Sequence record: NC_104190.1
Source: Escherichia phage IME178
Length of the DNA stretch: 64,000 nt
Reading direction: 5' to 3' (one strand)
The notes beneath the pieces were generated by a model, which made no database searches, had not been told where the DNA came from, and saw only the letters and a program-made list of their open reading frames with translations. Of this stretch, positions 1 through 64,000 are shown one piece after another. A program made the position numbers and the translations under genes. Numbering within the stretch: position 1 is the first letter of the stretch; every line of letters begins with the position of its first letter.

Positions 1-21
1 CTATTTGCAAGAATATATACT

Positions 22-738
22 TTATATAGTGACATTCTTTCTAGCCTTGAGTTTGATACCGAGAGATGCGAAGTAGATATAAGTTGCTAAATAGGACATA
101 GCAGATCCTGTCTCTTCGTAAGACAGAGTTCCTTTCACGTACCGCTCATATTCTGGCTCTAGATTAATAATCGTAGTACTTGGCAATCCTAGCGAATTAC
201 ATAATGATTTGAAAGTTTCTTTATCTCTATGAATCGCATAGTGAATGGCTTTCTCTGTAGGAGTTAATTCTAGATCTTTGGTAATGGCTACGTGCAAACT
301 CGCTATAGTCATGCCAATTCCACGATACGTTTCTTCCTTATTAAGAGAAGGTTTCTGTTTCTCTAGCTCAGGAAGATGTGCAAATTCTCCCTTCTTTCTC
401 GGAATCTTATTATCACTAAGTAATGCTGTTAAGAAATCTGTTTCTTCATAGGCTGGGAGCACTTCATCAATCAATACTAGAATAGAACTAGCATTGATGC
501 CTTTTGCACTAGGATCTAAAGATTTTAATGCTTTATTAGTTTCAACGTAGGAGCCTGCTAATACTACCTTTGAGCTATTCCTATCATATTTAATTTTATT
601 AGCTTCCCAACGTGCAGGACGATAATCTGACAGGAACATTACAGCATACTTCTGTTCATCAGTTAGCTTGGAGAAACATTTCTGGTTTGATTCTTTTGCT
701 AGCGCAATAAGATGTTTTAGTTTTTCTGCTTTATTCAT
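22..738 (-). CDS. hypothetical protein (238 aa)
   Basis: Long ORF in the minus-strand gene array; no motif recognised. Confidence 0.55.
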   Translation of the reverse strand: MNKAEKLKHLIALAKESNQKCFSKLTDEQKYAVMFLSDYRPARWEANKIKYDRNSSKVVLAGSYVETNKALKSLDPSAKGINASSILVLIDEVLPAYEETDFLTALLSDNKIPRKKGEFAHLPELEKQKPSLNKEETYRGIGMTIASLHVAITKDLELTPTEKAIHYAIHRDKETFKSLCNSLGLPSTTIINLEPEYERYVKGTLSYEETGSAMSYLATYIYFASLGIKLKARKNVTI

Positions 739-740
739 TG

Positions 741-1130
741 TTAAACCTCCTGAGCTTTATCTTCTGTATAGAAATCTTCGGTAGCTTGATAATGTAATGT
801 AAAGAATTCAAAAGACAGGCAATCTGATGCTGTATTTTGAATGTATCTTAATTCATTAATAAAGGATTCCTTGAAGATCTTACGGTTAGGTTTTAGTTCT
901 ATCAGTTGGTTAATAAGCTCACCGATTAATTCTATTGCATCATCTATGTACTCATTCATAAATACTGGGGATTCATAGATTATTTCTTCAACTCCGTTAG
1001 TAACTAAAGCGACTACAATTATCTCTCCAGCAGTTTCTTCAGGATAAAGATAATCTGCATCTACTTTACGAACAGTAACACGAGTTTGACTAGTAATTTG
1101 ACGATTTATAGCAATAATATAATGTAACAT
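741..1130 (-). CDS. hypothetical protein (129 aa)
   Basis: ORF tightly packed with neighbours on the same strand. Confidence 0.55.
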   Translation of the reverse strand: MLHYIIAINRQITSQTRVTVRKVDADYLYPEETAGEIIVVALVTNGVEEIIYESPVFMNEYIDDAIELIGELINQLIELKPNRKIFKESFINELRYIQNTASDCLSFEFFTLHYQATEDFYTEDKAQEV

Positions 1131-1191
1131 AATTTCTCCTAATATGCCTCCCCCAATAGAAGGTCTGGAGAGGCGTAGACCTATAAATTAA

Positions 1192-1806
1192 TTAGTAATC
1201 TCTTTTATCTTCATTAATGGCAGCTCCCAACGCCCCCATAATAGCATCCTCTAAACTTCCATGTTGACTAGGATTATTAAAATGAATAGTACAAACAGAA
1301 CTCCTAGAAACTCCAGCATCCGCAGGTGCTACGCTTCGCATATCAGATTCAAAAGCTTCTTGAGTATGTTTCAACTGTACAGAAGGGCCATAATCTTCCC
1401 CAAACTTATATGACTGCGTACTACTTACCACACCCCCACAAGGAACATTGTGCATATCCGACATTAATCTTTTATCGGAGTTATTCAGCATTGCGATTGG
1501 TCCGGACGGCCATGAATCTCGAATAGTTACTGGAGCACTAGGACGGTTCACCTCAGTCTTCACGAGTTTATAACCAGCATCGATCAGTGCATTAATCAGG
1601 TTATCAGCCGGGATGCGAGCCGTGCCAAAAATCTTACGAGCATCTTCGAGCTTACTCTCAAGTTCTTTACAGGCTTTAAGGTCGGTGTGTGCAAATGTTA
1701 GCTTCATAGATTTGAATTGTACAGTAGCAGTTAAATCTTTAAAGCTGTAATCCCATGTGTTCAGTTCATGGTCTGGTACTACTTGAATAGGCTGTTGTGT
1801 AAACAT
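1192..1806 (-). CDS. hypothetical protein (204 aa)
   Basis: Long ORF; start abuts the next gene. Confidence 0.55.
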   Translation of the reverse strand: MFTQQPIQVVPDHELNTWDYSFKDLTATVQFKSMKLTFAHTDLKACKELESKLEDARKIFGTARIPADNLINALIDAGYKLVKTEVNRPSAPVTIRDSWPSGPIAMLNNSDKRLMSDMHNVPCGGVVSSTQSYKFGEDYGPSVQLKHTQEAFESDMRSVAPADAGVSRSSVCTIHFNNPSQHGSLEDAIMGALGAAINEDKRDY

Positions 1807-1991
1807 TATTTATTCTCCAGTTTGTCTAACAGTTTATGGGCTGCTAAATTATATTGTTTAAGTTCACGGTTAAGGATTTGGTTCTCACACTTTAACTCTA
1901 GATTCTTGTTGTTAAGAATGTTGCAGATTAGTAGAAGTGCTAGTATTAGTAACAGAGAACCTACGAGCATTAAAAGAAAAAGAGTTTCCAT
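1806..1991 (-). CDS. small membrane protein (61 aa)
   Basis: Hydrophobic N-terminal segment then coiled-coil-like tail; end-to-end with neighbours. Confidence 0.4.
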   Translation of the reverse strand: METLFLLMLVGSLLLILALLLICNILNNKNLELKCENQILNRELKQYNLAAHKLLDKLENK

Positions 1992-2224
1992 TATTTGATT
2001 CCCATGTAACGTTTAAGATATACGATGAAGTCTTCTGCTGTATGCTCTACGCTACCTTGAGCTACGAATAGCTTGAGAGCTTCACGTTGTAACTTAAGAG
2101 CAGCCAACTCACCCCGTAATTTTACCAGATCTTCTGCTAGTTCTCTAGCTCTACGCATAATAGCAAAAGATACAAGTACTACGATGAATAACATAACTAC
2201 TAAAATAATTGCTATGATTTCCAT
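1991..2224 (-). CDS. small membrane protein (77 aa)
   Basis: N-terminal transmembrane-like stretch; tight packing. Confidence 0.4.
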   Translation of the reverse strand: MEIIAIILVVMLFIVVLVSFAIMRRARELAEDLVKLRGELAALKLQREALKLFVAQGSVEHTAEDFIVYLKRYMGIK

Positions 2225-2502
2225 ATTAACATCCAGCTTTTATCACACATTTGGGCATGATCTATCAGTTCATTCATTGATGTGTTGTTATCATAAATGC
2301 ACTCTAGTATATACTTTCTGTCAAATTCGTCAACCAAATATTCTATATTATTTATTACTACTTTATACAGATCTGGGACTAGAGAGCATGTATTTGGTAT
2401 GGGGCGACTGCTTAAGTCTATTTCATTATAGCCCCACGTTGTTTTAAATAGTTTGTTACTAAGTGCTGCTAATGGATTTGACCATATAATATAGCTACTC
2501 AC
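2212..2502 (-). CDS. hypothetical protein (96 aa)
   Basis: ORF in operon-like array. Confidence 0.45.
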   Translation of the reverse strand: MSSYIIWSNPLAALSNKLFKTTWGYNEIDLSSRPIPNTCSLVPDLYKVVINNIEYLVDEFDRKYILECIYDNNTSMNELIDHAQMCDKSWMLIWKS

Positions 2503-2941
2503 TATTTATCTCCATTCTTAACTTTGAAAACTTATTATACCAAACTATATGATTATCGTCAATTACAAATTTATGATAACATGCTGGTACGGTATAAGTT
2601 CCATAATCCGTGACACGCTGCACAACCTTGTGTGCACACAGTCGACAACCATGCCCTTCTAAATGAGATCTAGCAGTTTGCCAGTAATAACTATCATGAT
2701 CTGGACAATAGATCTCGACTTGCTGTTGCATTGTTTTATAATTTACACGCTCATATCCAAAGAAAGCTCCATGAACTGCAACAGCTTTCTTGATAAATAT
2801 AAGATTTAGTGCTTCTTGTTGAAAGTCGGGATGTAGCTGCTTAATCTTAGTTCTATTAATAGACCCATCCGATTTGATGAATCTATTTATTGGAAAGTTG
2901 TTAGCTTCCTCGATTAATAATTCATTTATTTTATCACGCAT
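2495..2941 (-). CDS. hypothetical Cys/His-rich protein (148 aa)
   Basis: Motifs CPDHD and HGCRLCAH suggest a metal-binding, possibly nuclease-like fold. Confidence 0.5.
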   Translation of the reverse strand: MRDKINELLIEEANNFPINRFIKSDGSINRTKIKQLHPDFQQEALNLIFIKKAVAVHGAFFGYERVNYKTMQQQVEIYCPDHDSYYWQTARSHLEGHGCRLCAHKVVQRVTDYGTYTVPACYHKFVIDDNHIVWYNKFSKLRMEINSE

Positions 2942-2942
2942 G

Positions 2943-3161
2943 TTACTTATTAAATAACTTATTTAGTTTACAGTATAAGTCTTTTGCTTGTTCTTCGGAT
3001 AGCCAAATAATATTGGGGGATGTTCCTCCACCTTTTTGAGCTAATCGTACTGTTTTATTTTTGCTTATTTCACAGGTTACAGCAGATTGATCTTCCGTAG
3101 GGCTATATCTAGCCTTTAGGTAGTTATCTAATGTTTTCATACTAAGTTCCTTGAAACACAA
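2943..3161 (-). CDS. hypothetical protein (72 aa)
   Basis: Small ORF in array. Confidence 0.4.
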   Translation of the reverse strand: MCFKELSMKTLDNYLKARYSPTEDQSAVTCEISKNKTVRLAQKGGGTSPNIIWLSEEQAKDLYCKLNKLFNK

Positions 3162-3194
3162 AAGGCCAGAACAATTAAGTCCTGGCCTCTAGAA

Positions 3195-3566
3195 TTAATG
3201 AAGTTGTTTACCACTTCTTAAAATAGTGGCCATTTCCATAAGATTTAACGTTGTATCACGCTTTTTGATTTGTTTGTCCAGTTCATCGGTACGTTTGCCG
3301 ATGTAAGCGTTAATAGCCATATTCATAGCTGAGGCGAGATCTTCTTTGGTTATCTCTTCATTATCTAAAGCTAATTTAGCTAAAGAATCGAAAGTACTAG
3401 AAAGTCCTATAAGATCTGAGGTTTCACTGGCCAAAATAGGGTTAATATTATCTATTGTTACTTCTAACATAGAGTTAACAATATCTTCACCGTCTATTAG
3501 GCCAGATTCAATATTACTCTCCCATTCCTTCATCTGCTCCAGCAATGGATTTTTCTTTTCTGTCAT
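3195..3566 (-). CDS. hypothetical acidic protein
   Basis: Start moved to ATG at 3566 (MTEKK) with AGGAAA RBS; longest ORF begins at TTG 3632. Confidence 0.45.
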   Translation of the reverse strand: MTEKKNPLLEQMKEWESNIESGLIDGEDIVNSMLEVTIDNINPILASETSDLIGLSSTFDSLAKLALDNEEITKEDLASAMNMAINAYIGKRTDELDKQIKKRDTTLNLMEMATILRSGKQLH

Positions 3567-3975
3567 GGTAAAGGTTTCCTGTATCTGTTGGTAAGAAGGA
3601 CGATTGAGCTTTAGGTGGATGTTGTTTAGCAATCCAGTTAAGAATCAGTACACGACTAGGAACAATATCAGTGTTGCACCAGAAATCATGAACCCACTGA
3701 CGAGCATCCTCAAACTTACCAAATTTATATGCTTTCTTAAACAGTTCAAACCCAAAACAATCTGGTGTGAAGTCTACTTCACGATACTGAATTACTTTAG
3801 AACCAGTTAGGTCTTGGATCGCTGCATTAATTTCTGTATGCGAGAATTTTGTTTCGTGAAACTTATTAAAGAATCGGTAGTTGAAGCGTCCGTTCGTTTC
3901 GACAAACAACTGGATGAAGAGATCGTTAAATTGGTTATCAAACCAGTAATTCTGTAGTTGTTGTAGTGCTGTCAT
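3514..3975 (-). CDS. hypothetical protein (153 aa)
   Basis: ORF; C-terminus overlaps the next gene in another frame. Confidence 0.45.
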   Translation of the reverse strand: MTALQQLQNYWFDNQFNDLFIQLFVETNGRFNYRFFNKFHETKFSHTEINAAIQDLTGSKVIQYREVDFTPDCFGFELFKKAYKFGKFEDARQWVHDFWCNTDIVPSRVLILNWIAKQHPPKAQSSFLPTDTGNLYHDRKEKSIAGADEGMGE

Positions 3976-4172
3976 TTACGAACTCCGTTAATTGCCACGA
4001 TGATGCCTTCGTACATAAAAGGAAGTAATTCAGAAGTGTAGAAGATATTTTCCGTTATTCCTAGATGTCGAAAAAGTATATTAAATAATGCTGTTAGAAA
4101 TACAATCTGAGGCAGTAATACAAAATACTCAGTTACAATCTTTGGTGCCTGATAAACAAGACGTTTTATCAT
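3972..4172 (-). CDS. small membrane protein (66 aa)
   Basis: Hydrophobic ORF; start overlaps neighbour stop. Confidence 0.4.
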   Translation of the reverse strand: MIKRLVYQAPKIVTEYFVLLPQIVFLTALFNILFRHLGITENIFYTSELLPFMYEGIIVAINGVRK

Positions 4173-4271
4173 TGTTTTTAAGTCTCCTTATTACTTTGGC
4201 CTGCTCCACAATAATAAAAACTGCGAGCACTAATAGTGCTAGTAGCCCCGCAGTAATTGATACTAAATCAA

Positions 4272-4598
4272 TCATGGGAGACGCCATACGTAATTAGCTG
4301 TCTGTAGAGTCTTAGCGGTATCATCATGGTACATTACTACAGACTTTGGTGAATAGCTATCAGCTAGTTCTTTACGAATCATTTCACACTCTTCACCAGT
4401 ATCAATATTTTTAACTATCACTTTCATGTTAAGTGGTGTTAATACAGAAAGTGGTTTCCAAGAGTCCTCAATTTCAATTCCTACCTTTTTCTCTATTAAC
4501 ATGAGAACTTCTAATGTATCATCTGGAATACTAATATTATTATTCACAAACTGTAATATCTCATGTAAGGTATTTAATTCATTAAAATTAAGCTTCAT
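4272..4598 (-). CDS. hypothetical protein (108 aa)
   Basis: ORF in array. Confidence 0.45.
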   Translation of the reverse strand: MKLNFNELNTLHEILQFVNNNISIPDDTLEVLMLIEKKVGIEIEDSWKPLSVLTPLNMKVIVKNIDTGEECEMIRKELADSYSPKSVVMYHDDTAKTLQTANYVWRLP

Positions 4599-4833
4599 CT
4601 TTAAGAATATCCTCTACCATATCACAAGACTGTTGCAATTCATCAGCAATACGTTTAATATCGGTTTTTGTTACTTTACCAATTAGCATTACCAGTAACA
4701 TAGAGAAGATAATGAAAGGTACTGGAATAACAAATAAAGCTACCTTAGCTACATTCTTTGGTGTCCATGTGTGGTACTTAGTAACCAGTACACCAACCAC
4801 AACTAAATAAAATGCGAGAATAAACATCATCAT
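4588..4833 (-). CDS. small membrane protein (81 aa)
   Basis: Two hydrophobic segments. Confidence 0.45.
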   Translation of the reverse strand: MMMFILAFYLVVVGVLVTKYHTWTPKNVAKVALFVIPVPFIIFSMLLVMLIGKVTKTDIKRIADELQQSCDMVEDILKDEA

Positions 4834-5111
4834 TTTTTAATCTCCGTAATTATCTGCGCACGCATTACTTTAGCAGGCAATTTATTGTTTCCAACTATTA
4901 CTTCAATATTATTTAACTTTTCTTTAAGAATATCTGAACGTCTTTGGGCCAGTTCAATATCTTGTTCTTGTTCTAGTAAACGGTGGTGCAATCCGCTGTT
5001 AGTAATGAGCATACCTTCCATATTTTTTCGTATGCTTACAATACCAATAATTCCACCAATCGCTGCTAGTGTCATAAGCACTAGCAGTCCAATAAGAATT
5101 TCAATTAACAT
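4830..5111 (-). CDS. membrane-anchored coiled-coil protein (93 aa)
   Basis: N-terminal transmembrane stretch plus charged helix. Confidence 0.45.
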   Translation of the reverse strand: MLIEILIGLLVLMTLAAIGGIIGIVSIRKNMEGMLITNSGLHHRLLEQEQDIELAQRRSDILKEKLNNIEVIVGNNKLPAKVMRAQIITEIKK

Positions 5112-5274
5112 TAAATACCCTTACATTTTTCGTTATTTGGAGTTACTTTGCAAATCTCTACATTTAGCTCATGGAGAGACTTGTCTACTTCAGTTAAGTG
5201 TATGTTAAGAGCAACCATATTATATATTAGTACTCCTATAAGGAATGACAGTATTGAAATTGATACTCTTTCCA

Positions 5275-5544
5275 TTATTTCTTACCTTTCAGTTGCTTAA
5301 CTTCACGCTCAAAAGATGCTGCACGACGTTCGGCAGTCGCTTGATGCTCTTTAGCAAAACGTGCTTCCTGTTTTGCAAGGTTGAATGCCATAGCATTCTT
5401 ATTCAGAGAATCATACATCTTTTTCATTGCCGGAATAGACATCTTCATGAGCTGACCCTCAAAACCCTGCATGTCGAGGAGAATTGCCAGAACGTTAGCC
5501 ATTTCATTTTTAGTCATGTTTTCCATTAGAATTTCCTCTCTCAT
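5275..5544 (-). CDS. hypothetical protein (89 aa)
   Basis: ORF directly downstream of a conserved promoter/leader motif. Confidence 0.5.
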   Translation of the reverse strand: MREEILMENMTKNEMANVLAILLDMQGFEGQLMKMSIPAMKKMYDSLNKNAMAFNLAKQEARFAKEHQATAERRAASFEREVKQLKGKK

Positions 5545-5600
5545 TAATTTATGAACTTATTATACAGAATTTTAAGGCTTAAAGCAACTGAATTTTTTAA
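5545..5600 (-). promoter_or_regulatory. T5-type sigma70 early promoter plus conserved leader
   Basis: Minus-strand TTGCTT, 17-bp spacer, TATAAT (5559-5564), then the conserved AATTAATGAGAG-type leader. Confidence 0.55.
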
Positions 5601-5604
5601 TTAC

Positions 5605-6036
5605 TTACCAATCGTTAACAACGCCAGAGAACTCAGAAGCAAAAACTTTTTCAAATTTCTCTGCAATTTCAGGATGATCTTTGCAGATCAGCTCAATACA
5701 GGCTTCTGGAGTCATTCCTTCATCTTCAGGATCACCATAGTATTTATCCCAAAGATCATCAGGAACGATATGCTCCGCCAAATCTTGGAAAGAGATTAAC
5801 TGATAACGTTCTGCCTCCTCAGGGATAAGAATTTCGCACAGATCTTTATCTATATCGCTACGATAATCCGCAATTAATAGGGCATTGCAAGCATGGCATT
5901 CCCAGACCATCAAACGTTCAGAGATAGGATTAGACTTATCCTGAACGTAAGACTGGAACAAGGTTCGGAAAGTTGCCTTAACTTGTTCAAACTTATCTGC
6001 TGCTGCGAAAACTAGAGCTTTATCAACTTTGTTCAT
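5605..6036 (-). CDS. hypothetical acidic protein (143 aa)
   Basis: ORF downstream of promoter motif. Confidence 0.5.
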   Translation of the reverse strand: MNKVDKALVFAAADKFEQVKATFRTLFQSYVQDKSNPISERLMVWECHACNALLIADYRSDIDKDLCEILIPEEAERYQLISFQDLAEHIVPDDLWDKYYGDPEDEGMTPEACIELICKDHPEIAEKFEKVFASEFSGVVNDW

Positions 6037-6054
6037 TTTGATTCCTTCTCATCA

Positions 6055-6105
6055 ATTTATAAAGTAATTATACAGAAACTTAAGCATTTTAGCAAATAAA
6101 ACTTT
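6055..6105 (-). promoter_or_regulatory. T5-type sigma70 promoter
   Basis: Minus-strand TTGCTA, 17 bp, TATAAT (6067-6072), conserved leader. Confidence 0.55.
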
Positions 6106-6203
6106 TAATTAAGATGCCTAATCCTGTACCAATAGCAATACAAATGATTATAAGTATTGCTATCGCTTGTATAATTCGTTTAATAATAGCCTCAGCTATA
6201 TAC

Positions 6204-6794
6204 TCAGACATTTATATCACCACGTAATACAGCAGCTACATCTTCCCCTATTTGTAATACTTCACCGGTAGTACAATTAACTACTCTGTCATAGCTAGTA
6301 AACTTACCAGACACAATATCCTCTAGTGGAACTGGAGTTTTACTCATTTCAAATGAGACATTAATATAACGTGGGTCACGTAAAGAAATAGTATGTACAT
6401 GTCCGTGAATATTTAGTTTGCCACGAAGTTCATTAGGATGTAAAGGGCAGTGAGATAGCCAAAACTTTTTGCCACCTCCAGTCTGTTTACCTAGAGTCTG
6501 AATATCATCATAAACTTCTGCTAAGTCCCTAATGCTCAGTCCTTGACGTTCCGCATCGTGGTTGCCCATTATAAGTTGGTTAGGAACATTGTGGATAACC
6601 GACTTTAATTTGGCCAGACCTTCACGACCTACTGCAATATCTCCTAGCAAGATAAGTTTTGTTCGTTTACCAATATGCTTGGACAAAGTATCTAGAATAT
6701 ACTCATCATGCTCTTTCATGTTCTTAAACCACGGGCGGAAACGCAACGCTCCAGGGTGGTCTAGGTGCAAGTCTGACCAGAATTTAACTTTCAT
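6204..6794 (-). CDS. calcineurin-like metallophosphoesterase
   Basis: Motifs DLHLDH, GDIAVGR, GNHD and GHVH typical of the metallophosphatase fold. Confidence 0.7.
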   Translation of the reverse strand: MKVKFWSDLHLDHPGALRFRPWFKNMKEHDEYILDTLSKHIGKRTKLILLGDIAVGREGLAKLKSVIHNVPNQLIMGNHDAERQGLSIRDLAEVYDDIQTLGKQTGGGKKFWLSHCPLHPNELRGKLNIHGHVHTISLRDPRYINVSFEMSKTPVPLEDIVSGKFTSYDRVVNCTTGEVLQIGEDVAAVLRGDINV

Positions 6795-7083
6795 TACTCT
6801 TTTCCTTATTCTGTATTAAACTGTCAACCCAAGAGGTTAATACTTTGGTTTTAAACTCCTCGGGAGTTTCTCCTTCCCTAAGGTCTACCTCATTAAGATA
6901 GGTAGTAAGCCTTGTTTCTATCTCTATTTCAGTAGGAGAATTAAAACAAAAATTGACTGCTATTCCAGAATATATTACTCCGGTATCTCCTTTGACGAAA
7001 GCATTAACTAATGCTCTCCAACGAAGGGCATCAATACGCATTGCTCGTAATTCTTCTCGTATTTCCTTCATTCTATCATTCAT
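6784..7083 (-). CDS. hypothetical protein (99 aa)
   Basis: ORF in array. Confidence 0.45.
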   Translation of the reverse strand: MNDRMKEIREELRAMRIDALRWRALVNAFVKGDTGVIYSGIAVNFCFNSPTEIEIETRLTTYLNEVDLREGETPEEFKTKVLTSWVDSLIQNKEKSNES

Positions 7084-7691
7084 TAAAGAATCCTCTGTAC
7101 ACCGCAGCTATTATTTTTGTCTGTGGTAAATGTGGTGATTTTGCCAGTTTCATCATTAACTTGCGCAACCGTCAACTGCCCGTTGAAAACACCGCCAGTA
7201 TCAAGGTAAACACGGTTTTTATAAAGAAGTGGGTAAGGTACTCCAGTATGCCCATGAAACACGAAATCTACCCCTTTAACTTCTGGCACTTCTACCATGT
7301 ATTTTTCTTTAAATCCTGAATAACGCTGGAAATACGGGTGTTCCTCACCATTTTTGGACAAGTAGAAGCCTATTTCTTGGATTACATCTCGATCCCATAA
7401 ATATGGTTCAATATGGTACCCAGGATGGTCATGTGGGTCTTCCTTAGCTGCTTCTACTTGTGCAATAAGATTATCCCATACTGGGGTTTCTACCTCATTA
7501 CCGCATTCTTTGTATGTAAAAGGTACACCACCGTGAACAACACCATACTTCTTACCACGATGTCTAACAGTTAGGAATACTGGCATTTTTTTCAGCCATA
7601 TCTTCGGCGATATTTTTAATGGTGTCTGCATCCAGCTCTTCCATAGCCCATATACCACCGTTATACATCCAATTAGCCCAATCTCCTGCAA
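7083..7691 (-). CDS. Ser/Thr protein phosphatase, C-terminal fragment
   Basis: VVHGGV and FVFHGHT resemble the C-terminal half of lambda-type PPP phosphatases; N-terminal half lies in another frame. Confidence 0.6.
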   Translation of the reverse strand: MQEIGLIGCITVVYGLWKSWMQTPLKISPKIWLKKMPVFLTVRHRGKKYGVVHGGVPFTYKECGNEVETPVWDNLIAQVEAAKEDPHDHPGYHIEPYLWDRDVIQEIGFYLSKNGEEHPYFQRYSGFKEKYMVEVPEVKGVDFVFHGHTGVPYPLLYKNRVYLDTGGVFNGQLTVAQVNDETGKITTFTTDKNNSCGVQRIL

Positions 7692-7959
7692 TCATAAATT
7701 GGTCGTGATTACCACGGACACTGATAAAATGTGGATTATATAGGAATTTGGCTAAAACTTGTAGGTTTTGTGTGCCTCGGTCAATTAAGTCACCAACACA
7801 TACTAAGCAATCTTTCTTGCTATTATACCCAGCTAATTTCAACGCATCTTCCAGCAAATCATTGCATCCATGAATATCACCGACGAAAAACAAGTTGGCG
7901 TCATCCGGCACTACTAGAGTTTTATGTATATTAAATTCTTTTTTCATAATTATTCCCAA
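7564..7959 (-). CDS. Ser/Thr protein phosphatase, N-terminal fragment
   Basis: GDIHG, GDLIDRG and GNHD PPP motifs; ORF ends just after an A7 run. Confidence 0.65.
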   Translation of the reverse strand: MGIIMKKEFNIHKTLVVPDDANLFFVGDIHGCNDLLEDALKLAGYNSKKDCLVCVGDLIDRGTQNLQVLAKFLYNPHFISVRGNHDQFMIAGDWANWMYNGGIWAMEELDADTIKNIAEDMAEKNASIPNC

Positions 7960-8195
7960 ATAACAGTTAAAATAGTTGTGCCATACTCATTAGATAGTTG
8001 GAGAGTATATCCCTCTTTATAGATGGCTTTTATAGCTTCATAACTAATTTCATCACGATTAAACTGTACAAAAGAACCTCCAATCTCCACAGAAGAAACT
8101 ATTCTCTTTTTAACATACTTATACGTTTTCTTCTTGCTCTTAAGGAGTGCAGCTCTATTTATCCTGGCTAAACGTTTTGCTTGTTCCGCTAACAT
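7950..8195 (-). CDS. hypothetical protein (81 aa)
   Basis: ORF in array. Confidence 0.4.
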   Translation of the reverse strand: MLAEQAKRLARINRAALLKSKKKTYKYVKKRIVSSVEIGGSFVQFNRDEISYEAIKAIYKEGYTLQLSNEYGTTILTVIWE

Positions 8196-8199
8196 TTAA

Positions 8200-8577
8200 T
8201 TATCTCCAGTGGTTAGTATGCTTCTCAGCTTCCTCATCGTTAGGCTCAAAGACAACATGGCAGTCAACTGCTTCCCAAAAAGCCTCACGGATTAAAGAGT
8301 TTTTAGCTGAAATGTCTAATTCTCCCCACTCTTCTAAAGTCTCTAGGTCTGTATCAACTTCGGTATCACAGCCAACCAGCCCCAAAGAAACAACAATAGT
8401 AACGCGATCTTCACGTTGTTCGGGATAAACATCAGCATATTCCCAAGCAGCTTCTTCAACATAATATTGTTGTTCCTTTTCTGGAAGTGACTTATACTTT
8501 TCTTCTGTAATACCCATCTCAACAGCACGAGTACCACAAACTACATTGTTATTAATAATTAGATATGCATAGTTCAT
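8200..8577 (-). CDS. hypothetical acidic protein
   Basis: Start moved to ATG 8577 with AGGAG RBS. Confidence 0.45.
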   Translation of the reverse strand: MNYAYLIINNNVVCGTRAVEMGITEEKYKSLPEKEQQYYVEEAAWEYADVYPEQREDRVTIVVSLGLVGCDTEVDTDLETLEEWGELDISAKNSLIREAFWEAVDCHVVFEPNDEEAEKHTNHWR

Positions 8578-8656
8578 CGTAATACTCCTATTTCTTGAGT
8601 GGCAAAGATGTCCATTAATATGGCTAAAATCCCTGCAAAGATAGATGATGTAATCA

Positions 8657-8911
8657 TTATCTCCACCGTGGATAGTCATTACAAGTATATTTAAATTCAA
8701 TTTTCTGAGTAGGAGTAAATATCATATCACCATTGGTGCTAATAGATGTAAGAGTAGTAGATACTGTTCGCATTTCTTGCGTTTGTACACAGTTCTGGGC
8801 TGCCATTTCTTGGGCATCCTTAGCTTTATAATAGGCTTGTACCACCACTAAAGCAGTAGCTACTATACCAAGTCCAACCACTACCTTACCTAAGTGATTA
8901 TATAATATCAT
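8657..8911 (-). CDS. small membrane protein (84 aa)
   Basis: N-terminal transmembrane segment; promoter motif just upstream. Confidence 0.45.
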   Translation of the reverse strand: MILYNHLGKVVVGLGIVATALVVVQAYYKAKDAQEMAAQNCVQTQEMRTVSTTLTSISTNGDMIFTPTQKIEFKYTCNDYPRWR

Positions 8912-8929
8912 TAATTAATCCTCTCATCA

Positions 8930-8972
8930 ATTTATATAAATATTATACCAAAATTTTTAGCAAAAAGCAAGT
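8930..8972 (-). promoter_or_regulatory. T5-type sigma70 promoter
   Basis: Minus-strand TTGCTT, 17 bp, TATAAT (8942-8947), conserved leader. Confidence 0.5.
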
Positions 8973-8978
8973 AAAATA

Positions 8979-9006
8979 AAAGCCTGATCTGCTAAGATCA
9001 GGCTTT
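8979..9006 (-). terminator. rho-independent terminator
   Basis: Perfect hairpin AAGCCTGATC/GATCAGGCTT followed by a T-run on the minus strand. Confidence 0.6.
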
Positions 9007-9027
9007 GTTTATTAGTCTTCTGGATTA

Positions 9028-9303
9028 TCATCCAGGAAATTTTTTAATAGCTTCGTGCATAGTTTCTTTACGAAGCTGACGTCCAATCAGAATATGATTA
9101 GCTTCTACTCGACCATTAGGTAAGCGATCTGCCAGAACTACTACAGGAACTTGGCGCACACCAAATTTCTGCATTAATTCTGTATTATCAGTCTCTTTGT
9201 GGACTTCCAAATTATAGTCATTGACTACTTTATCAAATACTGGCTCAAACATTTTGCAAGGGTTGCAAGTGGAACCTTTCAATAGATATACTAATTTACT
9301 CAT
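9028..9303 (-). CDS. thioredoxin/glutaredoxin-like protein
   Basis: CNPC active-site-like CxxC motif near the N-terminus, small size. Confidence 0.6.
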   Translation of the reverse strand: MSKLVYLLKGSTCNPCKMFEPVFDKVVNDYNLEVHKETDNTELMQKFGVRQVPVVVLADRLPNGRVEANHILIGRQLRKETMHEAIKKFPG

Positions 9304-9727
9304 AGTTATTAATGGCCTCTAAGAAGTTTTTCATAGTTTTTACGGTTGCGGTGCTCAGATCAAGATTTACACCCAAACACTCGGTTAATGCTTCCTGATA
9401 AGGAGCCTTTAATCTGCCTTCCGGGACTTCTACCTTCTTATATTCTTTATTTTTGACCTTTTTAATCATAGTCTCTAGTACAAGAAGCGGTAATTTAGCA
9501 CCTTCAATATCAGTACCCAAAAGTTCAGTTAAAATTTTATTAAGATCAAGACGAGTTAACTTTTTGCCCTTAGACATAGATGCACCTACCTTTGTATCAA
9601 TAGATTTTTCCGCTTTCTTTTCGAGCTTTTTGTACTCAGGAGAGTCATGATCACGGAGTGCAATGTTTAGCTCGTAATGTGGTATACGAAAATGTTCCGC
9701 CATTTGAGTATAGAAACGATCAGACAT
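9296..9727 (-). CDS. hypothetical protein (143 aa)
   Basis: ORF in array. Confidence 0.45.
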   Translation of the reverse strand: MSDRFYTQMAEHFRIPHYELNIALRDHDSPEYKKLEKKAEKSIDTKVGASMSKGKKLTRLDLNKILTELLGTDIEGAKLPLLVLETMIKKVKNKEYKKVEVPEGRLKAPYQEALTECLGVNLDLSTATVKTMKNFLEAINNYE

Positions 9728-9802
9728 AATATATACCTCTCTTAACTAATTTATGTATATATTATATAATAACTAGGGCTAAAAGTCAACTACTTTTTTA
9801 TC

Positions 9803-10219
9803 TTAATCTACTGCATGTATAAATTTTTTCCTAACTAGATACATAGTTATTGGGTAAATTGAGTACATAAGTATCGGGGAGAAAAGGGTGAAATACGCTG
9901 TAACTCCCCCAGCTAACATCAAAGGTATTAATGCTAGAGTAAGGGCCATAAGAATCATACCGAATGAAACAGCCAAAGCTATGGATATAGGATTCTCTAG
10001 TTCCATCCATAACCAACAATATTTCGTATCTCTATGGCAATTGCATTTACAAACGCCGAATGAACCCATAATTATATACTCTAGTCCGTGAATAACCTTT
10101 ATTAATAAGCTATTTCGGGTAGTTAATGCAATGATAGTAAAGACTATCATTAAAACGAATACTACTAGACTTATTTTCCAGATACCTAGCAGCATCATAG
10201 TGAATAGTTCTGCAAACAT
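9803..10219 (-). CDS. membrane protein (138 aa)
   Basis: Multiple hydrophobic segments; downstream of endolysin. Confidence 0.45.
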   Translation of the reverse strand: MFAELFTMMLLGIWKISLVVFVLMIVFTIIALTTRNSLLIKVIHGLEYIIMGSFGVCKCNCHRDTKYCWLWMELENPISIALAVSFGMILMALTLALIPLMLAGGVTAYFTLFSPILMYSIYPITMYLVRKKFIHAVD

Positions 10220-10296
10220 GGCTTTCTCCTATCTTCAAAAATTATTAAAGCCCCCTTTGCCTAAAAAGGCGGGAGTATTCCCGCCTAAGTTATTAA

Positions 10297-10710
10297 TTAA
10301 ACTAGTTCGACATGACCGCCATCATAGGTACCACGTTTTATTTCATCGTGATAGTCTCCAGAATTATTCCAATCAGCACCAAAACGAAGTTTAATACCTA
10401 GTTCTTTACCCGCTTGTTCAAAAGCCTTTTTAACCGCCCAAAATGCTTCTAAGTCATTCCAATCAATTTTGCCATTAATATATGGAGCAAAATCAAGCGC
10501 ATCCCCAGTAATATGCTTGCTTTTACTAGGATCTTTTAAAAATGAAGTACCATTAGCAATATTCTGGGCACTTTGTGCTACTGTACGGATACCCTGTACG
10601 ATTGTGAAATCATATGGGGATAATTCTAAAGCTCTACGAGCTACTTTTTGTAGCTCTGGCTTAACGGTAGCTAATTGTTTTTCGCTATTTTTACCAAATT
10701 TAAAACTCAT
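10297..10710 (-). CDS. lys: endolysin, L-alanyl-D-glutamate peptidase (M15-like)
   Basis: 137 aa, the size I recall for T5 endolysin; zinc-peptidase-like H and D residues. Confidence 0.75.
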   Translation of the reverse strand: MSFKFGKNSEKQLATVKPELQKVARRALELSPYDFTIVQGIRTVAQSAQNIANGTSFLKDPSKSKHITGDALDFAPYINGKIDWNDLEAFWAVKKAFEQAGKELGIKLRFGADWNNSGDYHDEIKRGTYDGGHVELV

Positions 10711-10994
10711 ATTGATCTACCTAAAGATCTCTGTTGTGGGGAACAGAGCTTTGTTAAATATTCCTTAAATTTCTCAGAATCGGCTGCATCTACAGGATTA
10801 TCTTTCCAAGCAATACCAATATATCCAGCATAGATATTGTTTAGATTGAAATATGGACAAGTGTATATGTAATTAAAAGTAACGTTCTTAAACGCAGGTA
10901 TATTTAACCCCGTATATTTATTTACTCTTACACTTAAATCCGATGCGTAGTTAAAGCCCTCTAAGTGACGTCTGTATAGCTCAGACGTTTTTAT
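10707..10994 (-). CDS. holin-like protein, C-terminal fragment (no start codon)
   Basis: About 95 open codons ending at a TGA that overlaps the lys ATG; no ATG/GTG/TTG; frame offset from upstream ORF at an A5 run. Confidence 0.4.
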   Translation of the reverse strand: MKTSELYRRHLEGFNYASDLSVRVNKYTGLNIPAFKNVTFNYIYTCPYFNLNNIYAGYIGIAWKDNPVDAADSEKFKEYLTKLCSPQQRSLGRSI

Positions 10995-11364
10995 TTACTG
11001 CTTTATCGGCCAAGTCAGCCCTATCTAATTGCGCATTGCTTTCCCATGCAATAATGTTAGAATAATCATTAATGGCATCGGGTTTATACTTGACTACAAA
11101 AACAGCATCCGCACCCGTTTGAGAAAAGAGTACCATGCTCTTTTCTCTAGCTACATTAGGAAAGTTATCTATCCTTTGAGTTTGAACATCCTGTAGAACC
11201 GCAGACGTGGAGAAAGTCTTTAAGAATGACATCACCTCGCTAGTATTACTAACAAATAAGAAAATAATGACAGCAACTAAGATAGTTAGCAGACGTTTAA
11301 GAAGCGATGCTGGATCTTTCGCTTCTTGGAGCAGTACCGTTAATAATTGTAAGAACTTTTCCAA
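10981..11364 (-). CDS. holin-like membrane protein, N-terminal fragment
   Basis: Transmembrane segment; directly upstream of endolysin; frame breaks at the A5 run. Confidence 0.5.
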   Translation of the reverse strand: MEKFLQLLTVLLQEAKDPASLLKRLLTILVAVIIFLFVSNTSEVMSFLKTFSTSAVLQDVQTQRIDNFPNVAREKSMVLFSQTGADAVFVVKYKPDAINDYSNIIAWESNAQLDRADLADKAVNKNV

Positions 11365-11479
11365 TTGTAACCTCCTCTAACTAGTACCATTATACTAATT
11401 TTGGAGGAAAATTACAATGTATTTTTAAAGATTTTCTTTGGAGCACAAAATTTTGTCGTTGTCAAGAAGAATTTTAGAT

Positions 11480-11512
11480 AAAAGAAAAGCCAGGGTCGTT
11501 AAACCCTGGCTT
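11480..11512 (-). terminator. rho-independent terminator
   Basis: Hairpin GCCAGGG/CCCTGGC followed by a T-run on the minus strand. Confidence 0.6.
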
Positions 11513-11520
11513 AAAATTAC

Positions 11521-12120
11521 TTACTCTTCGTTGTGCTCCTCGGATTGAGGTAACTGGGCTTTATTATATTGCTCAGATCGATATTTTGCCAAGATTTCAA
11601 TACGCTTATGGATTTCTTTGCTATCTAGATAGATATTTTTGTTGTCTTTTACCATCTCGTCGATTTCGTCTATTGAGAAGAACGGATAGTAGACATCTAG
11701 CATCATATCTTCTACGAACTTGTTGTAAGATTCATAGGCTTTCTTGATTTCTTGACCTTTCTCACAGAACCCACCAGAGAATGTATGTCCCATTAGTGTA
11801 GCATGTGGATGTACCACCCATCCATGACAAGATAGGAAAATTGTGCAGTAAGCAGAAGCACTAGGACCAACCAGATGTCCTATAACTGTTCCACGGCAAT
11901 TAGCAATTAAGTTAGATAACTGTGCAGCAGTATCAACATAACCACCAGGGCCATTAATCATCAGATTAATTTCGTCGTCCTCATTTGCTTGCATAAGTAC
12001 CATTGATAAATCACGGTATTCATCCGGCGGGCCTAATTCTTCATCAAAGAAAAAGGTATACTCATTAGATTGGCGAATGGAGTGAAACAGGTTAGTCTTT
12101 TCTTCTTTTTTATTAGTCAT
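11521..12120 (-). CDS. ClpP-like serine protease
   Basis: NGPGG motif and overall ClpP/crotonase-like pattern. Confidence 0.65.
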   Translation of the reverse strand: MTNKKEEKTNLFHSIRQSNEYTFFFDEELGPPDEYRDLSMVLMQANEDDEINLMINGPGGYVDTAAQLSNLIANCRGTVIGHLVGPSASAYCTIFLSCHGWVVHPHATLMGHTFSGGFCEKGQEIKKAYESYNKFVEDMMLDVYYPFFSIDEIDEMVKDNKNIYLDSKEIHKRIEILAKYRSEQYNKAQLPQSEEHNEE

Positions 12121-12132
12121 AGCGATCCTTGA

Positions 12133-12885
12133 TTATCCAACTAGTGGTTCTAGCTCTAAGTCACAGAAGTTATAAACTTCTAGTTTAAGGTTATTGATAC
12201 CATCGAATTTATTAACTAATTCGTGAGTAATATATTTTGCAGGAATACCACTTTCAGATGGATGATCTGATTTAATAGTGAACTTCTGCTCAGCGGGTAC
12301 TACATTTACTATCAAAGAATCCATATCTAAATGGTTTGTTTCTCTGAGTAACTCTCCTTCATTGGGGAATCTAACATCTGTTATTACGGCGACATCTGGG
12401 TCGTCTTTAGCGATGGATTGCTCCAGAATTATGAGCCAAATGCGTTCATGCACCAGCTGCCTTCCTAGCTCTGTCCCTACGAGCTGTAACATTTTTCTCG
12501 GAGAAATAAATAAACTATAAAGTCCGTCTTCTTTATTCTCTGAGATAAGTTGTTGGGGATTAAGATATTTTTCCTCAAAAATAGGCCAAACGTACGAGAA
12601 GTCTTCAAACTTATCGATACCGTACTTAAACCACACATCCCTGGCTCGCTCCAACTGAGATTGTGTGACCGTAAACCATTGGTCAATCTCTTTTCCCCTG
12701 CGCCCTCCTAGAAACTCTGGAGTTACACCGAGGATTACGGATGCAAGTTCATAAACGGGCTTAGCAAAACTATAACGACGAGATAAACACGTTGGATACG
12801 TGTCATTACACCAATCGATAATTAATTTTGCAACGGTATCTTTTCCCGAACCAGCTTCACCATGTAAACCGACTAATACTGACAT
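12133..12885 (-). CDS. dnk: deoxynucleoside monophosphate kinase
   Basis: P-loop GEAGSGKDT near the N-terminus; 250 aa, the size I recall for T5 dNMP kinase. Confidence 0.75.
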   Translation of the reverse strand: MSVLVGLHGEAGSGKDTVAKLIIDWCNDTYPTCLSRRYSFAKPVYELASVILGVTPEFLGGRRGKEIDQWFTVTQSQLERARDVWFKYGIDKFEDFSYVWPIFEEKYLNPQQLISENKEDGLYSLFISPRKMLQLVGTELGRQLVHERIWLIILEQSIAKDDPDVAVITDVRFPNEGELLRETNHLDMDSLIVNVVPAEQKFTIKSDHPSESGIPAKYITHELVNKFDGINNLKLEVYNFCDLELEPLVG

Positions 12886-12900
12886 TAATCTTTCCTATTG

Positions 12901-13239
12901 TTAATTGGTGGATAGTAAACTAAGCAACGTTTTTTCTTGTAAATCTTGGCGATAGAAGCAAACCATACCAGTCAGTCGTGAAATATATGAGTATTCTGCC
13001 TCACGGCATTTTGCCAACATATTCCAATCTTTATATGGTACAACAACTACTACGCCATCTTCTCCATTTGTAGCTAATTTCTTTTCAAACTTAAAGTCAA
13101 AGCTACACGGTTGAAGTCCTTTAGGCCAGTCTACATGAGCTTGCTTTAACTCATGAGATGGCTCTGGTTTTATTTCTTCTGCACAGCCTGTGATTGTGAT
13201 TGCGGCTGCGAGCAGTATTCCAAGTTTCCAGTTAAACAC
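12901..13239 (-). CDS. putative lipoprotein
   Basis: Signal peptide with lipobox ITGC. Confidence 0.55.
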   Translation of the reverse strand: MFNWKLGILLAAAITITGCAEEIKPEPSHELKQAHVDWPKGLQPCSFDFKFEKKLATNGEDGVVVVVPYKDWNMLAKCREAEYSYISRLTGMVCFYRQDLQEKTLLSLLSTN

Positions 13240-13619
13240 GCTAATCTTTCCTCGAACTCTTTACTCTGCTTTTTAGCAATTAATGTTACCAATCCAGGCT
13301 TTGCAGCTATAATATCTTGGCGACTAAGTGCTTTATCTAACTGCTTAATCTTTTTGTCTAGATCTGCTTGAGAAATATTATTCATCGTGAAATACTGATT
13401 CATTCTAGTCTCACGAAGTTCGCTTTCAGCTTTCACCTTATTAAGCGAAGTCTCTAGAGAAGAGATCTTTTTAGTAGCTACTGCAAGATCACCTGCTAGA
13501 GTCTCCACTTTATCTACTAAATGATAAGCACCAAACCCGATGCCTATCGCTAGACCTGCTCCCAGGATATACCACTTACCGTGCCATATTCCTGAAAGAA
13601 GTTTTTGTATCAAATCCAT
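13170..13619 (-). CDS. membrane-anchored coiled-coil protein
   Basis: N-terminal transmembrane segment followed by charged helices. Confidence 0.45.
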   Translation of the reverse strand: MDLIQKLLSGIWHGKWYILGAGLAIGIGFGAYHLVDKVETLAGDLAVATKKISSLETSLNKVKAESELRETRMNQYFTMNNISQADLDKKIKQLDKALSRQDIIAAKPGLVTLIAKKQSKEFEERLACLTGNLEYCSQPQSQSQAVQKK

Positions 13620-14274
13620 GCGCTGCTAACCTGTCTTTATCTGATACTTTAATCATATCAGGCTCACCAGTTCCTAGTACTCCAAAGATATACTGTTCGA
13701 GAACTTGGTGTAAACGGTATAAGTTACTTTCAATTTCCTGCCACGGAATACCTGACTGATGGAAACGAATGTTAGTCTGAATCACGAAGTTACGAACATC
13801 ATCGTTATCGTTCTTTTTAATACCTTTCACATATGCAATCGGTACACGCAGTTCGGATAAGATACGTTCTGCTTTAGGTTTTGCTTCAGCGAGCAAATCA
13901 CGCATTGTTTCACGAACATCTCCGCGACTCTTATCCATTAAGTAAGAACGAGCATGCAATCCCATCTCTTCCATTTTATCGAACATAGTGTCGAGATTAA
14001 ACGTTTTGAAGCTAAATGCTGGATGCCAGCAGTATAGCTCGTGTAACCAGTAAACTTCACCTGCAACAAATAGTGGGTTTACAAAATATTCGAAATCACC
14101 ACGGAAAGATAGCGAACCATCACGAAATACCTGGCGAGTGTGCACAATGTTCTTTTCTGCATCATCGGTTACTTTAACCAGCAACTCTTCAGTTTTACGT
14201 TCCCAAACACGATCTGGGTCGAACAAACTGTTCTGCAAATCATACACATCAGCGAACTTAGAAATAATCCTCAT
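13576..14274 (-). CDS. hypothetical protein (232 aa)
   Basis: Long ORF downstream of promoter motif. Confidence 0.5.
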   Translation of the reverse strand: MRIISKFADVYDLQNSLFDPDRVWERKTEELLVKVTDDAEKNIVHTRQVFRDGSLSFRGDFEYFVNPLFVAGEVYWLHELYCWHPAFSFKTFNLDTMFDKMEEMGLHARSYLMDKSRGDVRETMRDLLAEAKPKAERILSELRVPIAYVKGIKKNDNDDVRNFVIQTNIRFHQSGIPWQEIESNLYRLHQVLEQYIFGVLGTGEPDMIKVSDKDRLAAHGFDTKTSFRNMAR

Positions 14275-14294
14275 ATTTAATCCTCTTGCCTCAA

Positions 14295-14345
14295 TCTATA
14301 AACATATTATACAAAAGTTTGGGCATCTAAGCAACTAAAATTTTA
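14295..14345 (-). promoter_or_regulatory. T5-type sigma70 promoter
   Basis: Minus-strand TTGCTT, 17 bp, TATAAT (14306-14311), conserved leader. Confidence 0.5.
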
Positions 14346-14349
14346 TTAT

Positions 14350-14386
14350 AAAAATAGCCCAGTCGCAACTTTGCAGGCTGGGCTTT
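14350..14386 (-). terminator. rho-independent terminator
   Basis: Hairpin AGCCCAG/CTGGGCT with T-run on the minus strand. Confidence 0.55.
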
Positions 14387-14429
14387 GTCATTATTTGCTT
14401 TTGCTAGTAAGTTGATTTTAATATCAATC

Positions 14430-14810
14430 TTATGTAATATTAGTTTCTCTAGCTTTGCGTAGTACCCCTGCATTTCTCCACAATTTGATGTCAGCAACTG
14501 TTTCTTTATATGGGGCAATGGTAGAACCAATTGGGCCAGCAACTAATAGTCCAAAGAACCCTACAATACGCATGTAGAACAAGCATTCTTTGGCTGTCAT
14601 ATTATTTACTGCTTTTTTCTGCTTTTCATCTTTAAACTTCTGTTCTTGATCATCAATACGTAGATACTTAACAAACCATTCAGCAGAATATTCGTCCAGA
14701 TGTCTAATAATAGCTATCGCATATCCAGCACCGATTAAAAACCAAGTTGTAACAAGAATTAGTAATGTAGTCATATTATCTCCAGTTATGGCTAGCAGCC
14801 ACCTCACCAC
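14430..14810 (-). CDS. membrane protein (126 aa)
   Basis: Several hydrophobic segments. Confidence 0.45.
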   Translation of the reverse strand: MVRWLLAITGDNMTTLLILVTTWFLIGAGYAIAIIRHLDEYSAEWFVKYLRIDDQEQKFKDEKQKKAVNNMTAKECLFYMRIVGFFGLLVAGPIGSTIAPYKETVADIKLWRNAGVLRKARETNIT

Positions 14811-14884
14811 TTACCGCACTAAGGGGCACGACTCCCTTATCCGTAACAGCTGCAGGTGACGCAACTCGGTCCTACGCGAGTTCT

Positions 14885-15169
14885 TTAGGTATTCTGCATT
14901 TCAGCTTTAAATTTTTTCATATTACGAGTCTTTCTATAAAAGAAAAATACAGATGTTGGGCCTAGAAGAATATCCACAATAAATATCATAGATCTAGCAC
15001 ATCTGAGTAATGTTTTATCATCAAGAGGAGGCAGATCTAACGGTCGAGTTTTATGTATAACGTATAATATTACATCTTTATTCTTAGAAATATACAGATC
15101 ATCAACCAAGCTGTAAATAGCTACTATAGATCCAATGACGAACCAAAGAGCAAATGGAGAGATAATCAT
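14885..15169 (-). CDS. membrane protein (94 aa)
   Basis: Hydrophobic segments. Confidence 0.45.
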   Translation of the reverse strand: MIISPFALWFVIGSIVAIYSLVDDLYISKNKDVILYVIHKTRPLDLPPLDDKTLLRCARSMIFIVDILLGPTSVFFFYRKTRNMKKFKAEMQNT

Positions 15170-15462
15170 TTCAGATCCTTTTCATTAATTAGAATATTAG
15201 TAAACAGTGGAGTAACTCCTAGACTCATAGTAGGTCCAAACGTATTCATGGCTACCCACAATTGCATAGTAATCATCCCATCTTTAATCTCTGGATCTTT
15301 ATATTCTTCGATACGTTTTTTAGCAAAGGCAACTACATCTGGAGTACTACCGTTCTTTACAACATGATCATGCCAAAACTGAGCGTTTTCACTCCGTAGG
15401 AATGTTAAAACATCCTTAGTTGCTGGAATCTGCACTGTGCTATTGATGTTTAGTCTTTTCAC
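15166..15462 (-). CDS. hypothetical protein (98 aa)
   Basis: ORF in array. Confidence 0.45.
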   Translation of the reverse strand: MKRLNINSTVQIPATKDVLTFLRSENAQFWHDHVVKNGSTPDVVAFAKKRIEEYKDPEIKDGMITMQLWVAMNTFGPTMSLGVTPLFTNILINEKDLK

Positions 15463-15859
15463 GTTCTTCTCTCCGACGTTTAGATTCTTTCATCATATGA
15501 GCTGCTACAACTTCGTGGTAGTAGTCATTAATGTTATCTTCTGGCAAGAAATGCTTAATAGTCTCTAGCTGACAAATAACTCGATGAAGATGGTTATTTG
15601 GTAGACACAATTTTATACCTGCAACAAATCCAGAGAAGCCTGGAACACTGAACATGGGTTGGGCTTCTACTCTACCTTCAGAGTTGATATTAAGCTCAAT
15701 TGAGATACCCATTTTCATACTATAAAGCTGGCAATATTCTCCATTACCAGACCTTGACCAAACAGTGAAATCCTCATCAATTTGATCTTGGATTTCTGTA
15801 ATTGCAAATTTAATTCTAGGGTCTAAATTATTCATCTTCACCTTCAAAGTCGCAATCAT
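15440..15859 (-). CDS. hypothetical protein (139 aa)
   Basis: ORF in array. Confidence 0.45.
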   Translation of the reverse strand: MIATLKVKMNNLDPRIKFAITEIQDQIDEDFTVWSRSGNGEYCQLYSMKMGISIELNINSEGRVEAQPMFSVPGFSGFVAGIKLCLPNNHLHRVICQLETIKHFLPEDNINDYYHEVVAAHMMKESKRRREEREKTKHQ

Positions 15860-16133
15860 AACGACAAGTAAAAGAGCTGGAGCTATTAGTACGTTGAGTG
15901 GTTATTTCACCACGTTTGCCAATAGTAACGGCTGGAGTAGAGAAGTTTTTATTAGTATAGATTTCTACTTTACCATTACGTTCTTTAACATCGCGAACTT
16001 TACCATACTCGGTAATAATACCGTTCTGTTGGACTTTAACATTACCATTTTTCATAGAAACTTTGGTAGACGCCAGAGAACCGAAACTAACTGCGGAGAT
16101 CATCAGTGCAATAATAAACTTATTCATCTTCAT
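15828..16133 (-). CDS. secreted protein with signal peptide
   Basis: Start moved to internal Met (MKMNKFIIALMISAVSFGSLAS), which gives a classic signal peptide. Confidence 0.45.
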   Translation of the reverse strand: MKMNKFIIALMISAVSFGSLASTKVSMKNGNVKVQQNGIITEYGKVRDVKERNGKVEIYTNKNFSTPAVTIGKRGEITTQRTNSSSSFTCRYDCDFEGEDE

Positions 16134-16401
16134 CCTCCCCACTACAATCACGACATACATCATAATCGTTGAAAGAACGTTCGTGAGCTTCACACCACCA
16201 AGAACAAGAATCGCAGAGGAACATTTCGGTTTTCTCCAGTGCTTGACCTAAAAGATCATCAGCTTCCTCAGCAGTAATCTTCAATCCGCACACATCTGCC
16301 ACACGTTCTTTAATTAAACGACCTGCTTCATGGTAGGACATACAGGTTCCCGCAACATCATGCTCAAGAACATGAACAGCACAGTCTAGACGAGTTTTCA
16401 T
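16120..16401 (-). CDS. Cys-rich hypothetical protein (93 aa)
   Basis: CDSCSWWC and CRDC motifs suggest zinc binding; promoter upstream. Confidence 0.45.
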   Translation of the reverse strand: MKTRLDCAVHVLEHDVAGTCMSYHEAGRLIKERVADVCGLKITAEEADDLLGQALEKTEMFLCDSCSWWCEAHERSFNDYDVCRDCSGEDEDE

Positions 16402-16419
16402 TTCAAACCTCTCTCATCA

Positions 16420-16470
16420 ATTTATAAACATATTATAGCAAGAAAAGAGAGGTTTAGCAAATGAATTATT
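16420..16470 (-). promoter_or_regulatory. T5-type sigma70 promoter
   Basis: Minus-strand TTGCTA (16455-16460), 17 bp, TATAAT (16432-16437), conserved leader. Confidence 0.55.
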
Positions 16471-16477
16471 TCAGAAT

Positions 16478-16825
16478 TTAGTCATAGCACCACCATAACC
16501 CACGCTTACGCATGTCATGATCGCGATTATAATCGTAATTTTCTGGATCTTTCATCACGCGGTGGAGTTCTTGACGATTACCTTGACGAACCATCTTATT
16601 AGAGTGCCACTTAACATTCTTACTAATAGAATTCCAGTTATAACCATCCTTTTTCTCATTACGAATGGTTGCTTCCTTCATTTCTTTTTTGATGTCGTCC
16701 CAGGATTTGGCATAAATAACACGAATCCAGTAGCCATTTTCTTTGAAGAAAGAATATTCTTGAGAGAAGTGTTCTTTAGACTTCCACCACTGATCACCAG
16801 ATTGTTTACGATAAGTACGGCTCAT
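16478..16825 (-). CDS. hypothetical protein (115 aa)
   Basis: ORF in array. Confidence 0.45.
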   Translation of the reverse strand: MSRTYRKQSGDQWWKSKEHFSQEYSFFKENGYWIRVIYAKSWDDIKKEMKEATIRNEKKDGYNWNSISKNVKWHSNKMVRQGNRQELHRVMKDPENYDYNRDHDMRKRGLWWCYD

Positions 16826-16903
16826 ATTACCTCCATTAAGTCTTTTAAATTAACCTAATGTGGATGAATTTTATTATACATATATTATGTACCTTTATAC
16901 AGA

Positions 16904-16940
16904 AAAACCCCAGACTACTTATTCAATAGCTGGGGTTTGT
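16904..16940 (-). terminator. rho-independent terminator
   Basis: Hairpin ACCCCAG/CTGGGGT followed by a T-run on the minus strand. Confidence 0.55.
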
Positions 16941-16946
16941 TATTAA

Positions 16947-17261
16947 TTACAGGTCGGGGCGTTCATCTTCTAAACAGCCTGAGCTGATTCCTTCTCCGAA
17001 TCCTACAAAGCCATCAAATTCATCATTTGAGATGCCCATAATCATCGCTTCCATTTTCCTGATCTCCGAGGTTTTCATGCCTGCTTTACTATTCTTATAG
17101 TACTTGCGAGGGTTCCCACACATCCAACAAGAACAGATGCAAGGAGTAGTAGTGATAATACCTAACCGCTTAGGGCTTTCTTCATGTGGAAAGACTGTCC
17201 AGTACTTCTTGCGGTTGTTCTTTACACGTTGCCTGTGATGACGTCTTAATGCTCGATCCAC
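16947..17261 (-). CDS. Cys-rich hypothetical protein (104 aa)
   Basis: PCICSCWMC cysteine cluster. Confidence 0.45.
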   Translation of the reverse strand: MDRALRRHHRQRVKNNRKKYWTVFPHEESPKRLGIITTTPCICSCWMCGNPRKYYKNSKAGMKTSEIRKMEAMIMGISNDEFDGFVGFGEGISSGCLEDERPDL

Positions 17262-17342
17262 ACATTTCTCCTAAAACTTGGGAGATAAACGGAGTTTGCT
17301 CGACTACCTTGCGTAGCTGGGAGAAATCGTACCCAAACCCCA

Positions 17343-17711
17343 TTACATCGCCTGAGTAAATGTACGACTAATAACGTCGTTCTGTTGTTCACGAGTCAGT
17401 GCATTAAATCGAACAGCGTACCCTGAAACACGGATAGTTAATTGAGGGTATTTTTCAGGATGTTTCTGCGCATCCAAAAGCTGATCACGGCTTAATACAT
17501 TGACATTTAGGTGCTGACCACCTTCGATTTGAGGAACCACTTCCACATCTACAATGCGAAAGGCCTCAGGGTCAAAGTGAGGTGTGATACCTTCTAGATC
17601 TTCAACTAGAACTTTCTGTTTAAGTTCACCATTATCGGAATATAGCTGAATGATCTGATTATTATGAACAATATTAATTACGCCAGATTTAAGGTTTTGA
17701 TATGCTTTCAT
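17343..17711 (-). CDS. grcA: autonomous glycyl radical cofactor (GrcA/YfiD-like)
   Basis: C-terminus [10 protein letters not shown]...[17 protein letters not shown]...TFT matches the glycyl-radical domain of E. coli GrcA and PFL. Confidence 0.8.
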
Positions 17712-17753
17712 TAGATCTCCCCGATGTTAGAATTTGGCTCAGCTATTTATTCT

Positions 17754-17948
17754 TTATACTTTTCCATAGTATACGGAAACTGTCTTACCAGTTTGGTTCA
17801 TGACATATGCTACTTCATCTTCTTTTAAAAAGATGGCTTGGTCTACTCCAACTATAGCCAGTCTTTTATTTCTAGGATTAAAGCTTACACTTTTGCCTGT
17901 ATGAATCTGTTCCCCATTCTTGGCTGACATTATTTTAATTGTTAACAT
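17754..17948 (-). CDS. hypothetical protein (64 aa)
   Basis: Small ORF. Confidence 0.4.
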   Translation of the reverse strand: MLTIKIMSAKNGEQIHTGKSVSFNPRNKRLAIVGVDQAIFLKEDEVAYVMNQTGKTVSVYYGKV

Positions 17949-17985
17949 AGCTGCTCCTAAAGTTAGCTATCTCTAGCTCTTTTAA

Positions 17986-18061
17986 TGGTAGTTAGTAGTG
18001 GATTTGAACCACTGTAGTCGCTCCGTATGAAGGAGGTGCATAACCACTCTGCCAACTAACT
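17986..18061 (-). tRNA. tRNA with CAU anticodon (Met or Ile2)
   Basis: Hand-folded cloverleaf, acceptor AGTTAGT/ACTAACT, loop TTCATAC, encoded CCA. Confidence 0.65.
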
Positions 18062-18157
18062 ATTATGTTTTACTAGACTAAGTAAGTATTCTTTATACTC
18101 TTTAGACCAATTAGCTTTTTTAAACTTTCCTGGACGCATAGTCTTAATTCCTAAATT

Positions 18158-18234
18158 TGGTACTCCGGGAGGGATTTAAACCCCCGATCTCTCGGTTATC
18201 AGCCGAGTGCTTTAGATCGCTAAGCTACCGAAGC
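18158..18234 (-). tRNA. tRNA-Ile (anticodon GAU)
   Basis: Hand-folded: anticodon stem CTCGG/CCGAG, loop CTGATAA, encoded CCA. Confidence 0.7.
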
Positions 18235-18235
18235 A

Positions 18236-18463
18236 TTAACATTTTGCAGCAGAACGTTTGCCATTTCTAGGTGCACCTGGAAGTCGTGCACGTTCTGTCA
18301 TTCTTCGCTTAATCTTTGAGATATTATCTAGTGTTTGTTCTTCAGGCTTAATACCTGAAACACTACACCACTGATTACCATCCCATGCGGTAATGATCAT
18401 AACACCATTACTCATGATCTTTTCTGTAAAAGTAATCCTCATTATAGCAACTCGTCTAAGCAA
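18236..18463 (-). CDS. hypothetical protein (75 aa)
   Basis: Small ORF between tRNA genes. Confidence 0.35.
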   Translation of the reverse strand: MLRRVAIMRITFTEKIMSNGVMIITAWDGNQWCSVSGIKPEEQTLDNISKIKRRMTERARLPGAPRNGKRSAAKC

Positions 18464-18735
18464 GAGGTATATTTAAGTTTACCATCTTTATCTACTTTGA
18501 TTTCGACTTCCGCTCGTGGTACTTGACGAACTACACCATGAATCATCTTATAGCGAATGCCTTTAGCTGGTTCACGCTCTTTTGGAAATACTTGCTTAAC
18601 CGTTACTACCTTAAAACCCTCACGCGGTGTTAACACTACTACTTGATCACCTTCTTTGATCTTCCAAGAGCCAGGAAATTCGTAAGTATAGCGTTGACCA
18701 CCAGTTTGGAACACAACAGAAAGATAACGTTTCAT
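18442..18735 (-). CDS. hypothetical protein (97 aa)
   Basis: ORF downstream of promoter motif. Confidence 0.45.
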   Translation of the reverse strand: MKRYLSVVFQTGGQRYTYEFPGSWKIKEGDQVVVLTPREGFKVVTVKQVFPKEREPAKGIRYKMIHGVVRQVPRAEVEIKVDKDGKLKYTSCLDELL

Positions 18736-18744
18736 TTGGCTTCC

Positions 18745-18800
18745 CTCTCATTAATTTATATAAATATTATAACAATAAATAAGAGAGAAAGCAAATGAAT
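18745..18800 (-). promoter_or_regulatory. T5-type sigma70 promoter
   Basis: Minus-strand TTGCTT, 17 bp, TATAAT (18766-18771), conserved leader. Confidence 0.5.
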
Positions 18801-18802
18801 TT

Positions 18803-18970
18803 TTAATAAAGTTTAGTCACTTCATAAACTATACTACGAGATTCTTTATTACGTTCTATTAAATTAGCATATGCTTTTTCAGCTTCATTTTTAGTATTAA
18901 AGTCTATAACGTGGGAGGTATTAGCTCTGTTTGATTGACTATACCAGATAACTACTAGGAGTTTAAACAT
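18803..18970 (-). CDS. hypothetical protein
   Basis: Start moved to internal Met so the ORF does not overlap the adjacent tRNA. Confidence 0.35.
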   Translation of the reverse strand: MFKLLVVIWYSQSNRANTSHVIDFNTKNEAEKAYANLIERNKESRSIVYEVTKLY

Positions 18971-18984
18971 AATAGTCCTTAAAT

Positions 18985-19071
18985 TGGTGCTGGGCACAGG
19001 ATTCGAACCTGCAATGGGATTACTCCTCCTGATTACAAATCAGGTGCATTCAACCATTCTGCCAACCCAGC
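18985..19071 (-). tRNA. tRNA with long variable arm; anticodon ambiguous (UGU or GUA)
   Basis: Acceptor GCTGGGT/GCCCAGC, T-arm GGTTCGAATCC, 15-nt variable region, loop TTTGTAA. Confidence 0.55.
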
Positions 19072-19236
19072 AAAACCCGTTATTTCAACGGGATTTCTTT
19101 TTCAATAACAGGAGACTTGTCAGCCATAACTGTCATTGCCATTTGTTGTAGAAATTCAAAAGTGAAGGCTACACGTTCTTCACCAATCTCTACTTCTACA
19201 CGTTTCTTTTGTTTATCAATCTTGACTTTTAGGTTA

Positions 19237-19488
19237 TCAGCCATTAGAGAGTACAGTACTGGTAGTTGGCAATACTACAGATGGAGCAACAGTGTTTAAA
19301 TGCTTTCTCCAGTCTAGGTTAAATTGTTTTCGAAACTCTTCATAAGGTTCTTCTGGATAAAAGCTAAAACCTCCTTTCTCATCATTCAGGATAACGGAGC
19401 CGTCAGTTTGTTCGTATGCTCGGTATGTTTCTCCAATAATAATAACTCGTTTATCGGTACTTTTATTACGAAACTCAAAAACGTGCAT
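19237..19488 (-). CDS. hypothetical protein (83 aa)
   Basis: ORF between tRNA genes. Confidence 0.4.
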   Translation of the reverse strand: MHVFEFRNKSTDKRVIIIGETYRAYEQTDGSVILNDEKGGFSFYPEEPYEEFRKQFNLDWRKHLNTVAPSVVLPTTSTVLSNG

Positions 19489-19504
19489 AACGTTTCCTTA
19501 AAGT

Positions 19505-19580
19505 TGGAGCGGCTAGAGGGAATCGAACCCTACTCAGCGAGGCTTGGAAGGCCTGCGACACAACCCGTGTGCTTAACCGC
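19505..19580 (-). tRNA. tRNA-Gly (anticodon UCC), tentative
   Basis: Hand-folded: acceptor GCGGTTA/TAGCCGC, loop CTTCCAA, encoded CCA. Confidence 0.55.
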
Positions 19581-19588
19581 TTATTATT

Positions 19589-19664
19589 TGGCTGGAGAAG
19601 GAGGAATCGAACCTACCATTAACGGAGTCAAAGGCCGTTGTGCTAACCGTTACACTACTCTCCA
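19589..19664 (-). tRNA. tRNA-Gln (anticodon UUG)
   Basis: Starts with U and ends CCAGCCA like E. coli tRNA-Gln; loop CTTTGAC. Confidence 0.6.
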
Positions 19665-19670
19665 ATTATT

Positions 19671-19746
19671 TGGCTGGGATGCCACGGATCGAACGTGGAA
19701 CCTTCGGAGTCAGAGGCCGACGATCTGCCAATTGATCTACATCCCA
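19671..19746 (-). tRNA. tRNA-Gln (anticodon CUG)
   Basis: Acceptor TGGGATG/CATCCCA, loop CTCTGAC, 3-prime end GCCA. Confidence 0.6.
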
Positions 19747-19758
19747 ATAATTTTTATT

Positions 19759-19953
19759 CTACGGAAAAATTGTTGTTGGCTCAGATTCTTCCAAACGTTT
19801 GCCTTCATGATCTACTCGAATAACTCCGCATCCCTCGCAAATCACAACAGCACCGTAGCCTTCTTTAACTTCAGCTTCTGTAATCAAACCAGAAAGATCA
19901 CCAGTATCTCTGCCCCACATATCAATGGAGCATTGTTTGCAGAAATCAGCCAT
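19759..19953 (-). CDS. Cys-rich hypothetical protein (64 aa)
   Basis: CxxC pairs (CKQC, CEGC). Confidence 0.4.
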   Translation of the reverse strand: MADFCKQCSIDMWGRDTGDLSGLITEAEVKEGYGAVVICEGCGVIRVDHEGKRLEESEPTTIFP

Positions 19954-19977
19954 ATTTATTTCCTATTTAAGTTAATT

Positions 19978-20054
19978 TGGGGTGGCTAGTGGAATTCGAA
20001 TCCACATAGGCCTGATTCACAATCAGGATCATTAACCAATTATGATATAGCCAC
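19978..20054 (-). tRNA. tRNA-His (anticodon GUG)
   Basis: Acceptor GTGGCTA/TAGCCAC, anticodon arm CCTGA-TTGTGAA-TCAGG, encoded CCA. Confidence 0.7.
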
Positions 20055-20420
20055 AATTGAAAACTCGCAGGGTTAGCGAAACCTTCCTCAATTAGCATGT
20101 TCTAGAATACTAATCAAGTTATCTCCTATTGCGCGCAGCTCAAGACGAGTACGAATTTTCAATTGTGGCGGCTCTCAGAAACTCTTCTACTCTAGTCTTA
20201 GCAGCTTACTCCCGAACGCATGTCGGGGAAGTCTTACCAAGAGCATCAAATAGCACCGTTACACTTTGAGCCATAGATGTATCAAGAAGCAGAAGGACTT
20301 GAACCTTCACGAGATAGACCATTTATCTCAGCCGCTTTATGAGGTATGTTGCAGGGAGTGGATGTTCCCTATAAACCTTTTAGGCAGCCCCGTCTACCGA
20401 TTCCGGCATACTTCAAGATT

Positions 20421-20515
20421 TGGAGGTAGGTAAGGGGATCGAACCCTTACACCGTATCACTACGATCAACCGATTTCAAGTCGGAGTCCAGCGCCAGCCA
20501 TTGGATTGACCTACC
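20421..20515 (-). tRNA. tRNA-Ser (anticodon UGA), type II
   Basis: Acceptor GGTAGGT/ACCTACC, loop CTTGAAA, long variable arm, encoded CCA. Confidence 0.65.
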
Positions 20516-20527
20516 ATATAAATTGTT

Positions 20528-20618
20528 TGGCGGAAGAGGAGAGATTTGAACTCTCAAGCCGTTTTACCAGTCAGCCACTTTCCAAGCGGTTTTCGTCGCC
20601 AATTCGATTTGCTCTTCC
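20528..20618 (-). tRNA. type II tRNA, probably Ser (anticodon GGA)
   Basis: Acceptor GGAAGAG/CTCTTCC, T-arm GAGAGTTCAAATCTCTC, long variable arm. Confidence 0.55.
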
Positions 20619-20654
20619 AATAATAAGATGATGCCTCTATCACACCAGGCAGTT

Positions 20655-20730
20655 ACGCCCCGCTGGGATTCGAACCCATTAAAACAGCTCAACCGAGATA
20701 GTAGGTTTAATTTACTCTGACCATCAAATT
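20655..20730 (-). other. tRNA-like element, possible pseudo-tRNA
   Basis: Perfect T-arm-like GGGTTCGAATCCC but no acceptor stem could be paired by hand. Confidence 0.3.
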
Positions 20731-20807
20731 TGGTGCGTGACAAGGGATTCGAACCCTCAAAACCCGACTTCTAAGGACGGTATGTATGCCCATTCCATCA
20801 ATCACGC
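20731..20807 (-). tRNA. tRNA with UAG anticodon loop (Leu-type) but short variable arm
   Basis: Acceptor GCGTGAT/GTCACGC, loop CTTAGAA, 77 nt with CCA; one T-T mismatch in anticodon stem. Confidence 0.5.
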
Positions 20808-20812
20808 GTATT

Positions 20813-20891
20813 TGGTGGAGAATAACGGAATCGAACCGTTCTGATGTCCTCGGTGCAAGCGAGGTGTCCACTCCATGCAGACCCATTCCCC
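20813..20891 (-). tRNA. tRNA-Ala (anticodon UGC)
   Basis: Anticodon arm CCTCG-CTTGCAC-CGAGG, encoded CCA. Confidence 0.65.
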
Positions 20892-21150
20892 AAATTCTTT
20901 AGTTTACTAAGGCTATTAGCTCGGCGTAACTACAGCACCTTCGCTTAGAGCGGAAGGAACTACGTCATCTCGCAAACCCAATACACTATTCAGTTGCCGC
21001 TGAATCTAGTGGACCAATCTAGAACTTCTCCCGAATCGTAGGGATCGTGCTTTTTGGCAGCCAGTCCTAGGTCGAGCTAATACCTTAGTGAACTATGATG
21101 AGGATTTCTCCTCATCAATTTATATAAATATTATAACAAGAAATTAAGCA

Positions 21151-21510
21151 TCAAGCAAGTACATTTTTGCAGACTTCTTGTATTTCCTTAACATCGCTAA
21201 TGAAAAGGTAATCGGAACTTCCAGAGTGCATACTAGACATTAGTACACCACTATCTGGTGCATCTTCTTTTAACGTAATGCCTAACCAGAACTCGGCAAA
21301 ACTAGGTGTTACCTCACCTTGACTTGCCTTGAATACATCGGCTTCTGTGATCTCCTGACCAGTAGAAAGTCCCATGTACGGTACGTTCAGATCAATATCT
21401 TTGTAGAACTCAGCTAAATCTTGTTCGAAGTCCCAACCTTTAGAGATAGCGAACTCCATTGTCACATGACCGAAATAACCTTGAATCTTGCTTGATAATT
21501 GCATTTGCAA
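21151..21510 (-). CDS. hypothetical protein (119 aa)
   Basis: ORF between tRNA blocks, promoter motif upstream. Confidence 0.45.
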   Translation of the reverse strand: MQMQLSSKIQGYFGHVTMEFAISKGWDFEQDLAEFYKDIDLNVPYMGLSTGQEITEADVFKASQGEVTPSFAEFWLGITLKEDAPDSGVLMSSMHSGSSDYLFISDVKEIQEVCKNVLA

Positions 21511-21529
21511 TTCCTTATTTTGAGTTAAT

Positions 21530-21603
21530 TGGTACCCGGTGATAGAATCGAACTATTTCAACCGCCATGTAAAGACGGGGTTCTCCCATTAAACTAACCG
21601 AGC
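21530..21603 (-). tRNA. tRNA-Val (anticodon UAC)
   Basis: Anticodon arm CCGTC-TTTACAT-GGCGG, encoded CCA. Confidence 0.6.
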
Positions 21604-21607
21604 AAAT

Positions 21608-21686
21608 TGGTAGATCGCCTGGGACTTGAACCCAGAACCTTCCGATTAAAAGTCGGATGCTACTAAACCTATTGAGCTAGCGATCT
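21608..21686 (-). tRNA. tRNA-Lys (anticodon UUU)
   Basis: Anticodon arm TCCGA-CTTTTAA-TCGGA, T-arm GGGTTCAAGTCCC, CCA. Confidence 0.65.
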
Positions 21687-21687
21687 A

Positions 21688-21855
21688 TTAGTAACCATTG
21701 TATACTTCTTTAATAGAGTGAACTTTCAAGTAAGGGTGATTAGTACTAAACTCTGCCATTACTTCATCCCAATTTCTACCATAATGAGCAAGTAAGGATT
21801 TTGATGTATTCTTACCTAAGCGTTTGTCACTTACTACTAATCGAAATACTTTCAT
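21688..21855 (-). CDS. small hypothetical protein (about 55 aa)
   Basis: ATG with GAGGAT RBS between tRNA genes; below the ORF-track size cutoff. Confidence 0.3.
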   Translation of the reverse strand: MKVFRLVVSDKRLGKNTSKSLLAHYGRNWDEVMAEFSTNHPYLKVHSIKEVYNGY

Positions 21856-21875
21856 TTCGAAATCCTCTATTAAAA

Positions 21876-21952
21876 TGGAAGCGGGTGCAGGAATCGAACC
21901 TACCTCTTTCTAGCTTATGAGACTAGCGATCTCTACCAGAGATCTAACCCGC
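21876..21952 (-). tRNA. tRNA with CAU anticodon (Met or Ile2)
   Basis: Anticodon arm CTAGT-CTCATAA-GCTAG, encoded CCA. Confidence 0.6.
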
Positions 21953-21959
21953 AATTGTT

Positions 21960-22037
21960 TGGTCTCCGTGGGAGGATTTGAACCCCCGACCCTATCGCCC
22001 CAAACGAAACGCTCTGGCCAAACTGAGCTACACGGAG
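21960..22037 (-). tRNA. tRNA-Pro (anticodon UGG), tentative
   Basis: D-arm TAGCTCAGTTTGG, acceptor CTCCGTG/CACGGAG, loop TTTGGGG. Confidence 0.55.
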
Positions 22038-22041
22038 AATA

Positions 22042-22200
22042 TTATTTCTTCAACCACAACAAAGATAAGCCAAGCATACTAAAGCCACTAACTAATCCGA
22101 TACATTTTTCTTCTATAGTAAAAGTATCTAGATTAAATGCTGTTATAGCTATTGGCATACACCATAATGCCATAAAAACTTGAGCTATCTTGTGTTTCAT
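22042..22200 (-). CDS. small hydrophobic protein (52 aa)
   Basis: ATG with AGAAGGAAAG RBS and conserved promoter/leader at 22205-22270. Confidence 0.35.
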   Translation of the reverse strand: MKHKIAQVFMALWCMPIAITAFNLDTFTIEEKCIGLVSGFSMLGLSLLWLKK

Positions 22201-22653
22201 TTTGCTTTCCTTCTCTTCACTTTATAAAATATATTATACAGATAATTAAGAGAAATAGCAAATGAATTTTTAATAAATTTACTTATTGTGTAGGCCACCT
22301 GGAGGCTACCAACCCCACGGCTGACAAAGAAGTTTGCGAGACCTCTCTTAAATGCCAGAATAGACCCGCCGATCTATCGGAACCTACATAATAAGTAAAC
22401 TTTATAGTGTCATTCTAGACAGGACTCGAACCTATTATCACTTGTGCGGACTTACGAGAACCATTCTTTCACTCGAATCGAACGAGCTTCTGCCCTAGCC
22501 AAGCTGGTTTCCCCATCAACCACGCTAGAATGTTTGATTGTTTTCAGTGCAAGAGTCCGAGTCTTGGACACGACCGCTTTGCAAGTACATAGGCAGCTTA
22601 TCATGAGTCAGCACTTCCGAATTGCTAGCTCCGTGTTCTGCACTGAAATTTTA

Positions 22654-23001
22654 TTAGTTTAACCTTAAAGTATTATCTACTTCACCATTAATTGTTCGGC
22701 ATTCCTCTGGAATTGCTGGAGTAGCCTTGTATTCCCACCACTCAGCTCCATCATATTCCCCACGTTCTAGCCAGGTTCCATCGGCAAACCATACATTACC
22801 ATAAAGTAGTTGTCCACCATAACCAGAATCATACTCAAAGTCTAGGTTATTAAGAAAATCCCCAATATCTTCTTCTGTATACCCCAGAGGTAATACCCAA
22901 ACTTTTTTGTCCCCATAATACCCGAATTCTATTTTAATACACTTAACTTCAGAATTAGTATTTTTTAAGGCAAGTAACAACTCTTCTTTAGCATTACGCA
23001 T
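22654..23001 (-). CDS. hypothetical protein (115 aa)
   Basis: ORF between tRNA blocks. Confidence 0.45.
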   Translation of the reverse strand: MRNAKEELLLALKNTNSEVKCIKIEFGYYGDKKVWVLPLGYTEEDIGDFLNNLDFEYDSGYGGQLLYGNVWFADGTWLERGEYDGAEWWEYKATPAIPEECRTINGEVDNTLRLN

Positions 23002-23027
23002 AGTATATTTCTCGTGCTAGTTTAGTT

Positions 23028-23103
23028 TGGTACACCCACTAGGACTTGAACCTAGAACCCTCCGCTTAAGAGGCGGTAGCTCTAACCATTGAGCTATGGA
23101 TGT
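23028..23103 (-). tRNA. tRNA-Lys (anticodon CUU), tentative
   Basis: D-stem GCTC/GAGC, loop CTCTTAA, T-arm CTAGGTTCAAGTCCTAG, CCA. Confidence 0.55.
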
Positions 23104-23281
23104 ATTAAATTACTTTTTCCAGTTCATCAGCTATGGCTTTGATTTTTTCAAAGTTTACATCACTAATAATGATACCTTCCAGTGACAGAGATATTCTAGC
23201 ATTTTTTCGTAGCAGATTCTTTTATCTGCTCTATCTCTTCTGGAGTAAACTCTCTACGTTCCATAGCTAACCTACATTATT

Positions 23282-23358
23282 TGGCGCGACCGATGGGATT
23301 CGAACCCACATTCTCTCCCGTGACAGGGGAGTACCCTTACCAAGCCAGCCCCGGTCGC
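23282..23358 (-). tRNA. tRNA-Asp (anticodon GUC)
   Basis: Acceptor GCGACCG/CGGTCGC, anticodon arm CTCCC-CTGTCAC-GGGAG, CCA. Confidence 0.7.
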
Positions 23359-23367
23359 ATAATTCAT

Positions 23368-23553
23368 TTACTCAGCTTTGAGTTTTTCAATAGCTGCATT
23401 AAGTTCTTTAAGAAACTCTTTCCGTACATTAAGCTCTCGAATACTCATTAAAAGATCAGCCTTTCGAGCTTCAATATCTTTTTGTCGGCACTTAATGTTA
23501 TTAGCTGTGTTATCACGATGAACTTCTAGCTGTGCAATTACATTCTTGGACAT
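23368..23553 (-). CDS. coiled-coil hypothetical protein (61 aa)
   Basis: Small charged helical ORF. Confidence 0.4.
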   Translation of the reverse strand: MSKNVIAQLEVHRDNTANNIKCRQKDIEARKADLLMSIRELNVRKEFLKELNAAIEKLKAE

Positions 23554-23655
23554 GCTTGTTTCCTCAGTTATTAATGAAAATGGTATCTGTGGCTGAATTC
23601 GATATCAGCAATGATAGCTGGTTGGCTACCGGTTTACTTAACTCTACACAGAATT

Positions 23656-23738
23656 TGGCGGGCCGTGTAGGATTCGAACCTACGTTGTCTTTCGACATGG
23701 ATTAACAGTCCACCGCCAAACCGCTTGGCTAACGACCC
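23656..23738 (-). tRNA. tRNA with GUU anticodon (Asn-type) and extended variable arm
   Basis: Acceptor GGGTCGT/ACGGCCC, loop CTGTTAA, 13-nt variable region, CCA. Confidence 0.55.
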
Positions 23739-23890
23739 TAAATTTATATTGCTGACTAGGATTTTCACCTAGACGGAGTTAGCACCGTAGCGTGTAGCGG
23801 CATACCTCTCCAAACCGTGCCTCATCTTTCAATTACGGAGACAGTGTTCCTACGCGTGCCTGAATTGATTTAACAATTCTTTCAGCAAAT

Positions 23891-23966
23891 TGGACGACCG
23901 CATGAGATTTGAACTCACATAAAAAGGATTTGCAATCCTTCGCCTAAGCCATTCAGCCAACGGTCG
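23891..23966 (-). tRNA. tRNA-Cys (anticodon GCA)
   Basis: Anticodon arm AAGGA-TTGCAAA-TCCTT, encoded CCA. Confidence 0.65.
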
Positions 23967-23971
23967 ATTTA

Positions 23972-24259
23972 TTATCTTTCATAATGTATAGCTACATGGT
24001 CGGAACCACAATTGCTACACACTTTCTTACCTGTTTTAGAGTAGTAATCTTGATCACCACATTCATAACAGATACATAATTCTTTTTCTTGTTTTTCGAG
24101 ATCTTCAAATTCTAGATCATTGAAGTCCCCTAGAGTACGGGTGTAAAACCCATCTCCTGAGTCATAGCCTGATTTACCACAATCACACATTTTAAATTCA
24201 CGAAGATGTGTGAAAATGTGCTTGGAACCACAACACTTAAATCTAACTAATCGTTTCAT
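23972..24259 (-). CDS. zinc-ribbon hypothetical protein (95 aa)
   Basis: Several CxxC pairs (CDCG, CYECG, CSNCG). Confidence 0.45.
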   Translation of the reverse strand: MKRLVRFKCCGSKHIFTHLREFKMCDCGKSGYDSGDGFYTRTLGDFNDLEFEDLEKQEKELCICYECGDQDYYSKTGKKVCSNCGSDHVAIHYER

Positions 24260-24498
24260 TTAACACGCTCCGGTAGATCTTCTAGTTTATATTCAGTAGC
24301 CACATTAGCAGCATCTAAAAGTAATCCCATGTGTTTAAGGATTTTAGTGATAGATTCGCCTTCGGCTTCTTCTACGAAAGAACGTAAATGAACAAAGTCA
24401 ATTCCACCGTCCATACCAGAGAAAATATTTAGTAAGCGAAGCATTACCAGCTTACGTTCATTCAATTCTTGTTCTGTCATGTTGCTTCTCCAGTTCAA
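24256..24498 (-). CDS. hypothetical protein (80 aa)
   Basis: ORF downstream of promoter motif at 24500-24545. Confidence 0.45.
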   Translation of the reverse strand: MNWRSNMTEQELNERKLVMLRLLNIFSGMDGGIDFVHLRSFVEEAEGESITKILKHMGLLLDAANVATEYKLEDLPERVK

Positions 24499-24547
24499 TT
24501 TATGTAATTATTATACAGAACTTTTAGAAACTAAGCAACTACATTTT

Positions 24548-24826
24548 TTAAGAATTTGATGCCTTTTTTTTTTTTTTTTTCTTCTTATACTTCCACGTTA
24601 ATGGATTCTGTCGATTGTGAACGCTTGAGATCTTTGTCTCGTCAAAGTTCTTCAATACCATGTAATCACAAGATAATTGTTCTAATGGAATGTGATCACC
24701 GTCAAAAGCGTATACATAAGGCTGTTGACTAGCACTATAATGATAGACTTTGTTAATTCTACGTTTCAGCAACTTATCCGCGCAGTAAATAAAGAAGTTT
24801 TCAGGATGCATCAGCAGCTCCCTCAA
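24548..24826 (-). CDS. hypothetical protein with C-terminal poly-Lys encoded by an A17 tract
   Basis: ORF runs through a 17-nt homopolymer giving KYKKKKKKKK before the stop. Confidence 0.4.
   Translation of the reverse strand: MRELLMHPENFFIYCADKLLKRRINKVYHYSASQQPYVYAFDGDHIPLEQLSCDYMVLKNFDETKISSVHNRQNPLTWKYKKKKKKKKASNS
24564..24580. repeat. 17-nt T/A homopolymer
   Basis: Uninterrupted T17 on the plus strand inside the 3-prime end of a minus-strand ORF. Confidence 0.9.
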
Positions 24827-24828
24827 TT

Positions 24829-24903
24829 TGGTGCACCCTGTTCGTATCGAACGAACCTCTCAAGCTCTTCAGGCAAGCGCTAATCCATCTCAGCTAAAGG
24901 TGC
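24829..24903 (-). tRNA. tRNA-like gene, possibly Phe (anticodon GAA) with mismatched anticodon stem
   Basis: Good acceptor and T-arm (GTTCG-TTCGATA-CGAAC); loop CTGAAGA; two U-U mismatches in anticodon stem. Confidence 0.4.
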
Positions 24904-24909
24904 AAATTT

Positions 24910-24980
24910 TGGCAGGGGTAAAGGTATTCGAAACCTTTTCATGGGTTTTGGAGGCCCATTTGCAACCTATGCGTACCCCA
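24910..24980 (-). tRNA. tRNA-Trp (anticodon CCA)
   Basis: T-arm AAGGT-TTCGAAT-ACCTT, loop CTCCAAA, encoded CCA. Confidence 0.55.
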
Positions 24981-24989
24981 ATTATTAAT

Positions 24990-25064
24990 TGGCACACCCA
25001 ACGAGGATCGAACTCGTGTTCCCACTGTGAAAGAGTGATGTCCTAACCGCTAGACGATAGGTGC
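24990..25064 (-). tRNA. tRNA-Glu (anticodon UUC)
   Basis: Anticodon arm TCACT-CTTTCAC-AGTGG, T-arm ACGAG-TTCGATC-CTCGT, CCA. Confidence 0.6.
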
Positions 25065-25071
25065 ATTAATT

Positions 25072-25159
25072 TGGTGGGCGTTAATGGAGTCGAACCACTC
25101 GAGTCGCAATGACCAGGGATTTACAATCCCCTCCGCTACCACTTACGGAATAAACGCCC
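25072..25159 (-). tRNA. tRNA-Tyr (anticodon GUA), type II
   Basis: Acceptor GGGCGTT/AACGCCC, anticodon arm GGGGA-TTGTAAA-TCCCT, long variable arm, CCA. Confidence 0.7.
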
Positions 25160-25289
25160 ATATTTAGAAGTATTCAAAAATTTTCATTTAAACACTTTTA
25201 AATATGTTTCCAAATTAGATAAATATTATACCAAGTTTTAAGGCACTGAGCAAGTCAAATTTTAAAGAACTTGCTCAGTACTGTATTAG

Positions 25290-25565
25290 TTAGTCGAACT
25301 TAGGAGTGACAGTTAAGGAGAATGGAAGTTCGAAAACTTCTTCACCCTCATCACTAACAGTAATTACACGGCCTTTAAGTTCAGACATTGAAATATCAAT
25401 ATCAGCTTTTGCATCTGGAGCCATTCCAGCTTCAACACATTTAGCTTTAACTTCCGGCAGAAGTTCTACATCGTAGAAATAAAGCCATTCAATCTCACCT
25501 TCCCAGCCTTCCCAGGATTTACAGATTGCACTTTCAATACCAGTTGCTATAACACGATTTTGCAT
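25290..25565 (-). CDS. hypothetical acidic protein (91 aa)
   Basis: ORF downstream of promoter motif. Confidence 0.45.
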   Translation of the reverse strand: MQNRVIATGIESAICKSWEGWEGEIEWLYFYDVELLPEVKAKCVEAGMAPDAKADIDISMSELKGRVITVSDEGEEVFELPFSLTVTPKFD

Positions 25566-25655
25566 TAGTTAACTCCTTCATCAATTTATATAACTATTAT
25601 ATCAGAAATTTAAAGCAAAAGGCAAGTACATTTTTAAAAATTCTATTTGGAGGAG

Positions 25656-25862
25656 CTAAACTCCAGATTCTTCAGCCAAGTCTAGACTAATAAGAGATAT
25701 AGCCATAATTGCTGCTGCGTGCTCTTTTTCTCCAGTCTCTTTAGCTAGAGTTATAATATCAAGAATTTGCTTATGAAAGTCTGCAACCTCTTGAGTCATA
25801 CCTGCTTCAGCAATCATGCCTTTAAGCATGAAACGTTGTGCGGTAATTTCAGGATTAGCCAT
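25656..25862 (-). CDS. hypothetical protein (68 aa)
   Basis: Small ORF. Confidence 0.4.
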   Translation of the reverse strand: MANPEITAQRFMLKGMIAEAGMTQEVADFHKQILDIITLAKETGEKEHAAAIMAISLISLDLAEESGV

Positions 25863-26037
25863 GTTGTTTCTCCAGTTTCATCTTTAATAGTCTACAAATA
25901 AAATCAATGTCTTCATCCGTGCCTAAATCTCTATCTTCAAGAGTTGCCTTGAAGTTTTTAGTCAATTCCATGAGGATAACTTCTCTAGAACGACGTGTTG
26001 GCGGAGGTGGAGGTCTATACATCTTATTTCCTTAATT

Positions 26038-26114
26038 TGGTAGGGGTGGTGGGATTCGAACCCACAAAACCTGAATTTTAAGTCCAGTACCTATGCCAAT
26101 TCGATTACACCCCC
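26038..26114 (-). tRNA. tRNA with UAA anticodon loop (Leu-type) but short variable arm
   Basis: Acceptor GGGGGTG/CACCCCT, anticodon arm CTGGA-CTTAAAA-TTCAG, T-arm GTGGG-TTCGAAT-CCCAC, 5-nt variable loop, CCA. Confidence 0.55.
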
Positions 26115-26215
26115 ATGTAATCAGTTTATTAGTTGATACATATTATAGCCTAGTGAAAATCCTACTACTAGTCCCACAAACCAACCAATATAATAATCTT
26201 TTAGTTTCACAGGTA

Positions 26216-26401
26216 TTATCCTCTTTCAATATCTAGAGAAATACCACAGCTAGGATTAATACCTGTACCCTTGCAATTTGGGCAAACCCAGATATTGCAA
26301 AAAGTATCTCCTGCTTCTGCATCAGAACTTTCACCGATCCCCCTACACTCAGGGCAGGCACATTCTTCTAGCTCTTGCTTGAGTTCTTGAAACTTAGACA
26401 T
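26216..26401 (-). CDS. zinc-ribbon hypothetical protein (61 aa)
   Basis: CPEC...CPNC cysteine pairs. Confidence 0.4.
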   Translation of the reverse strand: MSKFQELKQELEECACPECRGIGESSDAEAGDTFCNIWVCPNCKGTGINPSCGISLDIERG

Positions 26402-26410
26402 ATAGTCTCC

Positions 26411-26599
26411 TTAGTCAATTACTTTTGAGGCTTCAAGGTAATCGATATAGTGTACGTTTTCTACCGTAATCATATAATCTGCCACTTTATCCATAGCTTG
26501 GGCTTCAGAGGTAGCTCTGGCTAACCTATATCCTTTTTTATATTCATCAGGGTATTCTCTATCTTGAATAAACACAACATAAACTATGTATAATTCCAC
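26411..26599 (-). CDS. hypothetical protein (about 62 aa, GTG start)
   Basis: Track ORF trimmed to GTG 26599 with AGGGGA RBS so it no longer overlaps two tRNA genes. Confidence 0.35.
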   Translation of the reverse strand: MELYIVYVVFIQDREYPDEYKKGYRLARATSEAQAMDKVADYMITVENVHYIDYLEASKVID

Positions 26600-26619
26600 T
26601 TGTAATCCCCTAATTAAGT

Positions 26620-26697
26620 TGGTGGCTCCCCGAGGATTCGAACCTACGTACCTTCCGGTTATGAGCCGGGTGCTCATACCATATGAGCTTGAGAACC
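26620..26697 (-). tRNA. tRNA with CAU anticodon (Met, fMet or Ile2)
   Basis: D-stem GCTC/GAGC, anticodon arm CCGG-CTCATAA-CCGG, CCA; T-stem weak. Confidence 0.5.
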
Positions 26698-26703
26698 AAA
26701 ATC

Positions 26704-26792
26704 TGGCGGAAGAAGTGGGAATCGAACCCACAAGGCTATATTTCAAACCGACAGATTAGCAATCTGCTGCAATACCGTTATGCTATTCTTCC
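26704..26792 (-). tRNA. tRNA-Ser (anticodon GCU), type II
   Basis: Acceptor GGAAGAA/TTCTTCC, loop TTGCTAA, long variable arm, CCA. Confidence 0.65.
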
Positions 26793-26813
26793 GAATTTAT
26801 AAGATATATTATA

Positions 26814-27332
26814 TTAGAAATTTAGCTTCATAGCAAGAAAATTTTTCAAGTTTTCGGTAGACATCTCATCCACATCTACGGGAGAAACAAAGCCGTTTAA
26901 TTTTCTAGCAAATTTTTCACCATCGGGATCATTGTCACCAATAGCTATCAATTTAAAAGGTAGTAATTTCAGTTGCTTTAATAATGCTTTTCCCGGAGAA
27001 GAACCCAACATTGCTAGGGCGGGATAACCAGCGTTATGTAACGCAACTGCCTTAAATACAGATTCAGCAATCAATACTACTTTTTCATCTCCATTGAGAG
27101 TTTCTAGCCCCCATACACACTGTGTAGTAGAATGGGTAAAATATTTAGCTTCAAATGGGCACTTACCCTGCCTTTTGGGAGCAGAGGGATTATAAGTCTG
27201 ATAGCCTCTCAACATCCCAGAGAAGTCATACAACGGGACTGTTAGCCATCCTTCCGGACTTAACCAGCAATGATATTTATCTGTATCAAATCCCCTAGAT
27301 AAGAGGTGCTGTATTAGCTCATCAACATTCAT
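26814..27332 (-). CDS. Toprim-domain protein
   Basis: Start moved to ATG 27332 (AGGAGA RBS); conserved Glu in VVLIAES and DxD in IAIGDNDPDG. Confidence 0.55.
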   Translation of the reverse strand: MNVDELIQHLLSRGFDTDKYHCWLSPEGWLTVPLYDFSGMLRGYQTYNPSAPKRQGKCPFEAKYFTHSTTQCVWGLETLNGDEKVVLIAESVFKAVALHNAGYPALAMLGSSPGKALLKQLKLLPFKLIAIGDNDPDGEKFARKLNGFVSPVDVDEMSTENLKNFLAMKLNF

Positions 27333-27371
27333 ATTTGATCTCCTAGTTAGATTTACAAATACATTATATAG

Positions 27372-27406
27372 AAAAGCCCTGCGCTCTCCAGGGAACGCAG
27401 GGCTCA
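27372..27406 (-). terminator. rho-independent terminator
   Basis: Hairpin GCCCTGCG/CGCAGGGC followed by a T-run on the minus strand. Confidence 0.55.
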
Positions 27407-27428
27407 CTTCAGATGTTACGTGCGGATA

Positions 27429-28376
27429 TTATTTATTACGCATATCCATGATCATTTGACCATCGTAGCCAGTACCTACCACAGTCTGAGGCACACCACC
27501 TTGATACTTCTGAGCACGGATCATTTCAACTTCCAGTTGCTTCCAGCGAATCATCTCAGGAGTAATGGTACGTTGCAATGCGGCGTTAGCTTCAGCTTCT
27601 TTCTTAGCTGCGTACAATTTAGCATCTGCGTCACGTTCATTAGCAATAGCTTGGTTGTTGCGAGCTTCACGATCTGCTTCTGCTTGTTTAACTTTTTGCT
27701 GTGCTTCCTGTTCAACACGAGCTAATTCAGCTTTAGCAGCATTAACTTGCTCTTCACGAACTTTGGTATTCTGTACCTGTTCCATGATTACCGGTGGCAA
27801 AGTAATATCCTGAAGGAACACCTGCTTAACTGTGTAACCATATGGGCGTGCATACTCTTCAACTTCCTGTTGAATTGCAGTTTGCAATTGAGCCTGAATT
27901 TTAGCATCAAACAAATCTTGTGCTTTAGGTACAGACTTACCAAACTCACGAATAGTAGACAGTAATTTTTCAGTTACATATTTGTCTAACGCTTGATCCT
28001 GAGTACCTGCATTAATACGGTTAATCGGTGCTTTAGAACCATCAAACTGCAACATAACAGTCAGGTCAACAGTGGATTTAAACTTATCCTGACTAGGAAC
28101 CTGAAGTTTATCTAATTTCAGAGCAATATCTTTAGTACTAAAAGTATCAAAAGAAGCAAAAGGATTTACAATATGAAAGCCCGGCAATACAGGGTTAGGA
28201 TCAACTTTACCCAAGAAAGTCTGGGTCTTAACAGTACCGTCTTGAACAACGGTATAGGAGTTAAGAGCTAGAACTAAACCTGCTAAACCAACTACAGCAC
28301 CAATACCCCAACGTTTAATAGTGCGAATTACTTTTTGCTCAGAAGTCAATTCTTTCATATTTTTAGTATTAAACAT
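27429..28376 (-). CDS. SPFH/band-7 (prohibitin/HflC-like) membrane protein
   Basis: N-terminal transmembrane anchor, SPFH-like core, long Ala/Glu/Gln-rich coiled coil. Confidence 0.65.
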   Translation of the reverse strand: MFNTKNMKELTSEQKVIRTIKRWGIGAVVGLAGLVLALNSYTVVQDGTVKTQTFLGKVDPNPVLPGFHIVNPFASFDTFSTKDIALKLDKLQVPSQDKFKSTVDLTVMLQFDGSKAPINRINAGTQDQALDKYVTEKLLSTIREFGKSVPKAQDLFDAKIQAQLQTAIQQEVEEYARPYGYTVKQVFLQDITLPPVIMEQVQNTKVREEQVNAAKAELARVEQEAQQKVKQAEADREARNNQAIANERDADAKLYAAKKEAEANAALQRTITPEMIRWKQLEVEMIRAQKYQGGVPQTVVGTGYDGQMIMDMRNK

Positions 28377-28410
28377 ATATTTCCTTTGTTTTAGCTACAG
28401 TTAATAAAAT

Positions 28411-28485
28411 TGGCCGAGGTGACAGGATTCGAACCTGCATAAAGGAATTTAGAAGACTCCTGCCTCTCCCTTAGACTACACCCCG
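28411..28485 (-). tRNA. tRNA-Arg (anticodon UCU)
   Basis: T-arm GCAGG-TTCGAAT-CCTGT, anticodon arm AGGAGT-CTTCTAA-ATTCCT, CCA. Confidence 0.65.
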
Positions 28486-28984
28486 TTTAAGTATTTTTAA
28501 GAACTCTCGTAAAAACTCTTAAAAATACAGACGATACCGGGAGAGTCATAAGTCTCACTCATTAAGTATTTCAAGACAAAATACAGTAACGTCTATTATT
28601 TTCCAGTTTAAGTCAGGGTGACTTAGTGGTTATGTCCTGCGGTATATTGAGGACTCGGTTAGGCTTGGGGTCATGACTTCCCGCCTTTTGCTGCTACTCA
28701 ACAGGAGTTATCGCGAATTACCTGTGCTATTGTGCACCATTAGTGGCATCTCTCATGCCAGCATTTCCCACTTTATGGATAGCTTGAAAAACTACTCCGA
28801 TATGGAGGAAAAACTTCACTATCTAGAATACCTTCTAAAGTTCTTCTTTAGCCTGGACATAGTTAAATCGTAATAAAACTATTCAGCAGACTGGTTGGTT
28901 AGTCTGGAACCAACTACCGCGTGGTTTAGGCAGTGCGCAACTAACCTCGGAAGCTTTTACGTTAAAAGCATCAGTTATCCAGTT

Positions 28985-29066
28985 CTTACCGACCGTAGGA
29001 TTCGAACCTACATCTTCCACCAGTTACGGCTTGATAATACCAATTATACTAGGACGGCAGTGTTAC
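28985..29066 (-). other. tRNA-like element, possible pseudo-tRNA
   Basis: T-arm GTAGG-TTCGAAT-CCTAC and D-arm-like AGTATAATTGG, but no anticodon stem found and no CCA. Confidence 0.3.
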
Positions 29067-29104
29067 TACATAAGTGATTTCCACACCCCACTATTTATAA
29101 ATTA

Positions 29105-29165
29105 GAGAGTAATTTCTATCTAATTTATGAATATATTATACAGAATTTATAAGCATTTAGCAAAT
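29105..29165 (-). promoter_or_regulatory. T5-type sigma70 promoter upstream of the tRNA cluster
   Basis: Minus-strand TTGCTA, 17 bp, TATAAT (29135-29140), conserved leader. Confidence 0.5.
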
Positions 29166-29171
29166 GAATTT

Positions 29172-29606
29172 TTAGAAAAATTCGCTAGCAATCAAAGCAG
29201 TTGTTTTACCATCATAACGCCCTGGAAACTCTGCCTTAATGGTTTTCATTAAGAGAGCTTTGGTGATACCGGGGTTTAGCTTAACCAGTTCTGCAAAATA
29301 CTTACGAATTTCAGTTTCAGTCAGTTGACTTGGCTGATACTCTTGCAGCATGGAATAAAGCAGTTGCTCATAGTCTACATCAGCAGGAACTTTCGTACCA
29401 ACTTTAATAGTGCGCTGTTTTGCATTTTCTAAAGCCTTAATCTGAGCTTTCAGATAGGCTACGAACTCGGTTCGAGTAATAATGTCTTTATCAATACGTT
29501 GCAAATCACCAATCATGGTCTGAAGATTAAGCGCCCGCTCTTTATCACCGTGAGTACGTGCTAGACTAAGCAGTCCACGAAGGGTCATTAGGATATTTTC
29601 ACCCAT
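29172..29606 (-). CDS. hypothetical protein (144 aa)
   Basis: ORF; ATG overlaps the stop of the upstream small ORF. Confidence 0.5.
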   Translation of the reverse strand: MGENILMTLRGLLSLARTHGDKERALNLQTMIGDLQRIDKDIITRTEFVAYLKAQIKALENAKQRTIKVGTKVPADVDYEQLLYSMLQEYQPSQLTETEIRKYFAELVKLNPGITKALLMKTIKAEFPGRYDGKTTALIASEFF

Positions 29607-29776
29607 TATTTCATCCCCAATGCTTGGTTAAAAGATTGCTCTGTCATAACTGCTGAGACTTTGGCGAAATCAAACTTTTTAGGGTTCGTAGTGATTTCAG
29701 CAACGTTAGAAGTTTTAACAGTTTTCGTAGTACGAATACCGCGAGTGTTAACACCAATAATTACAACTGATTTCAT
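29606..29776 (-). CDS. small hypothetical protein (56 aa)
   Basis: ATG 29776 with GAGAGGAAG RBS in the conserved leader; stop overlaps next gene's ATG. Confidence 0.4.
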   Translation of the reverse strand: MKSVVIIGVNTRGIRTTKTVKTSNVAEITTNPKKFDFAKVSAVMTEQSFNQALGMK

Positions 29777-29844
29777 ATTTCGCTTCCTCTCATTAATTTA
29801 TGGAAGTATTATACGGAAATTTAAGTATTTAAGCAAGTAAATTT

Positions 29845-30312
29845 TTAAGTTTTAGTGACAACAGGTTTATAAAACGTATGTCCCTTAATCTTAGTTGTTT
29901 TCTTAAATTTCTTTGTCCAGTAAGGTTTATCTTTACCACTATGGAAGTATAGTGCTCCATGTGTAGGATCTTGTGGTAAATCAACGTAGTATATCACTCT
30001 AGCTAAATTCTTAGCGGTTTGCCAAGCCTCATCAGTTTTATCAACTTTTGGTCTCTTAGATACCCAAGAGAACTGGTTAGACTGATATACTACTTTACAG
30101 TAGGAATCTGGGAATTTACCGGAGTTTACACGGTTTTTAGTAACATGTGCAATCGCCGTCATCCCCTTTATGCCCTCACCACGACTTTCGAAATAGATAT
30201 TTTTAGCAATGCAATCTATTTCTTTTGCATCGTGCGATGCCTGACTACTAAAGCTGAAGGTAAGGGCAGCTACTAAAAGCAAAGCTGCCTTCATTCTTTT
30301 TACTCCTGCCAA
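29845..30312 (-). CDS. secreted cell-wall hydrolase (SleB-like)
   Basis: Signal peptide MKAALLLVAALTFSFSSQA; body resembles SleB/hydrolase-2 family by memory. Confidence 0.55.
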   Translation of the reverse strand: MAGVKRMKAALLLVAALTFSFSSQASHDAKEIDCIAKNIYFESRGEGIKGMTAIAHVTKNRVNSGKFPDSYCKVVYQSNQFSWVSKRPKVDKTDEAWQTAKNLARVIYYVDLPQDPTHGALYFHSGKDKPYWTKKFKKTTKIKGHTFYKPVVTKT

Positions 30313-30617
30313 TCATATTCAACACGATTGGGGTTTTCTTTATACCCTAAGTCAAGCAAATCATTACGCATAGTTTGCTTAGCTACTGGGTTCGAGGTTA
30401 CTAGTACCACTTTCTTTGGTCTCTGCCCAAATTCTAAGAGTAAACGAAGAATTTGATAACCTTCCATACCATCTACAGCCAAGTCATTATCCATATAAAC
30501 GAAATGGCCTGTGGTATCAGTTTTATTCAGAAACTCTATAGCGGCTTCTGGGGTTCGAATGATAATGTCCATTCCGTGAAGATTACGCACATCATCAATC
30601 AAAATATGAAAAGTCAT
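30300..30617 (-). CDS. stand-alone receiver-like (CheY/REC-like) domain protein
   Basis: Alternating beta/alpha pattern with DD (LIDDV), D (YMDNDL) and T (VVLVTS) at REC positions. Confidence 0.45.
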   Translation of the reverse strand: MTFHILIDDVRNLHGMDIIIRTPEAAIEFLNKTDTTGHFVYMDNDLAVDGMEGYQILRLLLEFGQRPKKVVLVTSNPVAKQTMRNDLLDLGYKENPNRVEYDWQE

Positions 30618-31059
30618 AATAGCCTCGTTTCATCAATTTAAAAATATATTATACAGATAACTTAGTAAATTAGCAAATACATTTTTAAATTGTGAAACTA
30701 GTAAACCGATAAACAGCCTAGAGGCGCCACAGGCCATATCTTATGAGCCATGTACCTTTAATCTAGGGTTTGAATCATCAACGAATACTTTGCATCTTTT
30801 AGCTTTAGAAGTTTAGAAGTTTGAGTTCTTTAAACTTTTCAGCTTTCATACTTAAATGTTGATCTTTGAAGTTGTGTCGGTAATATCAACGACGCTTTGT
30901 TCTTACGTGTCAGCTTAAAAGGCTGGTGTAATAAACATAATCTCCAATAGATTATACTTTATAGTATGGTCAGCGGTCCTATTTAACCTCGTATTTCAAC
31001 CGCTGCTGCGAGGTAAGATGCTTGGGCTTTCGTCTACCGATTTACTAGCTTTTAAATTA

Positions 31060-31413
31060 TTACTCTACTTCAATGAAGGTAGAGGCGTTAGACTCGGACA
31101 GAACAAAGTCAACATTTGTTGCAAAGTCCTGATATTCCTCGTCATGCTGCTTAATCAGCTTTTCCAGTTCCAGCGGATCAATCAAGAATGGAGTATTCTT
31201 GAGTTCCAGCAGGTTGAGCTGCATTTTAACTTCATCTTCGGAAGTTTTTCTTATCGCGGGTAGCCATGCTATCCTGCAAACGCTCATATTTAGCATCAAA
31301 CTGTGCTTTCTGCGTATTAAACTTAACCGTGGCGGCATGGAACTGCTTACGCATGTTAGCCAGCAGTTGGGCTTTAAGTTCCATAGAACGCTTAGCTTCA
31401 ATTGCTTCCGCAA
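31060..31413 (-). CDS. hypothetical protein, probable C-terminal fragment
   Basis: Overlaps the upstream ORF by 182 nt in another frame; frames meet at an A5 run. Confidence 0.4.
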   Translation of the reverse strand: MRKQLKLSVLWNLKPNCWLTCVSSSMPPRLSLIRRKHSLMLNMSVCRIAWLPAIRKTSEDEVKMQLNLLELKNTPFLIDPLELEKLIKQHDEEYQDFATNVDFVLSESNASTFIEVE

Positions 31414-31699
31414 CAGTCATCTTACGAGAGCCAATCTCAACGATTGTTTCCGCATTGCTTTTAATCAGAGCAGCTTTGATACGATCACGCTGGGACATCA
31501 TATCCAGCAGAGACTGGAAATCAGTCTTAATACGAGTAGACAGATCAGCTACTTCGATTGCAGCGCCAACTACAACCTGGTTTTTATCCTTACCTTCACC
31601 AACAGCGATCAGAAGCTGCTGTTCAGTAGCTTTACGGATTTTAGCTTCCAGAGATTTGATAGTTGCCAGAGCGCGAGTTTTAGAAATACGAGTAGTCAT
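31232..31699 (-). CDS. hypothetical coiled-coil protein (155 aa)
   Basis: ORF with charged helical composition. Confidence 0.5.
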   Translation of the reverse strand: MTTRISKTRALATIKSLEAKIRKATEQQLLIAVGEGKDKNQVVVGAAIEVADLSTRIKTDFQSLLDMMSQRDRIKAALIKSNAETIVEIGSRKMTVAEAIEAKRSMELKAQLLANMRKQFHAATVKFNTQKAQFDAKYERLQDSMATRDKKNFRR

Positions 31700-31752
31700 T
31701 ATTTGCTTCCTTATATGAAGTTTGAGATTTGAATTTGTTTAAAGTTGGCCTA

Positions 31753-31935
31753 TTACAGACCAATTGCCAGCAGAGTGCGCAGAACAGTATCATTACTGTT
31801 ATCAATTTTAGGATTAGCACGATTTAGCAGATCAAAGATTTTCTGGATACCTGATTGACGTTCAGCCATACAACGGATACCCAGATTACGAGTAGCTTTC
31901 TTACCATTTTTACGAACATTTTTAGATACTGGCAT
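31753..31935 (-). CDS. small basic protein (60 aa)
   Basis: Lys/Arg-rich ORF. Confidence 0.4.
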   Translation of the reverse strand: MPVSKNVRKNGKKATRNLGIRCMAERQSGIQKIFDLLNRANPKIDNSNDTVLRTLLAIGL

Positions 31936-32005
31936 ATATGTTTTCCTTTTATTGTTTTCTCAAATTTATGAATATATTATACAGAATTTTGGGGCCGGAA
32001 GCAAA

Positions 32006-32707
32006 TCAAATTTTCATTTTTTCGATCATAGCTGCAACACAATAGCTTTCAACTAAGGCATCAAATGCAGGGTCATGCTTAGCTGGATAGATCCCATAAC
32101 GAATAGTGTCCATCTTCTCCATTTTAGCTATTGCCCAGCTAATACCTTCGGTCTCTAGAGCTTTATAACTGTACCCAGCTTGCATCCAGAGATTACGAAG
32201 AGATCGAACATTACCCAAATTCCAGAATTTCCACGGAACTACCTCTTCATTAGTTCCAGCATGGAACGTGTTTGCAGAGTAGATAGTCATATCAAACTCT
32301 GGACCATTGCCATAATACAAAGCATTTTCGCCTAGAGCCAACTCCATAATATTTTGAGCCATAGAGAAGGCAGCATAGTTTGAGCCAAATTTATTAGTGC
32401 AATTATGTTTACCATTTTGGAAGGCAATCAGTTTTGGATTACGTTCTTTCATGGCTTCCATAATGTGGATAGCAGACGGGCTATTTTTAGCTTGATCCAT
32501 CCAGAATGCTAGAGTAGATGCTGTAACTTTGGCACCAGAATTAAGCTGATCCTGCACATCCAAAGTAGCAAATACTAAGTCAGGGTCTTTATCAATCCCA
32601 TGCATAGCCACAAAAGCGAAAGAAGGCATTACGATATGAGTAGTACCACAATCTCCTGGAGTTCCTAGAGATTCAATATCTAGCATACCAAATGGTTTTA
32701 CTTTCAT
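32006..32707 (-). CDS. DEDD-type 3-prime to 5-prime exonuclease (DexA-like)
   Basis: N-terminal MLDIESLG (Exo I-like DxE) and C-terminal H/D motifs, like T4 DexA. Confidence 0.55.
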   Translation of the reverse strand: MKVKPFGMLDIESLGTPGDCGTTHIVMPSFAFVAMHGIDKDPDLVFATLDVQDQLNSGAKVTASTLAFWMDQAKNSPSAIHIMEAMKERNPKLIAFQNGKHNCTNKFGSNYAAFSMAQNIMELALGENALYYGNGPEFDMTIYSANTFHAGTNEEVVPWKFWNLGNVRSLRNLWMQAGYSYKALETEGISWAIAKMEKMDTIRYGIYPAKHDPAFDALVESYCVAAMIEKMKI

Positions 32708-32735
32708 AACTTATCCTTTATTGTGTAGAAAACTA

Positions 32736-32972
32736 TTAAAGAGCTGTCTCTTTAATAGACTCCCACTTCTTGGGGTCTTTAAAACCAGGAAGCATATCCT
32801 CACTGACATCCCAGTTCTCTTCCATAGAGAAGTCGGGCCAGTCATTCCAGCTACCTTCCAGCTCTTCATAACAGGTATCCATTACTTCATGACTAGAAAG
32901 TCGTGTATAATCCCTAGCGGACTTATGGGTGCTAGCACGGTTAAAATCATTCTTTGCTACAAAATTACGCAT
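32736..32972 (-). CDS. hypothetical acidic protein (78 aa)
   Basis: ORF in array. Confidence 0.4.
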   Translation of the reverse strand: MRNFVAKNDFNRASTHKSARDYTRLSSHEVMDTCYEELEGSWNDWPDFSMEENWDVSEDMLPGFKDPKKWESIKETAL

Positions 32973-32984
32973 AGTTTCTCCAAA

Positions 32985-33006
32985 TAAGAGGGGCTTTCGC
33001 CCCTAT
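32985..33006 (-). terminator. rho-independent terminator
   Basis: Hairpin GAGGGGC-TTTC-GCCCCT flanked by a T-run on the minus strand. Confidence 0.55.
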
Positions 33007-33013
33007 TTATCTA

Positions 33014-33529
33014 TTACTTCGCTTTACGCTTGCGAGCTGGTTTAGCAGATTTACGAGCGGAATCACCCGTGAACTTAATGCCTACACCATAACACAGAGC
33101 ACGAACATTATCTTTACTATACTCTACACCAAAGATATTTGGCTTAACAGAACCAAACTGTCCACGAGTATCACGCAATACATCTGCTGTTGGTTTACGC
33201 TTCTGGTTAACTGCCTTCTCATAGTCTTTCATAGACATACCATTACGAGAGAACAATTCAGCCCCAGCATTGAAGCTCAGGGAAACTGGGACAGATTTAT
33301 GGCCGTAATTTTCTACATACATAACCATTTTGTAGGATTTACGGGTGGCATTTTTAGCTTTAGGCTTCTTACGAATCGGAGCCGGATTATTCAGTGCTTG
33401 CGCAGCCTGAGCATCGGTAGGATGCTTACGCAGGTGACGTTCCAGACGAGCTTTGCGATTAGCCTCGGTCTGCGGGAAAGTTTTAACTGCCGGAGCTGCT
33501 TGAGTTTTTGCGTTTTTCTGCTTAGCCAT
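33014..33529 (-). CDS. basic hypothetical protein (171 aa)
   Basis: Lys/Ala-rich termini; promoter motif upstream. Confidence 0.5.
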   Translation of the reverse strand: MAKQKNAKTQAAPAVKTFPQTEANRKARLERHLRKHPTDAQAAQALNNPAPIRKKPKAKNATRKSYKMVMYVENYGHKSVPVSLSFNAGAELFSRNGMSMKDYEKAVNQKRKPTADVLRDTRGQFGSVKPNIFGVEYSKDNVRALCYGVGIKFTGDSARKSAKPARKRKAK

Positions 33530-33544
33530 TATTTATTTTCCTTT

Positions 33545-33605
33545 TTGTTTATCAATTTATGAAATATATTATACGAGAATTTGAAACGTTTAGCAAATGA
33601 ATTTT
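33545..33605 (-). promoter_or_regulatory. T5-type sigma70 promoter
   Basis: Conserved TTGCT -35 / TATAAT -10 / leader motif family. Confidence 0.5.
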
Positions 33606-33612
33606 TTAAAAA

Positions 33613-33891
33613 TTATCTACCAACCATCTTAGCTTGTTCAGCATCTGAGACATATTGATACGCTCCTTTATTATACGCCGGAGCAGTACACATTTTCTTA
33701 CGCTCAATCTCTTCTTGAGCTTTTCTTTCGCGTTCAGCTAATTCTTCGTCCAGATAAACTAAACGTTGTTCTGGAGGGGGTGGAAGACGTGTTTCTGGCT
33801 CACCAATATTAGCCTTTCTTATTTGACGAGGTGATTGTGCACGTTTTCTCAATGGTTTAAATCCTAGTGAATTTGAGTTATAAATTCGCAT
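33613..33891 (-). CDS. hypothetical protein (92 aa)
   Basis: ORF in array. Confidence 0.45.
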   Translation of the reverse strand: MRIYNSNSLGFKPLRKRAQSPRQIRKANIGEPETRLPPPPEQRLVYLDEELAERERKAQEEIERKKMCTAPAYNKGAYQYVSDAEQAKMVGR

Positions 33892-33967
33892 AAAGCCCTC
33901 CTCACTTTCAATACGAATATTATACTAAATTAGAGGGCTTTAAGCAAGAAAATTTTTAATTTATTTA

Positions 33968-34444
33968 TCACATCTCAGCCATTTCAGCTTCAGTAATAAC
34001 TGTATTACATAAGGCATCTACAGCTTCATTACCACTGATACCAGAATGTCCTTTAACCTTAATAAAGGTAGGGTTAGTATTATGAAAGTTGATATACTGC
34101 TGTGTTAATTTAAATGCTTCCTGCCAAAGTTCTAGATTAAGAGGGACTTCACCATCTGCTTTCTTCCAACCTTTCCTTTGCCAAGAAAACATCCAACTTT
34201 CCATACCATTTTTGCAATAAGCAGAGTCAGTATATATAGCAATTGGTCTATTATCTTTTTTAACAGACCAACGTAGGGCTTCTACGATAGCTGTGAGTTC
34301 CATCTCATTATTTGTAGTTTTAGGATTATAACCAGATTTAGAACCTAAACGATCGTCGTTATCATCATAGACAATAAAACCCCAAGCACCTGGACCTGGA
34401 TTAGACTTACAAGCACCATCTGTGTAAATGTGGAAAACCGACAT
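33968..34444 (-). CDS. rnhA: ribonuclease H
   Basis: RNase HI motifs: TDGAC, NNEMEL and KVKGHSG...NEAVD. Confidence 0.85.
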   Translation of the reverse strand: MSVFHIYTDGACKSNPGPGAWGFIVYDDNDDRLGSKSGYNPKTTNNEMELTAIVEALRWSVKKDNRPIAIYTDSAYCKNGMESWMFSWQRKGWKKADGEVPLNLELWQEAFKLTQQYINFHNTNPTFIKVKGHSGISGNEAVDALCNTVITEAEMAEM

Positions 34445-34707
34445 TATTTTTCACCTTCTGTTACAACTCTAGTTTTTGGCGGAATTGGAGGCATTGGTGG
34501 AACTCTTGGGTACTTTCTTTGTGGACCATTTGATGCTAAAGACGGCTCAGGAGGCTTAGGTTTTATAGCCTCTAATTCCCTATCCAAGAATTCCTCTATT
34601 GCTCTATCTACAAAGTAGTCATAAGGTAAATGATAGTATTCTGATAGAGTAAGAAGTTTGTGTTCTTGCCTTTCTGTTAAATAAATTTTCTTTCTAAAGA
34701 GTCCCAT
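34444..34707 (-). CDS. hypothetical Pro-rich protein (87 aa)
   Basis: ORF; stop overlaps rnh start. Confidence 0.4.
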   Translation of the reverse strand: MGLFRKKIYLTERQEHKLLTLSEYYHLPYDYFVDRAIEEFLDRELEAIKPKPPEPSLASNGPQRKYPRVPPMPPIPPKTRVVTEGEK

Positions 34708-34802
34708 ATGTGTACCTCCAATTTATAAAATATATTATATTTAAATTTCACTAAATAAGCAAATGAAATTTAAATATAATAGCCCCGAAGGGGCTATTTG
34801 AG

Positions 34803-35156
34803 CTAAATTATAATTAAGATTATGAGAGCATAGGTTAAGTAATGGAGTAACTGATCAAATCCTAAAGCTATCCAAAACCTGGAATCACTTATATCGTATT
34901 TACAACATTGTGCTTTCCAGTAATCTATGATAAAGTGTAGGATTAATTCCATTATAACTAAAGTTATAGCCATTCCTAGTGATGTGAACATAGTAAGGAT
35001 TATAAAGGTTAATCCAGCATGTACTAGAGAATGAGTTAGTAATGGAAGTTTCCATCCTATTTTGTGAGTCTTCCTTAACATGTATGGGGTTTGGAGGGGA
35101 TAATCAGCCATAAAATGTTTTAGGAAGAATATAACAAATAATAATATTGTAAACAT
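34803..35156 (-). CDS. membrane protein (117 aa)
   Basis: Multiple transmembrane segments. Confidence 0.5.
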   Translation of the reverse strand: MFTILLFVIFFLKHFMADYPLQTPYMLRKTHKIGWKLPLLTHSLVHAGLTFIILTMFTSLGMAITLVIMELILHFIIDYWKAQCCKYDISDSRFWIALGFDQLLHYLTYALIILIII

Positions 35157-35159
35157 ATA

Positions 35160-36014
35160 TTATACCGTAAAGGGGTATGCAATAGCGGGGTGATGTTCGT
35201 AACCACGAACAGTAAAATCATCCTTACTTACCCAGATCAATACATCCTCTAGAGTTCGGATATTTGGGTTGATTTCTAGAGTAGGAGGTGCAAAAGGTTC
35301 ACGATCGAATTGCTTATGCTCCATCAAAACATTATACTGATCCTCATAGATATGAAGATTGATAATCTTCTGGCGTGCAATTCCTGGTTTAAGGCCTGTA
35401 ATCTGTGCCATTAATGCTAGAAGCGTATAGCACTGAACCATGTTAAATACTTGGCCTAGCAGGAAGTCATTAGATCTCTGGAAAGAGTTCAGGTATAATG
35501 TATCTCCCAAAATAGAGAACTGATGAGTGTGCATACATGGACGTAAGCAACCCTTTGAGAACTCCCCCGGATTCCAGAACGTTAGAATTTCCCCACGATC
35601 ATCAATGCCCTTCTTCAGGTTATGGTAAATCTTGGCTAGCTGGTCAAACATAAGACCATCGGAATTAGTCCACTGACGTCCTTGAACACCATAGACTCGT
35701 CCCATATCATCCTCACCTTTACGGTATGGATTGTCTAGCCAAGCTAAGTTTTCATTTGCATTAGCATTCCATGTGTTAACACCAATAGCGCGGAATTGTG
35801 CTGCTGAATCATACCCACGTAGATACCCAATCATTTCCATTATTGCTTGTTTTGCAAACGCCTTACGGGTAGTAATAAGTGGAAATTCACCTGCACCTAC
35901 GTTAAAAGTAAAATCTGCGTCAATAATGGTGAGGCAACGAACCCCTGTTCTAGGATTCGTTACCCACTGACCTTCTGATAGAATACGTTTTCCAACTTCG
36001 ATATACTGATTCAT
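35160..36014 (-). CDS. thyA: thymidylate synthase
   Basis: ThyA-like sequence throughout; sits beside DHFR and RNR genes. Confidence 0.85.
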
Positions 36015-36547
36015 TAATAAGTAACCAATTCCTGTACAAATCGCAGGCTGTTATCACTGTTTGCGCCAGTTGCGTAAACTAAACGAGTAGATTCATAATT
36101 GTAATCTAGAATCGTATTATCCAGATGTACATCTGCCTCTAGTTTTTGATTACTAAAGATTGTGGATACGAAAGCACTTTCAATATGTCCATGAATATAC
36201 ATTTCATACAGTAATGTTGCGCCACCTAAAACCACTGTCTGTTGATCTTTTAAGAATGTAGGCAATGTATCCCCAATCTTAGAAATTGGGGTGTAAATAT
36301 CATGCGTAATATCGTCTGGCAGTGGACGATCAGCACGAATAAATAGGTCAGAAGCTCCAATCATACGTTCCCTAACGGCGTATGGAAGAGCTAAATAAGT
36401 ACCAGCACCAATGATGATGTTATCCGGATTCAACATGTCCAGTTGAGAATAGAAAGCATCTAGTTCTTCTTTGAAGGAACCCCATGGAAGTTTACCGTGG
36501 AGGCCGAACTCCCCATTCGGCCCAACTGCATACATTGCTGTAATCAT
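36014..36547 (-). CDS. frd: dihydrofolate reductase
   Basis: DHFR N-terminal motif [11 protein letters not shown]...LPW; size and position between thyA and nrdB. Confidence 0.8.
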
Positions 36548-37689
36548 AAGAAATCTCCAAATTCATTACCCAGATCTTTCAGAGTATCAGTAGAGGTTTC
36601 GGTGACTTGACCTACACGATATGCTGCACCAATCTGGATTTCTTGTGGAGCAGGCTGTAAAGAAGTGGTATCCAACCAGTTCATGATCCACGGAATAGGG
36701 TTTTTGGTGATTACTGGTAAATGACTAGGCCATTCTACACCAATGTGCATAAATGCATTACGCCCCACAAAGTACAGATATTCTTCTAGAAGTTCTGCAT
36801 TCAAGCCAATCAGACTACGACCTTTGAAAATGAAATGACCCCATTCAATTTCAGTTTTCAAAGTTTTCAGGAGCTGTGCTGGTGCTTTAGCCACTGCTTC
36901 ATCTACCAGATCTTTGTCAAATTGCTGAAACATAATCTGGATGATTGCTTTGGACATCTGAGTGTGCAGAGCTTCATCTTTAGCGATTAATTGCAGATTT
37001 TTAGCAATACCTTGCAGAATATCGTTCTCTGCTAATGCAAAGGTACATGCAAAGGATGCGTAAAACTGCATTGCTTCCAGACCATAGATCGCAAAGTAAG
37101 CGTCTAATAGTTTAGCCTGAGTTTCACGTTTAACTTCAGGGAACTCAGTTTCTGGGTATGTATTGTCGCCACGATGATCGCGTACTGCGATGAAATACTG
37201 ACCTAACTGGTACAGTTCATCGAATAGTTCAACAGAATCAGCGATACGTGCGAATGCTTCTTGGTTTTTGGTTACAGAATCAATAAATTCTGCTGGATCA
37301 GTCAGCACATTACGAATAATATTGCTATAAGCACGACTATGTAGGTCTTCAAAATAGCTCCACTGTTTGAGCATACCTTCCAATTCTGGACGACTTACAA
37401 GCGGCATAATAGCCGCTTCAGGGGCACGACTGATAAAGGAATCAGTTTGAGTTTGCCATGCTAAGTTCAGGAGTGTAATTTCCTGAATTTCTCGTGGGAG
37501 ATTAGGCCATTGTTTCTTATCTGCTTCCAGACTGATTTCAGTTTCAGTCCAAAATTGAGAGCGTTGCAGAAGTGCCAGACGTTCTAGTTCTGGGTGTGCT
37601 ACACGTACGTAATCTGCGATACCGAGAGAATCTCCCAGGAAAAGGTCAGCGTTAGTATGATCCCAATTCAGGTTTAGTAAAGTAGTCAT
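36544..37689 (-). CDS. nrdB: ribonucleotide reductase class Ia small subunit
   Basis: Ferritin-like di-iron radical subunit pattern; adjacent to nrdA. Confidence 0.85.
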   Translation of the reverse strand: MTTLLNLNWDHTNADLFLGDSLGIADYVRVAHPELERLALLQRSQFWTETEISLEADKKQWPNLPREIQEITLLNLAWQTQTDSFISRAPEAAIMPLVSRPELEGMLKQWSYFEDLHSRAYSNIIRNVLTDPAEFIDSVTKNQEAFARIADSVELFDELYQLGQYFIAVRDHRGDNTYPETEFPEVKRETQAKLLDAYFAIYGLEAMQFYASFACTFALAENDILQGIAKNLQLIAKDEALHTQMSKAIIQIMFQQFDKDLVDEAVAKAPAQLLKTLKTEIEWGHFIFKGRSLIGLNAELLEEYLYFVGRNAFMHIGVEWPSHLPVITKNPIPWIMNWLDTTSLQPAPQEIQIGAAYRVGQVTETSTDTLKDLGNEFGDFL

Positions 37690-37764
37690 TGATTTTCCTC
37701 TTTCTCACTATTTCAGGAATATTATAGCAAATCTGGTAGCGATTAGCAAGTAAAATTTCAAAGA

Positions 37765-37795
37765 AAAAGGAGACCCGAAGATCTCCTTGTTTTTA
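37765..37795 (-). terminator. intergenic hairpin terminator (T-runs on both sides)
   Basis: Hairpin AAGGAGA/TCTCCTT between nrdA and nrdB. Confidence 0.45.
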
Positions 37796-40126
37796 TTAAA
37801 TAGTACAACCGCCTGATGCACAACCGGCTGCTTCCTCTCCTGCACCTCCACCATTTGCGGTATTGAAGTTAGCATAATAGAAAGTTTTCCACCCGTATTT
37901 AACAGCAGTCATGAAATCACGAACTACTACTGGGCCAGGAATAACTTCATTCTCAAACTTGGTGTAGTCGTAGTACATATTCGTACTGATAGACTGACTG
38001 AAGAATTTCTGCATAGTTGCTACCCATTTGATCAACTCGATACGATCTACATCATAAGCCAGTTTATAGCTCATTAACGTTTCCCAATCGGTTGCACCCG
38101 GGGCAATTGCAATTACTTTATTTACTGCACTACCCTTGATAGATACAATCTTACGAGGCGGTTCAATAGAGTTAGTAACACCTAACAGAACAGAAGAACT
38201 TTCTCCCGGCATCTGAGCAGTCAGAACAGAGTTACGCATACCGTATTTCAGAATATCTGCACGCAGAGACTCCCAATCCATTTCTAGACCTACGGATACC
38301 AGTTCATCAACAGTTTTCTTATACGTGTCGATTACTAGAATTCCTTTAGATGGTTTAGTACGATCAAACCACTCACATGCGCCCTGTTCTTTAGCCAGGC
38401 GTACAGAGGCTTTATGCAGGAAGTAAGACAGTTTTTCAGCCTCACGGTGAATCCAGTTACGGGCTTCAATACCTTCGTAAGCCAGACCTTCTGCTGCCAT
38501 TGCACCCGCTGCGTTCATCAGGCCAATACCAACATTACGACGTTTCTTAGCCGTATATTCCATAGTTGGGAACGGATAATCCTGAATTTCAATAATTGTG
38601 TCAACAAATTTCAGAAGGATGTAGCAAGTTTTTTCCCACTCAGCCAGAGATTCCATGCGTCCAAGTACAACACCACCTAAGTTACATAGAGATACTTCAC
38701 CAATATCCTCCGGCTTCATTTGATCAAGCTGCTCTTTTGTCTTATACAGCTCTGTAATGTGGTGGAATGGACGTGTAGGCTGAGTAATTTCAACACAAAG
38801 GTTTGTCATACGGATCGGATCAAGGAAGTTACCGTGACGGTTAGATTCCCCAATGTGGTGAGCATACATACGTCCTGTTTCCATCCTGATACGTAGCCAA
38901 GTATCTAGGATTTCTTTTGCAGAGACCCTAGGAGCTGCTGGAACTGTTTTTCCTTCGTGGTCGATCTTTGTAAGAGATGCCACACGTTTCTCCGCTGCCA
39001 CGTAGATTTCTTCAAATTTAGCCTCGTCATCACTATAAAACGCTTCATGAACTTCTGGAGCATAGAAGTATGACATTAGCGTAATATCTTCGTTTTTAAG
39101 ATAACGTTTTAACAAAAGATTGTTAAAGCTCAGAGAATAATCCATCTTATCGATTTTATTCTCATCTGTAGCACGTTGTTGCTTAACCTGCATTAATTGA
39201 ATGATTTCAGGGTCGAAGTATGGATAAGACACTGTAGCAGAACCACCACGAGTTTGCTGGGTATTGGCCTTTACTGAGCGATCAATGTGTCGATAATATG
39301 GCAGTTTTCCGGAATGCGGGAATGCCCCATTTCGCACCGGATCAGCAATTGATCGGCTTTCAAGATGATACCCGATTCCCGCTCTGGCTGCAACCATTTT
39401 GAAGACGATGTGCTCGGCGGTGTCGATTGAATCCAACGTGTCAGTGGAATCCACGAGGCAGCAACTAGCAAATCCACGATCACTAGAGCGCAGACCAACC
39501 AGTGGCGGCGTAGGAACGTTGATTTTGTGGAGTGACATTGCGTTGTAGAGGTCGATTGCATCTAGAATTGTCCAGTTAGGTTGAGATAGCATCGCCATTG
39601 CCATACCCATGTAGGCGAATTGCGGGGTTTCATAAATTTCACCAGTAGCTATATTACGACGGGAATACTTATCAAAGAACTGCTTCAGCCCACCACTAGT
39701 AAAAAGACGGTCACGATCATGGTCGATAACCTGATTCAGAGCTTCAAATTGCTCATCTGTAATCCATGCACTCATATCTTCCCATGCACCTACGCTAACC
39801 ATGTGATCATGGAAGAAGCGTAAAGAAGGTGGTTCGAAAGAATCATAAAGGCGTTTACGCATTTGCGCAAGACGTAATTCCTTTGCTGGCACATCGTATG
39901 CTGGATTATCTTTGATAAGACTTTCAGCAGCTTTAATTAATGCATCCATCAGAGTGTCGGAATCTACAACCCCTTTAGGTAGGGTTTTTTGAGCAGCCAT
40001 AGTAATGGCTGACCAGCTTACATCAACTGTTTTGCAACCATACTCTGCCCAACCATTGAGTTTTTCAGGAGCAAAGTCTTCTACAGTACCGTCACGTTTA
40101 ATTACTTTTTCAATGCGATGGCTCAT
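37796..40126 (-). CDS. nrdA: ribonucleotide reductase class Ia large subunit
   Basis: ATP-cone start MSHRIEKVIKRDG and NrdA-like core; start moved to ATG 40126 with AAGGAAA RBS. Confidence 0.85.
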   Translation of the reverse strand: MSHRIEKVIKRDGTVEDFAPEKLNGWAEYGCKTVDVSWSAITMAAQKTLPKGVVDSDTLMDALIKAAESLIKDNPAYDVPAKELRLAQMRKRLYDSFEPPSLRFFHDHMVSVGAWEDMSAWITDEQFEALNQVIDHDRDRLFTSGGLKQFFDKYSRRNIATGEIYETPQFAYMGMAMAMLSQPNWTILDAIDLYNAMSLHKINVPTPPLVGLRSSDRGFASCCLVDSTDTLDSIDTAEHIVFKMVAARAGIGYHLESRSIADPVRNGAFPHSGKLPYYRHIDRSVKANTQQTRGGSATVSYPYFDPEIIQLMQVKQQRATDENKIDKMDYSLSFNNLLLKRYLKNEDITLMSYFYAPEVHEAFYSDDEAKFEEIYVAAEKRVASLTKIDHEGKTVPAAPRVSAKEILDTWLRIRMETGRMYAHHIGESNRHGNFLDPIRMTNLCVEITQPTRPFHHITELYKTKEQLDQMKPEDIGEVSLCNLGGVVLGRMESLAEWEKTCYILLKFVDTIIEIQDYPFPTMEYTAKKRRNVGIGLMNAAGAMAAEGLAYEGIEARNWIHREAEKLSYFLHKASVRLAKEQGACEWFDRTKPSKGILVIDTYKKTVDELVSVGLEMDWESLRADILKYGMRNSVLTAQMPGESSSVLLGVTNSIEPPRKIVSIKGSAVNKVIAIAPGATDWETLMSYKLAYDVDRIELIKWVATMQKFFSQSISTNMYYDYTKFENEVIPGPVVVRDFMTAVKYGWKTFYYANFNTANGGGAGEEAAGCASGGCTI

Positions 40127-40268
40127 TTGGCTTTCCTTTTTATAGTTATCAGGATTTAAGGAATATTCTACTTTATTATCGGTCATTAGGCAAATAAAAT
40201 TTTCTGATAGAAAAGGCCCGAGTATTTTCATACCCAGGCCCTGTATATTACCAGTCTAGCTTTTTAGC

Positions 40269-40490
40269 TTATTCAATTACTTTAGCTCTAGCTACTTCTT
40301 TTAATAGAATATCTATGGAGGTGCTCAGCTCGTTATAATTGAATGGTTTATTTGGATTTGAGGTTACAATTTTCCACGCTAGGGTTGTCTTAGGACTTTC
40401 TTCCCCTTCCTTACGTGTAATCATATTAGCAGCACTCAGTGAAGTACGATGTATTTTAGTTTTACGGCTCAGATGAACGACGTTTCCCAT
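40269..40490 (-). CDS. hypothetical protein
   Basis: Start moved to ATG 40490, directly after the phoH stop. Confidence 0.4.
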   Translation of the reverse strand: MGNVVHLSRKTKIHRTSLSAANMITRKEGEESPKTTLAWKIVTSNPNKPFNYNELSTSIDILLKEVARAKVIE

Positions 40491-40491
40491 A

Positions 40492-41244
40492 TTACACCTT
40501 CCCCATGTCTTTAAAGATGTCATAGAATGCTTTAGACTCAACAGAACGAACGTTATCAATCAATTCGATCATTGAGAATGGGGCATTTTCGTATTTCTCA
40601 TAGACTTCCATAAGGAGTGCTAGACCTGAGTCACCTTTAATGTCTTTCTGAGCTATATCTCCGCAGATAATTAAACGGCAGTCTTGCCCTACACGAGTTA
40701 GAAGACAAATCATTGCCTCAACGGAAATATTCTGAGCTTCATCGACAATTACATAGGAGTTGTTGAAAGTTCTGCCACGAGCATGTTCGACAGCCAAAAA
40801 TTTAATTTTCTGACGTTCGACGTATCCCTTATAGGCATGATCGCCGATGGCCCATTTCATACCATCAGCTATTGGCTCCAACCAAGGCTCTAGCTTTTCT
40901 GCTAGATCACCAGGAAGCATACCAAGAGACTTACCTAGAGGTTCATTAGGACGTACGAGGATCACTTGCTCAATATCTGAGTGAATGTCTACGAGTTCCT
41001 GAGCTGCAAGAACGGACGGGATAAAGGTTTTACCAGTACCTGGCTCACCAATACCCACAGTCACTGTGTTGTTCTTGATCATATTGATATATGATTTTTG
41101 CTCGCGGTTTTTACCTACTAGGGATTTAGCAACTGGGTTAGCGTAATCATTAGAAAAATCAGCCTGAATTACGTTATTCTCATACTTGTTGCCACGCTTT
41201 CTTGAACCATTGCGGTTCTCTCTTTTTTGACGTGCTTTTCCCAT
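40492..41244 (-). CDS. phoH: PhoH-like ATPase
   Basis: Walker A GEPGTGKT and PhoH-like core; start moved to ATG 41244 with AGGAG RBS. Confidence 0.8.
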   Translation of the reverse strand: MGKARQKRENRNGSRKRGNKYENNVIQADFSNDYANPVAKSLVGKNREQKSYINMIKNNTVTVGIGEPGTGKTFIPSVLAAQELVDIHSDIEQVILVRPNEPLGKSLGMLPGDLAEKLEPWLEPIADGMKWAIGDHAYKGYVERQKIKFLAVEHARGRTFNNSYVIVDEAQNISVEAMICLLTRVGQDCRLIICGDIAQKDIKGDSGLALLMEVYEKYENAPFSMIELIDNVRSVESKAFYDIFKDMGKV

Positions 41245-41299
41245 AAATAACACTCCTATAGTGTACTTCGCTAACAGAGGATCAACAAAAAGATCTTGT

Positions 41300-41350
41300 T
41301 TATCAACTTACAAATATATTATACCAATATATACAGTAAAAAGCAACTAC
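41300..41350 (-). promoter_or_regulatory. T5-type sigma70 promoter for the phoH/nrd operon
   Basis: Minus-strand TTGCTT (41341-41346), 17 bp, TATAAT (41318-41323), conserved leader. Confidence 0.5.
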
Positions 41351-41538
41351 AATTTTAAATAAGCCTATGATATTGCATTTAAATAAAAAATTTGCTTGCT
41401 TTTAACGTGAGATGTGTGATACTAGATAATCATTTTATATCGCGTGCACGAGTGCGTGATTATACAATTTTTAATAGAAATTGGCAAATAAAATTTTTTG
41501 ACTCAGATCATGTTACAGAACTTTATAGTAAAATATTG

Positions 41539-41567
41539 TTGACATCCGCCCTCGAATGAGTTATAAT
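41539..41567 (+). promoter_or_regulatory. consensus sigma70 promoter upstream of nrdD
   Basis: TTGACA (41539-41544), 17-bp spacer, TATAAT (41562-41567). Confidence 0.6.
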
Positions 41568-41596
41568 AGTAGTCTTAGTTAGAGAAGGAGAGTATA

Positions 41597-43471
41597 ATGA
41601 ATCGCAATGAAGAACTAAAGTATAAAGAAATGCAGGCGTTAATTAGAAACTGCAAAGAGATTATCGAAGGGTCAGCAGATGAAGAGCTGCTGTTTAATAA
41701 TGCCAATAAACCCTCAGAACGTTTCCCTACACAAAGGGATATGCTTGCAGGTGAATTGAGTAAATATCTGATTCTAGAAGAAATGCCAATTCAGATTCGA
41801 AATGCTCATATGATTGGGGATATTCATTTCCATGATGCTGATTATGCTGCATTAGGCATGACTAACTGTTGTCTGGTAGCTCTGGAAGATATGTTGAAGA
41901 ATGGTATGAAGGTTGGTAATGCTGAAATTAGCACTCCAAACTCTATCACTACTGCGGCGGCTATTACTGCTCAGATTATCACTCAAGTTAGCTCCCATCA
42001 GTATGGTGGTACTTCTGTAGACCGCCTTGATGAAGTATTAGCCCCTTATGTTCGTAAATCCTATGACAAAAATCATGCGTTTGCAAAACGTTGGACTAAG
42101 GATGAAGCCAAAGCATCCGTAATGGCTACGGAAATGACTGAGAAAGAAGTCTATGACGCTTGTCAGGGTTTAGAATATGAAATCAATACCATGTTCAACT
42201 CTAATGGTCAGAGTCCATTTATTACCTTTGGTTTTGGTCTAGGAACTTCTTGGGAGGCACGTCTAGTACAGAAAGCAATACTAAAAGTACGTATGGATGG
42301 TTTAGGTATCAATAAACGTACAGCTATCTTCCCGAAACTAGTATTTGTGCTTCGTGATGGCGTTAACATGAAACCAGGAGATGTTAATTATGACATCAAG
42401 AAGTTAGCTATGAAATGTACGTCTGAACGTATGTATCCAGATTATATCAGCTATGATAAGGTTGTGGAAGTTACTGGAGACTATAAAGTTTCTATGGGCT
42501 GCCGTTCATTCCTAGCTGCTACAGAAGATGGTGAAACTGCTGGTCGTAATAACTTAGGTGTTGTTTCTGTAAACTTGCCTAGAATTGCTATCGAAGCTGA
42601 AGGAAATATTGACCTATTCTTTGATTTGCTTGAGCTACGTGTGGATACAGCGTTAAAAGCATTGGAGTGGAGAGTTGATCGCTTAAAATACATCCAAGCT
42701 AAAGCTGCACCCATCCTCTATATGTCAGGAGCCTTTGGGTTACGCTTGGGGCCTGATGAGTATGTATTCGATCATTTCTATAACCGTGCTTCTGTATCTC
42801 TAGGGTATATTGGTTGCCATGAAATGCTACAGTTCATGTTTGGCAAAGATGTAGACACAATGTCCGAGACCTGCATCAAGTTTGTTCAGCGTGTATTGCA
42901 GTACATGCGGGATAGAGTCGATCAGAAGAAGGAAGAAACTAAGTTAGGTTATAGCCTGTATGCTACACCATCAGAATCCCTATGTGATCGTTTTTGTCGT
43001 CTAGACCGTGAATATTTCCCGGAGCATGAAGATATTCTATCCAAAGGATACTATACTAATTCTCATCACCTTGATGTGGAACGTAAAGTTGCTCCCAATG
43101 TGAAATTTGATTATGAGTCTAACTTTACGCCGATCGCTTCTGGTGGATGTATTTCCTATGTAGAGCTACCAGATATGAAACGATTCCCAGATGCACTGGA
43201 ATGGGTTATTAATTATGCTGCTAGTAAAGTTCATTACTTCGGTATTAATACTCCAGTGGATTCTTGTGGTAAATGTGGATTCTTAGGTGAAACAATAGCA
43301 TCCGAAGATGGATTTAAGTGCCCTATCTGTGGTAATCATGACCCCGAAACTCTTGAAGTAACTCGTCGAGTTTGTGGGTATCTTGGAAATCCTGGTGCTC
43401 GTCCATTTAACCCAGGCAAACAGCATGAGGTTATGGGCAGGGTGAAACATCAGGATATTCGAGCTAAATAA
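41597..43471 (+). CDS. nrdD: anaerobic ribonucleoside-triphosphate reductase (class III)
   Basis: C-terminal glycyl-radical motif RVCGYLG; Cys-rich zinc site CGKCG...CPICG. Confidence 0.85.
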   Translation: MNRNEELKYKEMQALIRNCKEIIEGSADEELLFNNANKPSERFPTQRDMLAGELSKYLILEEMPIQIRNAHMIGDIHFHDADYAALGMTNCCLVALEDMLKNGMKVGNAEISTPNSITTAAAITAQIITQVSSHQYGGTSVDRLDEVLAPYVRKSYDKNHAFAKRWTKDEAKASVMATEMTEKEVYDACQGLEYEINTMFNSNGQSPFITFGFGLGTSWEARLVQKAILKVRMDGLGINKRTAIFPKLVFVLRDGVNMKPGDVNYDIKKLAMKCTSERMYPDYISYDKVVEVTGDYKVSMGCRSFLAATEDGETAGRNNLGVVSVNLPRIAIEAEGNIDLFFDLLELRVDTALKALEWRVDRLKYIQAKAAPILYMSGAFGLRLGPDEYVFDHFYNRASVSLGYIGCHEMLQFMFGKDVDTMSETCIKFVQRVLQYMRDRVDQKKEETKLGYSLYATPSESLCDRFCRLDREYFPEHEDILSKGYYTNSHHLDVERKVAPNVKFDYESNFTPIASGGCISYVELPDMKRFPDALEWVINYAASKVHYFGINTPVDSCGKCGFLGETIASEDGFKCPICGNHDPETLEVTRRVCGYLGNPGARPFNPGKQHEVMGRVKHQDIRAK

Positions 43472-43477
43472 GCTAAT

Positions 43478-43512
43478 CAGCCGGGTTGCTAGTCGACCTG
43501 GCTTTTATTTTA
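43478..43512 (+). terminator. rho-independent terminator
   Basis: Imperfect hairpin AGCCGGG/CCTGGCT followed by a T-run. Confidence 0.45.
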
Positions 43513-43570
43513 TTTGCTTTCAGCCAAAAATTTATATATAATAGATTTATAAATTTGATAGGAGAAAGCT

Positions 43571-43783
43571 ATGAGAGTTCACAAGGTAGATAAAGAACGT
43601 ATCTATTTTATTATGGATTCTGGGGCATATGGTTCCATTCTCCGTGAGGATATAACTAAATTATGTTTAGTAAATACTTGGATGGACGAAGGGAAGATTG
43701 ATCCTAGGGTGGGATTGTGCTTATCTGAGCCCTCCCTTTCTATTGCTAGTGCAGAAATTGAAATGTTTGAGGAACAAGAATGA
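43571..43783 (+). CDS. hypothetical protein (70 aa)
   Basis: ORF with GGAGA RBS. Confidence 0.45.
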   Translation: MRVHKVDKERIYFIMDSGAYGSILREDITKLCLVNTWMDEGKIDPRVGLCLSEPSLSIASAEIEMFEEQE

Positions 43784-43983
43784 AAAACGTAAAACATCTT
43801 AAATATCGCTTAATTTACAATGGGCGTATGGAGACAGAAGATCTGGCCCAGTTAGCTATTAACTCTAATGAGGTTACAGTGCGTGCGCTGGCAATTGAAA
43901 AGTTGCGTGCCTCTTATGAAAATCGTGTTATGGAACTAGAGGAGAAACTTTATGGACTTCTTGAATCAGAATCTACCAGATAA
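43780..43983 (+). CDS. hypothetical protein (67 aa)
   Basis: Start overlaps upstream stop. Confidence 0.45.
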   Translation: MKNVKHLKYRLIYNGRMETEDLAQLAINSNEVTVRALAIEKLRASYENRVMELEEKLYGLLESESTR

Positions 43984-44173
43984 GGGTTTAAACTCCGCTT
44001 TGGAAAACGCATTAATACAGTACTGGGAAACTGGTTATAAGGATGGTGTTGAATCCTGCGCTACTATGCTAGAAGTTATTGCTAATACCTTAATGGAGAA
44101 AGGCAATAAAGAATTAGCTGAGCTATTAGACAGTATTGGGCAAAACTTCAGAGAACAGGTGAAAAATGCGTAG
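43952..44173 (+). CDS. hypothetical protein (73 aa)
   Basis: ORF in plus-strand array. Confidence 0.4.
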   Translation: MDFLNQNLPDKGLNSALENALIQYWETGYKDGVESCATMLEVIANTLMEKGNKELAELLDSIGQNFREQVKNA

Positions 44174-44981
44174 ATTAATTATTATTAGCGGTGCAGGTTT
44201 GAGTGTTGAAAGTGGTGTACGAGCTTTTCGTACTGATACTGCTAGTGGTAAAGCATTGTGGGATGATTATGATCTAGAGGAAGTATGTAATATTCATGCC
44301 TTTCGTGGTAATTTTTATCATAAAACCCATATGTTTTACAACAACCGTCGTGAAGAGCTAAAAACTGTTGAACCCAATCTTGCGCATTTGCGTATTGGTG
44401 AATGGTATAAACAATATCCAGGTCAAGTAGTAAACTTGACCACTAACGTTGATGACCTTATTGAGCGTGCTGGCGTTCCACATAGTGACATTCTACACAT
44501 TCACGGATATTTGAAAGAGGTTGTTGTAGCTGATAGCTACAATAGTAGCAATAAACGGATTATTGATGTAGGATACAGTTCTATTGATCCAGATGATTAT
44601 AAATGGGTTAAGCCTAATGTAATCTTCTTTGGAGAGCATGCCCCTGCATACGCAGAAATGTATAATGTTTTTGATGGTATTACCAGTCAAGATATGATCA
44701 TTGTGGTTGGTTGCTCTAACCAAGTAATTAACTTCTACTGGGAATTATTTCCTGTTCTTAATAGGACTGCTGCGAAATTTATGGTAGTTAACTACTATGA
44801 TAGTGCCCTAGCAGCAGAGCCAGGCTATCAAGGTATGACTCGTAGTGAGATGTACCAGTTGGAAGAACGCGGTGTCCCTTACTGGAGTAAAGGTGCGGTA
44901 GATGCTTTCAGTGACCCTGATTTTATTGCTCGTGTAGAAGCTCATTTAGAGGGTAGACCTTATGTGTCAGGAAATAAGTAA
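44166..44981 (+). CDS. Sir2-family NAD-dependent protein
   Basis: Sirtuin motifs GAGLSVESGVRAFR, TTNVDDL and HIHG; no Zn-ribbon CxxC pairs seen. Confidence 0.65.
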   Translation: MRRLIIISGAGLSVESGVRAFRTDTASGKALWDDYDLEEVCNIHAFRGNFYHKTHMFYNNRREELKTVEPNLAHLRIGEWYKQYPGQVVNLTTNVDDLIERAGVPHSDILHIHGYLKEVVVADSYNSSNKRIIDVGYSSIDPDDYKWVKPNVIFFGEHAPAYAEMYNVFDGITSQDMIIVVGCSNQVINFYWELFPVLNRTAAKFMVVNYYDSALAAEPGYQGMTRSEMYQLEERGVPYWSKGAVDAFSDPDFIARVEAHLEGRPYVSGNK

Positions 44982-45474
44982 TACTCCAATTATTTTTCTA
45001 GATATTGATGGGGTGCTCAATTCGAGCATCTCCCACCATCATGCACCTGATAATGAAAAGATTTTCTTTGGGAGTGACTGGGTTTTCAAACCGCTTCTCA
45101 AGGCTTTTCAAGATTTTATTCGTCCTTCCTCGATAATGATTGTTGGGGTATCCTCATGGTTCTCTGTCAGGAATGAGATGGAGAACGTTCAGATTATGAC
45201 CGGATTAGGTCTTATCGATCGTTTTCTTGGTACAACGGATTTTACTGGGGGTGGGCTATCTAGAGGTAATTCTGTTCTCCGTTTCGTTGAAAAGCATAAG
45301 CTCAAACATTGGTGTGTACTTGATGATGCGGGTGCTATGATGTATCAGTACCCAACGGTTATAGTCAACGGTAGGACTGGGATAAATCTTCAGGATTTAA
45401 GAGCTGTTAGCTATATGCTAGAATTTAGCCCAGATCTTGAAATGTGTAAATCCTTACAACAATTTAAGGTGTAA
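44962..45474 (+). CDS. HAD-like phosphatase/hydrolase
   Basis: HAD motif I FLDIDGVL near the N-terminus, later VLDD acidic motif. Confidence 0.5.
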   Translation: MCQEISNTPIIFLDIDGVLNSSISHHHAPDNEKIFFGSDWVFKPLLKAFQDFIRPSSIMIVGVSSWFSVRNEMENVQIMTGLGLIDRFLGTTDFTGGGLSRGNSVLRFVEKHKLKHWCVLDDAGAMMYQYPTVIVNGRTGINLQDLRAVSYMLEFSPDLEMCKSLQQFKV

Positions 45475-45486
45475 ATATGTTCAATA

Positions 45487-45903
45487 ATGTATTCTCTAAA
45501 GAAGCTAACCCAGTTTTGGTTAACTTTTGGCGTACTCTCCCAGCTAGTGTATAATGAGGCTATTAACTCTTTGAAAATATGGTGTGAGAATAACGAAATC
45601 TCCTTTGCTTTTAAAGATGATATTGATGAGGCCCCCTGTATTGGTTTAATTGTGCAGGTAGAGGATGGCCTTGAAGAGATTGTGGGCTGGAAAGAGTTAG
45701 ACGAAATGGGCTTAGTTTTTGCGTTAAACTATAAGCTGTTTATGCCTGCTAAGCATCGCCTCGTTGTTAACTATAAAAATAGTGAATCTCCTGGTTTTCA
45801 GGTTAATGAACGTTATGGTTGGTCTTACTTACCGGAAGAAGTAAATGAGGGGATTCAGAAACTTCGACGTTTCGGGTATATGATCCCAGGTTTAACTGCT
45901 TAA
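45487..45903 (+). CDS. hypothetical protein, paralog A
   Basis: Shares PCIG, W-x-EL-x-MGL and C-terminal G-Y-x-PGL motifs with the next ORF. Confidence 0.5.
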   Translation: MYSLKKLTQFWLTFGVLSQLVYNEAINSLKIWCENNEISFAFKDDIDEAPCIGLIVQVEDGLEEIVGWKELDEMGLVFALNYKLFMPAKHRLVVNYKNSESPGFQVNERYGWSYLPEEVNEGIQKLRRFGYMIPGLTA

Positions 45904-45912
45904 GGAGGCAGA

Positions 45913-46302
45913 ATGGAACAAGTATACTGGCGTCAGATTGACCCTAGTTTGGTGAAGCGTGCGGAGAAGCTGCTACAACGTTGGTTGGGGGTAAGACAAG
46001 CCTCCTTCACTTTTCCTGAGCAGCAAACAGATGATCCCTGTATTGGTGTTTTCCTATCCGGCTACGCCGGGGAATGGGAGATGGACTGGAATGAATTGTC
46101 CGCTATGGGTTTAATTGTTGCCCTAAACTTCTCTATATTCCATCCACGTGGTTTGGCCATATGTCGTGTGCCTGATGACGGTTGTTCGCCCCATCTTTTA
46201 CAGGTGGAAGATGATACTTGGGAGTATACTCCGGATATTCTTAAAGAAGCTAAAGAACAATTAAACCGTGTTGGGATCTATGTTCCGGGATTAAATGACT
46301 AA
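45913..46302 (+). CDS. hypothetical protein, paralog B
   Basis: Tandem duplicate of the preceding ORF by shared motifs. Confidence 0.5.
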   Translation: MEQVYWRQIDPSLVKRAEKLLQRWLGVRQASFTFPEQQTDDPCIGVFLSGYAGEWEMDWNELSAMGLIVALNFSIFHPRGLAICRVPDDGCSPHLLQVEDDTWEYTPDILKEAKEQLNRVGIYVPGLND

Positions 46303-46328
46303 TGATTTTTATTAGCTGAACTATGATT

Positions 46329-46356
46329 ACCGAGTCATTTTGGCTCGGTTTTATCC
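46329..46356 (+). terminator. rho-independent terminator
   Basis: Hairpin CCGAG/CTCGG followed by TTTTAT. Confidence 0.45.
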
Positions 46357-46396
46357 GTACTCAAGACCAATGATAGCACCATCCGGAAAATTTTAC

Positions 46397-46425
46397 TTGC
46401 AGGATGCCCAAAATCTTGATATAAT
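46397..46425 (+). promoter_or_regulatory. T5-type sigma70 promoter
   Basis: TTGCAG -35-like, 17 bp, TATAAT (46420-46425), conserved leader. Confidence 0.5.
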
Positions 46426-46925
46426 ATTTATATTGAATTGAGAGACATTAGTAAAAATTGATTTTGCTAATTTTTCTTGTTTACAATCCGCGATACGGAA
46501 CAGTTAGGCTGCCCCATTAAGGGTTGTTTTAACTGTTACATGTTAGTTTTTAAACAAATAGTTAATAGAATACTTAGCGATCTGCGCCCCATAGGAACCC
46601 TGGTAAGGCCTCGAAGCAACCTAGTATGAGGTGGTTGTGAAGTGAGATGGGAGGAGTGAAAAACTACCGAGACGTGATTCTGTAAGTTATATTGCATCTA
46701 GTATGAGCTAGTATATGAAGCATTAGGTGAGCAAATCTGGCTTAGCGGCCATCCTCAAGGATTTGTGCGATATAGCAAAGCAGCAGCGCAGCGTGAAAGT
46801 GGAAGTTGCCACCCCACTTCAGTATTTGCGATTAATTTGTTGAGAAATTGACAGTAACAGTTGTTCTATTCTTTCTGAATAGTCCTAAAGAAAATTTATT
46901 TCATTTCCAACACAGGAGTATTGTT

Positions 46926-49715
46926 GTGTTCTCAATCCTACAAGGTCATGCAGGATTTCATCGCGATTTAGCCACAGGCAATTGGCGAGAAGTTAAAGCA
47001 GAAGATTATCTTTTTGCTAAAAGATTTTCCTCAAAGCATCCTGAAGGTAAACCAGCTTCAATGCCCTTCAAGTTTGATGTAATTGATGAAGTTGATCCTC
47101 AAACCCTAGTAGAAATGCTTCCTCTTATGAGACGTTTAACGTCTGACCCTCATATCGTTGCGGTACGAGGTAGATGTCTTGCACCTAAAAATAATGTGCG
47201 ACGTAAGAAGGGCAACTTTAATGTATCTAACCCAAGTCATATAATTGCAATGGACGTGGATGGTATTGTGGATACAGGTGGTTGTAACAAGTTTGATCTT
47301 GTTGGCATGGCTCGACATATTATTAGAATGTTAAATAGTATTAGTGAGGATATGTTTCCTCTTGATGCAGGGTTTATCGCTCATGCATCGTCTTCGGCTG
47401 GGCTAAAACCAGGTATCCGAATGCACTTAATACTAGAATCTAATGTTAAAGTAACTCAGGGTCAAATCAAATTCTTATTTACATCTATCAATGAAAGTAG
47501 TAGACAAAAGTATGGCTTTGATATTGCCGACTTAGCTTATTACTCTTCCGTACAGCTCCATTATTTTGCAGATCCGTTATTTACCGATGGTATAGTAGAT
47601 CCGTTTAAAGCGGAGGGTGCTTCACGTCTGGTATTTGTTAAAGGTTCTAAAGTAAATTTACCAAATAATCTGGTTGACTATGAAACAACTAGAGGTGAGT
47701 TTAAGGAGGAGTTTTACTCTTTACTCGATCAAATTAAAGGTAAAAAAGCTGCCTCTGATAAAGTAGAGGAAACTATCAGCGAACTAGAAGAAGCTGAGGA
47801 TGGGGTGTACTTGCGTATTATCCCCAAACTATACCATAGAGCATTAGAGGATGGTGTTGATTTTGCATGGCTAGAAAAAGAAATCCGTCCAGCCTTATCA
47901 GAATATATCGCAACTAAAGATAACAGTCGTAATATTCAAGATTACTTTAATAACGGTCGTAAACAGGCTCTGAAAGCATTTGTTAATAATTCTAAACGCG
48001 ATATACCTGATGTTTTAAAAGGTATTCCACTTAAAAAGCTAGAAACTAACTCCCTAGAAACTGATAACTTCTTGAAATTAAATACTGTGCCACCAGAAGG
48101 TTATATGACTTTTGTAAAAGCAAGTCTAGGTACAGGTAAAACCACGGCGGTTGTGCGTTGGTTAGATTCAGGAGTTATTAAAGGTAATTTCTTAGCAATT
48201 ACCAATACTAGAGCGCTGGTGTCTTCAAATGCTAAGAAATTCAGTGCAGGACAATATGATAAGTCTGTAGATATGCTTAATTTTAAGCGTGGTGCTATTG
48301 ACCGTATGTCCACAACTATTCACTCTTTGCATAAGTTCAAGAGTTTTATTGGTCAAATTGATGCAATCTTTATCGATGAATGTGATGCTGTAATGAATGA
48401 CCTGTTATTCGCCCCGGTTGTTAAACAACGTCGTGAGTGTATTCAGGTTCTTCGGGATATTCTTGCAACTGCAAAAATCATTATATTATCAGATGGTGAT
48501 ATTAGTGCAGAAACAATTGAAGCATATGGTTCCTTGATTGAGTTTGATAAACCGGTTGCATTTTATAATCACCACCGTAAGATGTTGTCAAAAGCTCATG
48601 CTTATGAGTTCCCTGATGAATCCAGTATTTGGGTTGCACTTCAGACTTCTCTAGAGATGGGTGAGAAATCTATTCTGGTATCTGACTGTGGCCCTGATGA
48701 GCTGAATGAGAAGGGCATGGCATTACGTCGTAATACGGGTGCGTTAGTTAAGGAAATCCACTCAAACTCTACGTCTGATGTAGATATTCGACGTATTCTG
48801 GATTACACAACTAATGAGCTAATTGACCAACAAATTGATTGCTTATTATGTAGTCCATCCGTAACTAGTGGTGTTGACTTCAACTATTTTGATAACGTAT
48901 TCGTTATTACTAGAACCAGCAACCAAGCGCCAAACATGCGTTTCCAAGCAATCAGGCGCGACCGTGGTGCTCAGAACATCTATTATTTTATTGATAAATC
49001 TACGAGTGGATTCTCCGCAGGTTCTGAACAATATAACATTGATGAAGGTTGGCTGGAGTTAGCACAGCAATTATACGCACGTCGCAGGGAGCTGGAATCT
49101 AGGAACTATACTAGTACTTTACGTTATTACTTGCTTGATCAGGGTGCAACTATTGATATTTTCAGTGAAAGCTGGGGAACTATCGAAGGTGCAGGCAAAG
49201 AGTATACAGAAGAGCGAATCAAAGCCATTTTGTATTCAACTCCTGATTATTGCGCTCCACGTCATGCGGATGCGTATGAAGCTAAACTACTTCTTGTTCG
49301 CTACTATCATCTTGAGTCTATTAAAGATGTAACAGTTGAGCATGTTGAACAATATATCAAGGATAAACCGAATGATCGAGCTGCATTCTTCCATAAAATG
49401 CACGAGATGTTCTGGGAAGATATTAAGAAGTGTTCAAACGTCACTATCAAACCATTCATAGAAGCTCTGAAAGGTAAGAAGAAAGATTTCTTCCTTAAAA
49501 CAGGTCAGAGTGCTAACCCAAAATATGCGAGAATGTATCTTGGTATGATGGGTATTGGTAAGGATATGAACACTGAAAATATTGTAGACTGGTACAGAAC
49601 CTATTGTAAAATCGAGTGTATGCCAATCCCATATAAGTTTATGACTGATGAGGAGAAACATATGCATGATGAAGCAATGGCAGAGCTAGGTGCTAGAAAT
49701 GACAGTGAAGAATAA
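46926..49715 (+). CDS. primase-polymerase (AEP-like) / P-loop helicase fusion, origin-binding-type replication protein
   Basis: N-terminal IIAMDVDG and GIRMHLIL (AEP-like); Walker A GTGKTT and Walker B IFIDECD; start set to GTG 46926 after AGGAG RBS. Confidence 0.6.
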   Translation: MFSILQGHAGFHRDLATGNWREVKAEDYLFAKRFSSKHPEGKPASMPFKFDVIDEVDPQTLVEMLPLMRRLTSDPHIVAVRGRCLAPKNNVRRKKGNFNVSNPSHIIAMDVDGIVDTGGCNKFDLVGMARHIIRMLNSISEDMFPLDAGFIAHASSSAGLKPGIRMHLILESNVKVTQGQIKFLFTSINESSRQKYGFDIADLAYYSSVQLHYFADPLFTDGIVDPFKAEGASRLVFVKGSKVNLPNNLVDYETTRGEFKEEFYSLLDQIKGKKAASDKVEETISELEEAEDGVYLRIIPKLYHRALEDGVDFAWLEKEIRPALSEYIATKDNSRNIQDYFNNGRKQALKAFVNNSKRDIPDVLKGIPLKKLETNSLETDNFLKLNTVPPEGYMTFVKASLGTGKTTAVVRWLDSGVIKGNFLAITNTRALVSSNAKKFSAGQYDKSVDMLNFKRGAIDRMSTTIHSLHKFKSFIGQIDAIFIDECDAVMNDLLFAPVVKQRRECIQVLRDILATAKIIILSDGDISAETIEAYGSLIEFDKPVAFYNHHRKMLSKAHAYEFPDESSIWVALQTSLEMGEKSILVSDCGPDELNEKGMALRRNTGALVKEIHSNSTSDVDIRRILDYTTNELIDQQIDCLLCSPSVTSGVDFNYFDNVFVITRTSNQAPNMRFQAIRRDRGAQNIYYFIDKSTSGFSAGSEQYNIDEGWLELAQQLYARRRELESRNYTSTLRYYLLDQGATIDIFSESWGTIEGAGKEYTEERIKAILYSTPDYCAPRHADAYEAKLLLVRYYHLESIKDVTVEHVEQYIKDKPNDRAAFFHKMHEMFWEDIKKCSNVTIKPFIEALKGKKKDFFLKTGQSANPKYARMYLGMMGIGKDMNTENIVDWYRTYCKIECMPIPYKFMTDEEKHMHDEAMAELGARNDSEE

Positions 49716-49932
49716 AAAATGGGAAACAAGGAAGTTTCCAGTAAAAGAACGTAAAGTTCCTGTTTACGACACTTCGGAAAAGCTATGTAGGGTGGTACCG
49801 CATAGACTAGCTGGCATCCCTAACATATCCGAGTGGTTACTTAAACAACGGAAAACTAACGTGTCTCTTCGCGTAGGCTTTGAGTTAGATAAAGTCTATG
49901 CTGAACTTGCTTCTTTGCTCAAGGAATCGTAA
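49690..49932 (+). CDS. hypothetical basic protein (80 aa)
   Basis: ORF overlapping the end of the upstream gene; true start may be ATG 49699. Confidence 0.4.
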   Translation: MLEMTVKNKKWETRKFPVKERKVPVYDTSEKLCRVVPHRLAGIPNISEWLLKQRKTNVSLRVGFELDKVYAELASLLKES

Positions 49933-49949
49933 AAATTTATTTGCATAGT

Positions 49950-49985
49950 GCAAAAAATTTCTGTATAATAGATTCATAAATTTGA
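49950..49985 (+). promoter_or_regulatory. T5-type promoter/leader
   Basis: TATAAT (49974-49979) followed by conserved AAATTTGAGAGAGGAG leader. Confidence 0.45.
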
Positions 49986-50000
49986 GAGAGGAGTTTAAAT

Positions 50001-50705
50001 ATGGCTGGTTCTCGTAGAAAGAAACATATCCATGAAATCCCGGATGAAGTCTTTAAAAAGGTTATAGAGCATCTGGAGAACGGTGGTACTAAGAAAGCAG
50101 CATGTGAAATGCTCGGCGTATCGTCCAATCCAACTATGGAAAGGATGATTGAAGAATGGCAAGACCGCCAGATTCAGGTTGCCGAAATGAAGAAAAAGAA
50201 ACGTGGCACTCTCATTGAAGGCATTGAGTTAGCCAACGTTATTGAGCAGTATTTATCTGGTGATTCTTTTGAAGAAATTGCCGATCGTAATTATCGCTCT
50301 GTAGCAATGGTTAAATCTGTTCTGGAACGATATGGTGCTCTACTTCGTTTGAACGATATTGTAGATCCATTGAATCCTCCAATTATTCCTGATGATGCTG
50401 TAGCAGAAGAATTTGCAGTTGGTGAGCTTGTTTGGGTTCCTGGATACCAGTGTATCGGTGAAATCAAAAAAGCAATGGATAATCCTGTTGGTTGTTACCG
50501 TGTATGGCTTCTATCAGAAGGCAAACAACAGAACGTTCATTATATGAATTACGAGTTGGCCTCTGTTAAACATCTGGAAAAGTTAGGGGTTGACGTAAAA
50601 TCTCTAGGATATAAATGGACTAGTGAAGAAATTATTACGTTGATTAACGAAGCTGTTAAGGCTGCCCTGAAACTTGATAAAGAAAAAGGAAAACGCCGTG
50701 AGTAA
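50001..50705 (+). CDS. putative HTH DNA-binding protein (234 aa)
   Basis: N-terminal helix-turn-helix-like segment (GGTKKAACEMLGVS). Confidence 0.5.
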   Translation: MAGSRRKKHIHEIPDEVFKKVIEHLENGGTKKAACEMLGVSSNPTMERMIEEWQDRQIQVAEMKKKKRGTLIEGIELANVIEQYLSGDSFEEIADRNYRSVAMVKSVLERYGALLRLNDIVDPLNPPIIPDDAVAEEFAVGELVWVPGYQCIGEIKKAMDNPVGCYRVWLLSEGKQQNVHYMNYELASVKHLEKLGVDVKSLGYKWTSEEIITLINEAVKAALKLDKEKGKRRE

Positions 50706-50961
50706 GCTAACAGATTTGCTTAAAGATGGAGATGTAAAATATCTCCAGCGGGATAGCTGGGGTAATTGGGATGCTCGTACTTATTACTCTACTATTATAA
50801 AAGTAGATGTTGATAATAATGATATTATCGAGTTTACCTGGTGGCCCAATGAAGATGGGTATACCAAGTTCGATATAAAAGACGCAACATGGAAGACCAC
50901 CTCCCTAACCCTAGAAGAAGCTCTGGCGGATGATTGGGAGATCGTTGAGCTAGATGTATAG
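50698..50961 (+). CDS. hypothetical protein
   Basis: Start moved to GTG 50698 with AAGGAAAA RBS. Confidence 0.4.
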   Translation: MSKLTDLLKDGDVKYLQRDSWGNWDARTYYSTIIKVDVDNNDIIEFTWWPNEDGYTKFDIKDATWKTTSLTLEEALADDWEIVELDV

Positions 50962-51067
50962 CAGTTATCGAAAAATTTCAGTTGCTTAATCCTATAATTC
51001 TTGATATAATATTCTCATAGTTTGAAAGAACTATTCTGTTTAATTCTTAATTAAGGAAATATAAAAT

Positions 51068-51478
51068 ATGACTACTCCAACTCAGTGGACTGATGAACTG
51101 TTCGAAAAAATGTCTTCCGAATACGTTGCTCGTATGGAACAATTCCCAGAGGATGAACGTCCTGGTGTTAGCATGGAAATTGTTAGCGAAATTGCCCAGG
51201 AAAATGGTGTAACTCCGAACGGTTTTCGTATGAAGCTAACTAAAGCAGGTTTGTATATCAAGAAAGCTGCTGGCTCTGCTTCTAAATCTAGTGCATCTAC
51301 TGGAGAAAAAGCTTCTGGTGGTTCTCGCACTTCTAAAGCTCAAGCTCATGCCGACCTTCGTTCAGCATTCTCTGATGCTGGCCTAGCACCAGATTTTCTG
51401 GATGATGCAATTATCGACAAACTGACCGGTAAAGCGGCTGCTCATCTGGCAGAAGCAATCCGAGCTATCACTAAGTAA
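51068..51478 (+). CDS. hypothetical Ala/Ser-rich protein (136 aa)
   Basis: ORF with promoter/leader motif at about 51000. Confidence 0.5.
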   Translation: MTTPTQWTDELFEKMSSEYVARMEQFPEDERPGVSMEIVSEIAQENGVTPNGFRMKLTKAGLYIKKAAGSASKSSASTGEKASGGSRTSKAQAHADLRSAFSDAGLAPDFLDDAIIDKLTGKAAAHLAEAIRAITK

Positions 51479-51514
51479 TTTTTAGATAAATCCACCAACA
51501 AAAGGAACACAGTT

Positions 51515-51811
51515 ATGACCAAAGCTGAAATTATCGCACAATGTGAAAAATTTGGTGAGTTTTATCTTCATTACGAGAAACTTCGTCAGAAAGGAACCAC
51601 ATACCTTCAGGGTACGATGGAATTTGATCCAGCCCAAGATAAATATCTAGCTGAGCGTATTAAACGTGAACGTATTCGTAAAGCGAAAGATGATGAGATC
51701 CTTGTCTTCTCTCGTACTAATGATAGTTTCCGTTTTATTCCTGTCGAGAAAGTCCGTCGTGTGACTAGCCTCCAATCAGAGTTAGATCGTGCTTCTCCAG
51801 TAGGCCGATAA
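51515..51811 (+). CDS. hypothetical protein (98 aa)
   Basis: ORF with AAAGGAA RBS. Confidence 0.5.
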   Translation: MTKAEIIAQCEKFGEFYLHYEKLRQKGTTYLQGTMEFDPAQDKYLAERIKRERIRKAKDDEILVFSRTNDSFRFIPVEKVRRVTSLQSELDRASPVGR

Positions 51812-51819
51812 GAAACCAA

Positions 51820-51846
51820 TTAGCCCCTATATGGGGCTTTTTGTGT
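51820..51846 (+). terminator. rho-independent terminator
   Basis: Hairpin AGCCCC-TATAT-GGGGCT followed by a T-run. Confidence 0.6.
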
Positions 51847-51861
51847 ATTTGGAATATGTAA

Positions 51862-52170
51862 ATGAGCGAACAGGTAAATCAAAACTATGAAGGACACGTT
51901 GATGACCAGTCCATCATACTTTGGGAGAAGGAGGGAGAACAAGTAAGATTAACAGTATCTGAATTTCGTGGGAATCTATACATGGGTATTCGTTACTGGC
52001 TTCTTGATATTAATGATGAATGGTTTCCAACGAAATCTGGCTTCTCTTTTCCTTACACCCTAGAAACAACATCACAGCTTTTCTATGCGTTTACACAGAT
52101 TCTTAGCGAATCTGAGGTTTTACATGAAGTACAGAAACGAGCTGAAGAACTCAAAGCCAAGAATGCCTAG
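51862..52170 (+). CDS. hypothetical protein (102 aa)
   Basis: ORF between two terminators. Confidence 0.5.
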   Translation: MSEQVNQNYEGHVDDQSIILWEKEGEQVRLTVSEFRGNLYMGIRYWLLDINDEWFPTKSGFSFPYTLETTSQLFYAFTQILSESEVLHEVQKRAEELKAKNA

Positions 52171-52186
52171 TTCTTGGCTTTTTCTT
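52156..52186 (+). terminator. rho-independent terminator
   Basis: Hairpin AGCCAAGAA/TTCTTGGCT followed by TTTTTCTTT. Confidence 0.6.
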
Positions 52187-52197
52187 TATAAATGTAT

Positions 52198-52226
52198 TTG
52201 CTTTCAACTCAGTTTTATTATATAAT
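52198..52226 (+). promoter_or_regulatory. T5-type sigma70 promoter
   Basis: TTGCTT (52198-52203), 17 bp, TATAAT (52221-52226), conserved leader. Confidence 0.55.
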
Positions 52227-52257
52227 ATTTATATAAATTGATGAGAGATATAAATAA

Positions 52258-52857
52258 ATGACTAATGTAAAAGACTTTATTAAACGCTGTCAAGAAGCAT
52301 ATTATCAAGGTATGTCTTTAATCTCTGACGAAGAATATGATCGTCTGATTAAAAGATTTCCATTAGAAGAAGAGATCGGGCCTAAGGGTGATATTCCACA
52401 TCTGTATCGTATGTATTCTTTACAGAAAGTTTATTATAATCGTGGAGATAAACCTCCGTTCAACCCGTTAGGTCAGGTAGAAACTGATAAGTTAGATGGT
52501 TGTGCGATTTCTCTGTTATATATTAATGGAGAATTTGTTCAAGCACTAACTCGTGGTAATGGTATTCTAGGGAATGATGTCACAAGCAACGTAAGATTGC
52601 TGAATATCCCTAAAAAGATTTCCCAAAAAGTACCTACTCAAATCACTGGTGAAGTTCTAATTACAAAAGAAGTAGAAAATAAACGTAACTTTGCCTCTGG
52701 TGCTATTAACCTCAAAGATAGCGATGATTTCGTACAACGTATTGGGGAAGGTGGTTTAATCTTCGTTGCATATGGTATCCAGTGTTCTGCTGAATCTGTA
52801 GGTATTACAGAAGCGTACTTAAAAGATATGCTCTGGCTGGAGAATGAGACTTCTTAA
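52258..52857 (+). CDS. lig: NAD-dependent DNA ligase, adenylation-domain piece
   Basis: KxDG adenylation motif ([10 protein letters not shown]) and LigA-like N-terminal Ia/NTase sequence. Confidence 0.8.
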
Positions 52858-52868
52858 CAGTTGTTAAT

Positions 52869-53228
52869 GTGCGTTCCTTCTTTAAGTGGATTCCGACGGA
52901 TGGTAAAGTTGTTCGTATTAATGACAACAACAAATTCTTCCGTGAAGGCTGGACTAATAAATTTCCTCGTGGAGCATTCGCTATTAAAGAAGATGAAGAA
53001 GGCGAGATTACAACTCTTACTAAAGTTGAATGGCAGGTAGGGGCTTCTGGTAAAGTAACTCCAGTTGGTTATTTCGAATCGGTAATTATTGATGATGCTA
53101 CAATTGTTAAGGCGACTCTTAATAACGTTGATTATATTAACTCTCTTGATCTAGAGATCGGTTGCCAGATTCGAGTAATTCGTGCTGGTGGTGTAATCCC
53201 GTGCATAGTAGAGCGAGTATACGATTAA
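52869..53228 (+). CDS. lig: NAD-dependent DNA ligase, NTase motif IV-V plus OB-fold piece
   Basis: Aligns by eye to E. coli LigA DIDGVVIK...PRWAVAFKF...VEFQVGRTG...RAGDVIP; GTG start without RBS. Confidence 0.7.
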
Positions 53229-53280
53229 TATATGTAACCCTTTGCTACCCATCTACCATATAGGAATTATAAAGTGGTTA

Positions 53281-53309
53281 TTGACATTTTCGCCGCTTAG
53301 GTATATACT
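53281..53309 (+). promoter_or_regulatory. consensus sigma70 promoter inside the ligase locus
   Basis: TTGACA (53281-53286), 17 bp, TATACT (53304-53309). Confidence 0.5.
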
Positions 53310-53373
53310 ATTATCATTCAGTTGAGGGATAGAAAGTTATGGCGAGGGTAAGCAAAGTTAGTTAAAATTGTAG

Positions 53374-53402
53374 TTGCTAAATGCTTAAATACTTGCTATA
53401 AT
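53374..53402 (+). promoter_or_regulatory. T5-type sigma70 promoter
   Basis: TTGCTA (53374-53379), 17 bp, TATAAT (53397-53402), conserved leader with AAGGAAG RBS. Confidence 0.55.
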
Positions 53403-53429
53403 ATTTATATAAATTGATAAGGAAGAAAT

Positions 53430-54203
53430 TTGATGAAAATCGAAATTCCAACACAATGTCCCTCTTGTGGTTCTAAGCTAGATCTTGTCAATGGACAATT
53501 ATTCTGTCGTAATAAGTCCAACTGTCCAGCGCAATCAAGTAAGTTAATTGAGAACTTCTGTACAAAAATGAAGTTAAAGGGCTTTGGTCCAAAAACTATT
53601 GAGAAGCTGGAGCTGACGAAGATTTCAGAACTATTTTACCTAACCGAACAAGATTTGGTTAGAGCCGTGGGTAGCAAGGTTGCCGCTAAGTTAATTAGCG
53701 AATTAAATACTAAAGTTCGCGGAGACATTGACTTTGGTTCAGTTCTCGGTTCTTTAGGAATCCCTCTAATAGGAGAGGTTGCAGCAAAGAAATTATCCCA
53801 AAATTGCAACAGCTTCCATGATGTGAAGGCTGACGGCAAGGCTGGAGAAAACTATAAAGCCTGGCTAAATTCCCCACAAGGCAAGGATGTTATCGAACTA
53901 CCGTGGAAATTCTCAACTGGTGCTAAAGCTAAAACCGTCGTTACTGATGATTTAGTTGCCCAGCCAAATGGAATCGCGGTATGTATTACCGGGTCTTTGC
54001 AAGACTTTGCAAATAGAACGGATGCAACAAACTATTTAGAAGGTCTAGGATATACGGTTAAGAAATCCGTTACCAAAGACGTCAAATACCTGATCTGTGA
54101 GGATGAATCAAAACGTTCTTCCTCATCTTATAAGAAAGCCGAAACGAATGGGATAGAAATCCTGTCGATTAAAGAACTATTGGAGAAAAATAATAATGTC
54201 TAA
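53430..54203 (+). CDS. lig: NAD-dependent DNA ligase, Zn-finger/HhH/BRCT piece
   Basis: CPSCGS...CRNKSNCPAQ zinc finger, helix-hairpin-helix region, C-terminal BRCT-like domain. Confidence 0.8.
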   Translation: MMKIEIPTQCPSCGSKLDLVNGQLFCRNKSNCPAQSSKLIENFCTKMKLKGFGPKTIEKLELTKISELFYLTEQDLVRAVGSKVAAKLISELNTKVRGDIDFGSVLGSLGIPLIGEVAAKKLSQNCNSFHDVKADGKAGENYKAWLNSPQGKDVIELPWKFSTGAKAKTVVTDDLVAQPNGIAVCITGSLQDFANRTDATNYLEGLGYTVKKSVTKDVKYLICEDESKRSSSSYKKAETNGIEILSIKELLEKNNNV

Positions 54204-54963
54204 ACTGAACTGGAACGTAGAAGGTGTAACCGAGTCTCTGAAAGCAAAAGCCACTGCTCTGGGTGTTTCTGTAATCTCTCAAGAACAAGTAGCTGCTATC
54301 GCTGCTGAACTGGCTGCTGAAACTGGCAAAGATGTTACTGCTCGCTCTGTTGGCTCTAAACTGCGTAAAGAAGGTTTTGAAGTACAGAAAGCTAACGAAG
54401 TACAGAAATCCCCGTGGACTCCTGAGCAGGAAGCTGAACTGGTTGATTTCCTGAACGCTCATGCTGGTCAGTATACCTATGCTGAAATCGCTGCTGCTGT
54501 AGCTGGTGGTCAGTTCGGTGCTAAGCAGGTACAGGGTAAGATTCTGAGCCTGGAAATGACCGCTTCTGTTAAGCCAACCGAAAAAGCTGCTGCTGTTCGT
54601 TCCTTCACTCCGGATGAAGAAACTGATTTTGTTAATCAGGTTGTTGCTGGTGCTACTATTGAAGCTATCGCTGCTCACTTCGGTCGTAATATCAAGCAGA
54701 TCCGTGGTAAAGCTCTGAGCCTGCTTCGTGAAGGTCGTATCGCTGCTATGCCGGTACAGGAAACTTCAAGTGCTAAAACTCGTGAAGATTTGTTAGAAGG
54801 TCTGGATCTGGTTAACATGACTGTTGCTGAGATCGCTGAGAAAACTGGTAAGTCTGAGCGCGGTGTTAAATCTATGCTGTCTCGTCGTGGTCTGGTTGCT
54901 AAGGACTATGATGGTGCCGCTAAGCGTGCTAAACTGGATGCAAAAGCTGCGGCTGCTGAATAA
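54196..54963 (+). CDS. abundant DNA-binding protein with internal repeats (D5-like)
   Basis: Three HTH-like repeats; codon usage of highly expressed genes (GCT/CTG/GGT-rich); 255 aa. Confidence 0.55.
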   Translation: MSKLNWNVEGVTESLKAKATALGVSVISQEQVAAIAAELAAETGKDVTARSVGSKLRKEGFEVQKANEVQKSPWTPEQEAELVDFLNAHAGQYTYAEIAAAVAGGQFGAKQVQGKILSLEMTASVKPTEKAAAVRSFTPDEETDFVNQVVAGATIEAIAAHFGRNIKQIRGKALSLLREGRIAAMPVQETSSAKTREDLLEGLDLVNMTVAEIAEKTGKSERGVKSMLSRRGLVAKDYDGAAKRAKLDAKAAAAE

Positions 54964-54979
54964 TCTGGTAAATTAAACC

Positions 54980-55012
54980 TAAGGGGAGGGGGCTATGCTC
55001 CTTCCCCTTTTT
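54980..55012 (+). terminator. rho-independent terminator
   Basis: GC-rich hairpin AAGGGGAGG/CCTTCCCCTT followed by a T-run. Confidence 0.6.
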
Positions 55013-55045
55013 GCATTTAGAAGGCACGAAAGCGTGCAAAGGAGA

Positions 55046-56518
55046 ATGACCTTGTTTAACGTGCAAGCTGTAGTGTTGAAGATGCTTCTAGCTTCTGAAC
55101 AGAAGCAAATAGCATTGGAAACATTCTCAAAACTGCATAAAGATCATTTTAATGACGCTTTCTCCTCAATTTACCAAGCCGTCCAGAATTATTATAAAAA
55201 ATATAACACAATGCCGTCCATTGACGCACTGATGCTTGAAGCTAATAGGAACGCCCGCCTTTCTCAAGCTCTAGTCGTCTTAGCTAACACTCAAATTCCA
55301 GAAGTGAGCATGGAACAGGCACTTGAAGTCCTAGAGGCTGAATATACACAGGATTTATTCCTGAAGCTTCTAGAAACAGACGTGCTTCAAGATTTAACAA
55401 TGCTGGATCAGGGAGAAATTCTCAACCGAGTTGCCTCCCTTCACTTAAAATTAGAAGAGAAAGTAACGAATACTGGAAAAGTATTCAACGCAGATAACAT
55501 GCGTATTTTCCAGAGAGAAGAAGATACCAAACTGAACCTAATCGCTCTTGGTATTTGTAATGAGTTTGACGCTCAAATTGGTTTAGCTCGCACAGAAACG
55601 TTACTGCTTGGTGGTTGGCGTGGTACTGGTAAATCCATTATCTGTTCAAACATACAGGTTCAGCAATATTTGAATGGAGATATTGCTCCATACTTCTCAA
55701 TTGAGATGAAAGAACATGAAGTATTTAGACGTAATCTAGCCATGTTAGCTGGTGTATCCGCACTAGCAATGCGTAATAATACTCTAGAAGGTGCAGCTCT
55801 GCTGAGATTAGCCAGAACTAGAGCTAGAATGTTTAATGGCGGTGAAGAGCTTTTCGATAACTTCGTTAAACAGTACACAATGGCTAAGATGAGTGATTTC
55901 TACGATATGGAGAGTAAACTAATAGAAGGGTATGAACTACATACTCCTATGATTATCGTTTATGACCCTGAACTGTCCATTACAACAGTTGATGTAGAAT
56001 TAAATAAATTAGTTGCTAGATATGGTGATAAAGTTACAGTAGCTTTATTGGACTATATTAACCAAACCCGACTTCCAGACTCTAAAACCATTGATATGTA
56101 TGACTGGAAAGAACAGATGGTTGTTAGCTCGTCTTTCAAATCTATCTGCCAGAAACATAACGTGGCTGGCGTAGCTCCTTACCAGATCGATCAAGATGGT
56201 AGAACACGTATGTCAAAGGGTATTCTTGATTCCGCAGACATGGCTGCTAATCTTAATGCTGCAAAAGCTGATAATGGTCAAGGTGCTATTATGTTTGACT
56301 TCGTTAAGACTCGTTCTTCTGATAGCGTGAAGTTTATGCCTAAAATGAACTGGGAAACCTTGCGGATGGATAACACTACCAACCTAGCGATGGAAGATAT
56401 ATCTCAAATGGAAGCTGAGTTCGTTATCCCTATTGAGAAGGATAAGCCGGCTCAACCTAAACGTGCTAAGAAAGACAAAACCGAAAATTCAACAGGTGAA
56501 CAGGCCAGCGATATATGA
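55046..56518 (+). CDS. DnaB-like replicative helicase
   Basis: RecA-fold Walker A GGWRGTGKS; longest-ORF start sits inside the terminator hairpin so start moved downstream (55046-55082 uncertain). Confidence 0.65.
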   Translation: MTLFNVQAVVLKMLLASEQKQIALETFSKLHKDHFNDAFSSIYQAVQNYYKKYNTMPSIDALMLEANRNARLSQALVVLANTQIPEVSMEQALEVLEAEYTQDLFLKLLETDVLQDLTMLDQGEILNRVASLHLKLEEKVTNTGKVFNADNMRIFQREEDTKLNLIALGICNEFDAQIGLARTETLLLGGWRGTGKSIICSNIQVQQYLNGDIAPYFSIEMKEHEVFRRNLAMLAGVSALAMRNNTLEGAALLRLARTRARMFNGGEELFDNFVKQYTMAKMSDFYDMESKLIEGYELHTPMIIVYDPELSITTVDVELNKLVARYGDKVTVALLDYINQTRLPDSKTIDMYDWKEQMVVSSSFKSICQKHNVAGVAPYQIDQDGRTRMSKGILDSADMAANLNAAKADNGQGAIMFDFVKTRSSDSVKFMPKMNWETLRMDNTTNLAMEDISQMEAEFVIPIEKDKPAQPKRAKKDKTENSTGEQASDI

Positions 56519-57294
56519 GTAGAATAACAGAACTACTTGATCTGAAAGGCATTGAATATAAAGACACAGGTGGGGACATCCTCATCTGTTGTCTCAATCC
56601 AGATCATGACGATAAACACCCAAGTTTGCGTATTGATCCTGAAACAGGTATTATGCACTGCTTGAGTTGTGGCTTCGGTAAAGGTATACCGAGCATTTAC
56701 CATTATTTTAATGAGACTCAGTACCGACAGTCCCCAAGGCTATCGCAAGTACGTAAAAAGATTTCAGAGATTAGGAATGGGTCAACGAATCTTGCAATTC
56801 CTGAATCTGCTTACCTTTTCGAAGGTGATTTCCGAGGTATAAGTTCTAAGACCTTGAAGAAATATTTTGCTTTCCAACACCAAGCAGACTGGGAAGGCAG
56901 AATTGTATTCCCAATCACAGATGCTGTTGGACGCAATATCCTATTTTTGGGTCGTTCTATAAACAGTTCTGCCCCTCCTAAATACTTAGTAAAACCAAAA
57001 CAAGTTTCACCACCAATTTTTCCTGTACGATATAATACCCCAATTCTTATTCTAGTTGAAGGTATCTTTGATATGCTGAATCTAGAGGATAATGGTATAG
57101 ACTATGCTTCTTGTTGCTTCGGTACACATCAGTTTACTTCAGATAACATTGCAGATAAGTTTAGTCCGTATATTATTGCTGGTGTTAAAGTTGTTGTTAT
57201 CTTACTAGATAATGATGCTTCTGGTAATAAAGCTGCACAAGCACTGGCTAAGCTAATTCGTACAAAAAACGCGTTTAACACCTGTAGTTGCTAA
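56515..57294 (+). CDS. DnaG-like DNA primase (zinc-binding plus TOPRIM), truncated by frameshift
   Basis: Zn ribbon CCLNPDH...HCLSCGFG, TOPRIM ILVEGIFD and LLDNDASG; ORF stops just after an A6 run. Confidence 0.75.
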   Translation: MSRITELLDLKGIEYKDTGGDILICCLNPDHDDKHPSLRIDPETGIMHCLSCGFGKGIPSIYHYFNETQYRQSPRLSQVRKKISEIRNGSTNLAIPESAYLFEGDFRGISSKTLKKYFAFQHQADWEGRIVFPITDAVGRNILFLGRSINSSAPPKYLVKPKQVSPPIFPVRYNTPILILVEGIFDMLNLEDNGIDYASCCFGTHQFTSDNIADKFSPYIIAGVKVVVILLDNDASGNKAAQALAKLIRTKNAFNTCSC

Positions 57295-57406
57295 CTTTCT
57301 TCTGCCTGAAGGTAAAGACCCAGGTGACTTAAGTAAAGAAGAAATTGATATGTTAGCAAAACGTATTGAAATTTTAGTTGCTGAATCGCTTAAAGATTTG
57401 GTATAA
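57257..57406 (+). CDS. DNA primase C-terminal fragment (+1 frame)
   Basis: +1 frame after the A6 run encodes the canonical TOPRIM tail LPEGKDPGDL. Confidence 0.6.
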   Translation, partial: FVQKTRLTPVVANFLLPEGKDPGDLSKEEIDMLAKRIEILVAESLKDLV

Positions 57407-57455
57407 TAGTCCTAAATAACTGAGGAGCTACTATGGAATATGTATATATATTTAT

Positions 57456-57764
57456 GTGGATGTTCCAGTGTATGATAGTATAACACACAAAGAGGTTAAA
57501 CTAGAGCGGTTTACAACACTGGAGTCCCTTAATAAACGAAAGAATTTCCATTTATTTGGTGATCCTAAATTACCTGCATCTTATATTTACTTTAAAGTAA
57601 AAGATACAGGTCAAGAGGTATACCTAACATATGATTGGGCTGTTGTAGAAAATACTGAGCAATCTATGAAAGCGCTAGATGCTTTTCTGCGTATAGATGA
57701 AGAATTTCGGGTACTAGAAAAGCAGCGCAATGAAATGCGTAAATTACTTCACACCTATAAATAG
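57456..57764 (+). CDS. hypothetical protein (102 aa)
   Basis: GTG start without RBS; overlapped by a 16-codon ORF (57433-57483) that has a strong GAGGAG RBS. Confidence 0.4.
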   Translation: MDVPVYDSITHKEVKLERFTTLESLNKRKNFHLFGDPKLPASYIYFKVKDTGQEVYLTYDWAVVENTEQSMKALDAFLRIDEEFRVLEKQRNEMRKLLHTYK

Positions 57765-57767
57765 TAT

Positions 57768-57796
57768 TTGCTATTATCCCAATATTTTGATATAAT
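57768..57796 (+). promoter_or_regulatory. T5-type sigma70 promoter upstream of DNA polymerase
   Basis: TTGCTA (57768-57773), 17 bp, TATAAT (57791-57796). Confidence 0.55.
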
Positions 57797-57857
57797 ATAT
57801 TGGTAAGTTAGAGAAGAAACACTGAAGTTATACTTACTTACCAAGAGGAGATTAAAT

Positions 57858-60425
57858 TTGAAAATCGCAGTAGTTGATAAAGCTCTAAATAACACTCGTT
57901 ATGATAAACATTTCCAGCTATACGGCGAGGAAGTTGATGTATTCCATATGTGTAACGAGAAGTTATCTGGTCGTTTGCTTAAAAAGCACATTACTATTGG
58001 AACACCAGAAAACCCATTTGATCCGAATGATTATGATTTTGTTATACTAGTAGGTGCTGAACCTTTCCTGTATTTCGCAGGTAAGAAAGGCATTGGTGAC
58101 TATACTGGTAAACGTGTAGAGTATAATGGATATGCTAACTGGATTGCGAGTATCAGCCCAGCCCAGTTACACTTTAAACCTGAAATGAAACCAGTTTTCG
58201 ATGCAACAGTAGAAAATATCCACGATATTATCAATGGTCGTGAGAAGGTTGCAAAAGCTGGTGATTATCGTCCTATTACTGACCCTGAGGAGGCAGAAGA
58301 ATATATCAAGATGGTGTATAATATGGTTATCGGACCTGTCGCATTCGACTCCGAAACCTCAGCACTATACTGTCGAGATGGTTATCTGCTTGGTGTTTCT
58401 ATGTCTCACCAAGAGTATCAGGGTGTGTATATCGATTCTGATTGTCTCACAGAGGTTGCAGTATATTATCTCCAGAAAATTCTGGACAGTGAAAACCACA
58501 CTATTGTTTTTCACAACTTGAAGTTCGATATGCACTTTTATAAGTACCATCTGGGGCTTACTTTTGATAAAGCGCATAAAGAACGCAGGCTCCATGATAC
58601 CATGTTGCAGCACTATGTTCTAGATGAGCGTCGTGGTACTCATGGCTTAAAATCTCTAGCTATGAAGTACACCGATATGGGTGACTATGACTTCGAACTA
58701 GATAAGTTTAAAGATGATTACTGCAAAGCACATAAAATTAAGAAAGAAGATTTCAGCTATGATCTGATTCCTTTTGATATTATGTGGCCATATGCTGCAA
58801 AAGATACAGATGCTACTCTACGTCTTCATAACTTCTTCTTACCAAAAATTGAGAAGAATGAAAAACTTTGCAGTCTGTATTATGATGTTCTAATGCCTGG
58901 TTGTGTATTTCTCCAGCGTGTTGAGGATCGTGGTGTACCTATTTCTATTGATCGTTTAAAAGAAGCTCAGTACCAGTTAACCCATAATCTGAATAAAGCT
59001 CGTGAAAAGCTGTATACTTATCCAGAAGTCGTTCAGCTAGAGAAAGATCAGAACGAAGCATTTAATCCTAACTCTGTTAAGCAGCTACGTGTTCTTCTGT
59101 TTGACTATGTTGGCTTAACTCCAACAGGTAAACTGACGGATACTGGAGCAGACTCTACAGATGCAGAAGCTCTGAACGAATTGTCTACGCAGCATCCAAT
59201 TGCTAAGACTCTACTAGAGATTCGTAAGCTGACTAAGCTGATCTCTACTTATGTTGAGAAAATTCTTCTGAGCATTGATGCAGATGGTTGCATTCGTACT
59301 GGCTTCCACGAACACATGACTACTTCTGGTCGTCTGAGTTCTTCTGGTAAACTGAACCTGCAACAGTTACCTCGTGATGAATCTATTATCAAGGGTTGTG
59401 TAGTAGCTCCTCCGGGGTACCGTGTAATCGCGTGGGACTTAACAACTGCGGAAGTTTATTATGCTGCTGTTCTATCTGGTGATAGAAATATGCAACAGGT
59501 ATTTATCAACATGAGAAATGAACCTGATAAATACCCGGACTTCCACTCTAACATCGCACACATGGTATTTAAGCTCCAATGCGAACCCCGTGATGTTAAA
59601 AAGCTGTTCCCAGCTTTGCGTCAAGCAGCTAAAGCAATCACCTTTGGTATTCTGTATGGTTCTGGCCCAGCTAAAGTAGCTCATTCTGTTAACGAAGCTC
59701 TTCTGGAACAGGCTGCTAAGACAGGCGAACCGTTTGTAGAATGTACGGTTGCAGATGCTAAAGAGTATATCGAAACTTACTTCGGTCAGTTCCCACAGCT
59801 TAAGCGTTGGATTGATAAGTGCCACGATCAGATCAAGAATCATGGATTTATCTATAGTCACTTTGGTCGTAAGCGTCGTCTGCACAATATCCACTCCGAA
59901 GACCGTGGTGTTCAGGGTGAGGAAATCCGTTCTGGATTTAACGCAATCATTCAGTCTGCTTCTTCTGATAGTCTCCTTTTAGGTGCTGTAGATGCAGATA
60001 ATGAGATCATTTCTCTTGGCCTAGAACAAGAGATGAAGATTGTTATGCTAGTTCACGACTCCGTAGTTGCTATTGTTCGTGAGGATTTGATCGACCAATA
60101 CAATGAAATCTTGATTCGTAATATTCAGAAAGACCGCGGTATTAGTATTCCTGGCTGTCCGATTGGTATTGATTCAGATTCTGAAGCTGGAGGTTCTCGC
60201 GACTACTCTTGTGGTAAGATGAAGAAACAGCACCCATCAATCGCTTGTATTGATGATGATGAATATACTCGTTATGTCAAGGGTGTATTACTTGACGCAG
60301 AATTCGAGTATAAGAAACTAGCTGCAATGGATAAAGAGCATCCAGATCATAGCAAATACAAGGATGATAAGTTTATTGCTGTATGTAAAGATTTGGATAA
60401 CGTGAGAAGGATTCTCGGTGCTTGA
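57858..60425 (+). CDS. DNA polymerase (family A, T5-type)
   Basis: 855 aa, the size I recall for T5 polymerase; 3-prime to 5-prime exo motifs (AFDSET) and Pol A motifs; TTG start after AGGAG RBS. Confidence 0.85.
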   Translation: MKIAVVDKALNNTRYDKHFQLYGEEVDVFHMCNEKLSGRLLKKHITIGTPENPFDPNDYDFVILVGAEPFLYFAGKKGIGDYTGKRVEYNGYANWIASISPAQLHFKPEMKPVFDATVENIHDIINGREKVAKAGDYRPITDPEEAEEYIKMVYNMVIGPVAFDSETSALYCRDGYLLGVSMSHQEYQGVYIDSDCLTEVAVYYLQKILDSENHTIVFHNLKFDMHFYKYHLGLTFDKAHKERRLHDTMLQHYVLDERRGTHGLKSLAMKYTDMGDYDFELDKFKDDYCKAHKIKKEDFSYDLIPFDIMWPYAAKDTDATLRLHNFFLPKIEKNEKLCSLYYDVLMPGCVFLQRVEDRGVPISIDRLKEAQYQLTHNLNKAREKLYTYPEVVQLEKDQNEAFNPNSVKQLRVLLFDYVGLTPTGKLTDTGADSTDAEALNELSTQHPIAKTLLEIRKLTKLISTYVEKILLSIDADGCIRTGFHEHMTTSGRLSSSGKLNLQQLPRDESIIKGCVVAPPGYRVIAWDLTTAEVYYAAVLSGDRNMQQVFINMRNEPDKYPDFHSNIAHMVFKLQCEPRDVKKLFPALRQAAKAITFGILYGSGPAKVAHSVNEALLEQAAKTGEPFVECTVADAKEYIETYFGQFPQLKRWIDKCHDQIKNHGFIYSHFGRKRRLHNIHSEDRGVQGEEIRSGFNAIIQSASSDSLLLGAVDADNEIISLGLEQEMKIVMLVHDSVVAIVREDLIDQYNEILIRNIQKDRGISIPGCPIGIDSDSEAGGSRDYSCGKMKKQHPSIACIDDDEYTRYVKGVLLDAEFEYKKLAAMDKEHPDHSKYKDDKFIAVCKDLDNVRRILGA

Positions 60426-60915
60426 TTTCAAATTGCCCGTATATGCTTTACGGGCTTTTGTATCAATTGAGCAAGAAGGTGATTATTCCGTAATTACAAC
60501 AAGATATAATAAATATGTGCTAGATAACAGGAAGTTGCCTGGCACTTTTTCTCAACGTAGGCTTATTCTATTTGAGAAACGGAAAGAATTACCATATAAG
60601 CTCTATCCTATTAGAGGTAGAATATCAATGTTGTCTCAATTAGTTGGGTCAAAGCGTAGCCAATTTATAGATTCTGATGGAAATCTTATTAACTGGAAGA
60701 AAACTACGTTCTATGATGTTGTCACCTCTAAAGTTTTGCATTCAGCTAGAATTTATAACGGAAAATACCAATGCTATGTAGCTAAAGTTCCGTATCCATT
60801 TGTATTATCCTATGTTCCAGCTTATATAAGCTATATTCTGGTAAATAATAGCCCTGTTATTTATCAAGTCCATCAAGAGGAGCCTGAAATTCCTAGACTT
60901 AGAATAAAATTATGA
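60418..60915 (+). CDS. hypothetical protein (165 aa)
   Basis: ORF between polymerase and helicase. Confidence 0.5.
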   Translation: MLDFKLPVYALRAFVSIEQEGDYSVITTRYNKYVLDNRKLPGTFSQRRLILFEKRKELPYKLYPIRGRISMLSQLVGSKRSQFIDSDGNLINWKKTTFYDVVTSKVLHSARIYNGKYQCYVAKVPYPFVLSYVPAYISYILVNNSPVIYQVHQEEPEIPRLRIKL

Positions 60916-62264
60916 AGGTTGTTATATCTAATAAAGCCTATTTCAAGCCCGATGATGAACTTTGGGATTATTGTAGTAAGCAAACCACTTATCACATAGA
61001 GACAATGACTAGTAAATACCCTATTATGTATAAGAATAGTGGTGTTGTTGCCAAAGAGATTAAGTGGATTCCTATTACACGTCTGGACTTACTAGATGCT
61101 AAAGGAGTAAAATACGAATTAGTAGATAAACGTACATTAGCTCCGGTAGATATACCAAAACCTAAGTTCAAGCTGCGTGAAGAAGACCAGCTCCCAATAT
61201 ATGAAGAGTGCGATGATACCTGTATTATTAATGGTAAGCCTGGGTTTGGTAAAACTATCCTAGCCCTTGCACTTGCGTATAAATTTGGCCAGAAAACTTT
61301 GGTAATCTGTACGAATACATCCATTCGTGAAATGTGGGCGGCAGAAGTTCGTAAATGGTTTGGGTTTGAACCGGGCATTATAGGTTCTGGGAAATACAAT
61401 ATTGATCCACCAATTGTGGTCAGTAATATTCAAACAGTGAATAAACATGCGAATAATCTTTCTAAAGTATTCGGTACTGTTATAGTTGATGAAGTTCACC
61501 ATTGTGTGGCTACAACTTTCACTAACTTCCTAGAAATATCATGTGCTCGCTATAAAATTGGACTATCCGGCACATTAAAACGGAAAGATGGTCTACAAGT
61601 TATGTTCAAAGATTTCTTTGGATATAAGATCTTTAGCCCCCCGGTTAATAATACTGTTGCACCTACAATCCATAGGTACTCCGTACCTGTTGAGTTATCA
61701 GGAAACCAAAACGTACCATGGGCATTACGTGCTAACGATGTGTATAATCATCCTAAATATCGAGAGACTATTATAAACCTGGCACATTTATACGTGAATA
61801 TGGGGCATAAAGTACTCATTGTAAGTGATAGAACAGAGTTAATCCAAACAGTATTAGAAGCTCTTGCACAGCGTGGTGTTACAACATATGAAATTATAGG
61901 GGCAACCCACTTAGATGACCGATTAAAAATTCAGGAAGATATAGCAAAAGGTGGACCTTGTGTACTTGCAGCAGCTCAAAGCATCTTCTCTGAAGGTATT
62001 TCTCTTAATGAGTTGTCTTGTTTAATAATGGGAAGTCTCATTAATAATGAGTCTCTCATTGAACAGCTTGCAGGTCGTGTTCAACGTATTGTCGATGGTA
62101 AACTCGACCCTATTGTTGTAGATCTAATTATGAAAGGTGGCACTGGACTAAGACAGGCTTCTGGACGTATGGCAGTATATCGTAACAACGGGTGGAAAAC
62201 TATTACCATGACTCCTGAGAAAGCAGTTCAATTAGCTAAAATTGCATTTGGCAACAGCTCATAA
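60912..62264 (+). CDS. SF2 DNA helicase (D10-like)
   Basis: Walker A GKPGFGKT, DEVH box VIVDEVHH, C-terminal helicase domain motifs. Confidence 0.75.
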   Translation: MKVVISNKAYFKPDDELWDYCSKQTTYHIETMTSKYPIMYKNSGVVAKEIKWIPITRLDLLDAKGVKYELVDKRTLAPVDIPKPKFKLREEDQLPIYEECDDTCIINGKPGFGKTILALALAYKFGQKTLVICTNTSIREMWAAEVRKWFGFEPGIIGSGKYNIDPPIVVSNIQTVNKHANNLSKVFGTVIVDEVHHCVATTFTNFLEISCARYKIGLSGTLKRKDGLQVMFKDFFGYKIFSPPVNNTVAPTIHRYSVPVELSGNQNVPWALRANDVYNHPKYRETIINLAHLYVNMGHKVLIVSDRTELIQTVLEALAQRGVTTYEIIGATHLDDRLKIQEDIAKGGPCVLAAAQSIFSEGISLNELSCLIMGSLINNESLIEQLAGRVQRIVDGKLDPIVVDLIMKGGTGLRQASGRMAVYRNNGWKTITMTPEKAVQLAKIAFGNSS

Positions 62265-62485
62265 ATGATGTATAATATACACATAAATTTGAGAGAGAAA
62301 GTTTCGGATTGATAAGAAAGTCCGAAGCAGAAAAATAAAAAATTTTAGTTGCTAAATTCTCTCGAAATCTAGTATAATATATACATAAATTCGAGGAGAA
62401 AATAAAAATTAAATTCTTCGATTATGAAAAGCTATACTTACTAGCTAGAGGAAATTCCGACCTAATTATTAAGCTATTCAAAAGA

Positions 62486-62770
62486 ATGCTTACAGAGCCT
62501 GATGCTCACCAATTATTGGTCGGTTCCTCATTCATTTTGAATGAATCAACAATAGTTGATAATCCAAATAAATTGTCTAATAGACAACTGGCAGAATATC
62601 TAGGAATTTTAAGTCTACGAAATTATGCCGAATACAAGTTTACAAACGATCCTAGTTTGGACATACAATATGTTCCAGTATGGATACCACGTTTAGTAAT
62701 CGACACTAACCCACTAATCGCAATTAACAAATCGAAATTAATCTTTAAAGAGGAAATAAAATATGGCTAA
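62486..62770 (+). CDS. hypothetical protein (94 aa)
   Basis: ORF downstream of two tandem promoter motifs (62265-62300, 62370-62400). Confidence 0.45.
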   Translation: MLTEPDAHQLLVGSSFILNESTIVDNPNKLSNRQLAEYLGILSLRNYAEYKFTNDPSLDIQYVPVWIPRLVIDTNPLIAINKSKLIFKEEIKYG

Positions 62771-63536
62771 GTCTTGGGGCGAAACTACTGGCGGTTCTAA
62801 CGATAAAATCGAATTCCTGAAGTTCAACAACGGTATCACTCGTGTTCGTATCGTTTCTGGTGTTCTTCCACGTTATGTCTATTGGCTGACTAATAAAGAG
62901 GGTAATGTAGCTCCTTTCGAATGTCTCCGTTTTAACCGTGACAAAGAGAGCTTTGTTCGTGGTAAAGCTGATCCGGTTCATGAGATGGGCTTTTTCGAGA
63001 AAGAGCTGGATAAAGACGGTAATCGTGTTCCGCTGAAACCGAAGAAAAACTATATCGCTTTTGTTATCGACCGTTCTGATAACAAACTGAAAGTAATGGA
63101 AGTCAAGGCTACTATTCTGAAAGGCATCCAGTCTATCATGAAGCAGTTGAATCTGGCAACTCCGTTTGATATTGATATTTCTATCGAGAAAAAAGGTAAA
63201 GGTTTCGATACTGAGTATGATGTACAGCAGATTGCTGCTATGCAGTTCCAGATTAAGCTGCAAGATCCCAACAGTGCAGAATCTAAGCAATACGCTGCAG
63301 ATGTAGATCTGATCGGTGAAGCTATGTGTGATGGAGATGGCGACATCATTAAGTTCGAAAAAGTTCCTTCTCTGGAACAAACTTATCCGGTTCCTACCTA
63401 TGAAGAGCAGAAAGAAGCAATTCAAGCCTTCATGGAGGGTCGTGAGAATAAAGATGATGATGCCAAATCTGGTAATAGCAATGCAGGCTCCCAGAAAGGT
63501 ATTGACACAGAAGCTGCAAGCGATCTGGACGACTAA
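62763..63536 (+). CDS. abundant acidic-tailed protein (257 aa)
   Basis: Strong E. coli-like high-expression codon usage; acidic C-terminal tail. Confidence 0.5.
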   Translation: MAKSWGETTGGSNDKIEFLKFNNGITRVRIVSGVLPRYVYWLTNKEGNVAPFECLRFNRDKESFVRGKADPVHEMGFFEKELDKDGNRVPLKPKKNYIAFVIDRSDNKLKVMEVKATILKGIQSIMKQLNLATPFDIDISIEKKGKGFDTEYDVQQIAAMQFQIKLQDPNSAESKQYAADVDLIGEAMCDGDGDIIKFEKVPSLEQTYPVPTYEEQKEAIQAFMEGRENKDDDAKSGNSNAGSQKGIDTEAASDLDD

Positions 63537-63542
63537 TAAATA

Positions 63543-63568
63543 GAGGGGCTTCGGCCCCTTTCTTTTTA
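63543..63568 (+). terminator. rho-independent terminator
   Basis: Hairpin AGGGGC-TTCG-GCCCCT followed by a T-run. Confidence 0.65.
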
Positions 63569-63572
63569 ACCA

Positions 63573-64000
63573 ATGAGAATATTATTTAGTGCTGATCATC
63601 ATATCAAACTAGGACAAGATAAAGTTCCAAAGGAATGGCAGAAGCGTCGCTTCCTGATGCTGGGAGAACGGTTAAATGATATATTCCATAATCATAACTG
63701 TGATCTTCATATTGCTGGTGGTGATATACTTGATGTTGCCGATCCGTCGTCAGAAGAAATAGAACTGCTTGAACAGTTCATGTCAAGACTTGACCATCCA
63801 GGCAAAATCTTTACTGGAAATCATGAAATGTTAACGAAAACTATTTCATGCCTATATCATTATGCGGGGGTTATTAATAAAGTAACGAGTGGGAAGTGGG
63901 AAGTAGTTACCAAACCATATCGTTCCCCTGAATTTGATATTGTTCCGTATGATGAAATCCATAAGTCTAAGTGGAAACCATCTGAATCAAAACTATGTTT
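63573..64000 (+). CDS. Mre11/SbcD-like nuclease subunit (5-prime partial, runs off window)
   Basis: Calcineurin-like nuclease motifs DHH, GGDILD and GNHE. Confidence 0.65.
   Translation, partial: MRILFSADHHIKLGQDKVPKEWQKRRFLMLGERLNDIFHNHNCDLHIAGGDILDVADPSSEEIELLEQFMSRLDHPGKIFTGNHEMLTKTISCLYHYAGVINKVTSGKWEVVTKPYRSPEFDIVPYDEIHKSKWKPSESKLC

Follow-up and report, generated by a model that had tools for sequence, protein, structure and literature searches.

Within the 64,000-nt stretch of Escherichia phage IME178 DNA that was analyzed here (the window), a gene for a lambda-type Ser/Thr phosphatase is distributed between two reading frames, which raises the question of whether the phage really carries a split gene or whether the split belongs to the assembled record. 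A sequence-only reading had described two phosphatase ORFs in different frames, with an overlap of 128 nt. We reproduced this arrangement at the same coordinates, the minus-strand ORFs listed there being 7564..7959 (131 aa, TTG start) and 7083..7691 (202 aa). The sequence motifs that had been assigned to them are present as well, with GDIHG, GDLIDRG and GNHD in the N-terminal ORF and VVHGG and FHGHT in the C-terminal ORF. By homology, the predicted true start of the phosphatase is the ATG at 7947, and translation from this codon in frame 0 yields a 127-aa product that ends in ...MAEKNASIPNC. Coordinates of the features under study are collected in Table 1.

Table 1. Features of the phosphatase locus and sites of other one-base indels in the window.
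Feature	Position	Strand	Remarks
Ser/Thr phosphatase gene, lambda-type/NinI-like, frameshifted in this assembly	7083..7947	-	homology to T5 YP_006863.1 and AKFV33 orf035
A7 run with frame change (T7 on + strand)	7586..7592	-	A6 in relatives
N-terminal frame as written, 127 aa, motifs I-III, ends NASIPNC and stop past the run	7564..7947	-	
C-terminal frame, 167 aa from ATG that uses the final A of the run; His138 and His233	7083..7586	-	
Thioredoxin gene, near 3' end, +1 (T5 to T6 on + strand)	9040..9045	-	last 7 aa drop from alignment, 9037
Holin gene, middle, +1 (T4 to T5 on + strand)	10988..10992	-	131+95 codons become 222 on repair; frame -2 to -3 at ~10991
T5.044-like gene (AKFV33 orf045), near 3' end, +1 (T5 to T6)	12930..12935	-	frame -2 to -3, 12922-12938
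orf066 homologue, 52 aa, split by +1 (T5 to T6)	23202..23207	-	frame -3 to -1 at ~23200-23206
T5.085-like gene (AKFV33 orf083), split by +1 (T4 to T5)	31245..31249	-	frame -1 to -2, 31247-31251
Intergenic GC hairpin, +1 (G3 to G4)	34790..34793	.	window only
DNA ligase subunit A (ligA), one-base deletion (AA to A)	52848..52849	+	versus AKFV33 and T5_ev212; frame +1 to +3 at 52848
DNA primase, +1 (A5 to A6), last 46 aa shifted	57264..57269	+	frame +1 to +2 at 57267
Intergenic, +1 (A5 to A6)	62337..62342	.	window only

The Frame Junction

On the coding strand, the two frames meet at GCTGAAAAAAATGCC, which in its wider context and in coding orientation reads GAAGATATGGCTGAAAAAAATGCCAGT. The sequence-only reading had placed the junction at 'GAAAAAAAT' together with a T7 tract at 7586-7592. 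The position of the junction stands, but the two elements are one run seen on two strands rather than two features. When AKFV33 orf035 was compared with the window by tblastn, residues 1-120 were found in frame -2 (7947-7588) and the remainder in frame -3, down to 7086. The frame thus breaks after residue 120, and removal of one A from the A7 run generates an 864-nt ORF of 287 aa. The A7 at 7586-7592 is the sole 7-mer homopolymer of the window, a T17 tract excepted.

The Repaired Protein and Its Family

The proposal that an A6 run would give one continuous PPP-family phosphatase was borne out, since the 287-aa ORF obtained by the one-base deletion matched both the Pfam family Metallophos (PF00149) and lambda phosphatase (1G5B). 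The match to PF00149 scored 60 bits (cut-off 21.5; E=5.6e-16) over residues 20-236 and crosses the junction unbroken. The N-terminal fragment alone scored 47.5 bits and covered profile positions 4-93 only, and the C-terminal fragment alone matched no Pfam family. As had been anticipated, the fused protein could also be aligned with lambda phosphatase (E=1.2e-33), straight through the junction and without an indel there, along ...EDMAEKMPVFLTVRHRGKKYGVVHGG.... Since both alignments cross the junction, the split phosphatase is not a chance pattern.

In the repaired protein, the motifs are located at residues 23-27 (GDIHG), 52-58 (GDLIDRG), 79-82 (GNHD), 136-140 (VVHGG) and 230-234 (FHGHT). Motifs I-III pair with GDLHG, GDLVDRG and GNHE of 1G5B, in keeping with the pattern GDxHG, GDxxDRG, GNH[DE]. 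The same alignment pairs D24, H26, H138 and H233 with lambda residues D20, H22, H139 and H186; the equivalence of His138 and His233 is by positions counted from this alignment, and His139 and His186 of the lambda enzyme are metal ligands of the 1G5B structure. In the sequence as written, His138 and His233 lie in the other frame, downstream of A7, and an A6 run is needed to bring them into one polypeptide with motifs I-III.

Lambda phosphatase (NinI/ORF221) shares with the repaired protein the three N-terminal motifs and two C-terminal histidines. The two differ in size (221 aa for the lambda enzyme and 287 aa for the repaired phage protein), and a segment of ~65 aa (residues ~155-219) between the C-terminal His motifs of the phage protein has no counterpart in the lambda enzyme. 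The gene as written in the window further differs from that of lambda in being frameshifted. The phosphatase gene, like the family to which it belongs, is already known. A literature search on the function or enzymology of the T5 phosphatase returned nothing specific; by analogy with its family, the protein may act on host or phage phosphoproteins during infection.

Run Length in Related Phages

The window belongs to a T5-like phage (Demerecviridae, Tequintavirus) and is ~98% identical to the genome of Salmonella phage PK7. PK7 is the nearest phage record (~98-99%), with no record reaching at least 99% identity over long stretches. In the phosphatase region, identity is 99.4% to Salmonella phages PK7 and PK8 and 97% to AKFV33 and T5_ev212. 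At the level of the repaired protein, it is 99.7% to the PK7 protein (XTS04121.1) and 90% to that of T5 (YP_006863.1).

The orthologues in T5 (AY587007.1 17361-18221), AKFV33 (orf035) and PK7 are the same gene in the same neighbourhood as in the window, with an 81-aa ORF upstream and, downstream, a 99-aa ORF and then a second phosphoesterase. They differ from the window gene only by its extra A. All orthologues examined are one 864-nt CDS, which is annotated in the relatives as 'NinI-like serine-threonine phosphatase'.

The run length was followed at several levels. Each of the best 60 DNA matches measures 876 bases against 877 in the query, and the run is A6 in all four relatives that were fetched. 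With the run at the centre of a 71-base query, A6 was found in 85/85 phage records, 70 bases being aligned against 71; all 85 fall in the 95-99% identity band, none at or above 99%, and the top matches differ by the one-base gap only. At the protein level, the phosphatase gene is found in 710 phage records. Sixty of these were sampled at even spacing from best to weakest, including T5, SPC35 and Klebsiella, Pectobacterium and Erwinia phages, and in each of the 60 the gene is a single piece in one frame. The exact A7 allele gave no match in IMG/VR, a metagenome collection and a genome collection, and the same kind of scan with the exact A6 allele retrieved 7 and 5 contigs (12 in total). The exact 127-aa truncated product had no match among recorded proteins. 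Conservation of the two halves as separate genes, which would have spoken for a real split, was not seen in the relatives, which uniformly carry A6 and a single 864-nt CDS. On this comparison, the phosphatase split is not conserved.

Neighbouring Genes

The 81-aa ORF upstream of the phosphatase (7950-8195, minus strand) corresponds to AKFV33 orf036 (8421-8666) and is the equivalent of hypothetical protein T5.036. Several RefSeq relatives label it 'major head protein', which looks like an annotation error.

A second metallophosphoesterase, intact and 196 aa long, is located at 6204-6794 (minus strand), two genes downstream of the phosphatase, so that the phage has a pair of calcineurin-like phosphoesterases next to each other; it is 99.5% identical to AKFV33 orf033, a 'phosphoesterase'. 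In the window, AKFV33 and T5_ev212, a 99-aa ORF (6784-7083 in the window) precedes the 196-aa phosphoesterase. PK7 has in this place a 522-nt 'phosphoesterase' that directly abuts the phosphatase, and window positions 6215-7078 gave no alignment to PK7 (about 11796-12317). This difference from PK7 is a local mosaic replacement.

Other One-Base Indels in the Window

The whole window was aligned to PK7, and indels were polarised with AKFV33 and T5_ev212. Relative to PK7, single bases are inserted at a number of isolated homopolymers of the window, and none of its homopolymers shows an isolated deletion. Comparison with PK7, AKFV33 and T5_ev212 left eight isolated one-base indels that occur in the window alone, at the phosphatase run and at 9040-45, 10988-92, 12930-35, 31245-49, 34790-93, 57264-69 and 62337-42. 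All eight are insertions in runs of at least 4; the same procedure returned one unique indel for PK7, one for AKFV33 and two for T5_ev212. To these eight we added the sites at 23202-23207 and 52848/9, each of which is seen against two of the three relatives. The former is observed against PK7 and AKFV33; T5_ev212 does not align there.

In tblastn searches with AKFV33 proteins, a clean frame switch was detected at every coding site, and in each case deletion of the extra base brought the long ORF back. In ligA, repair converts ORFs of 199 and 126 codons into one of 323. The sequences flanking the breaks are 82-100% identical to AKFV33 on both sides, and at least 97% identical wherever the flank is longer than 25 aa. 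The extra base at the holin site is present in none of the 257 phage records that contain this stretch, and that at the primase site in 0/165. The genes inspected as controls (DNA polymerase, replicative helicase, dNMP kinase, ligB, metallopeptidase and the neighbouring phosphoesterase) are intact.

Several assignments were tried and given up. The site at 31245 was considered to lie in the metallopeptidase gene, but tblastn found the metallopeptidase to be intact and placed the break in the T5.085-like orf083. Position 16907 was dropped as a window error because PK7 is the deviant genome there, and position 8814 because PK7 alone differs from the window at this point and it is the window that has the longer ORF. 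A transcript-derived or strand-specific process, suggested by the fact that all A/T insertions lengthen sense-strand A-runs, was also rejected, as composition accounts for this pattern: among runs of at least 6 on the plus strand, there are 29 of T and 1 of A in the left arm and 9 of A and none of T in the right arm. Since sense-strand A-runs dominate by composition, the strand bias of the insertions is no hint of a special process.

Other irregularities were noted in the course of the alignments. Two 2-nt differences are specific to the window with respect to all three relatives: a deletion at 45548, which a TGTATAATG -10-like element closely follows, and an insertion at 53233-53234 (TATATGTAA versus TACATAA). 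Whether repaired or not, the first site is spanned by long ORFs; at the second, the longest ORF grows from 37 to 57 codons on repair. The T17 homopolymer at 24564-24580, far longer than other runs of the window, covers part of the low-coordinate end of a minus-strand ORF of 103 codons (24551-24859). In AKFV33 and T5_ev212 this locus reads TTTCTTTTT, which is 8 nt shorter, and the T17 may be a genuine poly-T tract or one more artefact of the assembly. The PK7 record (PV611632.1) has multi-kb stretches without an annotated CDS (13187-18746 and 36625-40312) where AKFV33 annotates a helicase, a ligase and others, and its alignment is indel-rich around window positions 52700-53940; this record may itself be affected by faults of assembly or annotation.

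Origin of the Phosphatase Frameshift

We assign a probability of about 0.85 to the explanation that the A7 at the phosphatase junction is a homopolymer over-call in the assembly, an error that we infer rather than observe. The real gene would then be an ordinary single-ORF Ser/Thr phosphatase of 287 aa, a binuclear metallophosphoesterase of the lambda-PPase/NinI type. An A6 run would have been recorded as A7 during sequencing or consensus building, which would make the gene look split after residue 120, and the same kind of error would have occurred at some ten further positions of the window.

As to direction, 8-9 of the 9-10 other sites are insertions, as is the case at the phosphatase. A one-sided excess of homopolymer insertions is a typical signature of a platform or consensus error, and a plaque-forming phage that carries frameshifts in the holin, primase and ligase genes together appears implausible; that holin, primase and ligA are essential in T5-like phages is assumed from annotation. 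Since about ten similar indels break conserved and presumably essential genes, the split is most likely an assembly error and not biology. Miscalls provide a single explanation for errors that are restricted to homopolymers and one-sided, for downstream sequence that is nearly intact and for the fact that needed genes are affected. Most probably, then, the split is not a real feature of the phage.

Alternative Explanations

Real slippage mutations, too, most often take the A6 to A7 form. The run in the phosphatase could be the product of real and recent replication slippage, which would make the gene a fresh pseudogene or a contingency tract in its 'off' state, subject to reversion to A6 or to weak rescue through A6 or A9 transcripts. 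The downstream half has not decayed, which fits a very recent slippage event, and A6 or A9 transcripts, as well as a +1/-2 shift, would give the full-length phosphatase. An accessory phosphatase is plausibly dispensable, and under laboratory conditions probably so; a real mutation here would therefore be compatible with errors at all the other sites. We nevertheless regard real slippage as unlikely. No length polymorphism of the phosphatase tract is seen in the 85 records or the 12 contigs, all of which are A6, and the same type of lesion is present in holin, primase, ligA and other genes, where an artefact covers all cases and slippage needs a special case.

The more elaborate form of this explanation draws on a preprint in which hypermutable homopolymer tracts of at least 6 bp in ORFs of phages T2 and T4 are described as contingency loci, with an average variant rate of ~3e-4 (10.1101/2025.10.21.683753). 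The phosphatase tract belongs to the class proposed there, coding homopolymers of at least 6. Like those loci, it is a coding run of 6-7 A whose change in length switches the gene off. Unlike them, it is invariant in length among relatives, with only A6 outside the window, and the change in the window is accompanied by equivalent changes in shorter runs of presumably essential genes, which argues for error rather than bet-hedging. Furthermore, if the reported rate applies, a variant arising at ~3e-4 on average would be expected to need a bottleneck or selection before it could make up the consensus. We think it still less probable that the A7 is real and the A6 tract a contingency-type switch, with this isolate being 'off' and relying on reversion or on low-level rescue by transcripts with one A fewer or two more.

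Programmed recoding, in which +1/-2 ribosomal frameshifting or RNA-polymerase slippage would set a fixed ratio of 127-aa to full-length product, is very improbable. A/T runs can promote transcript slippage, A AAA AAT formally is an X XXY YYZ slippery heptamer, and the productive frame can be reached by a +1 or -2 shift or by A6 or A9 transcripts. However, an A8 transcript, like the usual -1 slip on A AAA AAT, leads to a dead end after 125 aa. The shift site contains neither a stop codon nor a codon known to be slowly decoded in E. coli, and the 25 nt upstream of it hold no Shine-Dalgarno-like stimulator. Efficient slippage is known for runs of about 9 or more, and the run of 7 is shorter than these. 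Finally, no relative shares the frameshift (A6 in 85/85 records, a single frame in 60/60 sampled), so that selection for recoding is not visible.

That the two frames are functional genes, encoding 127 aa and 167 aa (the latter restarting at the ATG at 7586-7584) and acting as a split enzyme or in new separate roles, is barely credible: the in-frame ATG formed with the last A of the run lies 20 nt upstream of the 0-frame stop, which makes termination-reinitiation geometrically possible, but it is not preceded by a Shine-Dalgarno sequence, separate phosphatase genes occur in no relative (60/60 sampled are single), the metal ligands would be divided between the N-terminal (D24, H26, D53, N80) and C-terminal (H138, H233) fragments, and the latter on its own has no Pfam family match.

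Implications

If the homopolymer over-call is accepted as the cause, the main value of the finding is in quality control, as it flags this assembly for polishing. Annotation of the genome as written would produce two truncated phosphatase fragments together with a broken holin, primase, ligase and thioredoxin. Any of the seven other frameshifted genes could pass as a 'split gene' for a sequence-only reader, and mining for recoding sites or pseudogenes would collect false positives from this assembly.

If, conversely, the A7 were confirmed, it would present a modest case of a T5-like phage gene inactivated through a homopolymer, and a true contingency switch at this position would extend phage contingency loci from T-even phages to the Demerecviridae and to a host-modifying enzyme. 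As matters stand, the phosphatase of the real phage is most likely intact and made as one protein.

What the first reader, a model, noticed from the sequence alone, without database searches (positions are those of the whole stretch)
10707..11364. Holin-like gene upstream of endolysin is split at an A5 run; downstream part has no start codon
ORF 10981-11364 (transmembrane N-terminus) stops at TGA; the adjacent frame stays open for about 95 codons down to a TGA overlapping the lys ATG, yet contains no ATG, GTG or TTG. Deleting one A from AAAAA (minus strand; plus T-run 10988-10992) fuses them into a protein of about 220 aa, close to the holin size I recall for T5.
Basis: partly seen in the sequence, partly recalled or inferred. 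Interest (0 to 1): 0.6.

Follow-up and report, generated by a model that had tools for sequence, protein, structure and literature searches.

The report
T5 holin split by homopolymer miscall
The well-known holin (lysis-timing) gene of a T5-like phage appears cut in two by one extra A, but seven other genes in the window are broken the same way, so this is almost certainly a sequencing error rather than biology.

Summary
On the minus strand, a TTG-initiated ORF (11364..10981, 127 aa) ends at TGA. The next frame (10991..10707) stays open for 94 sense codons with no ATG, GTG or TTG, down to a TGA that overlaps the endolysin ATG. Removing one A from the A5 run (10992-10988) gives a 657-nt, 218-aa gene. 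That gene is identical to the holin of phages PK7 and DaisyDussoix and the same size as T5 holin T5.041. It matches Pfam Phage_holin_T end to end (374 bits), and the two fragments cover profile positions 2-136 and 135-233.

The split is unique to this window. None of 422 related phage records has A5, three contig collections have no exact match, and all but two of 34 homolog clusters encode one protein of 218-222 aa (one is 245 aa, one is cut by a contig end).

The lesion is not isolated. The window has eight single-base insertions in homopolymer runs against PK7, AKFV33 and T5, and no deletions. Seven lie in conserved genes and frameshift each one, including the DNA primase. Natural indels between PK7 and AKFV33 are all intergenic.

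Verdict: homopolymer over-calling in the assembly (confidence about 0.85). A real, tolerated truncation cannot be excluded without reads. Low interest.

The parts
11389..11417 (-). Promoter-like site TTGTAA-17 nt-TATAAT upstream of the holin gene
   Evidence: Consensus scan, 10 of 12 matches. Promoters are annotated at the equivalent position in T5 (record 20998-21071). Function is inferred, not tested.
11371..11377 (-). Shine-Dalgarno sequence GAGGAGG, six bases before the TTG start codon
   Evidence: Read directly from the sequence. Relatives annotate the holin CDS from this same TTG.
10981..11364 (-). Upstream holin fragment: residues 1-124 of the holin, then two out-of-frame residues (N, V) and a premature TGA. 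It contains the cytoplasmic N-terminus, the single transmembrane segment (about residues 20-40) and the first part of the periplasmic domain.
   Evidence: ORF list and translation. Pfam PF11031 at 196 bits, profile positions 2-136. Hydropathy.
10988..10992 (-). A5 run (T5 on the plus strand) carrying one extra base relative to all relatives. This is the frameshift site.
   Evidence: A5 against A4 in PK7, DaisyDussoix, AKFV33, fp01 and AZ23 and in T5. Of 422 phage records, none matches the 81-nt segment at 100%. The exact A5 27-mer is absent from the viral, metagenome and genome contig collections.
10707..10991 (-). Downstream holin fragment: residues 125-218, with no start codon. It holds most of the globular periplasmic domain, including both conserved cysteines. 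Its TGA overlaps the endolysin ATG.
   Evidence: Translation. No ATG, GTG or TTG in frame. Pfam PF11031 at 164 bits, profile positions 135-233. 94/94 identical to AKFV33 holin residues 125-218. Aligns to the T4 holin T periplasmic domain 6pxe, with CPYFNL and the C-terminal Cys conserved.
10297..10710 (-). Endolysin gene (137 aa, M15-type peptidase). Its ATG overlaps the holin stop (ATGA) in the intact arrangement.
   Evidence: ORF. 99.3% identical to the AKFV33 endolysin over 137 aa in one frame. Weak Pfam Peptidase_M15_4 match at 24.4 bits, just under the 25-bit cut-off. Annotated as endolysin, M15 metallopeptidase or L-alanyl-D-glutamate peptidase in relatives.
10263..10285 (-). Hairpin GGCGGGA-ATAC-TCCCGCC followed by TTTTT, the likely terminator of the hol-lys unit
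   Evidence: Read directly. A terminator is annotated at the equivalent place in AKFV33 and T5. The consensus scan did not list it.
7586..7592 (.). Window-specific +1 in a homopolymer (T7 against T6 in PK7 and AKFV33). It splits the Ser/Thr phosphatase gene (T5.035 homolog) into two frames.
   Evidence: tblastn: residues 1-120 in frame -2, 85-287 in frame -3.
9040..9045 (.). Window-specific +1 (T6 against T5 in three references). It truncates the thioredoxin gene (T5.037 homolog) near its C-terminus.
   Evidence: only residues 1-89 of 96 are in frame.
12930..12935 (.). Window-specific +1 (T6 against T5 in three references). It shifts the C-terminus of the T5.044 homolog, which T5 RefSeq annotates as an Rz-like spanin.
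23202..23207 (.). Window-specific +1 (T6 against T5 in PK7 and AKFV33). It splits a 52-aa conserved ORF (AKFV33 orf066).
31245..31249 (.). Window-specific +1 (T5 against T4 in three references). It splits the T5.085 homolog at residue 150 of 212.
   Evidence: None of 227 phage records matches this 81-nt segment at 100%.
57264..57269 (.). Window-specific +1 (A6 against A5 in three references). It frameshifts the DNA primase gene 45 codons before its end.
   Evidence: None of 167 phage records matches at 100%.
62337..62342 (.). Window-specific +1 (A6 against A5 in three references), in intergenic sequence
   Evidence: The position falls between the helicase CDS and an annotated promoter in AKFV33.

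Best explanation
The locus is the ordinary hol-lys lysis cassette of a Tequintavirus (T5-like phage). It consists of a promoter, a strong Shine-Dalgarno sequence, a TTG start, a 218-aa class III (T4 gpt-type) holin, and an M15 endolysin. The holin has one N-terminal transmembrane helix and a large periplasmic C-terminal domain. Its stop codon overlaps the endolysin ATG as ATGA.

In the real phage the holin is most likely one intact ORF. The apparent split comes from one extra A called in an A4 run, a homopolymer-length error of the sequencing or assembly that produced this sequence. The same kind of error occurs at seven or more other runs in the window.

Shown: the extra base, its uniqueness, the identity of the repaired gene, and the window-wide insertion-only pattern that does not spare coding sequence. 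Inferred: that the cause is technical and not a mutation in the phage.
For: 1. Single difference. Apart from the extra A, the 657-nt gene is identical to the PK7 and DaisyDussoix holin genes. It differs from the AKFV33 gene only by two synonymous changes. There is no decay of the start-less part.

2. Uniqueness. None of 422 related phage records carries the allele. There is no exact match in the viral, metagenome or genome contig collections. Of 34 homolog clusters spanning 44-94% identity, 32 encode one protein of 218-222 aa; the other two are one of 245 aa and one of 153 aa cut by the end of a 934-bp contig.

3. Window-wide signature. The window has eight single-base insertions in runs of 5-7 relative to PK7, AKFV33 and T5, which agree with one another. 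It has no window-specific deletions (sign test p = 0.008).

4. Length dependence. Of the runs called as length 5, 6 and 7, 2 of 219, 5 of 38 and 1 of 1 are affected.

5. No avoidance of coding sequence. Seven of the eight insertions lie in conserved CDSs, and each splits its gene into two abutting frames: Ser/Thr phosphatase, thioredoxin, holin, T5.044, orf066, T5.085 and DNA primase. Neighbouring genes (endolysin, Clp protease, dNMP kinase, DNA polymerase) are intact. The five isolated 1-2 nt indels between the two bona fide genomes PK7 and AKFV33 are all intergenic (Fisher p = 0.005).

6. Other sites are also unique. The primase and T5.085 run lengths occur in none of 167 and 227 records.
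Against: No reads or quality values are available, so the technical origin is inferred.

An A4 called as A5 is a short run for a miscall. Only 2 of about 675 such runs are affected.

The insertion-only bias cannot be tied to a particular platform from the sequence alone.

Function does not exclude a real allele. In T4, holin T lacking 70 or even 125 C-terminal residues still supports lysis when expressed from a plasmid (PMC12162936). A T5 holin truncated at residue 125 might therefore still form holes.
Confidence: 0.85

Rival explanations
1. Real frameshift mutation. The phage stock genuinely carries A5 and makes a 127-aa truncated holin, with the N-terminus, transmembrane helix and part of the bridge and periplasmic region but no globular domain or disulfide. 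This product still forms holes, perhaps with altered timing. Endolysin translation loses its ATGA coupling to holin translation.
For: Homopolymer slippage is a common real mutation. T4 holin T tolerates deletions of 70 and 125 C-terminal residues in plasmid assays (PMC12162936). The rest of the gene is intact, as expected for a very recent event.
Against: It would require seven further independent frameshifts, all insertions, to coexist in the same 64 kb. These include the DNA primase and five other conserved genes. The allele is absent from 422 relatives and three contig collections. Natural indels between relatives avoid CDSs, whereas these do not.
Confidence: 0.1
2. Programmed recoding. The A run is a site of +1 ribosomal frameshifting or transcriptional slippage, so one gene yields both a truncated and a full-length holin, a holin/antiholin-like pair.
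For: A +1 slip of tRNA-Lys on A-AAA-A would restore exactly the wild-type protein. This follows from the sequence. A 7-bp hairpin (ACGUCUG-N7-CAGACGU) starts right after the run, with a fold z-score of -2.4.
Against: The defining property of a recoding site is conservation of the out-of-frame arrangement. Here all relatives are in frame with A4. A5 is too short for efficient transcriptional slippage (general knowledge, not tested). There is no Shine-Dalgarno-like stimulator or slow codon at the shift site. The hairpin has zero spacer, and it is present equally in the in-frame relatives, where nothing needs recoding.
Confidence: 0.02
3. Native two-gene arrangement. The upstream ORF is a small holin, and the downstream frame is a separate gene or a non-coding spacer.
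For: Only the ORF map of the window as written.
Against: The downstream frame has no start codon. Its product would lack any export signal. Both pieces are halves of one Pfam domain. The downstream frame is 100% conserved at the protein level with synonymous-only DNA differences from the AKFV33 gene, so it evolves as coding sequence in frame with the upstream part. No homolog is split.
Confidence: 0.01

Closest known systems
Bacteriophage T5 holin (gene hol, locus T5.041, YP_006869; 218 aa) with endolysin T5.040
   Same: Same gene order: Clp-like protease, terminator, promoter, holin, endolysin, terminator, then the T5.039 membrane protein. Same 657-nt length after repair, same TTG start as annotated in close relatives, and the same ATGA overlap with lys. 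DNA identity around the site is about 94% to T5 and 98-99.6% to PK7, DaisyDussoix and AKFV33.
   Different: Only the one extra A at 10988-10992. As written, it truncates the ORF at codon 127.
Bacteriophage T4 holin T (gpt), founder of class III holins, Pfam PF11031 Phage_holin_T
   Same: Full-length Pfam match at 374 bits. One N-terminal transmembrane segment and a large C-terminal domain. The sequence matches the solved T periplasmic domain (6pxe, 6px4, 6psk; E = 8e-16), with the CPYFNL motif and both cysteines conserved. The literature places T5 hol in this class (PMC12894885).
   Different: Distant in sequence from T4 T. In T5-like phages the holin sits directly upstream of the endolysin and overlaps it. 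From my own knowledge, not tested here: in T4, t and e are not adjacent, and no RI-type antiholin is known for T5.
Homopolymer-length errors of sequencing and assembly (a known artefact class)
   Same: Single-base length changes confined to mononucleotide runs. The frequency rises with run length, the direction is uniform, coding sequence is not spared, and no independent genome of the same lineage shares them.
   Different: The platform and reads are unknown, so this is a diagnosis by pattern and not by inspection of the data.
Lambda S105/S107 dual-start holin/antiholin (two products from one holin gene)
   Same: Only the superficial idea that one holin gene could give two proteins.
   Different: Lambda uses two in-frame start codons and the arrangement is conserved (from my own knowledge). 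Here the two-frame arrangement is unique to one sequence, and the second frame has no start codon.

Membership tests
Phage_holin_T (PF11031; class III holins, T4 gpt / T5 hol) | Sequence match to the family profile above the curated threshold, over the whole profile | tested here: met
   The repaired protein scores 374.2 bits against a 22.2-bit cut-off, covering profile positions 2-233 of 233. The fragments score 196 bits (positions 2-136) and 164 bits (positions 135-233). PHROG 860 'holin', E = 5e-78.
Phage_holin_T (PF11031; class III holins, T4 gpt / T5 hol) | A single transmembrane segment near the N-terminus, with N-in, C-out topology | tested here: inconclusive
   There is one hydrophobic peak (Kyte-Doolittle 2.44, residues about 20-40) and none elsewhere. 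The T5 and AKFV33 records note a single TMD. Topology itself was not tested.
Phage_holin_T (PF11031; class III holins, T4 gpt / T5 hol) | Large globular periplasmic C-terminal domain with a conserved cysteine pair (disulfide in T4 T) | tested here: met
   Residues 57-216 align to the solved T4 T periplasmic domain 6pxe_T (E = 8e-16). Both cysteines align: Cys in YTCPYFNL with YSCPYFNL, and Cys in KLCSPQ with SICAQA. The role of the disulfide is taken from PMC12162936.
Phage_holin_T (PF11031; class III holins, T4 gpt / T5 hol) | Encoded as one uninterrupted ORF of about 218-222 codons | tested here: not met
   As written, the window has a +1 insertion at 10988-10992 that ends the ORF at codon 127. 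Of 34 homolog clusters, 32 are single ORFs of 218-222 aa; the other two are one of 245 aa and one cut by a contig end. I attribute the failure to a sequence error, not to the gene.
Phage_holin_T (PF11031; class III holins, T4 gpt / T5 hol) | Hole formation and endolysin release demonstrated | not testable with these tools
   This needs lysis assays. The T5 hol-lys operon paper (Chernyshov et al. 2024, cited in PMC12894885) was not held in the library.
Programmed ribosomal frameshift or transcriptional slippage site | The out-of-frame two-ORF arrangement and slippery run are conserved among homologs | tested here: not met
   All relatives have A4 and are in frame. None of 422 records has the A5 segment. 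No homolog cluster is a fragment of either frame.
Programmed ribosomal frameshift or transcriptional slippage site | A stimulatory element placed correctly: a Shine-Dalgarno-like sequence or slow codon for +1, or a structure 5-9 nt downstream for -1 | tested here: not met
   No Shine-Dalgarno-like sequence lies upstream of the run. The hairpin begins immediately after the run with zero spacer and has a modest z-score of -2.4.
Homopolymer sequencing/assembly artefact | Recurrent single-base length changes restricted to homopolymers, of uniform direction, absent from independent genomes | tested here: met
   Eight window-specific +1 sites and no -1 sites against three references. Three sites were checked against the whole phage collection, and none of 422, 167 and 227 records shares them.
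Homopolymer sequencing/assembly artefact | Errors fall in coding sequence in proportion to its share and break conserved or essential genes | tested here: met
   Seven of eight sites are in CDSs, and each gene is split into two frames, including the DNA primase. All five natural indels between PK7 and AKFV33 are outside CDSs (Fisher p = 0.005).
Homopolymer sequencing/assembly artefact | Low read support or quality at the site | not testable with these tools
   No reads or quality values are available.

The most novel reading that the evidence does not exclude
The A5 allele is real. This Tequintavirus isolate lyses its host with a naturally truncated class III holin: 125 native residues comprising the cytoplasmic helix, the transmembrane helix and part of the bridge region, but no globular periplasmic domain or disulfide. 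Its endolysin translation is uncoupled from holin translation. That would be a natural counterpart of the engineered T4 truncations lacking 70 and 125 C-terminal residues, which still support lysis, and it would imply that the periplasmic domain is dispensable for T5 plaque formation.
Probability: 0.07. Interest if true: 0.3.

Novelty: not a real feature. Interest (0 to 1): 0.06.

Why it matters
It matters mainly as quality control. Anyone annotating this genome should repair or flag the holin and at least six other genes (Ser/Thr phosphatase, thioredoxin, the T5.044 Rz-like protein, orf066, T5.085 and DNA primase) as frameshifted by probable homopolymer miscalls. They should not be reported as pseudogenes, split genes or a novel lysis arrangement. 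If the truncation were real, it would be a modest natural confirmation that the globular periplasmic domain of T-type holins is regulatory and not needed for hole formation.

Tried and rejected
1. I looked for the same allele elsewhere. I ran an 81-nt megablast against 50,697 phage records and exact 27-mer scans of the viral, metagenome and genome contig collections. None found it. The positive control with the A4 26-mer found only AKFV33, so exact-pattern scans have little power here. The megablast result carries the weight.

2. I tried to locate the source contig by exact look-up of the 127-aa product. It is not on record.

3. I looked for truncated or split homologs in the 5.8-billion-protein collection. 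There are none. The only short hit, 153 aa, sits on a 934-bp contig.

4. I considered arguing that a truncated holin must be non-functional and the split therefore an error. I rejected this, because T4 holin T tolerates large C-terminal truncations.

5. I considered programmed +1 frameshifting or transcriptional slippage. I rejected it for lack of conservation and of stimulatory elements.

6. Two candidate error sites turned out not to be window-specific and were dropped. At 16903-16907, AKFV33 and T5 also have A5, so PK7 carries the deletion. At 34790-34793, T5 has AGGG at the same length, so the site is ambiguous.

7. The T5 hol-lys operon paper (Chernyshov et al. 2024) and Tran et al. 2005 were not held in the library.

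Full report
**What is there.** On the minus strand, a TTG codon at 11364 lies six bases after the Shine-Dalgarno sequence GAGGAGG. It opens a 127-codon ORF that ends at TGA 10983-10981. The next reading frame is open from 10991 to 10707, with 94 sense codons followed by TGA. That frame contains no ATG, GTG or TTG. Its TGA overlaps the ATG of the next gene as ATGA. That gene is a 137-aa endolysin at 10710..10297. The two frames meet at an A5 run, minus-strand 10992-10988. Deleting one A gives a 657-nt ORF of 218 aa.

**What the gene is.** The window is a Tequintavirus (T5-like, Demerecviridae) genome segment.

- The 1.5 kb around the site matches 442 phage records. The best are PK7 (99.6%), WP85, AZ23, DaisyDussoix and AKFV33, and all of them annotate holin followed by endolysin here.
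- In PK7, DaisyDussoix, AKFV33, fp01 and AZ23 the holin CDS is 657 nt. It starts at the same TTG and overlaps the endolysin start.
- T5 RefSeq has the same 657-nt holin, T5.041, described as 'lysis protein; contains single transmembrane domain'.
- The repaired protein matches Pfam PF11031 Phage_holin_T over the whole profile (374 bits, positions 2-233 of 233). The upstream ORF alone covers positions 2-136 and the start-less frame covers 135-233.
- PHROG 860 'holin' matches at E = 5e-78.
- Residues 57-216 align with the solved periplasmic domain of T4 holin T (6pxe, E = 8e-16), and both cysteines are conserved.
- There is one hydrophobic segment, at residues about 20-40.
- The literature places T5 hol among the class III holins founded by T4 gpt, with one TMD and N-in, C-out topology (PMC12894885).

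The two pieces are therefore the two halves of one well-known gene.

**The lesion.** A six-way alignment shows a single gap column. The window has A5 and all five relatives have A4. T5 also has A4. Apart from that base, the gene is identical to the PK7 and DaisyDussoix genes. It differs from the AKFV33 gene by two synonymous changes. The start-less part is 94/94 identical in protein to AKFV33, so it shows no decay.

**Is the split found anywhere else?** No.

- An 81-nt segment centred on the run finds 422 phage records and none at 100%. The best 24 are all 80 bases long, with one gap.
- The exact A5 27-mer is absent from the viral, metagenome and genome contig collections. These exact scans have little power, because the A4 control found only AKFV33.
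- A protein search returned 34 homolog clusters from 94% down to 44% identity. Of these, 32 are single proteins of 218-222 aa; one is 245 aa and one is 153 aa, cut by the end of a 934-bp contig.

**The decisive context.** I aligned the whole window to the genomes of PK7 and AKFV33 and listed isolated 1-2 nt indels. I then checked each candidate against T5 as a third reference.

- The window carries single-base insertions at eight homopolymer runs where the references agree with one another:
  - 7586-7592 (T7 against T6)
  - 9040-9045 (T6 against T5)
  - 10988-10992 (T5 against T4, the holin)
  - 12930-12935 (T6 against T5)
  - 23202-23207 (T6 against T5)
  - 31245-31249 (T5 against T4)
  - 57264-57269 (A6 against A5)
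  - 62337-62342 (A6 against A5)
- A ninth site, 8812-8814, is supported by one reference only.
- There is no window-specific single-base deletion (sign test p = 0.008).
- The affected fraction rises with run length: 2 of 219 runs called as 5, 5 of 38 called as 6, and the only run called as 7.
- Seven of the eight sites lie in conserved CDSs. tblastn with the AKFV33 proteins shows each gene split into two abutting frames exactly at the run: Ser/Thr phosphatase (T5.035), thioredoxin (T5.037), holin, the T5.044 homolog, orf066, the T5.085 homolog and the DNA primase. The endolysin, Clp-like protease, dNMP kinase and DNA polymerase are each in one frame.
- As a control, PK7 against AKFV33 gives only five isolated 1-2 nt indels over 83 kb, in mixed directions. 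By the records' annotation all five are intergenic. Seven of eight coding against none of five coding gives Fisher p = 0.005.
- The primase and T5.085 run lengths are also unique to the window, among 167 and 227 records.

A viable phage carrying eight independent, insertion-only homopolymer changes, seven of them breaking conserved genes, is far less likely than homopolymer over-calling in the data behind this sequence.

**How the real thing most likely works.** This paragraph rests on family knowledge and is not tested here. Transcription starts from the promoter-like site at 11417-11389 (a promoter is annotated there in T5). Translation starts at TTG behind a strong Shine-Dalgarno sequence and produces a 218-aa holin, which accumulates in the inner membrane. 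Ribosomes terminating at the holin stop within ATGA can reinitiate on the endolysin gene. At the triggering time the holin permeabilises the membrane and releases the M15 peptidase to the cell wall. A hairpin followed by a T-run at 10285-10263 ends the unit (a terminator is annotated there in AKFV33 and T5).

**Rivals.**

- *A real frameshift allele.* Function cannot exclude it, because T4 holin T lacking 70 or 125 C-terminal residues still supports lysis in plasmid assays (PMC12162936). It is disfavoured by the seven other homopolymer frameshifts of the same kind and by the uniqueness of the allele. I put it at about 0.1.
- *Programmed +1 frameshifting or transcriptional slippage.* It fails the conservation test, since all relatives are in frame. 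It lacks stimulators, and the 7-bp hairpin right after the run (z = -2.4) has zero spacer and is equally present in the in-frame relatives. I put it at about 0.02.
- *A native two-gene arrangement.* It is refuted by the missing start codon, the single Pfam domain spanning both pieces, and the homologs.

**Verdict.** The split itself is most probably not a feature of the phage. The underlying gene is the already-known T5-type holin. Interest is low, and the practical value is to flag this assembly for homopolymer correction. Only reads or resequencing can close the remaining 10-15% of doubt.

Noticed in passing
window 7586-7592, 9040-9045, 12930-12935, 23202-23207, 31245-31249, 57264-57269 (also 8812-8814): Six other conserved genes are frameshifted by a single extra base in a homopolymer, relative to PK7, AKFV33 and T5. 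They are the Ser/Thr phosphatase, thioredoxin, the T5.044 homolog, orf066, the T5.085 homolog and the DNA primase. A small hypothetical gene at 8814 is affected too, on the evidence of one reference. Any of these could be mistaken for a pseudogene or split gene.
   Followed up: yes
window 12901-13239 (minus strand), indel at 12930-12935: A second lysis-related gene is affected. The T5.044 homolog, annotated as 'Rz-like spanin' in T5 RefSeq, loses its last 11 or so native residues to the same kind of +1 insertion. Two lysis genes hit could look like a pattern, but it fits the window-wide error rate.
   Followed up: partly
window 24564-24580: There is a T17 tract, A17 on the coding strand, in the lysine-rich C-terminal tail of the AKFV33 orf070 homolog. 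AKFV33 has AAAAAGAAA there, which is 8 nt shorter. The best of 315 related records span 143-144 bases against the window's 151, so the long tract seems unique and shifts the last 11 or so codons. It could be another homopolymer artefact or a real expansion. A17 is long enough for transcriptional slippage in principle.
   Followed up: partly
window 10967-10987 (minus-strand RNA: ACGUCUG-AGCUAUA-CAGACGU): A 7-bp hairpin lies inside the holin ORF and begins immediately after the A run. It is present in all six aligned phages. In fp01 the closing C is replaced by U, which keeps a G-U pair. The fold z-score is only -2.4. The scan also reports it as a terminator-like site on the antisense strand. 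Its significance is unknown and it may be chance.
   Followed up: partly
window 34786-34798: The window reads GCCCC-GAA-GGGGC, a perfect 5-bp stem just downstream of the AKFV33 orf092 homolog. PK7 and AKFV33 have GGG, one base shorter, and T5 has AGGG at the same length as the window. The extra G may therefore be real here. I did not count this site as an error.
   Followed up: partly
window 45548: The window lacks a CC dinucleotide that both PK7 and AKFV33 have (TCCCAGCTAG[CC]TGTATAATGAGG). It lies just upstream of a TGTATAAT extended -10-like motif, so the spacer of a probable promoter would be 2 nt shorter.
   Followed up: no
window 9803-10219 (minus strand): A 138-aa multi-pass membrane protein lies immediately downstream of the endolysin terminator. 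It is the T5.039 homolog, noted as having 3-4 TM segments in AKFV33 and T5, and it has no Pfam match. Its position next to the lysis cassette suggests a possible lysis-related role, which I did not examine.
   Followed up: no

What the first reader, a model, noticed from the sequence alone, without database searches (positions are those of the whole stretch)
17343..17711. Phage-encoded GrcA/YfiD-like glycyl-radical spare part
The C-terminal 60 residues closely match the glycyl-radical domain of E. coli GrcA and pyruvate formate-lyase ([14 protein letters not shown]). A T4 homolog has been described as an autonomous glycyl-radical cofactor; here it accompanies the glycyl-radical enzyme NrdD, suggesting the phage maintains host anaerobic metabolism.
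Basis: partly seen in the sequence, partly recalled or inferred. Interest (0 to 1): 0.55.

Follow-up and report, generated by a model that had tools for sequence, protein, structure and literature searches.

The report
T5-like phage GrcA spare-part gene
This is a real, well-conserved T5-like phage copy of the small GrcA/YfiD 'spare part' protein that repairs oxygen-damaged host pyruvate formate-lyase; the family and its T4 counterpart are already described, so the finding is correct but ordinary.

Summary
Window 17343-17711 (minus strand) is a 122-aa ORF with a Shine-Dalgarno site. Its last 62 residues are a glycyl-radical domain (Pfam Gly_radical E=4e-18; E. coli YfiD/GrcA structure 6OWR E=3e-29; PFL E=6e-27).

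The window is a Tequintavirus (T5-like phage). The same gene is in 432 T5-like records, some already annotated 'autonomous glycyl radical cofactor GrcA'. Homologs are in 1581 phage records, including T4 vs.6 (Y06I), which was shown in 2001 to rescue oxygen-cleaved PFL.

The protein has the exact PFL-activase loop RVSGYAV. It keeps 45 of the 48 C-terminal positions shared by E. coli GrcA and PflB. It is under strong purifying selection (dN/dS 0.07). Its N-terminal half is homologous to GrcA N-termini through the T4-type.

It shows no similarity to the phage's own NrdD (41597-43471, 24 kb away, loop RVCGYLG). No activase is encoded in the window or in the related phage Es2.

Most likely it is activated by host PflA and plugs into damaged host PFL. 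The only open idea is a link to NrdD through formate supply. Verdict: already known, low interest.

The parts
17343..17711 (-). grcA-like gene, 122 codons plus TAA stop
   Evidence: ORF list; Pfam, NCBIfam, PHROG and PDB matches; dN/dS 0.07 among 30 distinct T5-like alleles
17532..17711 (-). N-terminal half (residues 1-60), a divergent GrcA-type N-terminal region. In YfiD the equivalent residues 1-60 aid binding to cleaved PFL and radical installation.
   Evidence: hhalign of N-terminal halves only: T5-type vs T4/jumbo-type 94.5% probability, E=8e-8; T4/jumbo-type vs bacterial GrcA 96.7%, E=5e-10. dN/dS 0.11. AF2 predicts four beta strands, pLDDT about 77. Role of YfiD 1-60: PMC8683613.
17346..17531 (-). 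C-terminal glycyl-radical domain (residues 61-122), equivalent to YfiD 61-127 and PFL 693-759
   Evidence: PDB alignments; Foldseek top hits 6OWR and PFL 2PFL/1MZO/1CM5; 45 of 48 positions shared by E. coli GrcA and PflB are kept; dN/dS 0.018
17412..17432 (-). Glycyl-radical loop RVSGYAV (residues 94-100); radical glycine G97 at 17421-17423
   Evidence: Sequence. It is identical to the heptapeptide on which PFL-AE installs a radical, whereas PFL-AE does not act on the RNR loop RVCGYLG (PMC13450708).
17717..17722 (-). Shine-Dalgarno GGGGAG, 5 nt before the ATG
   Evidence: Read directly from the sequence
17182..17343 (-). Context: 53-aa ORF, stop/start-coupled to the gene (TAATG); unknown function; found in 30 of 30 T5-like loci
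   Evidence: phrog_31464
41597..43471 (+). Context, not part of the gene: phage NrdD (class III RNR, E. coli/T4 type, no ATP-cone) with its own glycyl loop RVCGYLG (G594)
   Evidence: Pfam NRDD E=7e-172; NCBIfam NF006732 843 bits against cut-off 657; T4 NrdD 1H78 E=2e-177; loop

Best explanation
[quoted passage not shown] After infection the 122-aa protein is made from phage DNA. When oxygen has cleaved the host's pyruvate formate-lyase at Gly734, the protein's C-terminal domain (residues 61-122) takes the place of the lost PFL radical domain. Its N-terminal half helps it bind the damaged enzyme. The host activase PflA (radical SAM) puts a radical on Gly97, which is passed to PFL Cys419, and pyruvate is again converted to acetyl-CoA and formate. 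The phage encodes no activase and relies on the host's. What is shown: the gene, its domain identity, the loop, the conservation and the absence of an activase. What is inferred from homology with YfiD and T4 Y06I: activation by PflA and rescue of PFL. A further inference is the benefit to the phage. T5-type phages destroy host DNA, so a damaged 760-aa host enzyme cannot be re-made, but it can be repaired with a 122-aa part.
For: Domain identity. The loop RVSGYAV is identical to the PFL-AE substrate peptide. The protein keeps 45 of the 48 positions common to E. coli GrcA and PflB, and the three changes are E>D, S>A and S>A. This holds although synonymous sites are near saturation relative to E. 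coli grcA and pflB (24-29 of 62 third positions identical) and GC content is phage-like, so selection maintains the sequence, not recent transfer. dN/dS is 0.07 overall, 0.018 for the C-terminal half and 0.11 for the N-terminal half. The protein is homologous over its full length to T4 Vs.6/Y06I, and Y06I and YfiD are the two validated spare parts (PMC8683613). YfiD residues 1-60 matter for binding and radical installation. GrcA rescues PflB G734A in vivo (PMC12338860). There is no PflA or NrdG homolog in the window or in the whole genome of the close relative Es2. T5 degrades host DNA early (abstract of bioRxiv 10.64898/2026.04.02.716235).
Against: No experiment exists for the T5-type protein in the literature I could search. 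It scores below the curated cut-off of the NCBIfam GrcA equivalog (118.9 against 170), although validated T4 Y06I does too (153.3). Its N-terminal half does not match bacterial GrcA N-termini directly, only over the last 14 residues. AF2 predicts this half as a beta sheet, whereas YfiD 1-60 is disordered in NMR, so binding details may differ. Timing of expression and conditions of benefit are unknown.
Confidence: 0.8

Rival explanations
1. Same molecule, different purpose: the selected benefit is to keep host PFL producing formate, the reductant of the phage's own formate-type class III ribonucleotide reductase (NrdD). The spare part would then protect phage dNTP synthesis at low oxygen rather than host energy metabolism in general.
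For: The window's NrdD is of the E. coli/T4 type, which belongs to the formate-using NrdD1 group (PMC4493059; Mulliez 1995 cited there). The 2026 GRE review suggests that PFL formate may be consumed by formate-dependent class III RNR. Every phage group seen with a GrcA-like gene also has NrdD: T5-like, T4-like, KVP40-like Vibrio phages, 350-kb jumbo coliphages and Aeromonas phages, plus RaK2. For every host genus listed in both searches, NrdD-positive records outnumber GrcA-positive records.
Against: Co-occurrence was checked only at the level of phage groups and counts, not genome by genome. All these phages are large virulent phages that carry many nucleotide-metabolism genes anyway, so the association may be indirect. 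The two genes are 24 kb apart on opposite strands. NrdD is much more widespread (2907 records) than the spare part (1581).
Confidence: 0.3
2. It is a spare part for the phage's own glycyl-radical enzyme NrdD, not for host PFL.
For: Both are glycyl-radical proteins in one genome. Authors have speculated that spare parts may exist for other glycyl-radical enzymes (PMC8683613).
Against: BLASTP finds no similarity between the protein and NrdD (best E=3.4). The loops differ: RVSGYAV against RVCGYLG. PFL-AE does not act on the RNR loop. The domain is 77-79% identical to PFL and GrcA. It also lacks the Cys-rich stretch (CGKCG ... CPICG) that precedes the NrdD glycyl loop.
Confidence: 0.02
3. It is a decoy or inhibitor. 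By competing for PflA or by occupying PFL it would shut down or redirect host pyruvate metabolism.
For: Nothing direct. The N-terminal half is the most divergent of the family.
Against: The radical glycine and the whole loop are intact, and 45 of 48 shared positions are kept. A blocker would not need a working radical site. The T4 homolog restores PFL activity.
Confidence: 0.04
4. It is a non-functional captured fragment of host pflB or tdcE, as the database names 'pyruvate formate-lyase' and '2-ketobutyrate formate-lyase' might suggest.
For: The best DNA match in E. coli is the 3' end of pflB (74%). Many records carry these enzyme names.
Against: The protein has 122 aa and lacks the barrel with the catalytic Cys418/Cys419. 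TIGR01255 gives 86 bits against a cut-off of 994. The gene is intact in 30 of 30 loci and under strong purifying selection in both halves. It has a GrcA-type N-terminus and phage-like GC content.
Confidence: 0.02

Closest known systems
T4 Vs.6 = Y06I (autonomous glycyl radical cofactor of bacteriophage T4; Wagner et al. 2001)
   Same: It is a stand-alone protein of about 120 aa with the same architecture, 50% identical over the full length. It has the same MKAYQ start and a homologous N-terminal half, the identical radical loop, and 49/62 identity in the C-terminal domain. Both are in virulent phages that also encode NrdD.
   Different: The last 186 nt of T4's gene are 96% identical in DNA to E. 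coli grcA, which indicates recent exchange with the host. The T5-type is 68-73% identical with near-saturated third positions, which indicates an old phage gene. T4 encodes its own NrdG, while the T5-like phage Es2 and this window encode no activase. No flanking genes are shared. The T5-type has not been tested experimentally.
E. coli GrcA/YfiD (PDB 6OWR; TIGR04365; IPR011140)
   Same: Similar size (122 against 127 aa), the same domain boundary at residue 60/61, the loop RVSGYAV, and 48/62 identity in the radical domain. It is the top fold match.
   Different: The N-terminal half matches only indirectly, through the T4-type. The TIGR04365 score is below the curated cut-off. AF2 predicts an N-terminal beta sheet, whereas YfiD 1-60 is disordered. 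The gene is encoded by a virus.
E. coli pyruvate formate-lyase PflB, C-terminal residues 698-759
   Same: 49/62 identical, and the ending TFTQAM resembles PflB's TFTQSM. PflB gives the best DNA-level match.
   Different: It lacks the 690-residue catalytic barrel and Cys418/Cys419. It is not an enzyme on its own, so the names 'pyruvate formate-lyase' and '2-ketobutyrate formate-lyase' in records such as Es2 are misnomers.
Short spare parts GrcA2/GrcA3 (about 80 aa; NF008341, NF038360)
   Same: They share the radical domain (116 and 90 bits). Short forms of 79-86 aa also occur on viral contigs (L040-L043).
   Different: They lack the 60-residue N-terminal region, and the scores are below their cut-offs (158 and 145).

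Membership tests
[quoted passage not shown] | Small stand-alone protein of about 120-127 aa | tested here: met
   122 aa with its own SD site and stop codon
[quoted passage not shown] | C-terminal domain of about 62-67 aa that duplicates PFL 693-759 | tested here: met
   PDB 6OWR E=3e-29 and PFL E=6e-27; Foldseek top hits are 6OWR and PFL; 45 of 48 GrcA=PflB positions kept
[quoted passage not shown] | PFL-type glycyl loop RVSGYAV, the substrate of PFL-AE | tested here: met
   Exact match at residues 94-100; peptide specificity from PMC13450708
[quoted passage not shown] | GrcA-type N-terminal region of about 60 residues | tested here: met
   Met transitively: T5-type N vs T4/jumbo-type N 94.5% probability, and T4/jumbo-type N vs bacterial GrcA N 96.7%. 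The direct T5-type vs bacterial comparison aligns only 14 residues at 30% probability.
[quoted passage not shown] | Score above the curated cut-off of NCBIfam TIGR04365 (170 bits) | tested here: not met
   118.9 bits. The cut-off also excludes validated T4 Y06I (153.3), while a bacterial GrcA scores 233. It therefore separates bacterial from phage versions, not function.
[quoted passage not shown] | Glycyl radical installed by PFL activase | not testable with these tools
   Needs anaerobic biochemistry and EPR
[quoted passage not shown] | Restores activity to oxygen-cleaved PFL | not testable with these tools
   Shown only for YfiD and T4 Y06I (PMC8683613)
Pyruvate / 2-ketobutyrate formate-lyase (the name given in Es2 and many other records) | Barrel of about 760 aa with catalytic Cys418-Cys419; TIGR01255 score of at least 994 bits | tested here: not met
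   Only profile positions 683-744 match, 85.7 bits; the protein is 122 aa
Class III RNR glycyl-radical domain (spare part for NrdD) | Similarity to the NrdD C-terminus, with the loop RVCGYLG | tested here: not met
   BLASTP E=3.4; loop RVSGYAV against RVCGYLG

The most novel reading that the evidence does not exclude
The spare part and the phage NrdD may form one functional unit even though they are unlinked on the genome. After the phage destroys host DNA, the 122-aa protein would keep host PFL alive through oxygen exposure so that formate, the reductant of the phage's class III RNR, keeps flowing. Both phage glycyl-radical proteins would depend on two different host activases (PflA and NrdG), because the T5-type phage encodes neither. 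A secondary point is that T4's copy is a recent chimera with host grcA, while the T5-type is an old, independently maintained phage lineage.
Probability: 0.3. Interest if true: 0.5.

Novelty: already known. Interest (0 to 1): 0.2.

Why it matters
The finding matters mainly for annotation. Public records name the same gene pyruvate formate-lyase, 2-ketobutyrate formate-lyase, acetyltransferase-like, ribonucleotide reductase subunit, hypothetical protein or GrcA, and PHROG 1209 lists it as unknown function. The evidence here fixes the name as GrcA-like. Biologically it is a neat example of a virus repairing a large host enzyme with a small part instead of replacing it. If the formate link to NrdD held, it would explain why large virulent enterobacterial phages keep this gene. 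None of this opens a long-standing question.

Tried and rejected
- Search for a phage activase: I looked for CxxxCxxC motifs in all ORFs of the window and of the whole Es2 genome, and ran tblastn with E. coli PflA and RB18 NrdG. Nothing scored better than E=6. The only window motif hit is a 104-aa Cys-rich ORF (16947-17261), which is too small and matches no Pfam family.
- Conserved partner genes: BLASTP and tblastn of the T5-type neighbours against the T4 vs.8-vs.1 neighbourhood gave only weak, short matches (best E about 0.002, not followed up) and no shared gene order.
- Promoter and terminator scan around the gene: the number of promoter-like sites equals the chance expectation (9 found against 9.7 expected), so it is uninformative.
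- Literature on the T5-type gene: none found in the held library. Three papers could not be read (PMC4246965, PMC9112899, PMC6754787). A search for T5 deletion mutants covering this region gave nothing usable.
- Genome-by-genome co-occurrence with NrdD could not be done, because the search tools list at most 60 records. Only group-level and count-level comparison was possible.
It was redone with alignment A2.
- The predicted N-terminal sheet has no significant fold match outside the family.

Full report
Observation. Window 17343-17711 holds a 122-aa ORF on the minus strand, with the stop codon at 17343-17345. A GGGGAG Shine-Dalgarno site sits 5 nt upstream of the ATG (17717-17722). The stop codon overlaps the start of a 53-aa ORF (TAATG).

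The similarity is far beyond chance. Pfam Gly_radical gives E=4.2e-18. The NMR structure of E. coli YfiD/GrcA (6OWR) gives E=2.8e-29 and E. coli PFL gives E=6e-27. PHROG 1209 gives E=5e-47 over the full length, and that family is labelled 'unknown function'.

What the window is. A 1-kb stretch around the gene is 100% identical to Escherichia phage Es2 (Demerecviridae, Tequintavirus), and 432 phage records match it at 80% identity or more. Over its whole length the window is a mosaic relative of Es2, 87-99% identical. The gene lies just downstream, in the direction of transcription, of a cluster of 22 tRNA genes, inside a long block of small minus-strand genes. A contig with the length of the T5 reference genome (121,750 bp) carries a 95% identical copy (L023).

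Distribution. tblastn finds homologs in 1581 phage records. These include T5-like phages (90-100% identity), T4-like phages including T4 itself (Vs.6, 50% over the full length), Klebsiella, Aeromonas and Proteus myoviruses, and 345-355-kb jumbo phages. The protein search adds Vibrio phage and many bacterial GrcA proteins. Records name the gene inconsistently: pyruvate formate-lyase, 2-ketobutyrate formate-lyase, acetyltransferase-like, hypothetical, ribonucleotide reductase subunit. Several call it 'autonomous glycyl radical cofactor GrcA'.

Anatomy. An alignment of phage and bacterial members shows 43 invariant columns, all in the last 60 residues, and variable N-termini.

The C-terminal 62 residues are 48/62 identical to E. 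coli GrcA, 49/62 to PflB and 49/62 to T4 Vs.6. E. coli GrcA and PflB agree with each other at 48 positions. The phage protein keeps 45 of these, and the three changes are E>D, S>A and S>A. The radical loop RVSGYAV (G97) is exact.

According to the 2026 review of glycyl radical enzymes, E. coli PFL activase installs a radical on this heptapeptide but not on the class III RNR loop RVCGYLG (PMC13450708).

An AlphaFold2 model (mean pLDDT 71.5) predicts the helix, beta-hairpin and helix of a glycyl-radical domain. It also predicts four N-terminal strands at pLDDT of about 77. Foldseek against the PDB puts 6OWR first and E. coli PFL next. Among predicted viral structures, an Aeromonas phage homolog aligns over the full length.

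N-terminal half. In YfiD, residues 1-60 are disordered in NMR, and residues 61-127 duplicate PFL 693-759. Removing residues 1-60 lowers radical installation fourfold and weakens binding to cleaved PFL (PMC8683613). The phage protein has the same boundary at residue 60/61.

Profile-profile comparison of the N-terminal halves alone gave three results:
- T5-type against T4/jumbo-type: 94.5% probability, E=8e-8, 55 columns.
- T4/jumbo-type against bacterial GrcA: 96.7% probability, E=5e-10, 59 columns.
- T5-type against bacterial GrcA directly: only the last 14 residues align.

The protein is therefore a full-length GrcA homolog with the most divergent N-terminus of the three types.

Selection and age. 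Across 30 distinct T5-like alleles, dN/dS is 0.07 overall, 0.11 for residues 1-60 and 0.018 for residues 61-122. In DNA, the last 186 nt are only 68-73% identical to E. coli grcA and pflB, with 24-29 of 62 third codon positions identical. GC content is 39%, equal to that of the window. The near-identity of the protein to the host domain is therefore maintained by selection in an old phage gene, not by recent capture. By contrast, the last 186 nt of T4 vs.6 are 96% identical to E. coli grcA (59 of 62 third positions), so the T4 gene looks like a recent chimera.

Relation to NrdD. The window does encode NrdD at 41597-43471 (+). It matches Pfam NRDD at E=7e-172, carries its own Gly_radical domain, reaches 843 bits on the E. 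coli-type NCBIfam equivalog, and matches T4 NrdD at E=2e-177. It is 24 kb from the small gene and on the other strand. The two proteins share no detectable similarity, and NrdD's loop is RVCGYLG. The small protein is therefore not a spare part for NrdD.

Neither the window nor the complete Es2 genome has a homolog of PflA or NrdG, whereas T4-type phages and RaK2 encode NrdG. This phage type thus carries two glycyl-radical proteins and must borrow two host activases.

Mechanism. The best-supported reading has the following steps:
- The protein is made early from phage DNA.
- It binds host PFL that oxygen has cleaved at Gly734.
- Host PflA places a radical on Gly97.
- The radical passes to PFL Cys419, and PFL works again.

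The gene features are shown here. Activation and rescue are inferred from YfiD and T4 Y06I, which authors describe as the only two validated spare parts (PMC8683613), and from in-vivo rescue of PflB G734A by GrcA (PMC12338860). A plausible reason for a phage to carry it is that T5 degrades host DNA early. The host then cannot re-make PflB or GrcA, and a 122-aa part is a cheap repair.

Possible link to NrdD. E. coli and T4-type NrdD belong to the formate-using group (PMC4493059), and the GRE review notes that PFL formate may be consumed by such reductases. All phage groups in which I saw the spare part also have NrdD. For every host genus listed in both searches, NrdD-positive records outnumber spare-part-positive records. 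This is compatible with the spare part protecting the reductant supply of phage dNTP synthesis. However, the test is coarse, and such large virulent phages share many genes for other reasons.

Comparison with the known. The protein meets the structural criteria of the GrcA/YfiD/Y06I family. It fails only the curated NCBIfam score (118.9 against 170), which the validated T4 protein also fails (153.3). It is not a formate-lyase: 122 aa, with 86 bits against a cut-off of 994 for TIGR01255.

Verdict. The observation and the core interpretation are right. The family, its presence in phages, the function of the T4 member and even this gene's annotation in some T5-like records are already public. I found no paper on the T5-type protein itself. 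Interest is low. The formate coupling and the dependence on two host activases are the only points worth an experiment.

Noticed in passing
L004:7001-7363 (T4 vs.6) compared with L005:200-583 (E. coli grcA): T4 vs.6/Y06I looks chimeric. Its last 186 nt are 96% identical in DNA to E. coli grcA (59 of 62 third codon positions), while its N-terminal half is of the phage type. This suggests recent recombination with the host gene. The T5-type gene shows no such signal.
   Followed up: partly
window 16947-17261 (-): A 104-aa ORF with a GTG start has a Cys-rich motif (TTTPCICSCWMCGNPRK) and matches phrog_4499 over nearly the whole profile. Es2 annotates only its last 58 aa. It overlaps by 80 nt the 53-aa ORF 17182-17343 (phrog_31464). 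Both are present in 30 of 30 T5-like loci, and which reading frames are real is unresolved.
   Followed up: partly
window 1-64000 and whole Es2 genome (L001, L003, L007): The phage type encodes NrdD but no NrdG activase, unlike T4-type phages and RaK2. Its NrdD also lacks the N-terminal ATP-cone, since it aligns from position 87 of the 712-residue E. coli-type profile.
   Followed up: partly
window 37689-37796: nrdB (36544-37689) and nrdA (37796-40231) are adjacent here, whereas Es2 has a homing endonuclease gene between them. Overall the window is a mosaic, 87-99% identical to Es2, with several short unmatched gaps.
   Followed up: no
window 17986-28485 (-): ARAGORN finds a cluster of 22 tRNA genes on the minus strand immediately upstream (in transcription) of the 64-aa ORF and the grcA-like gene.
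   Followed up: no
L012 and L033 (IMG/VR contig 2974601769, 110,901 bp): Two diverged copies of the gene (95% and 93% identical to the query) sit at the two ends of one viral contig. This could be an assembly of two related phages or an unusual terminal arrangement.
   Followed up: no
L040-L043 (IMG/VR contigs of 4-133 kb): Short stand-alone spare parts of 79-86 aa (GrcA2/GrcA3-like, with loops RVSGYAVNF or RVSGYCVAF) occur on other viral contigs. PHROG 21327 is a 760-position profile, which suggests that some phages carry full-length PFL.
   Followed up: no
window 44166-46302 (+): Downstream of NrdD lie a 271-aa ORF whose Es2 counterpart is annotated as a SIR2-family protein deacetylase (not checked with Pfam here), a HAD_SAK_2 domain protein, and two tandem paralogs with DUF7415.
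   Followed up: no
P0033 (Citrobacter phage YZU-L1): A 67-aa N-terminally truncated version of the gene is annotated 'ribonucleotide reductase subunit'. This is either a mis-called start or a damaged copy, and another example of inconsistent naming.
   Followed up: no
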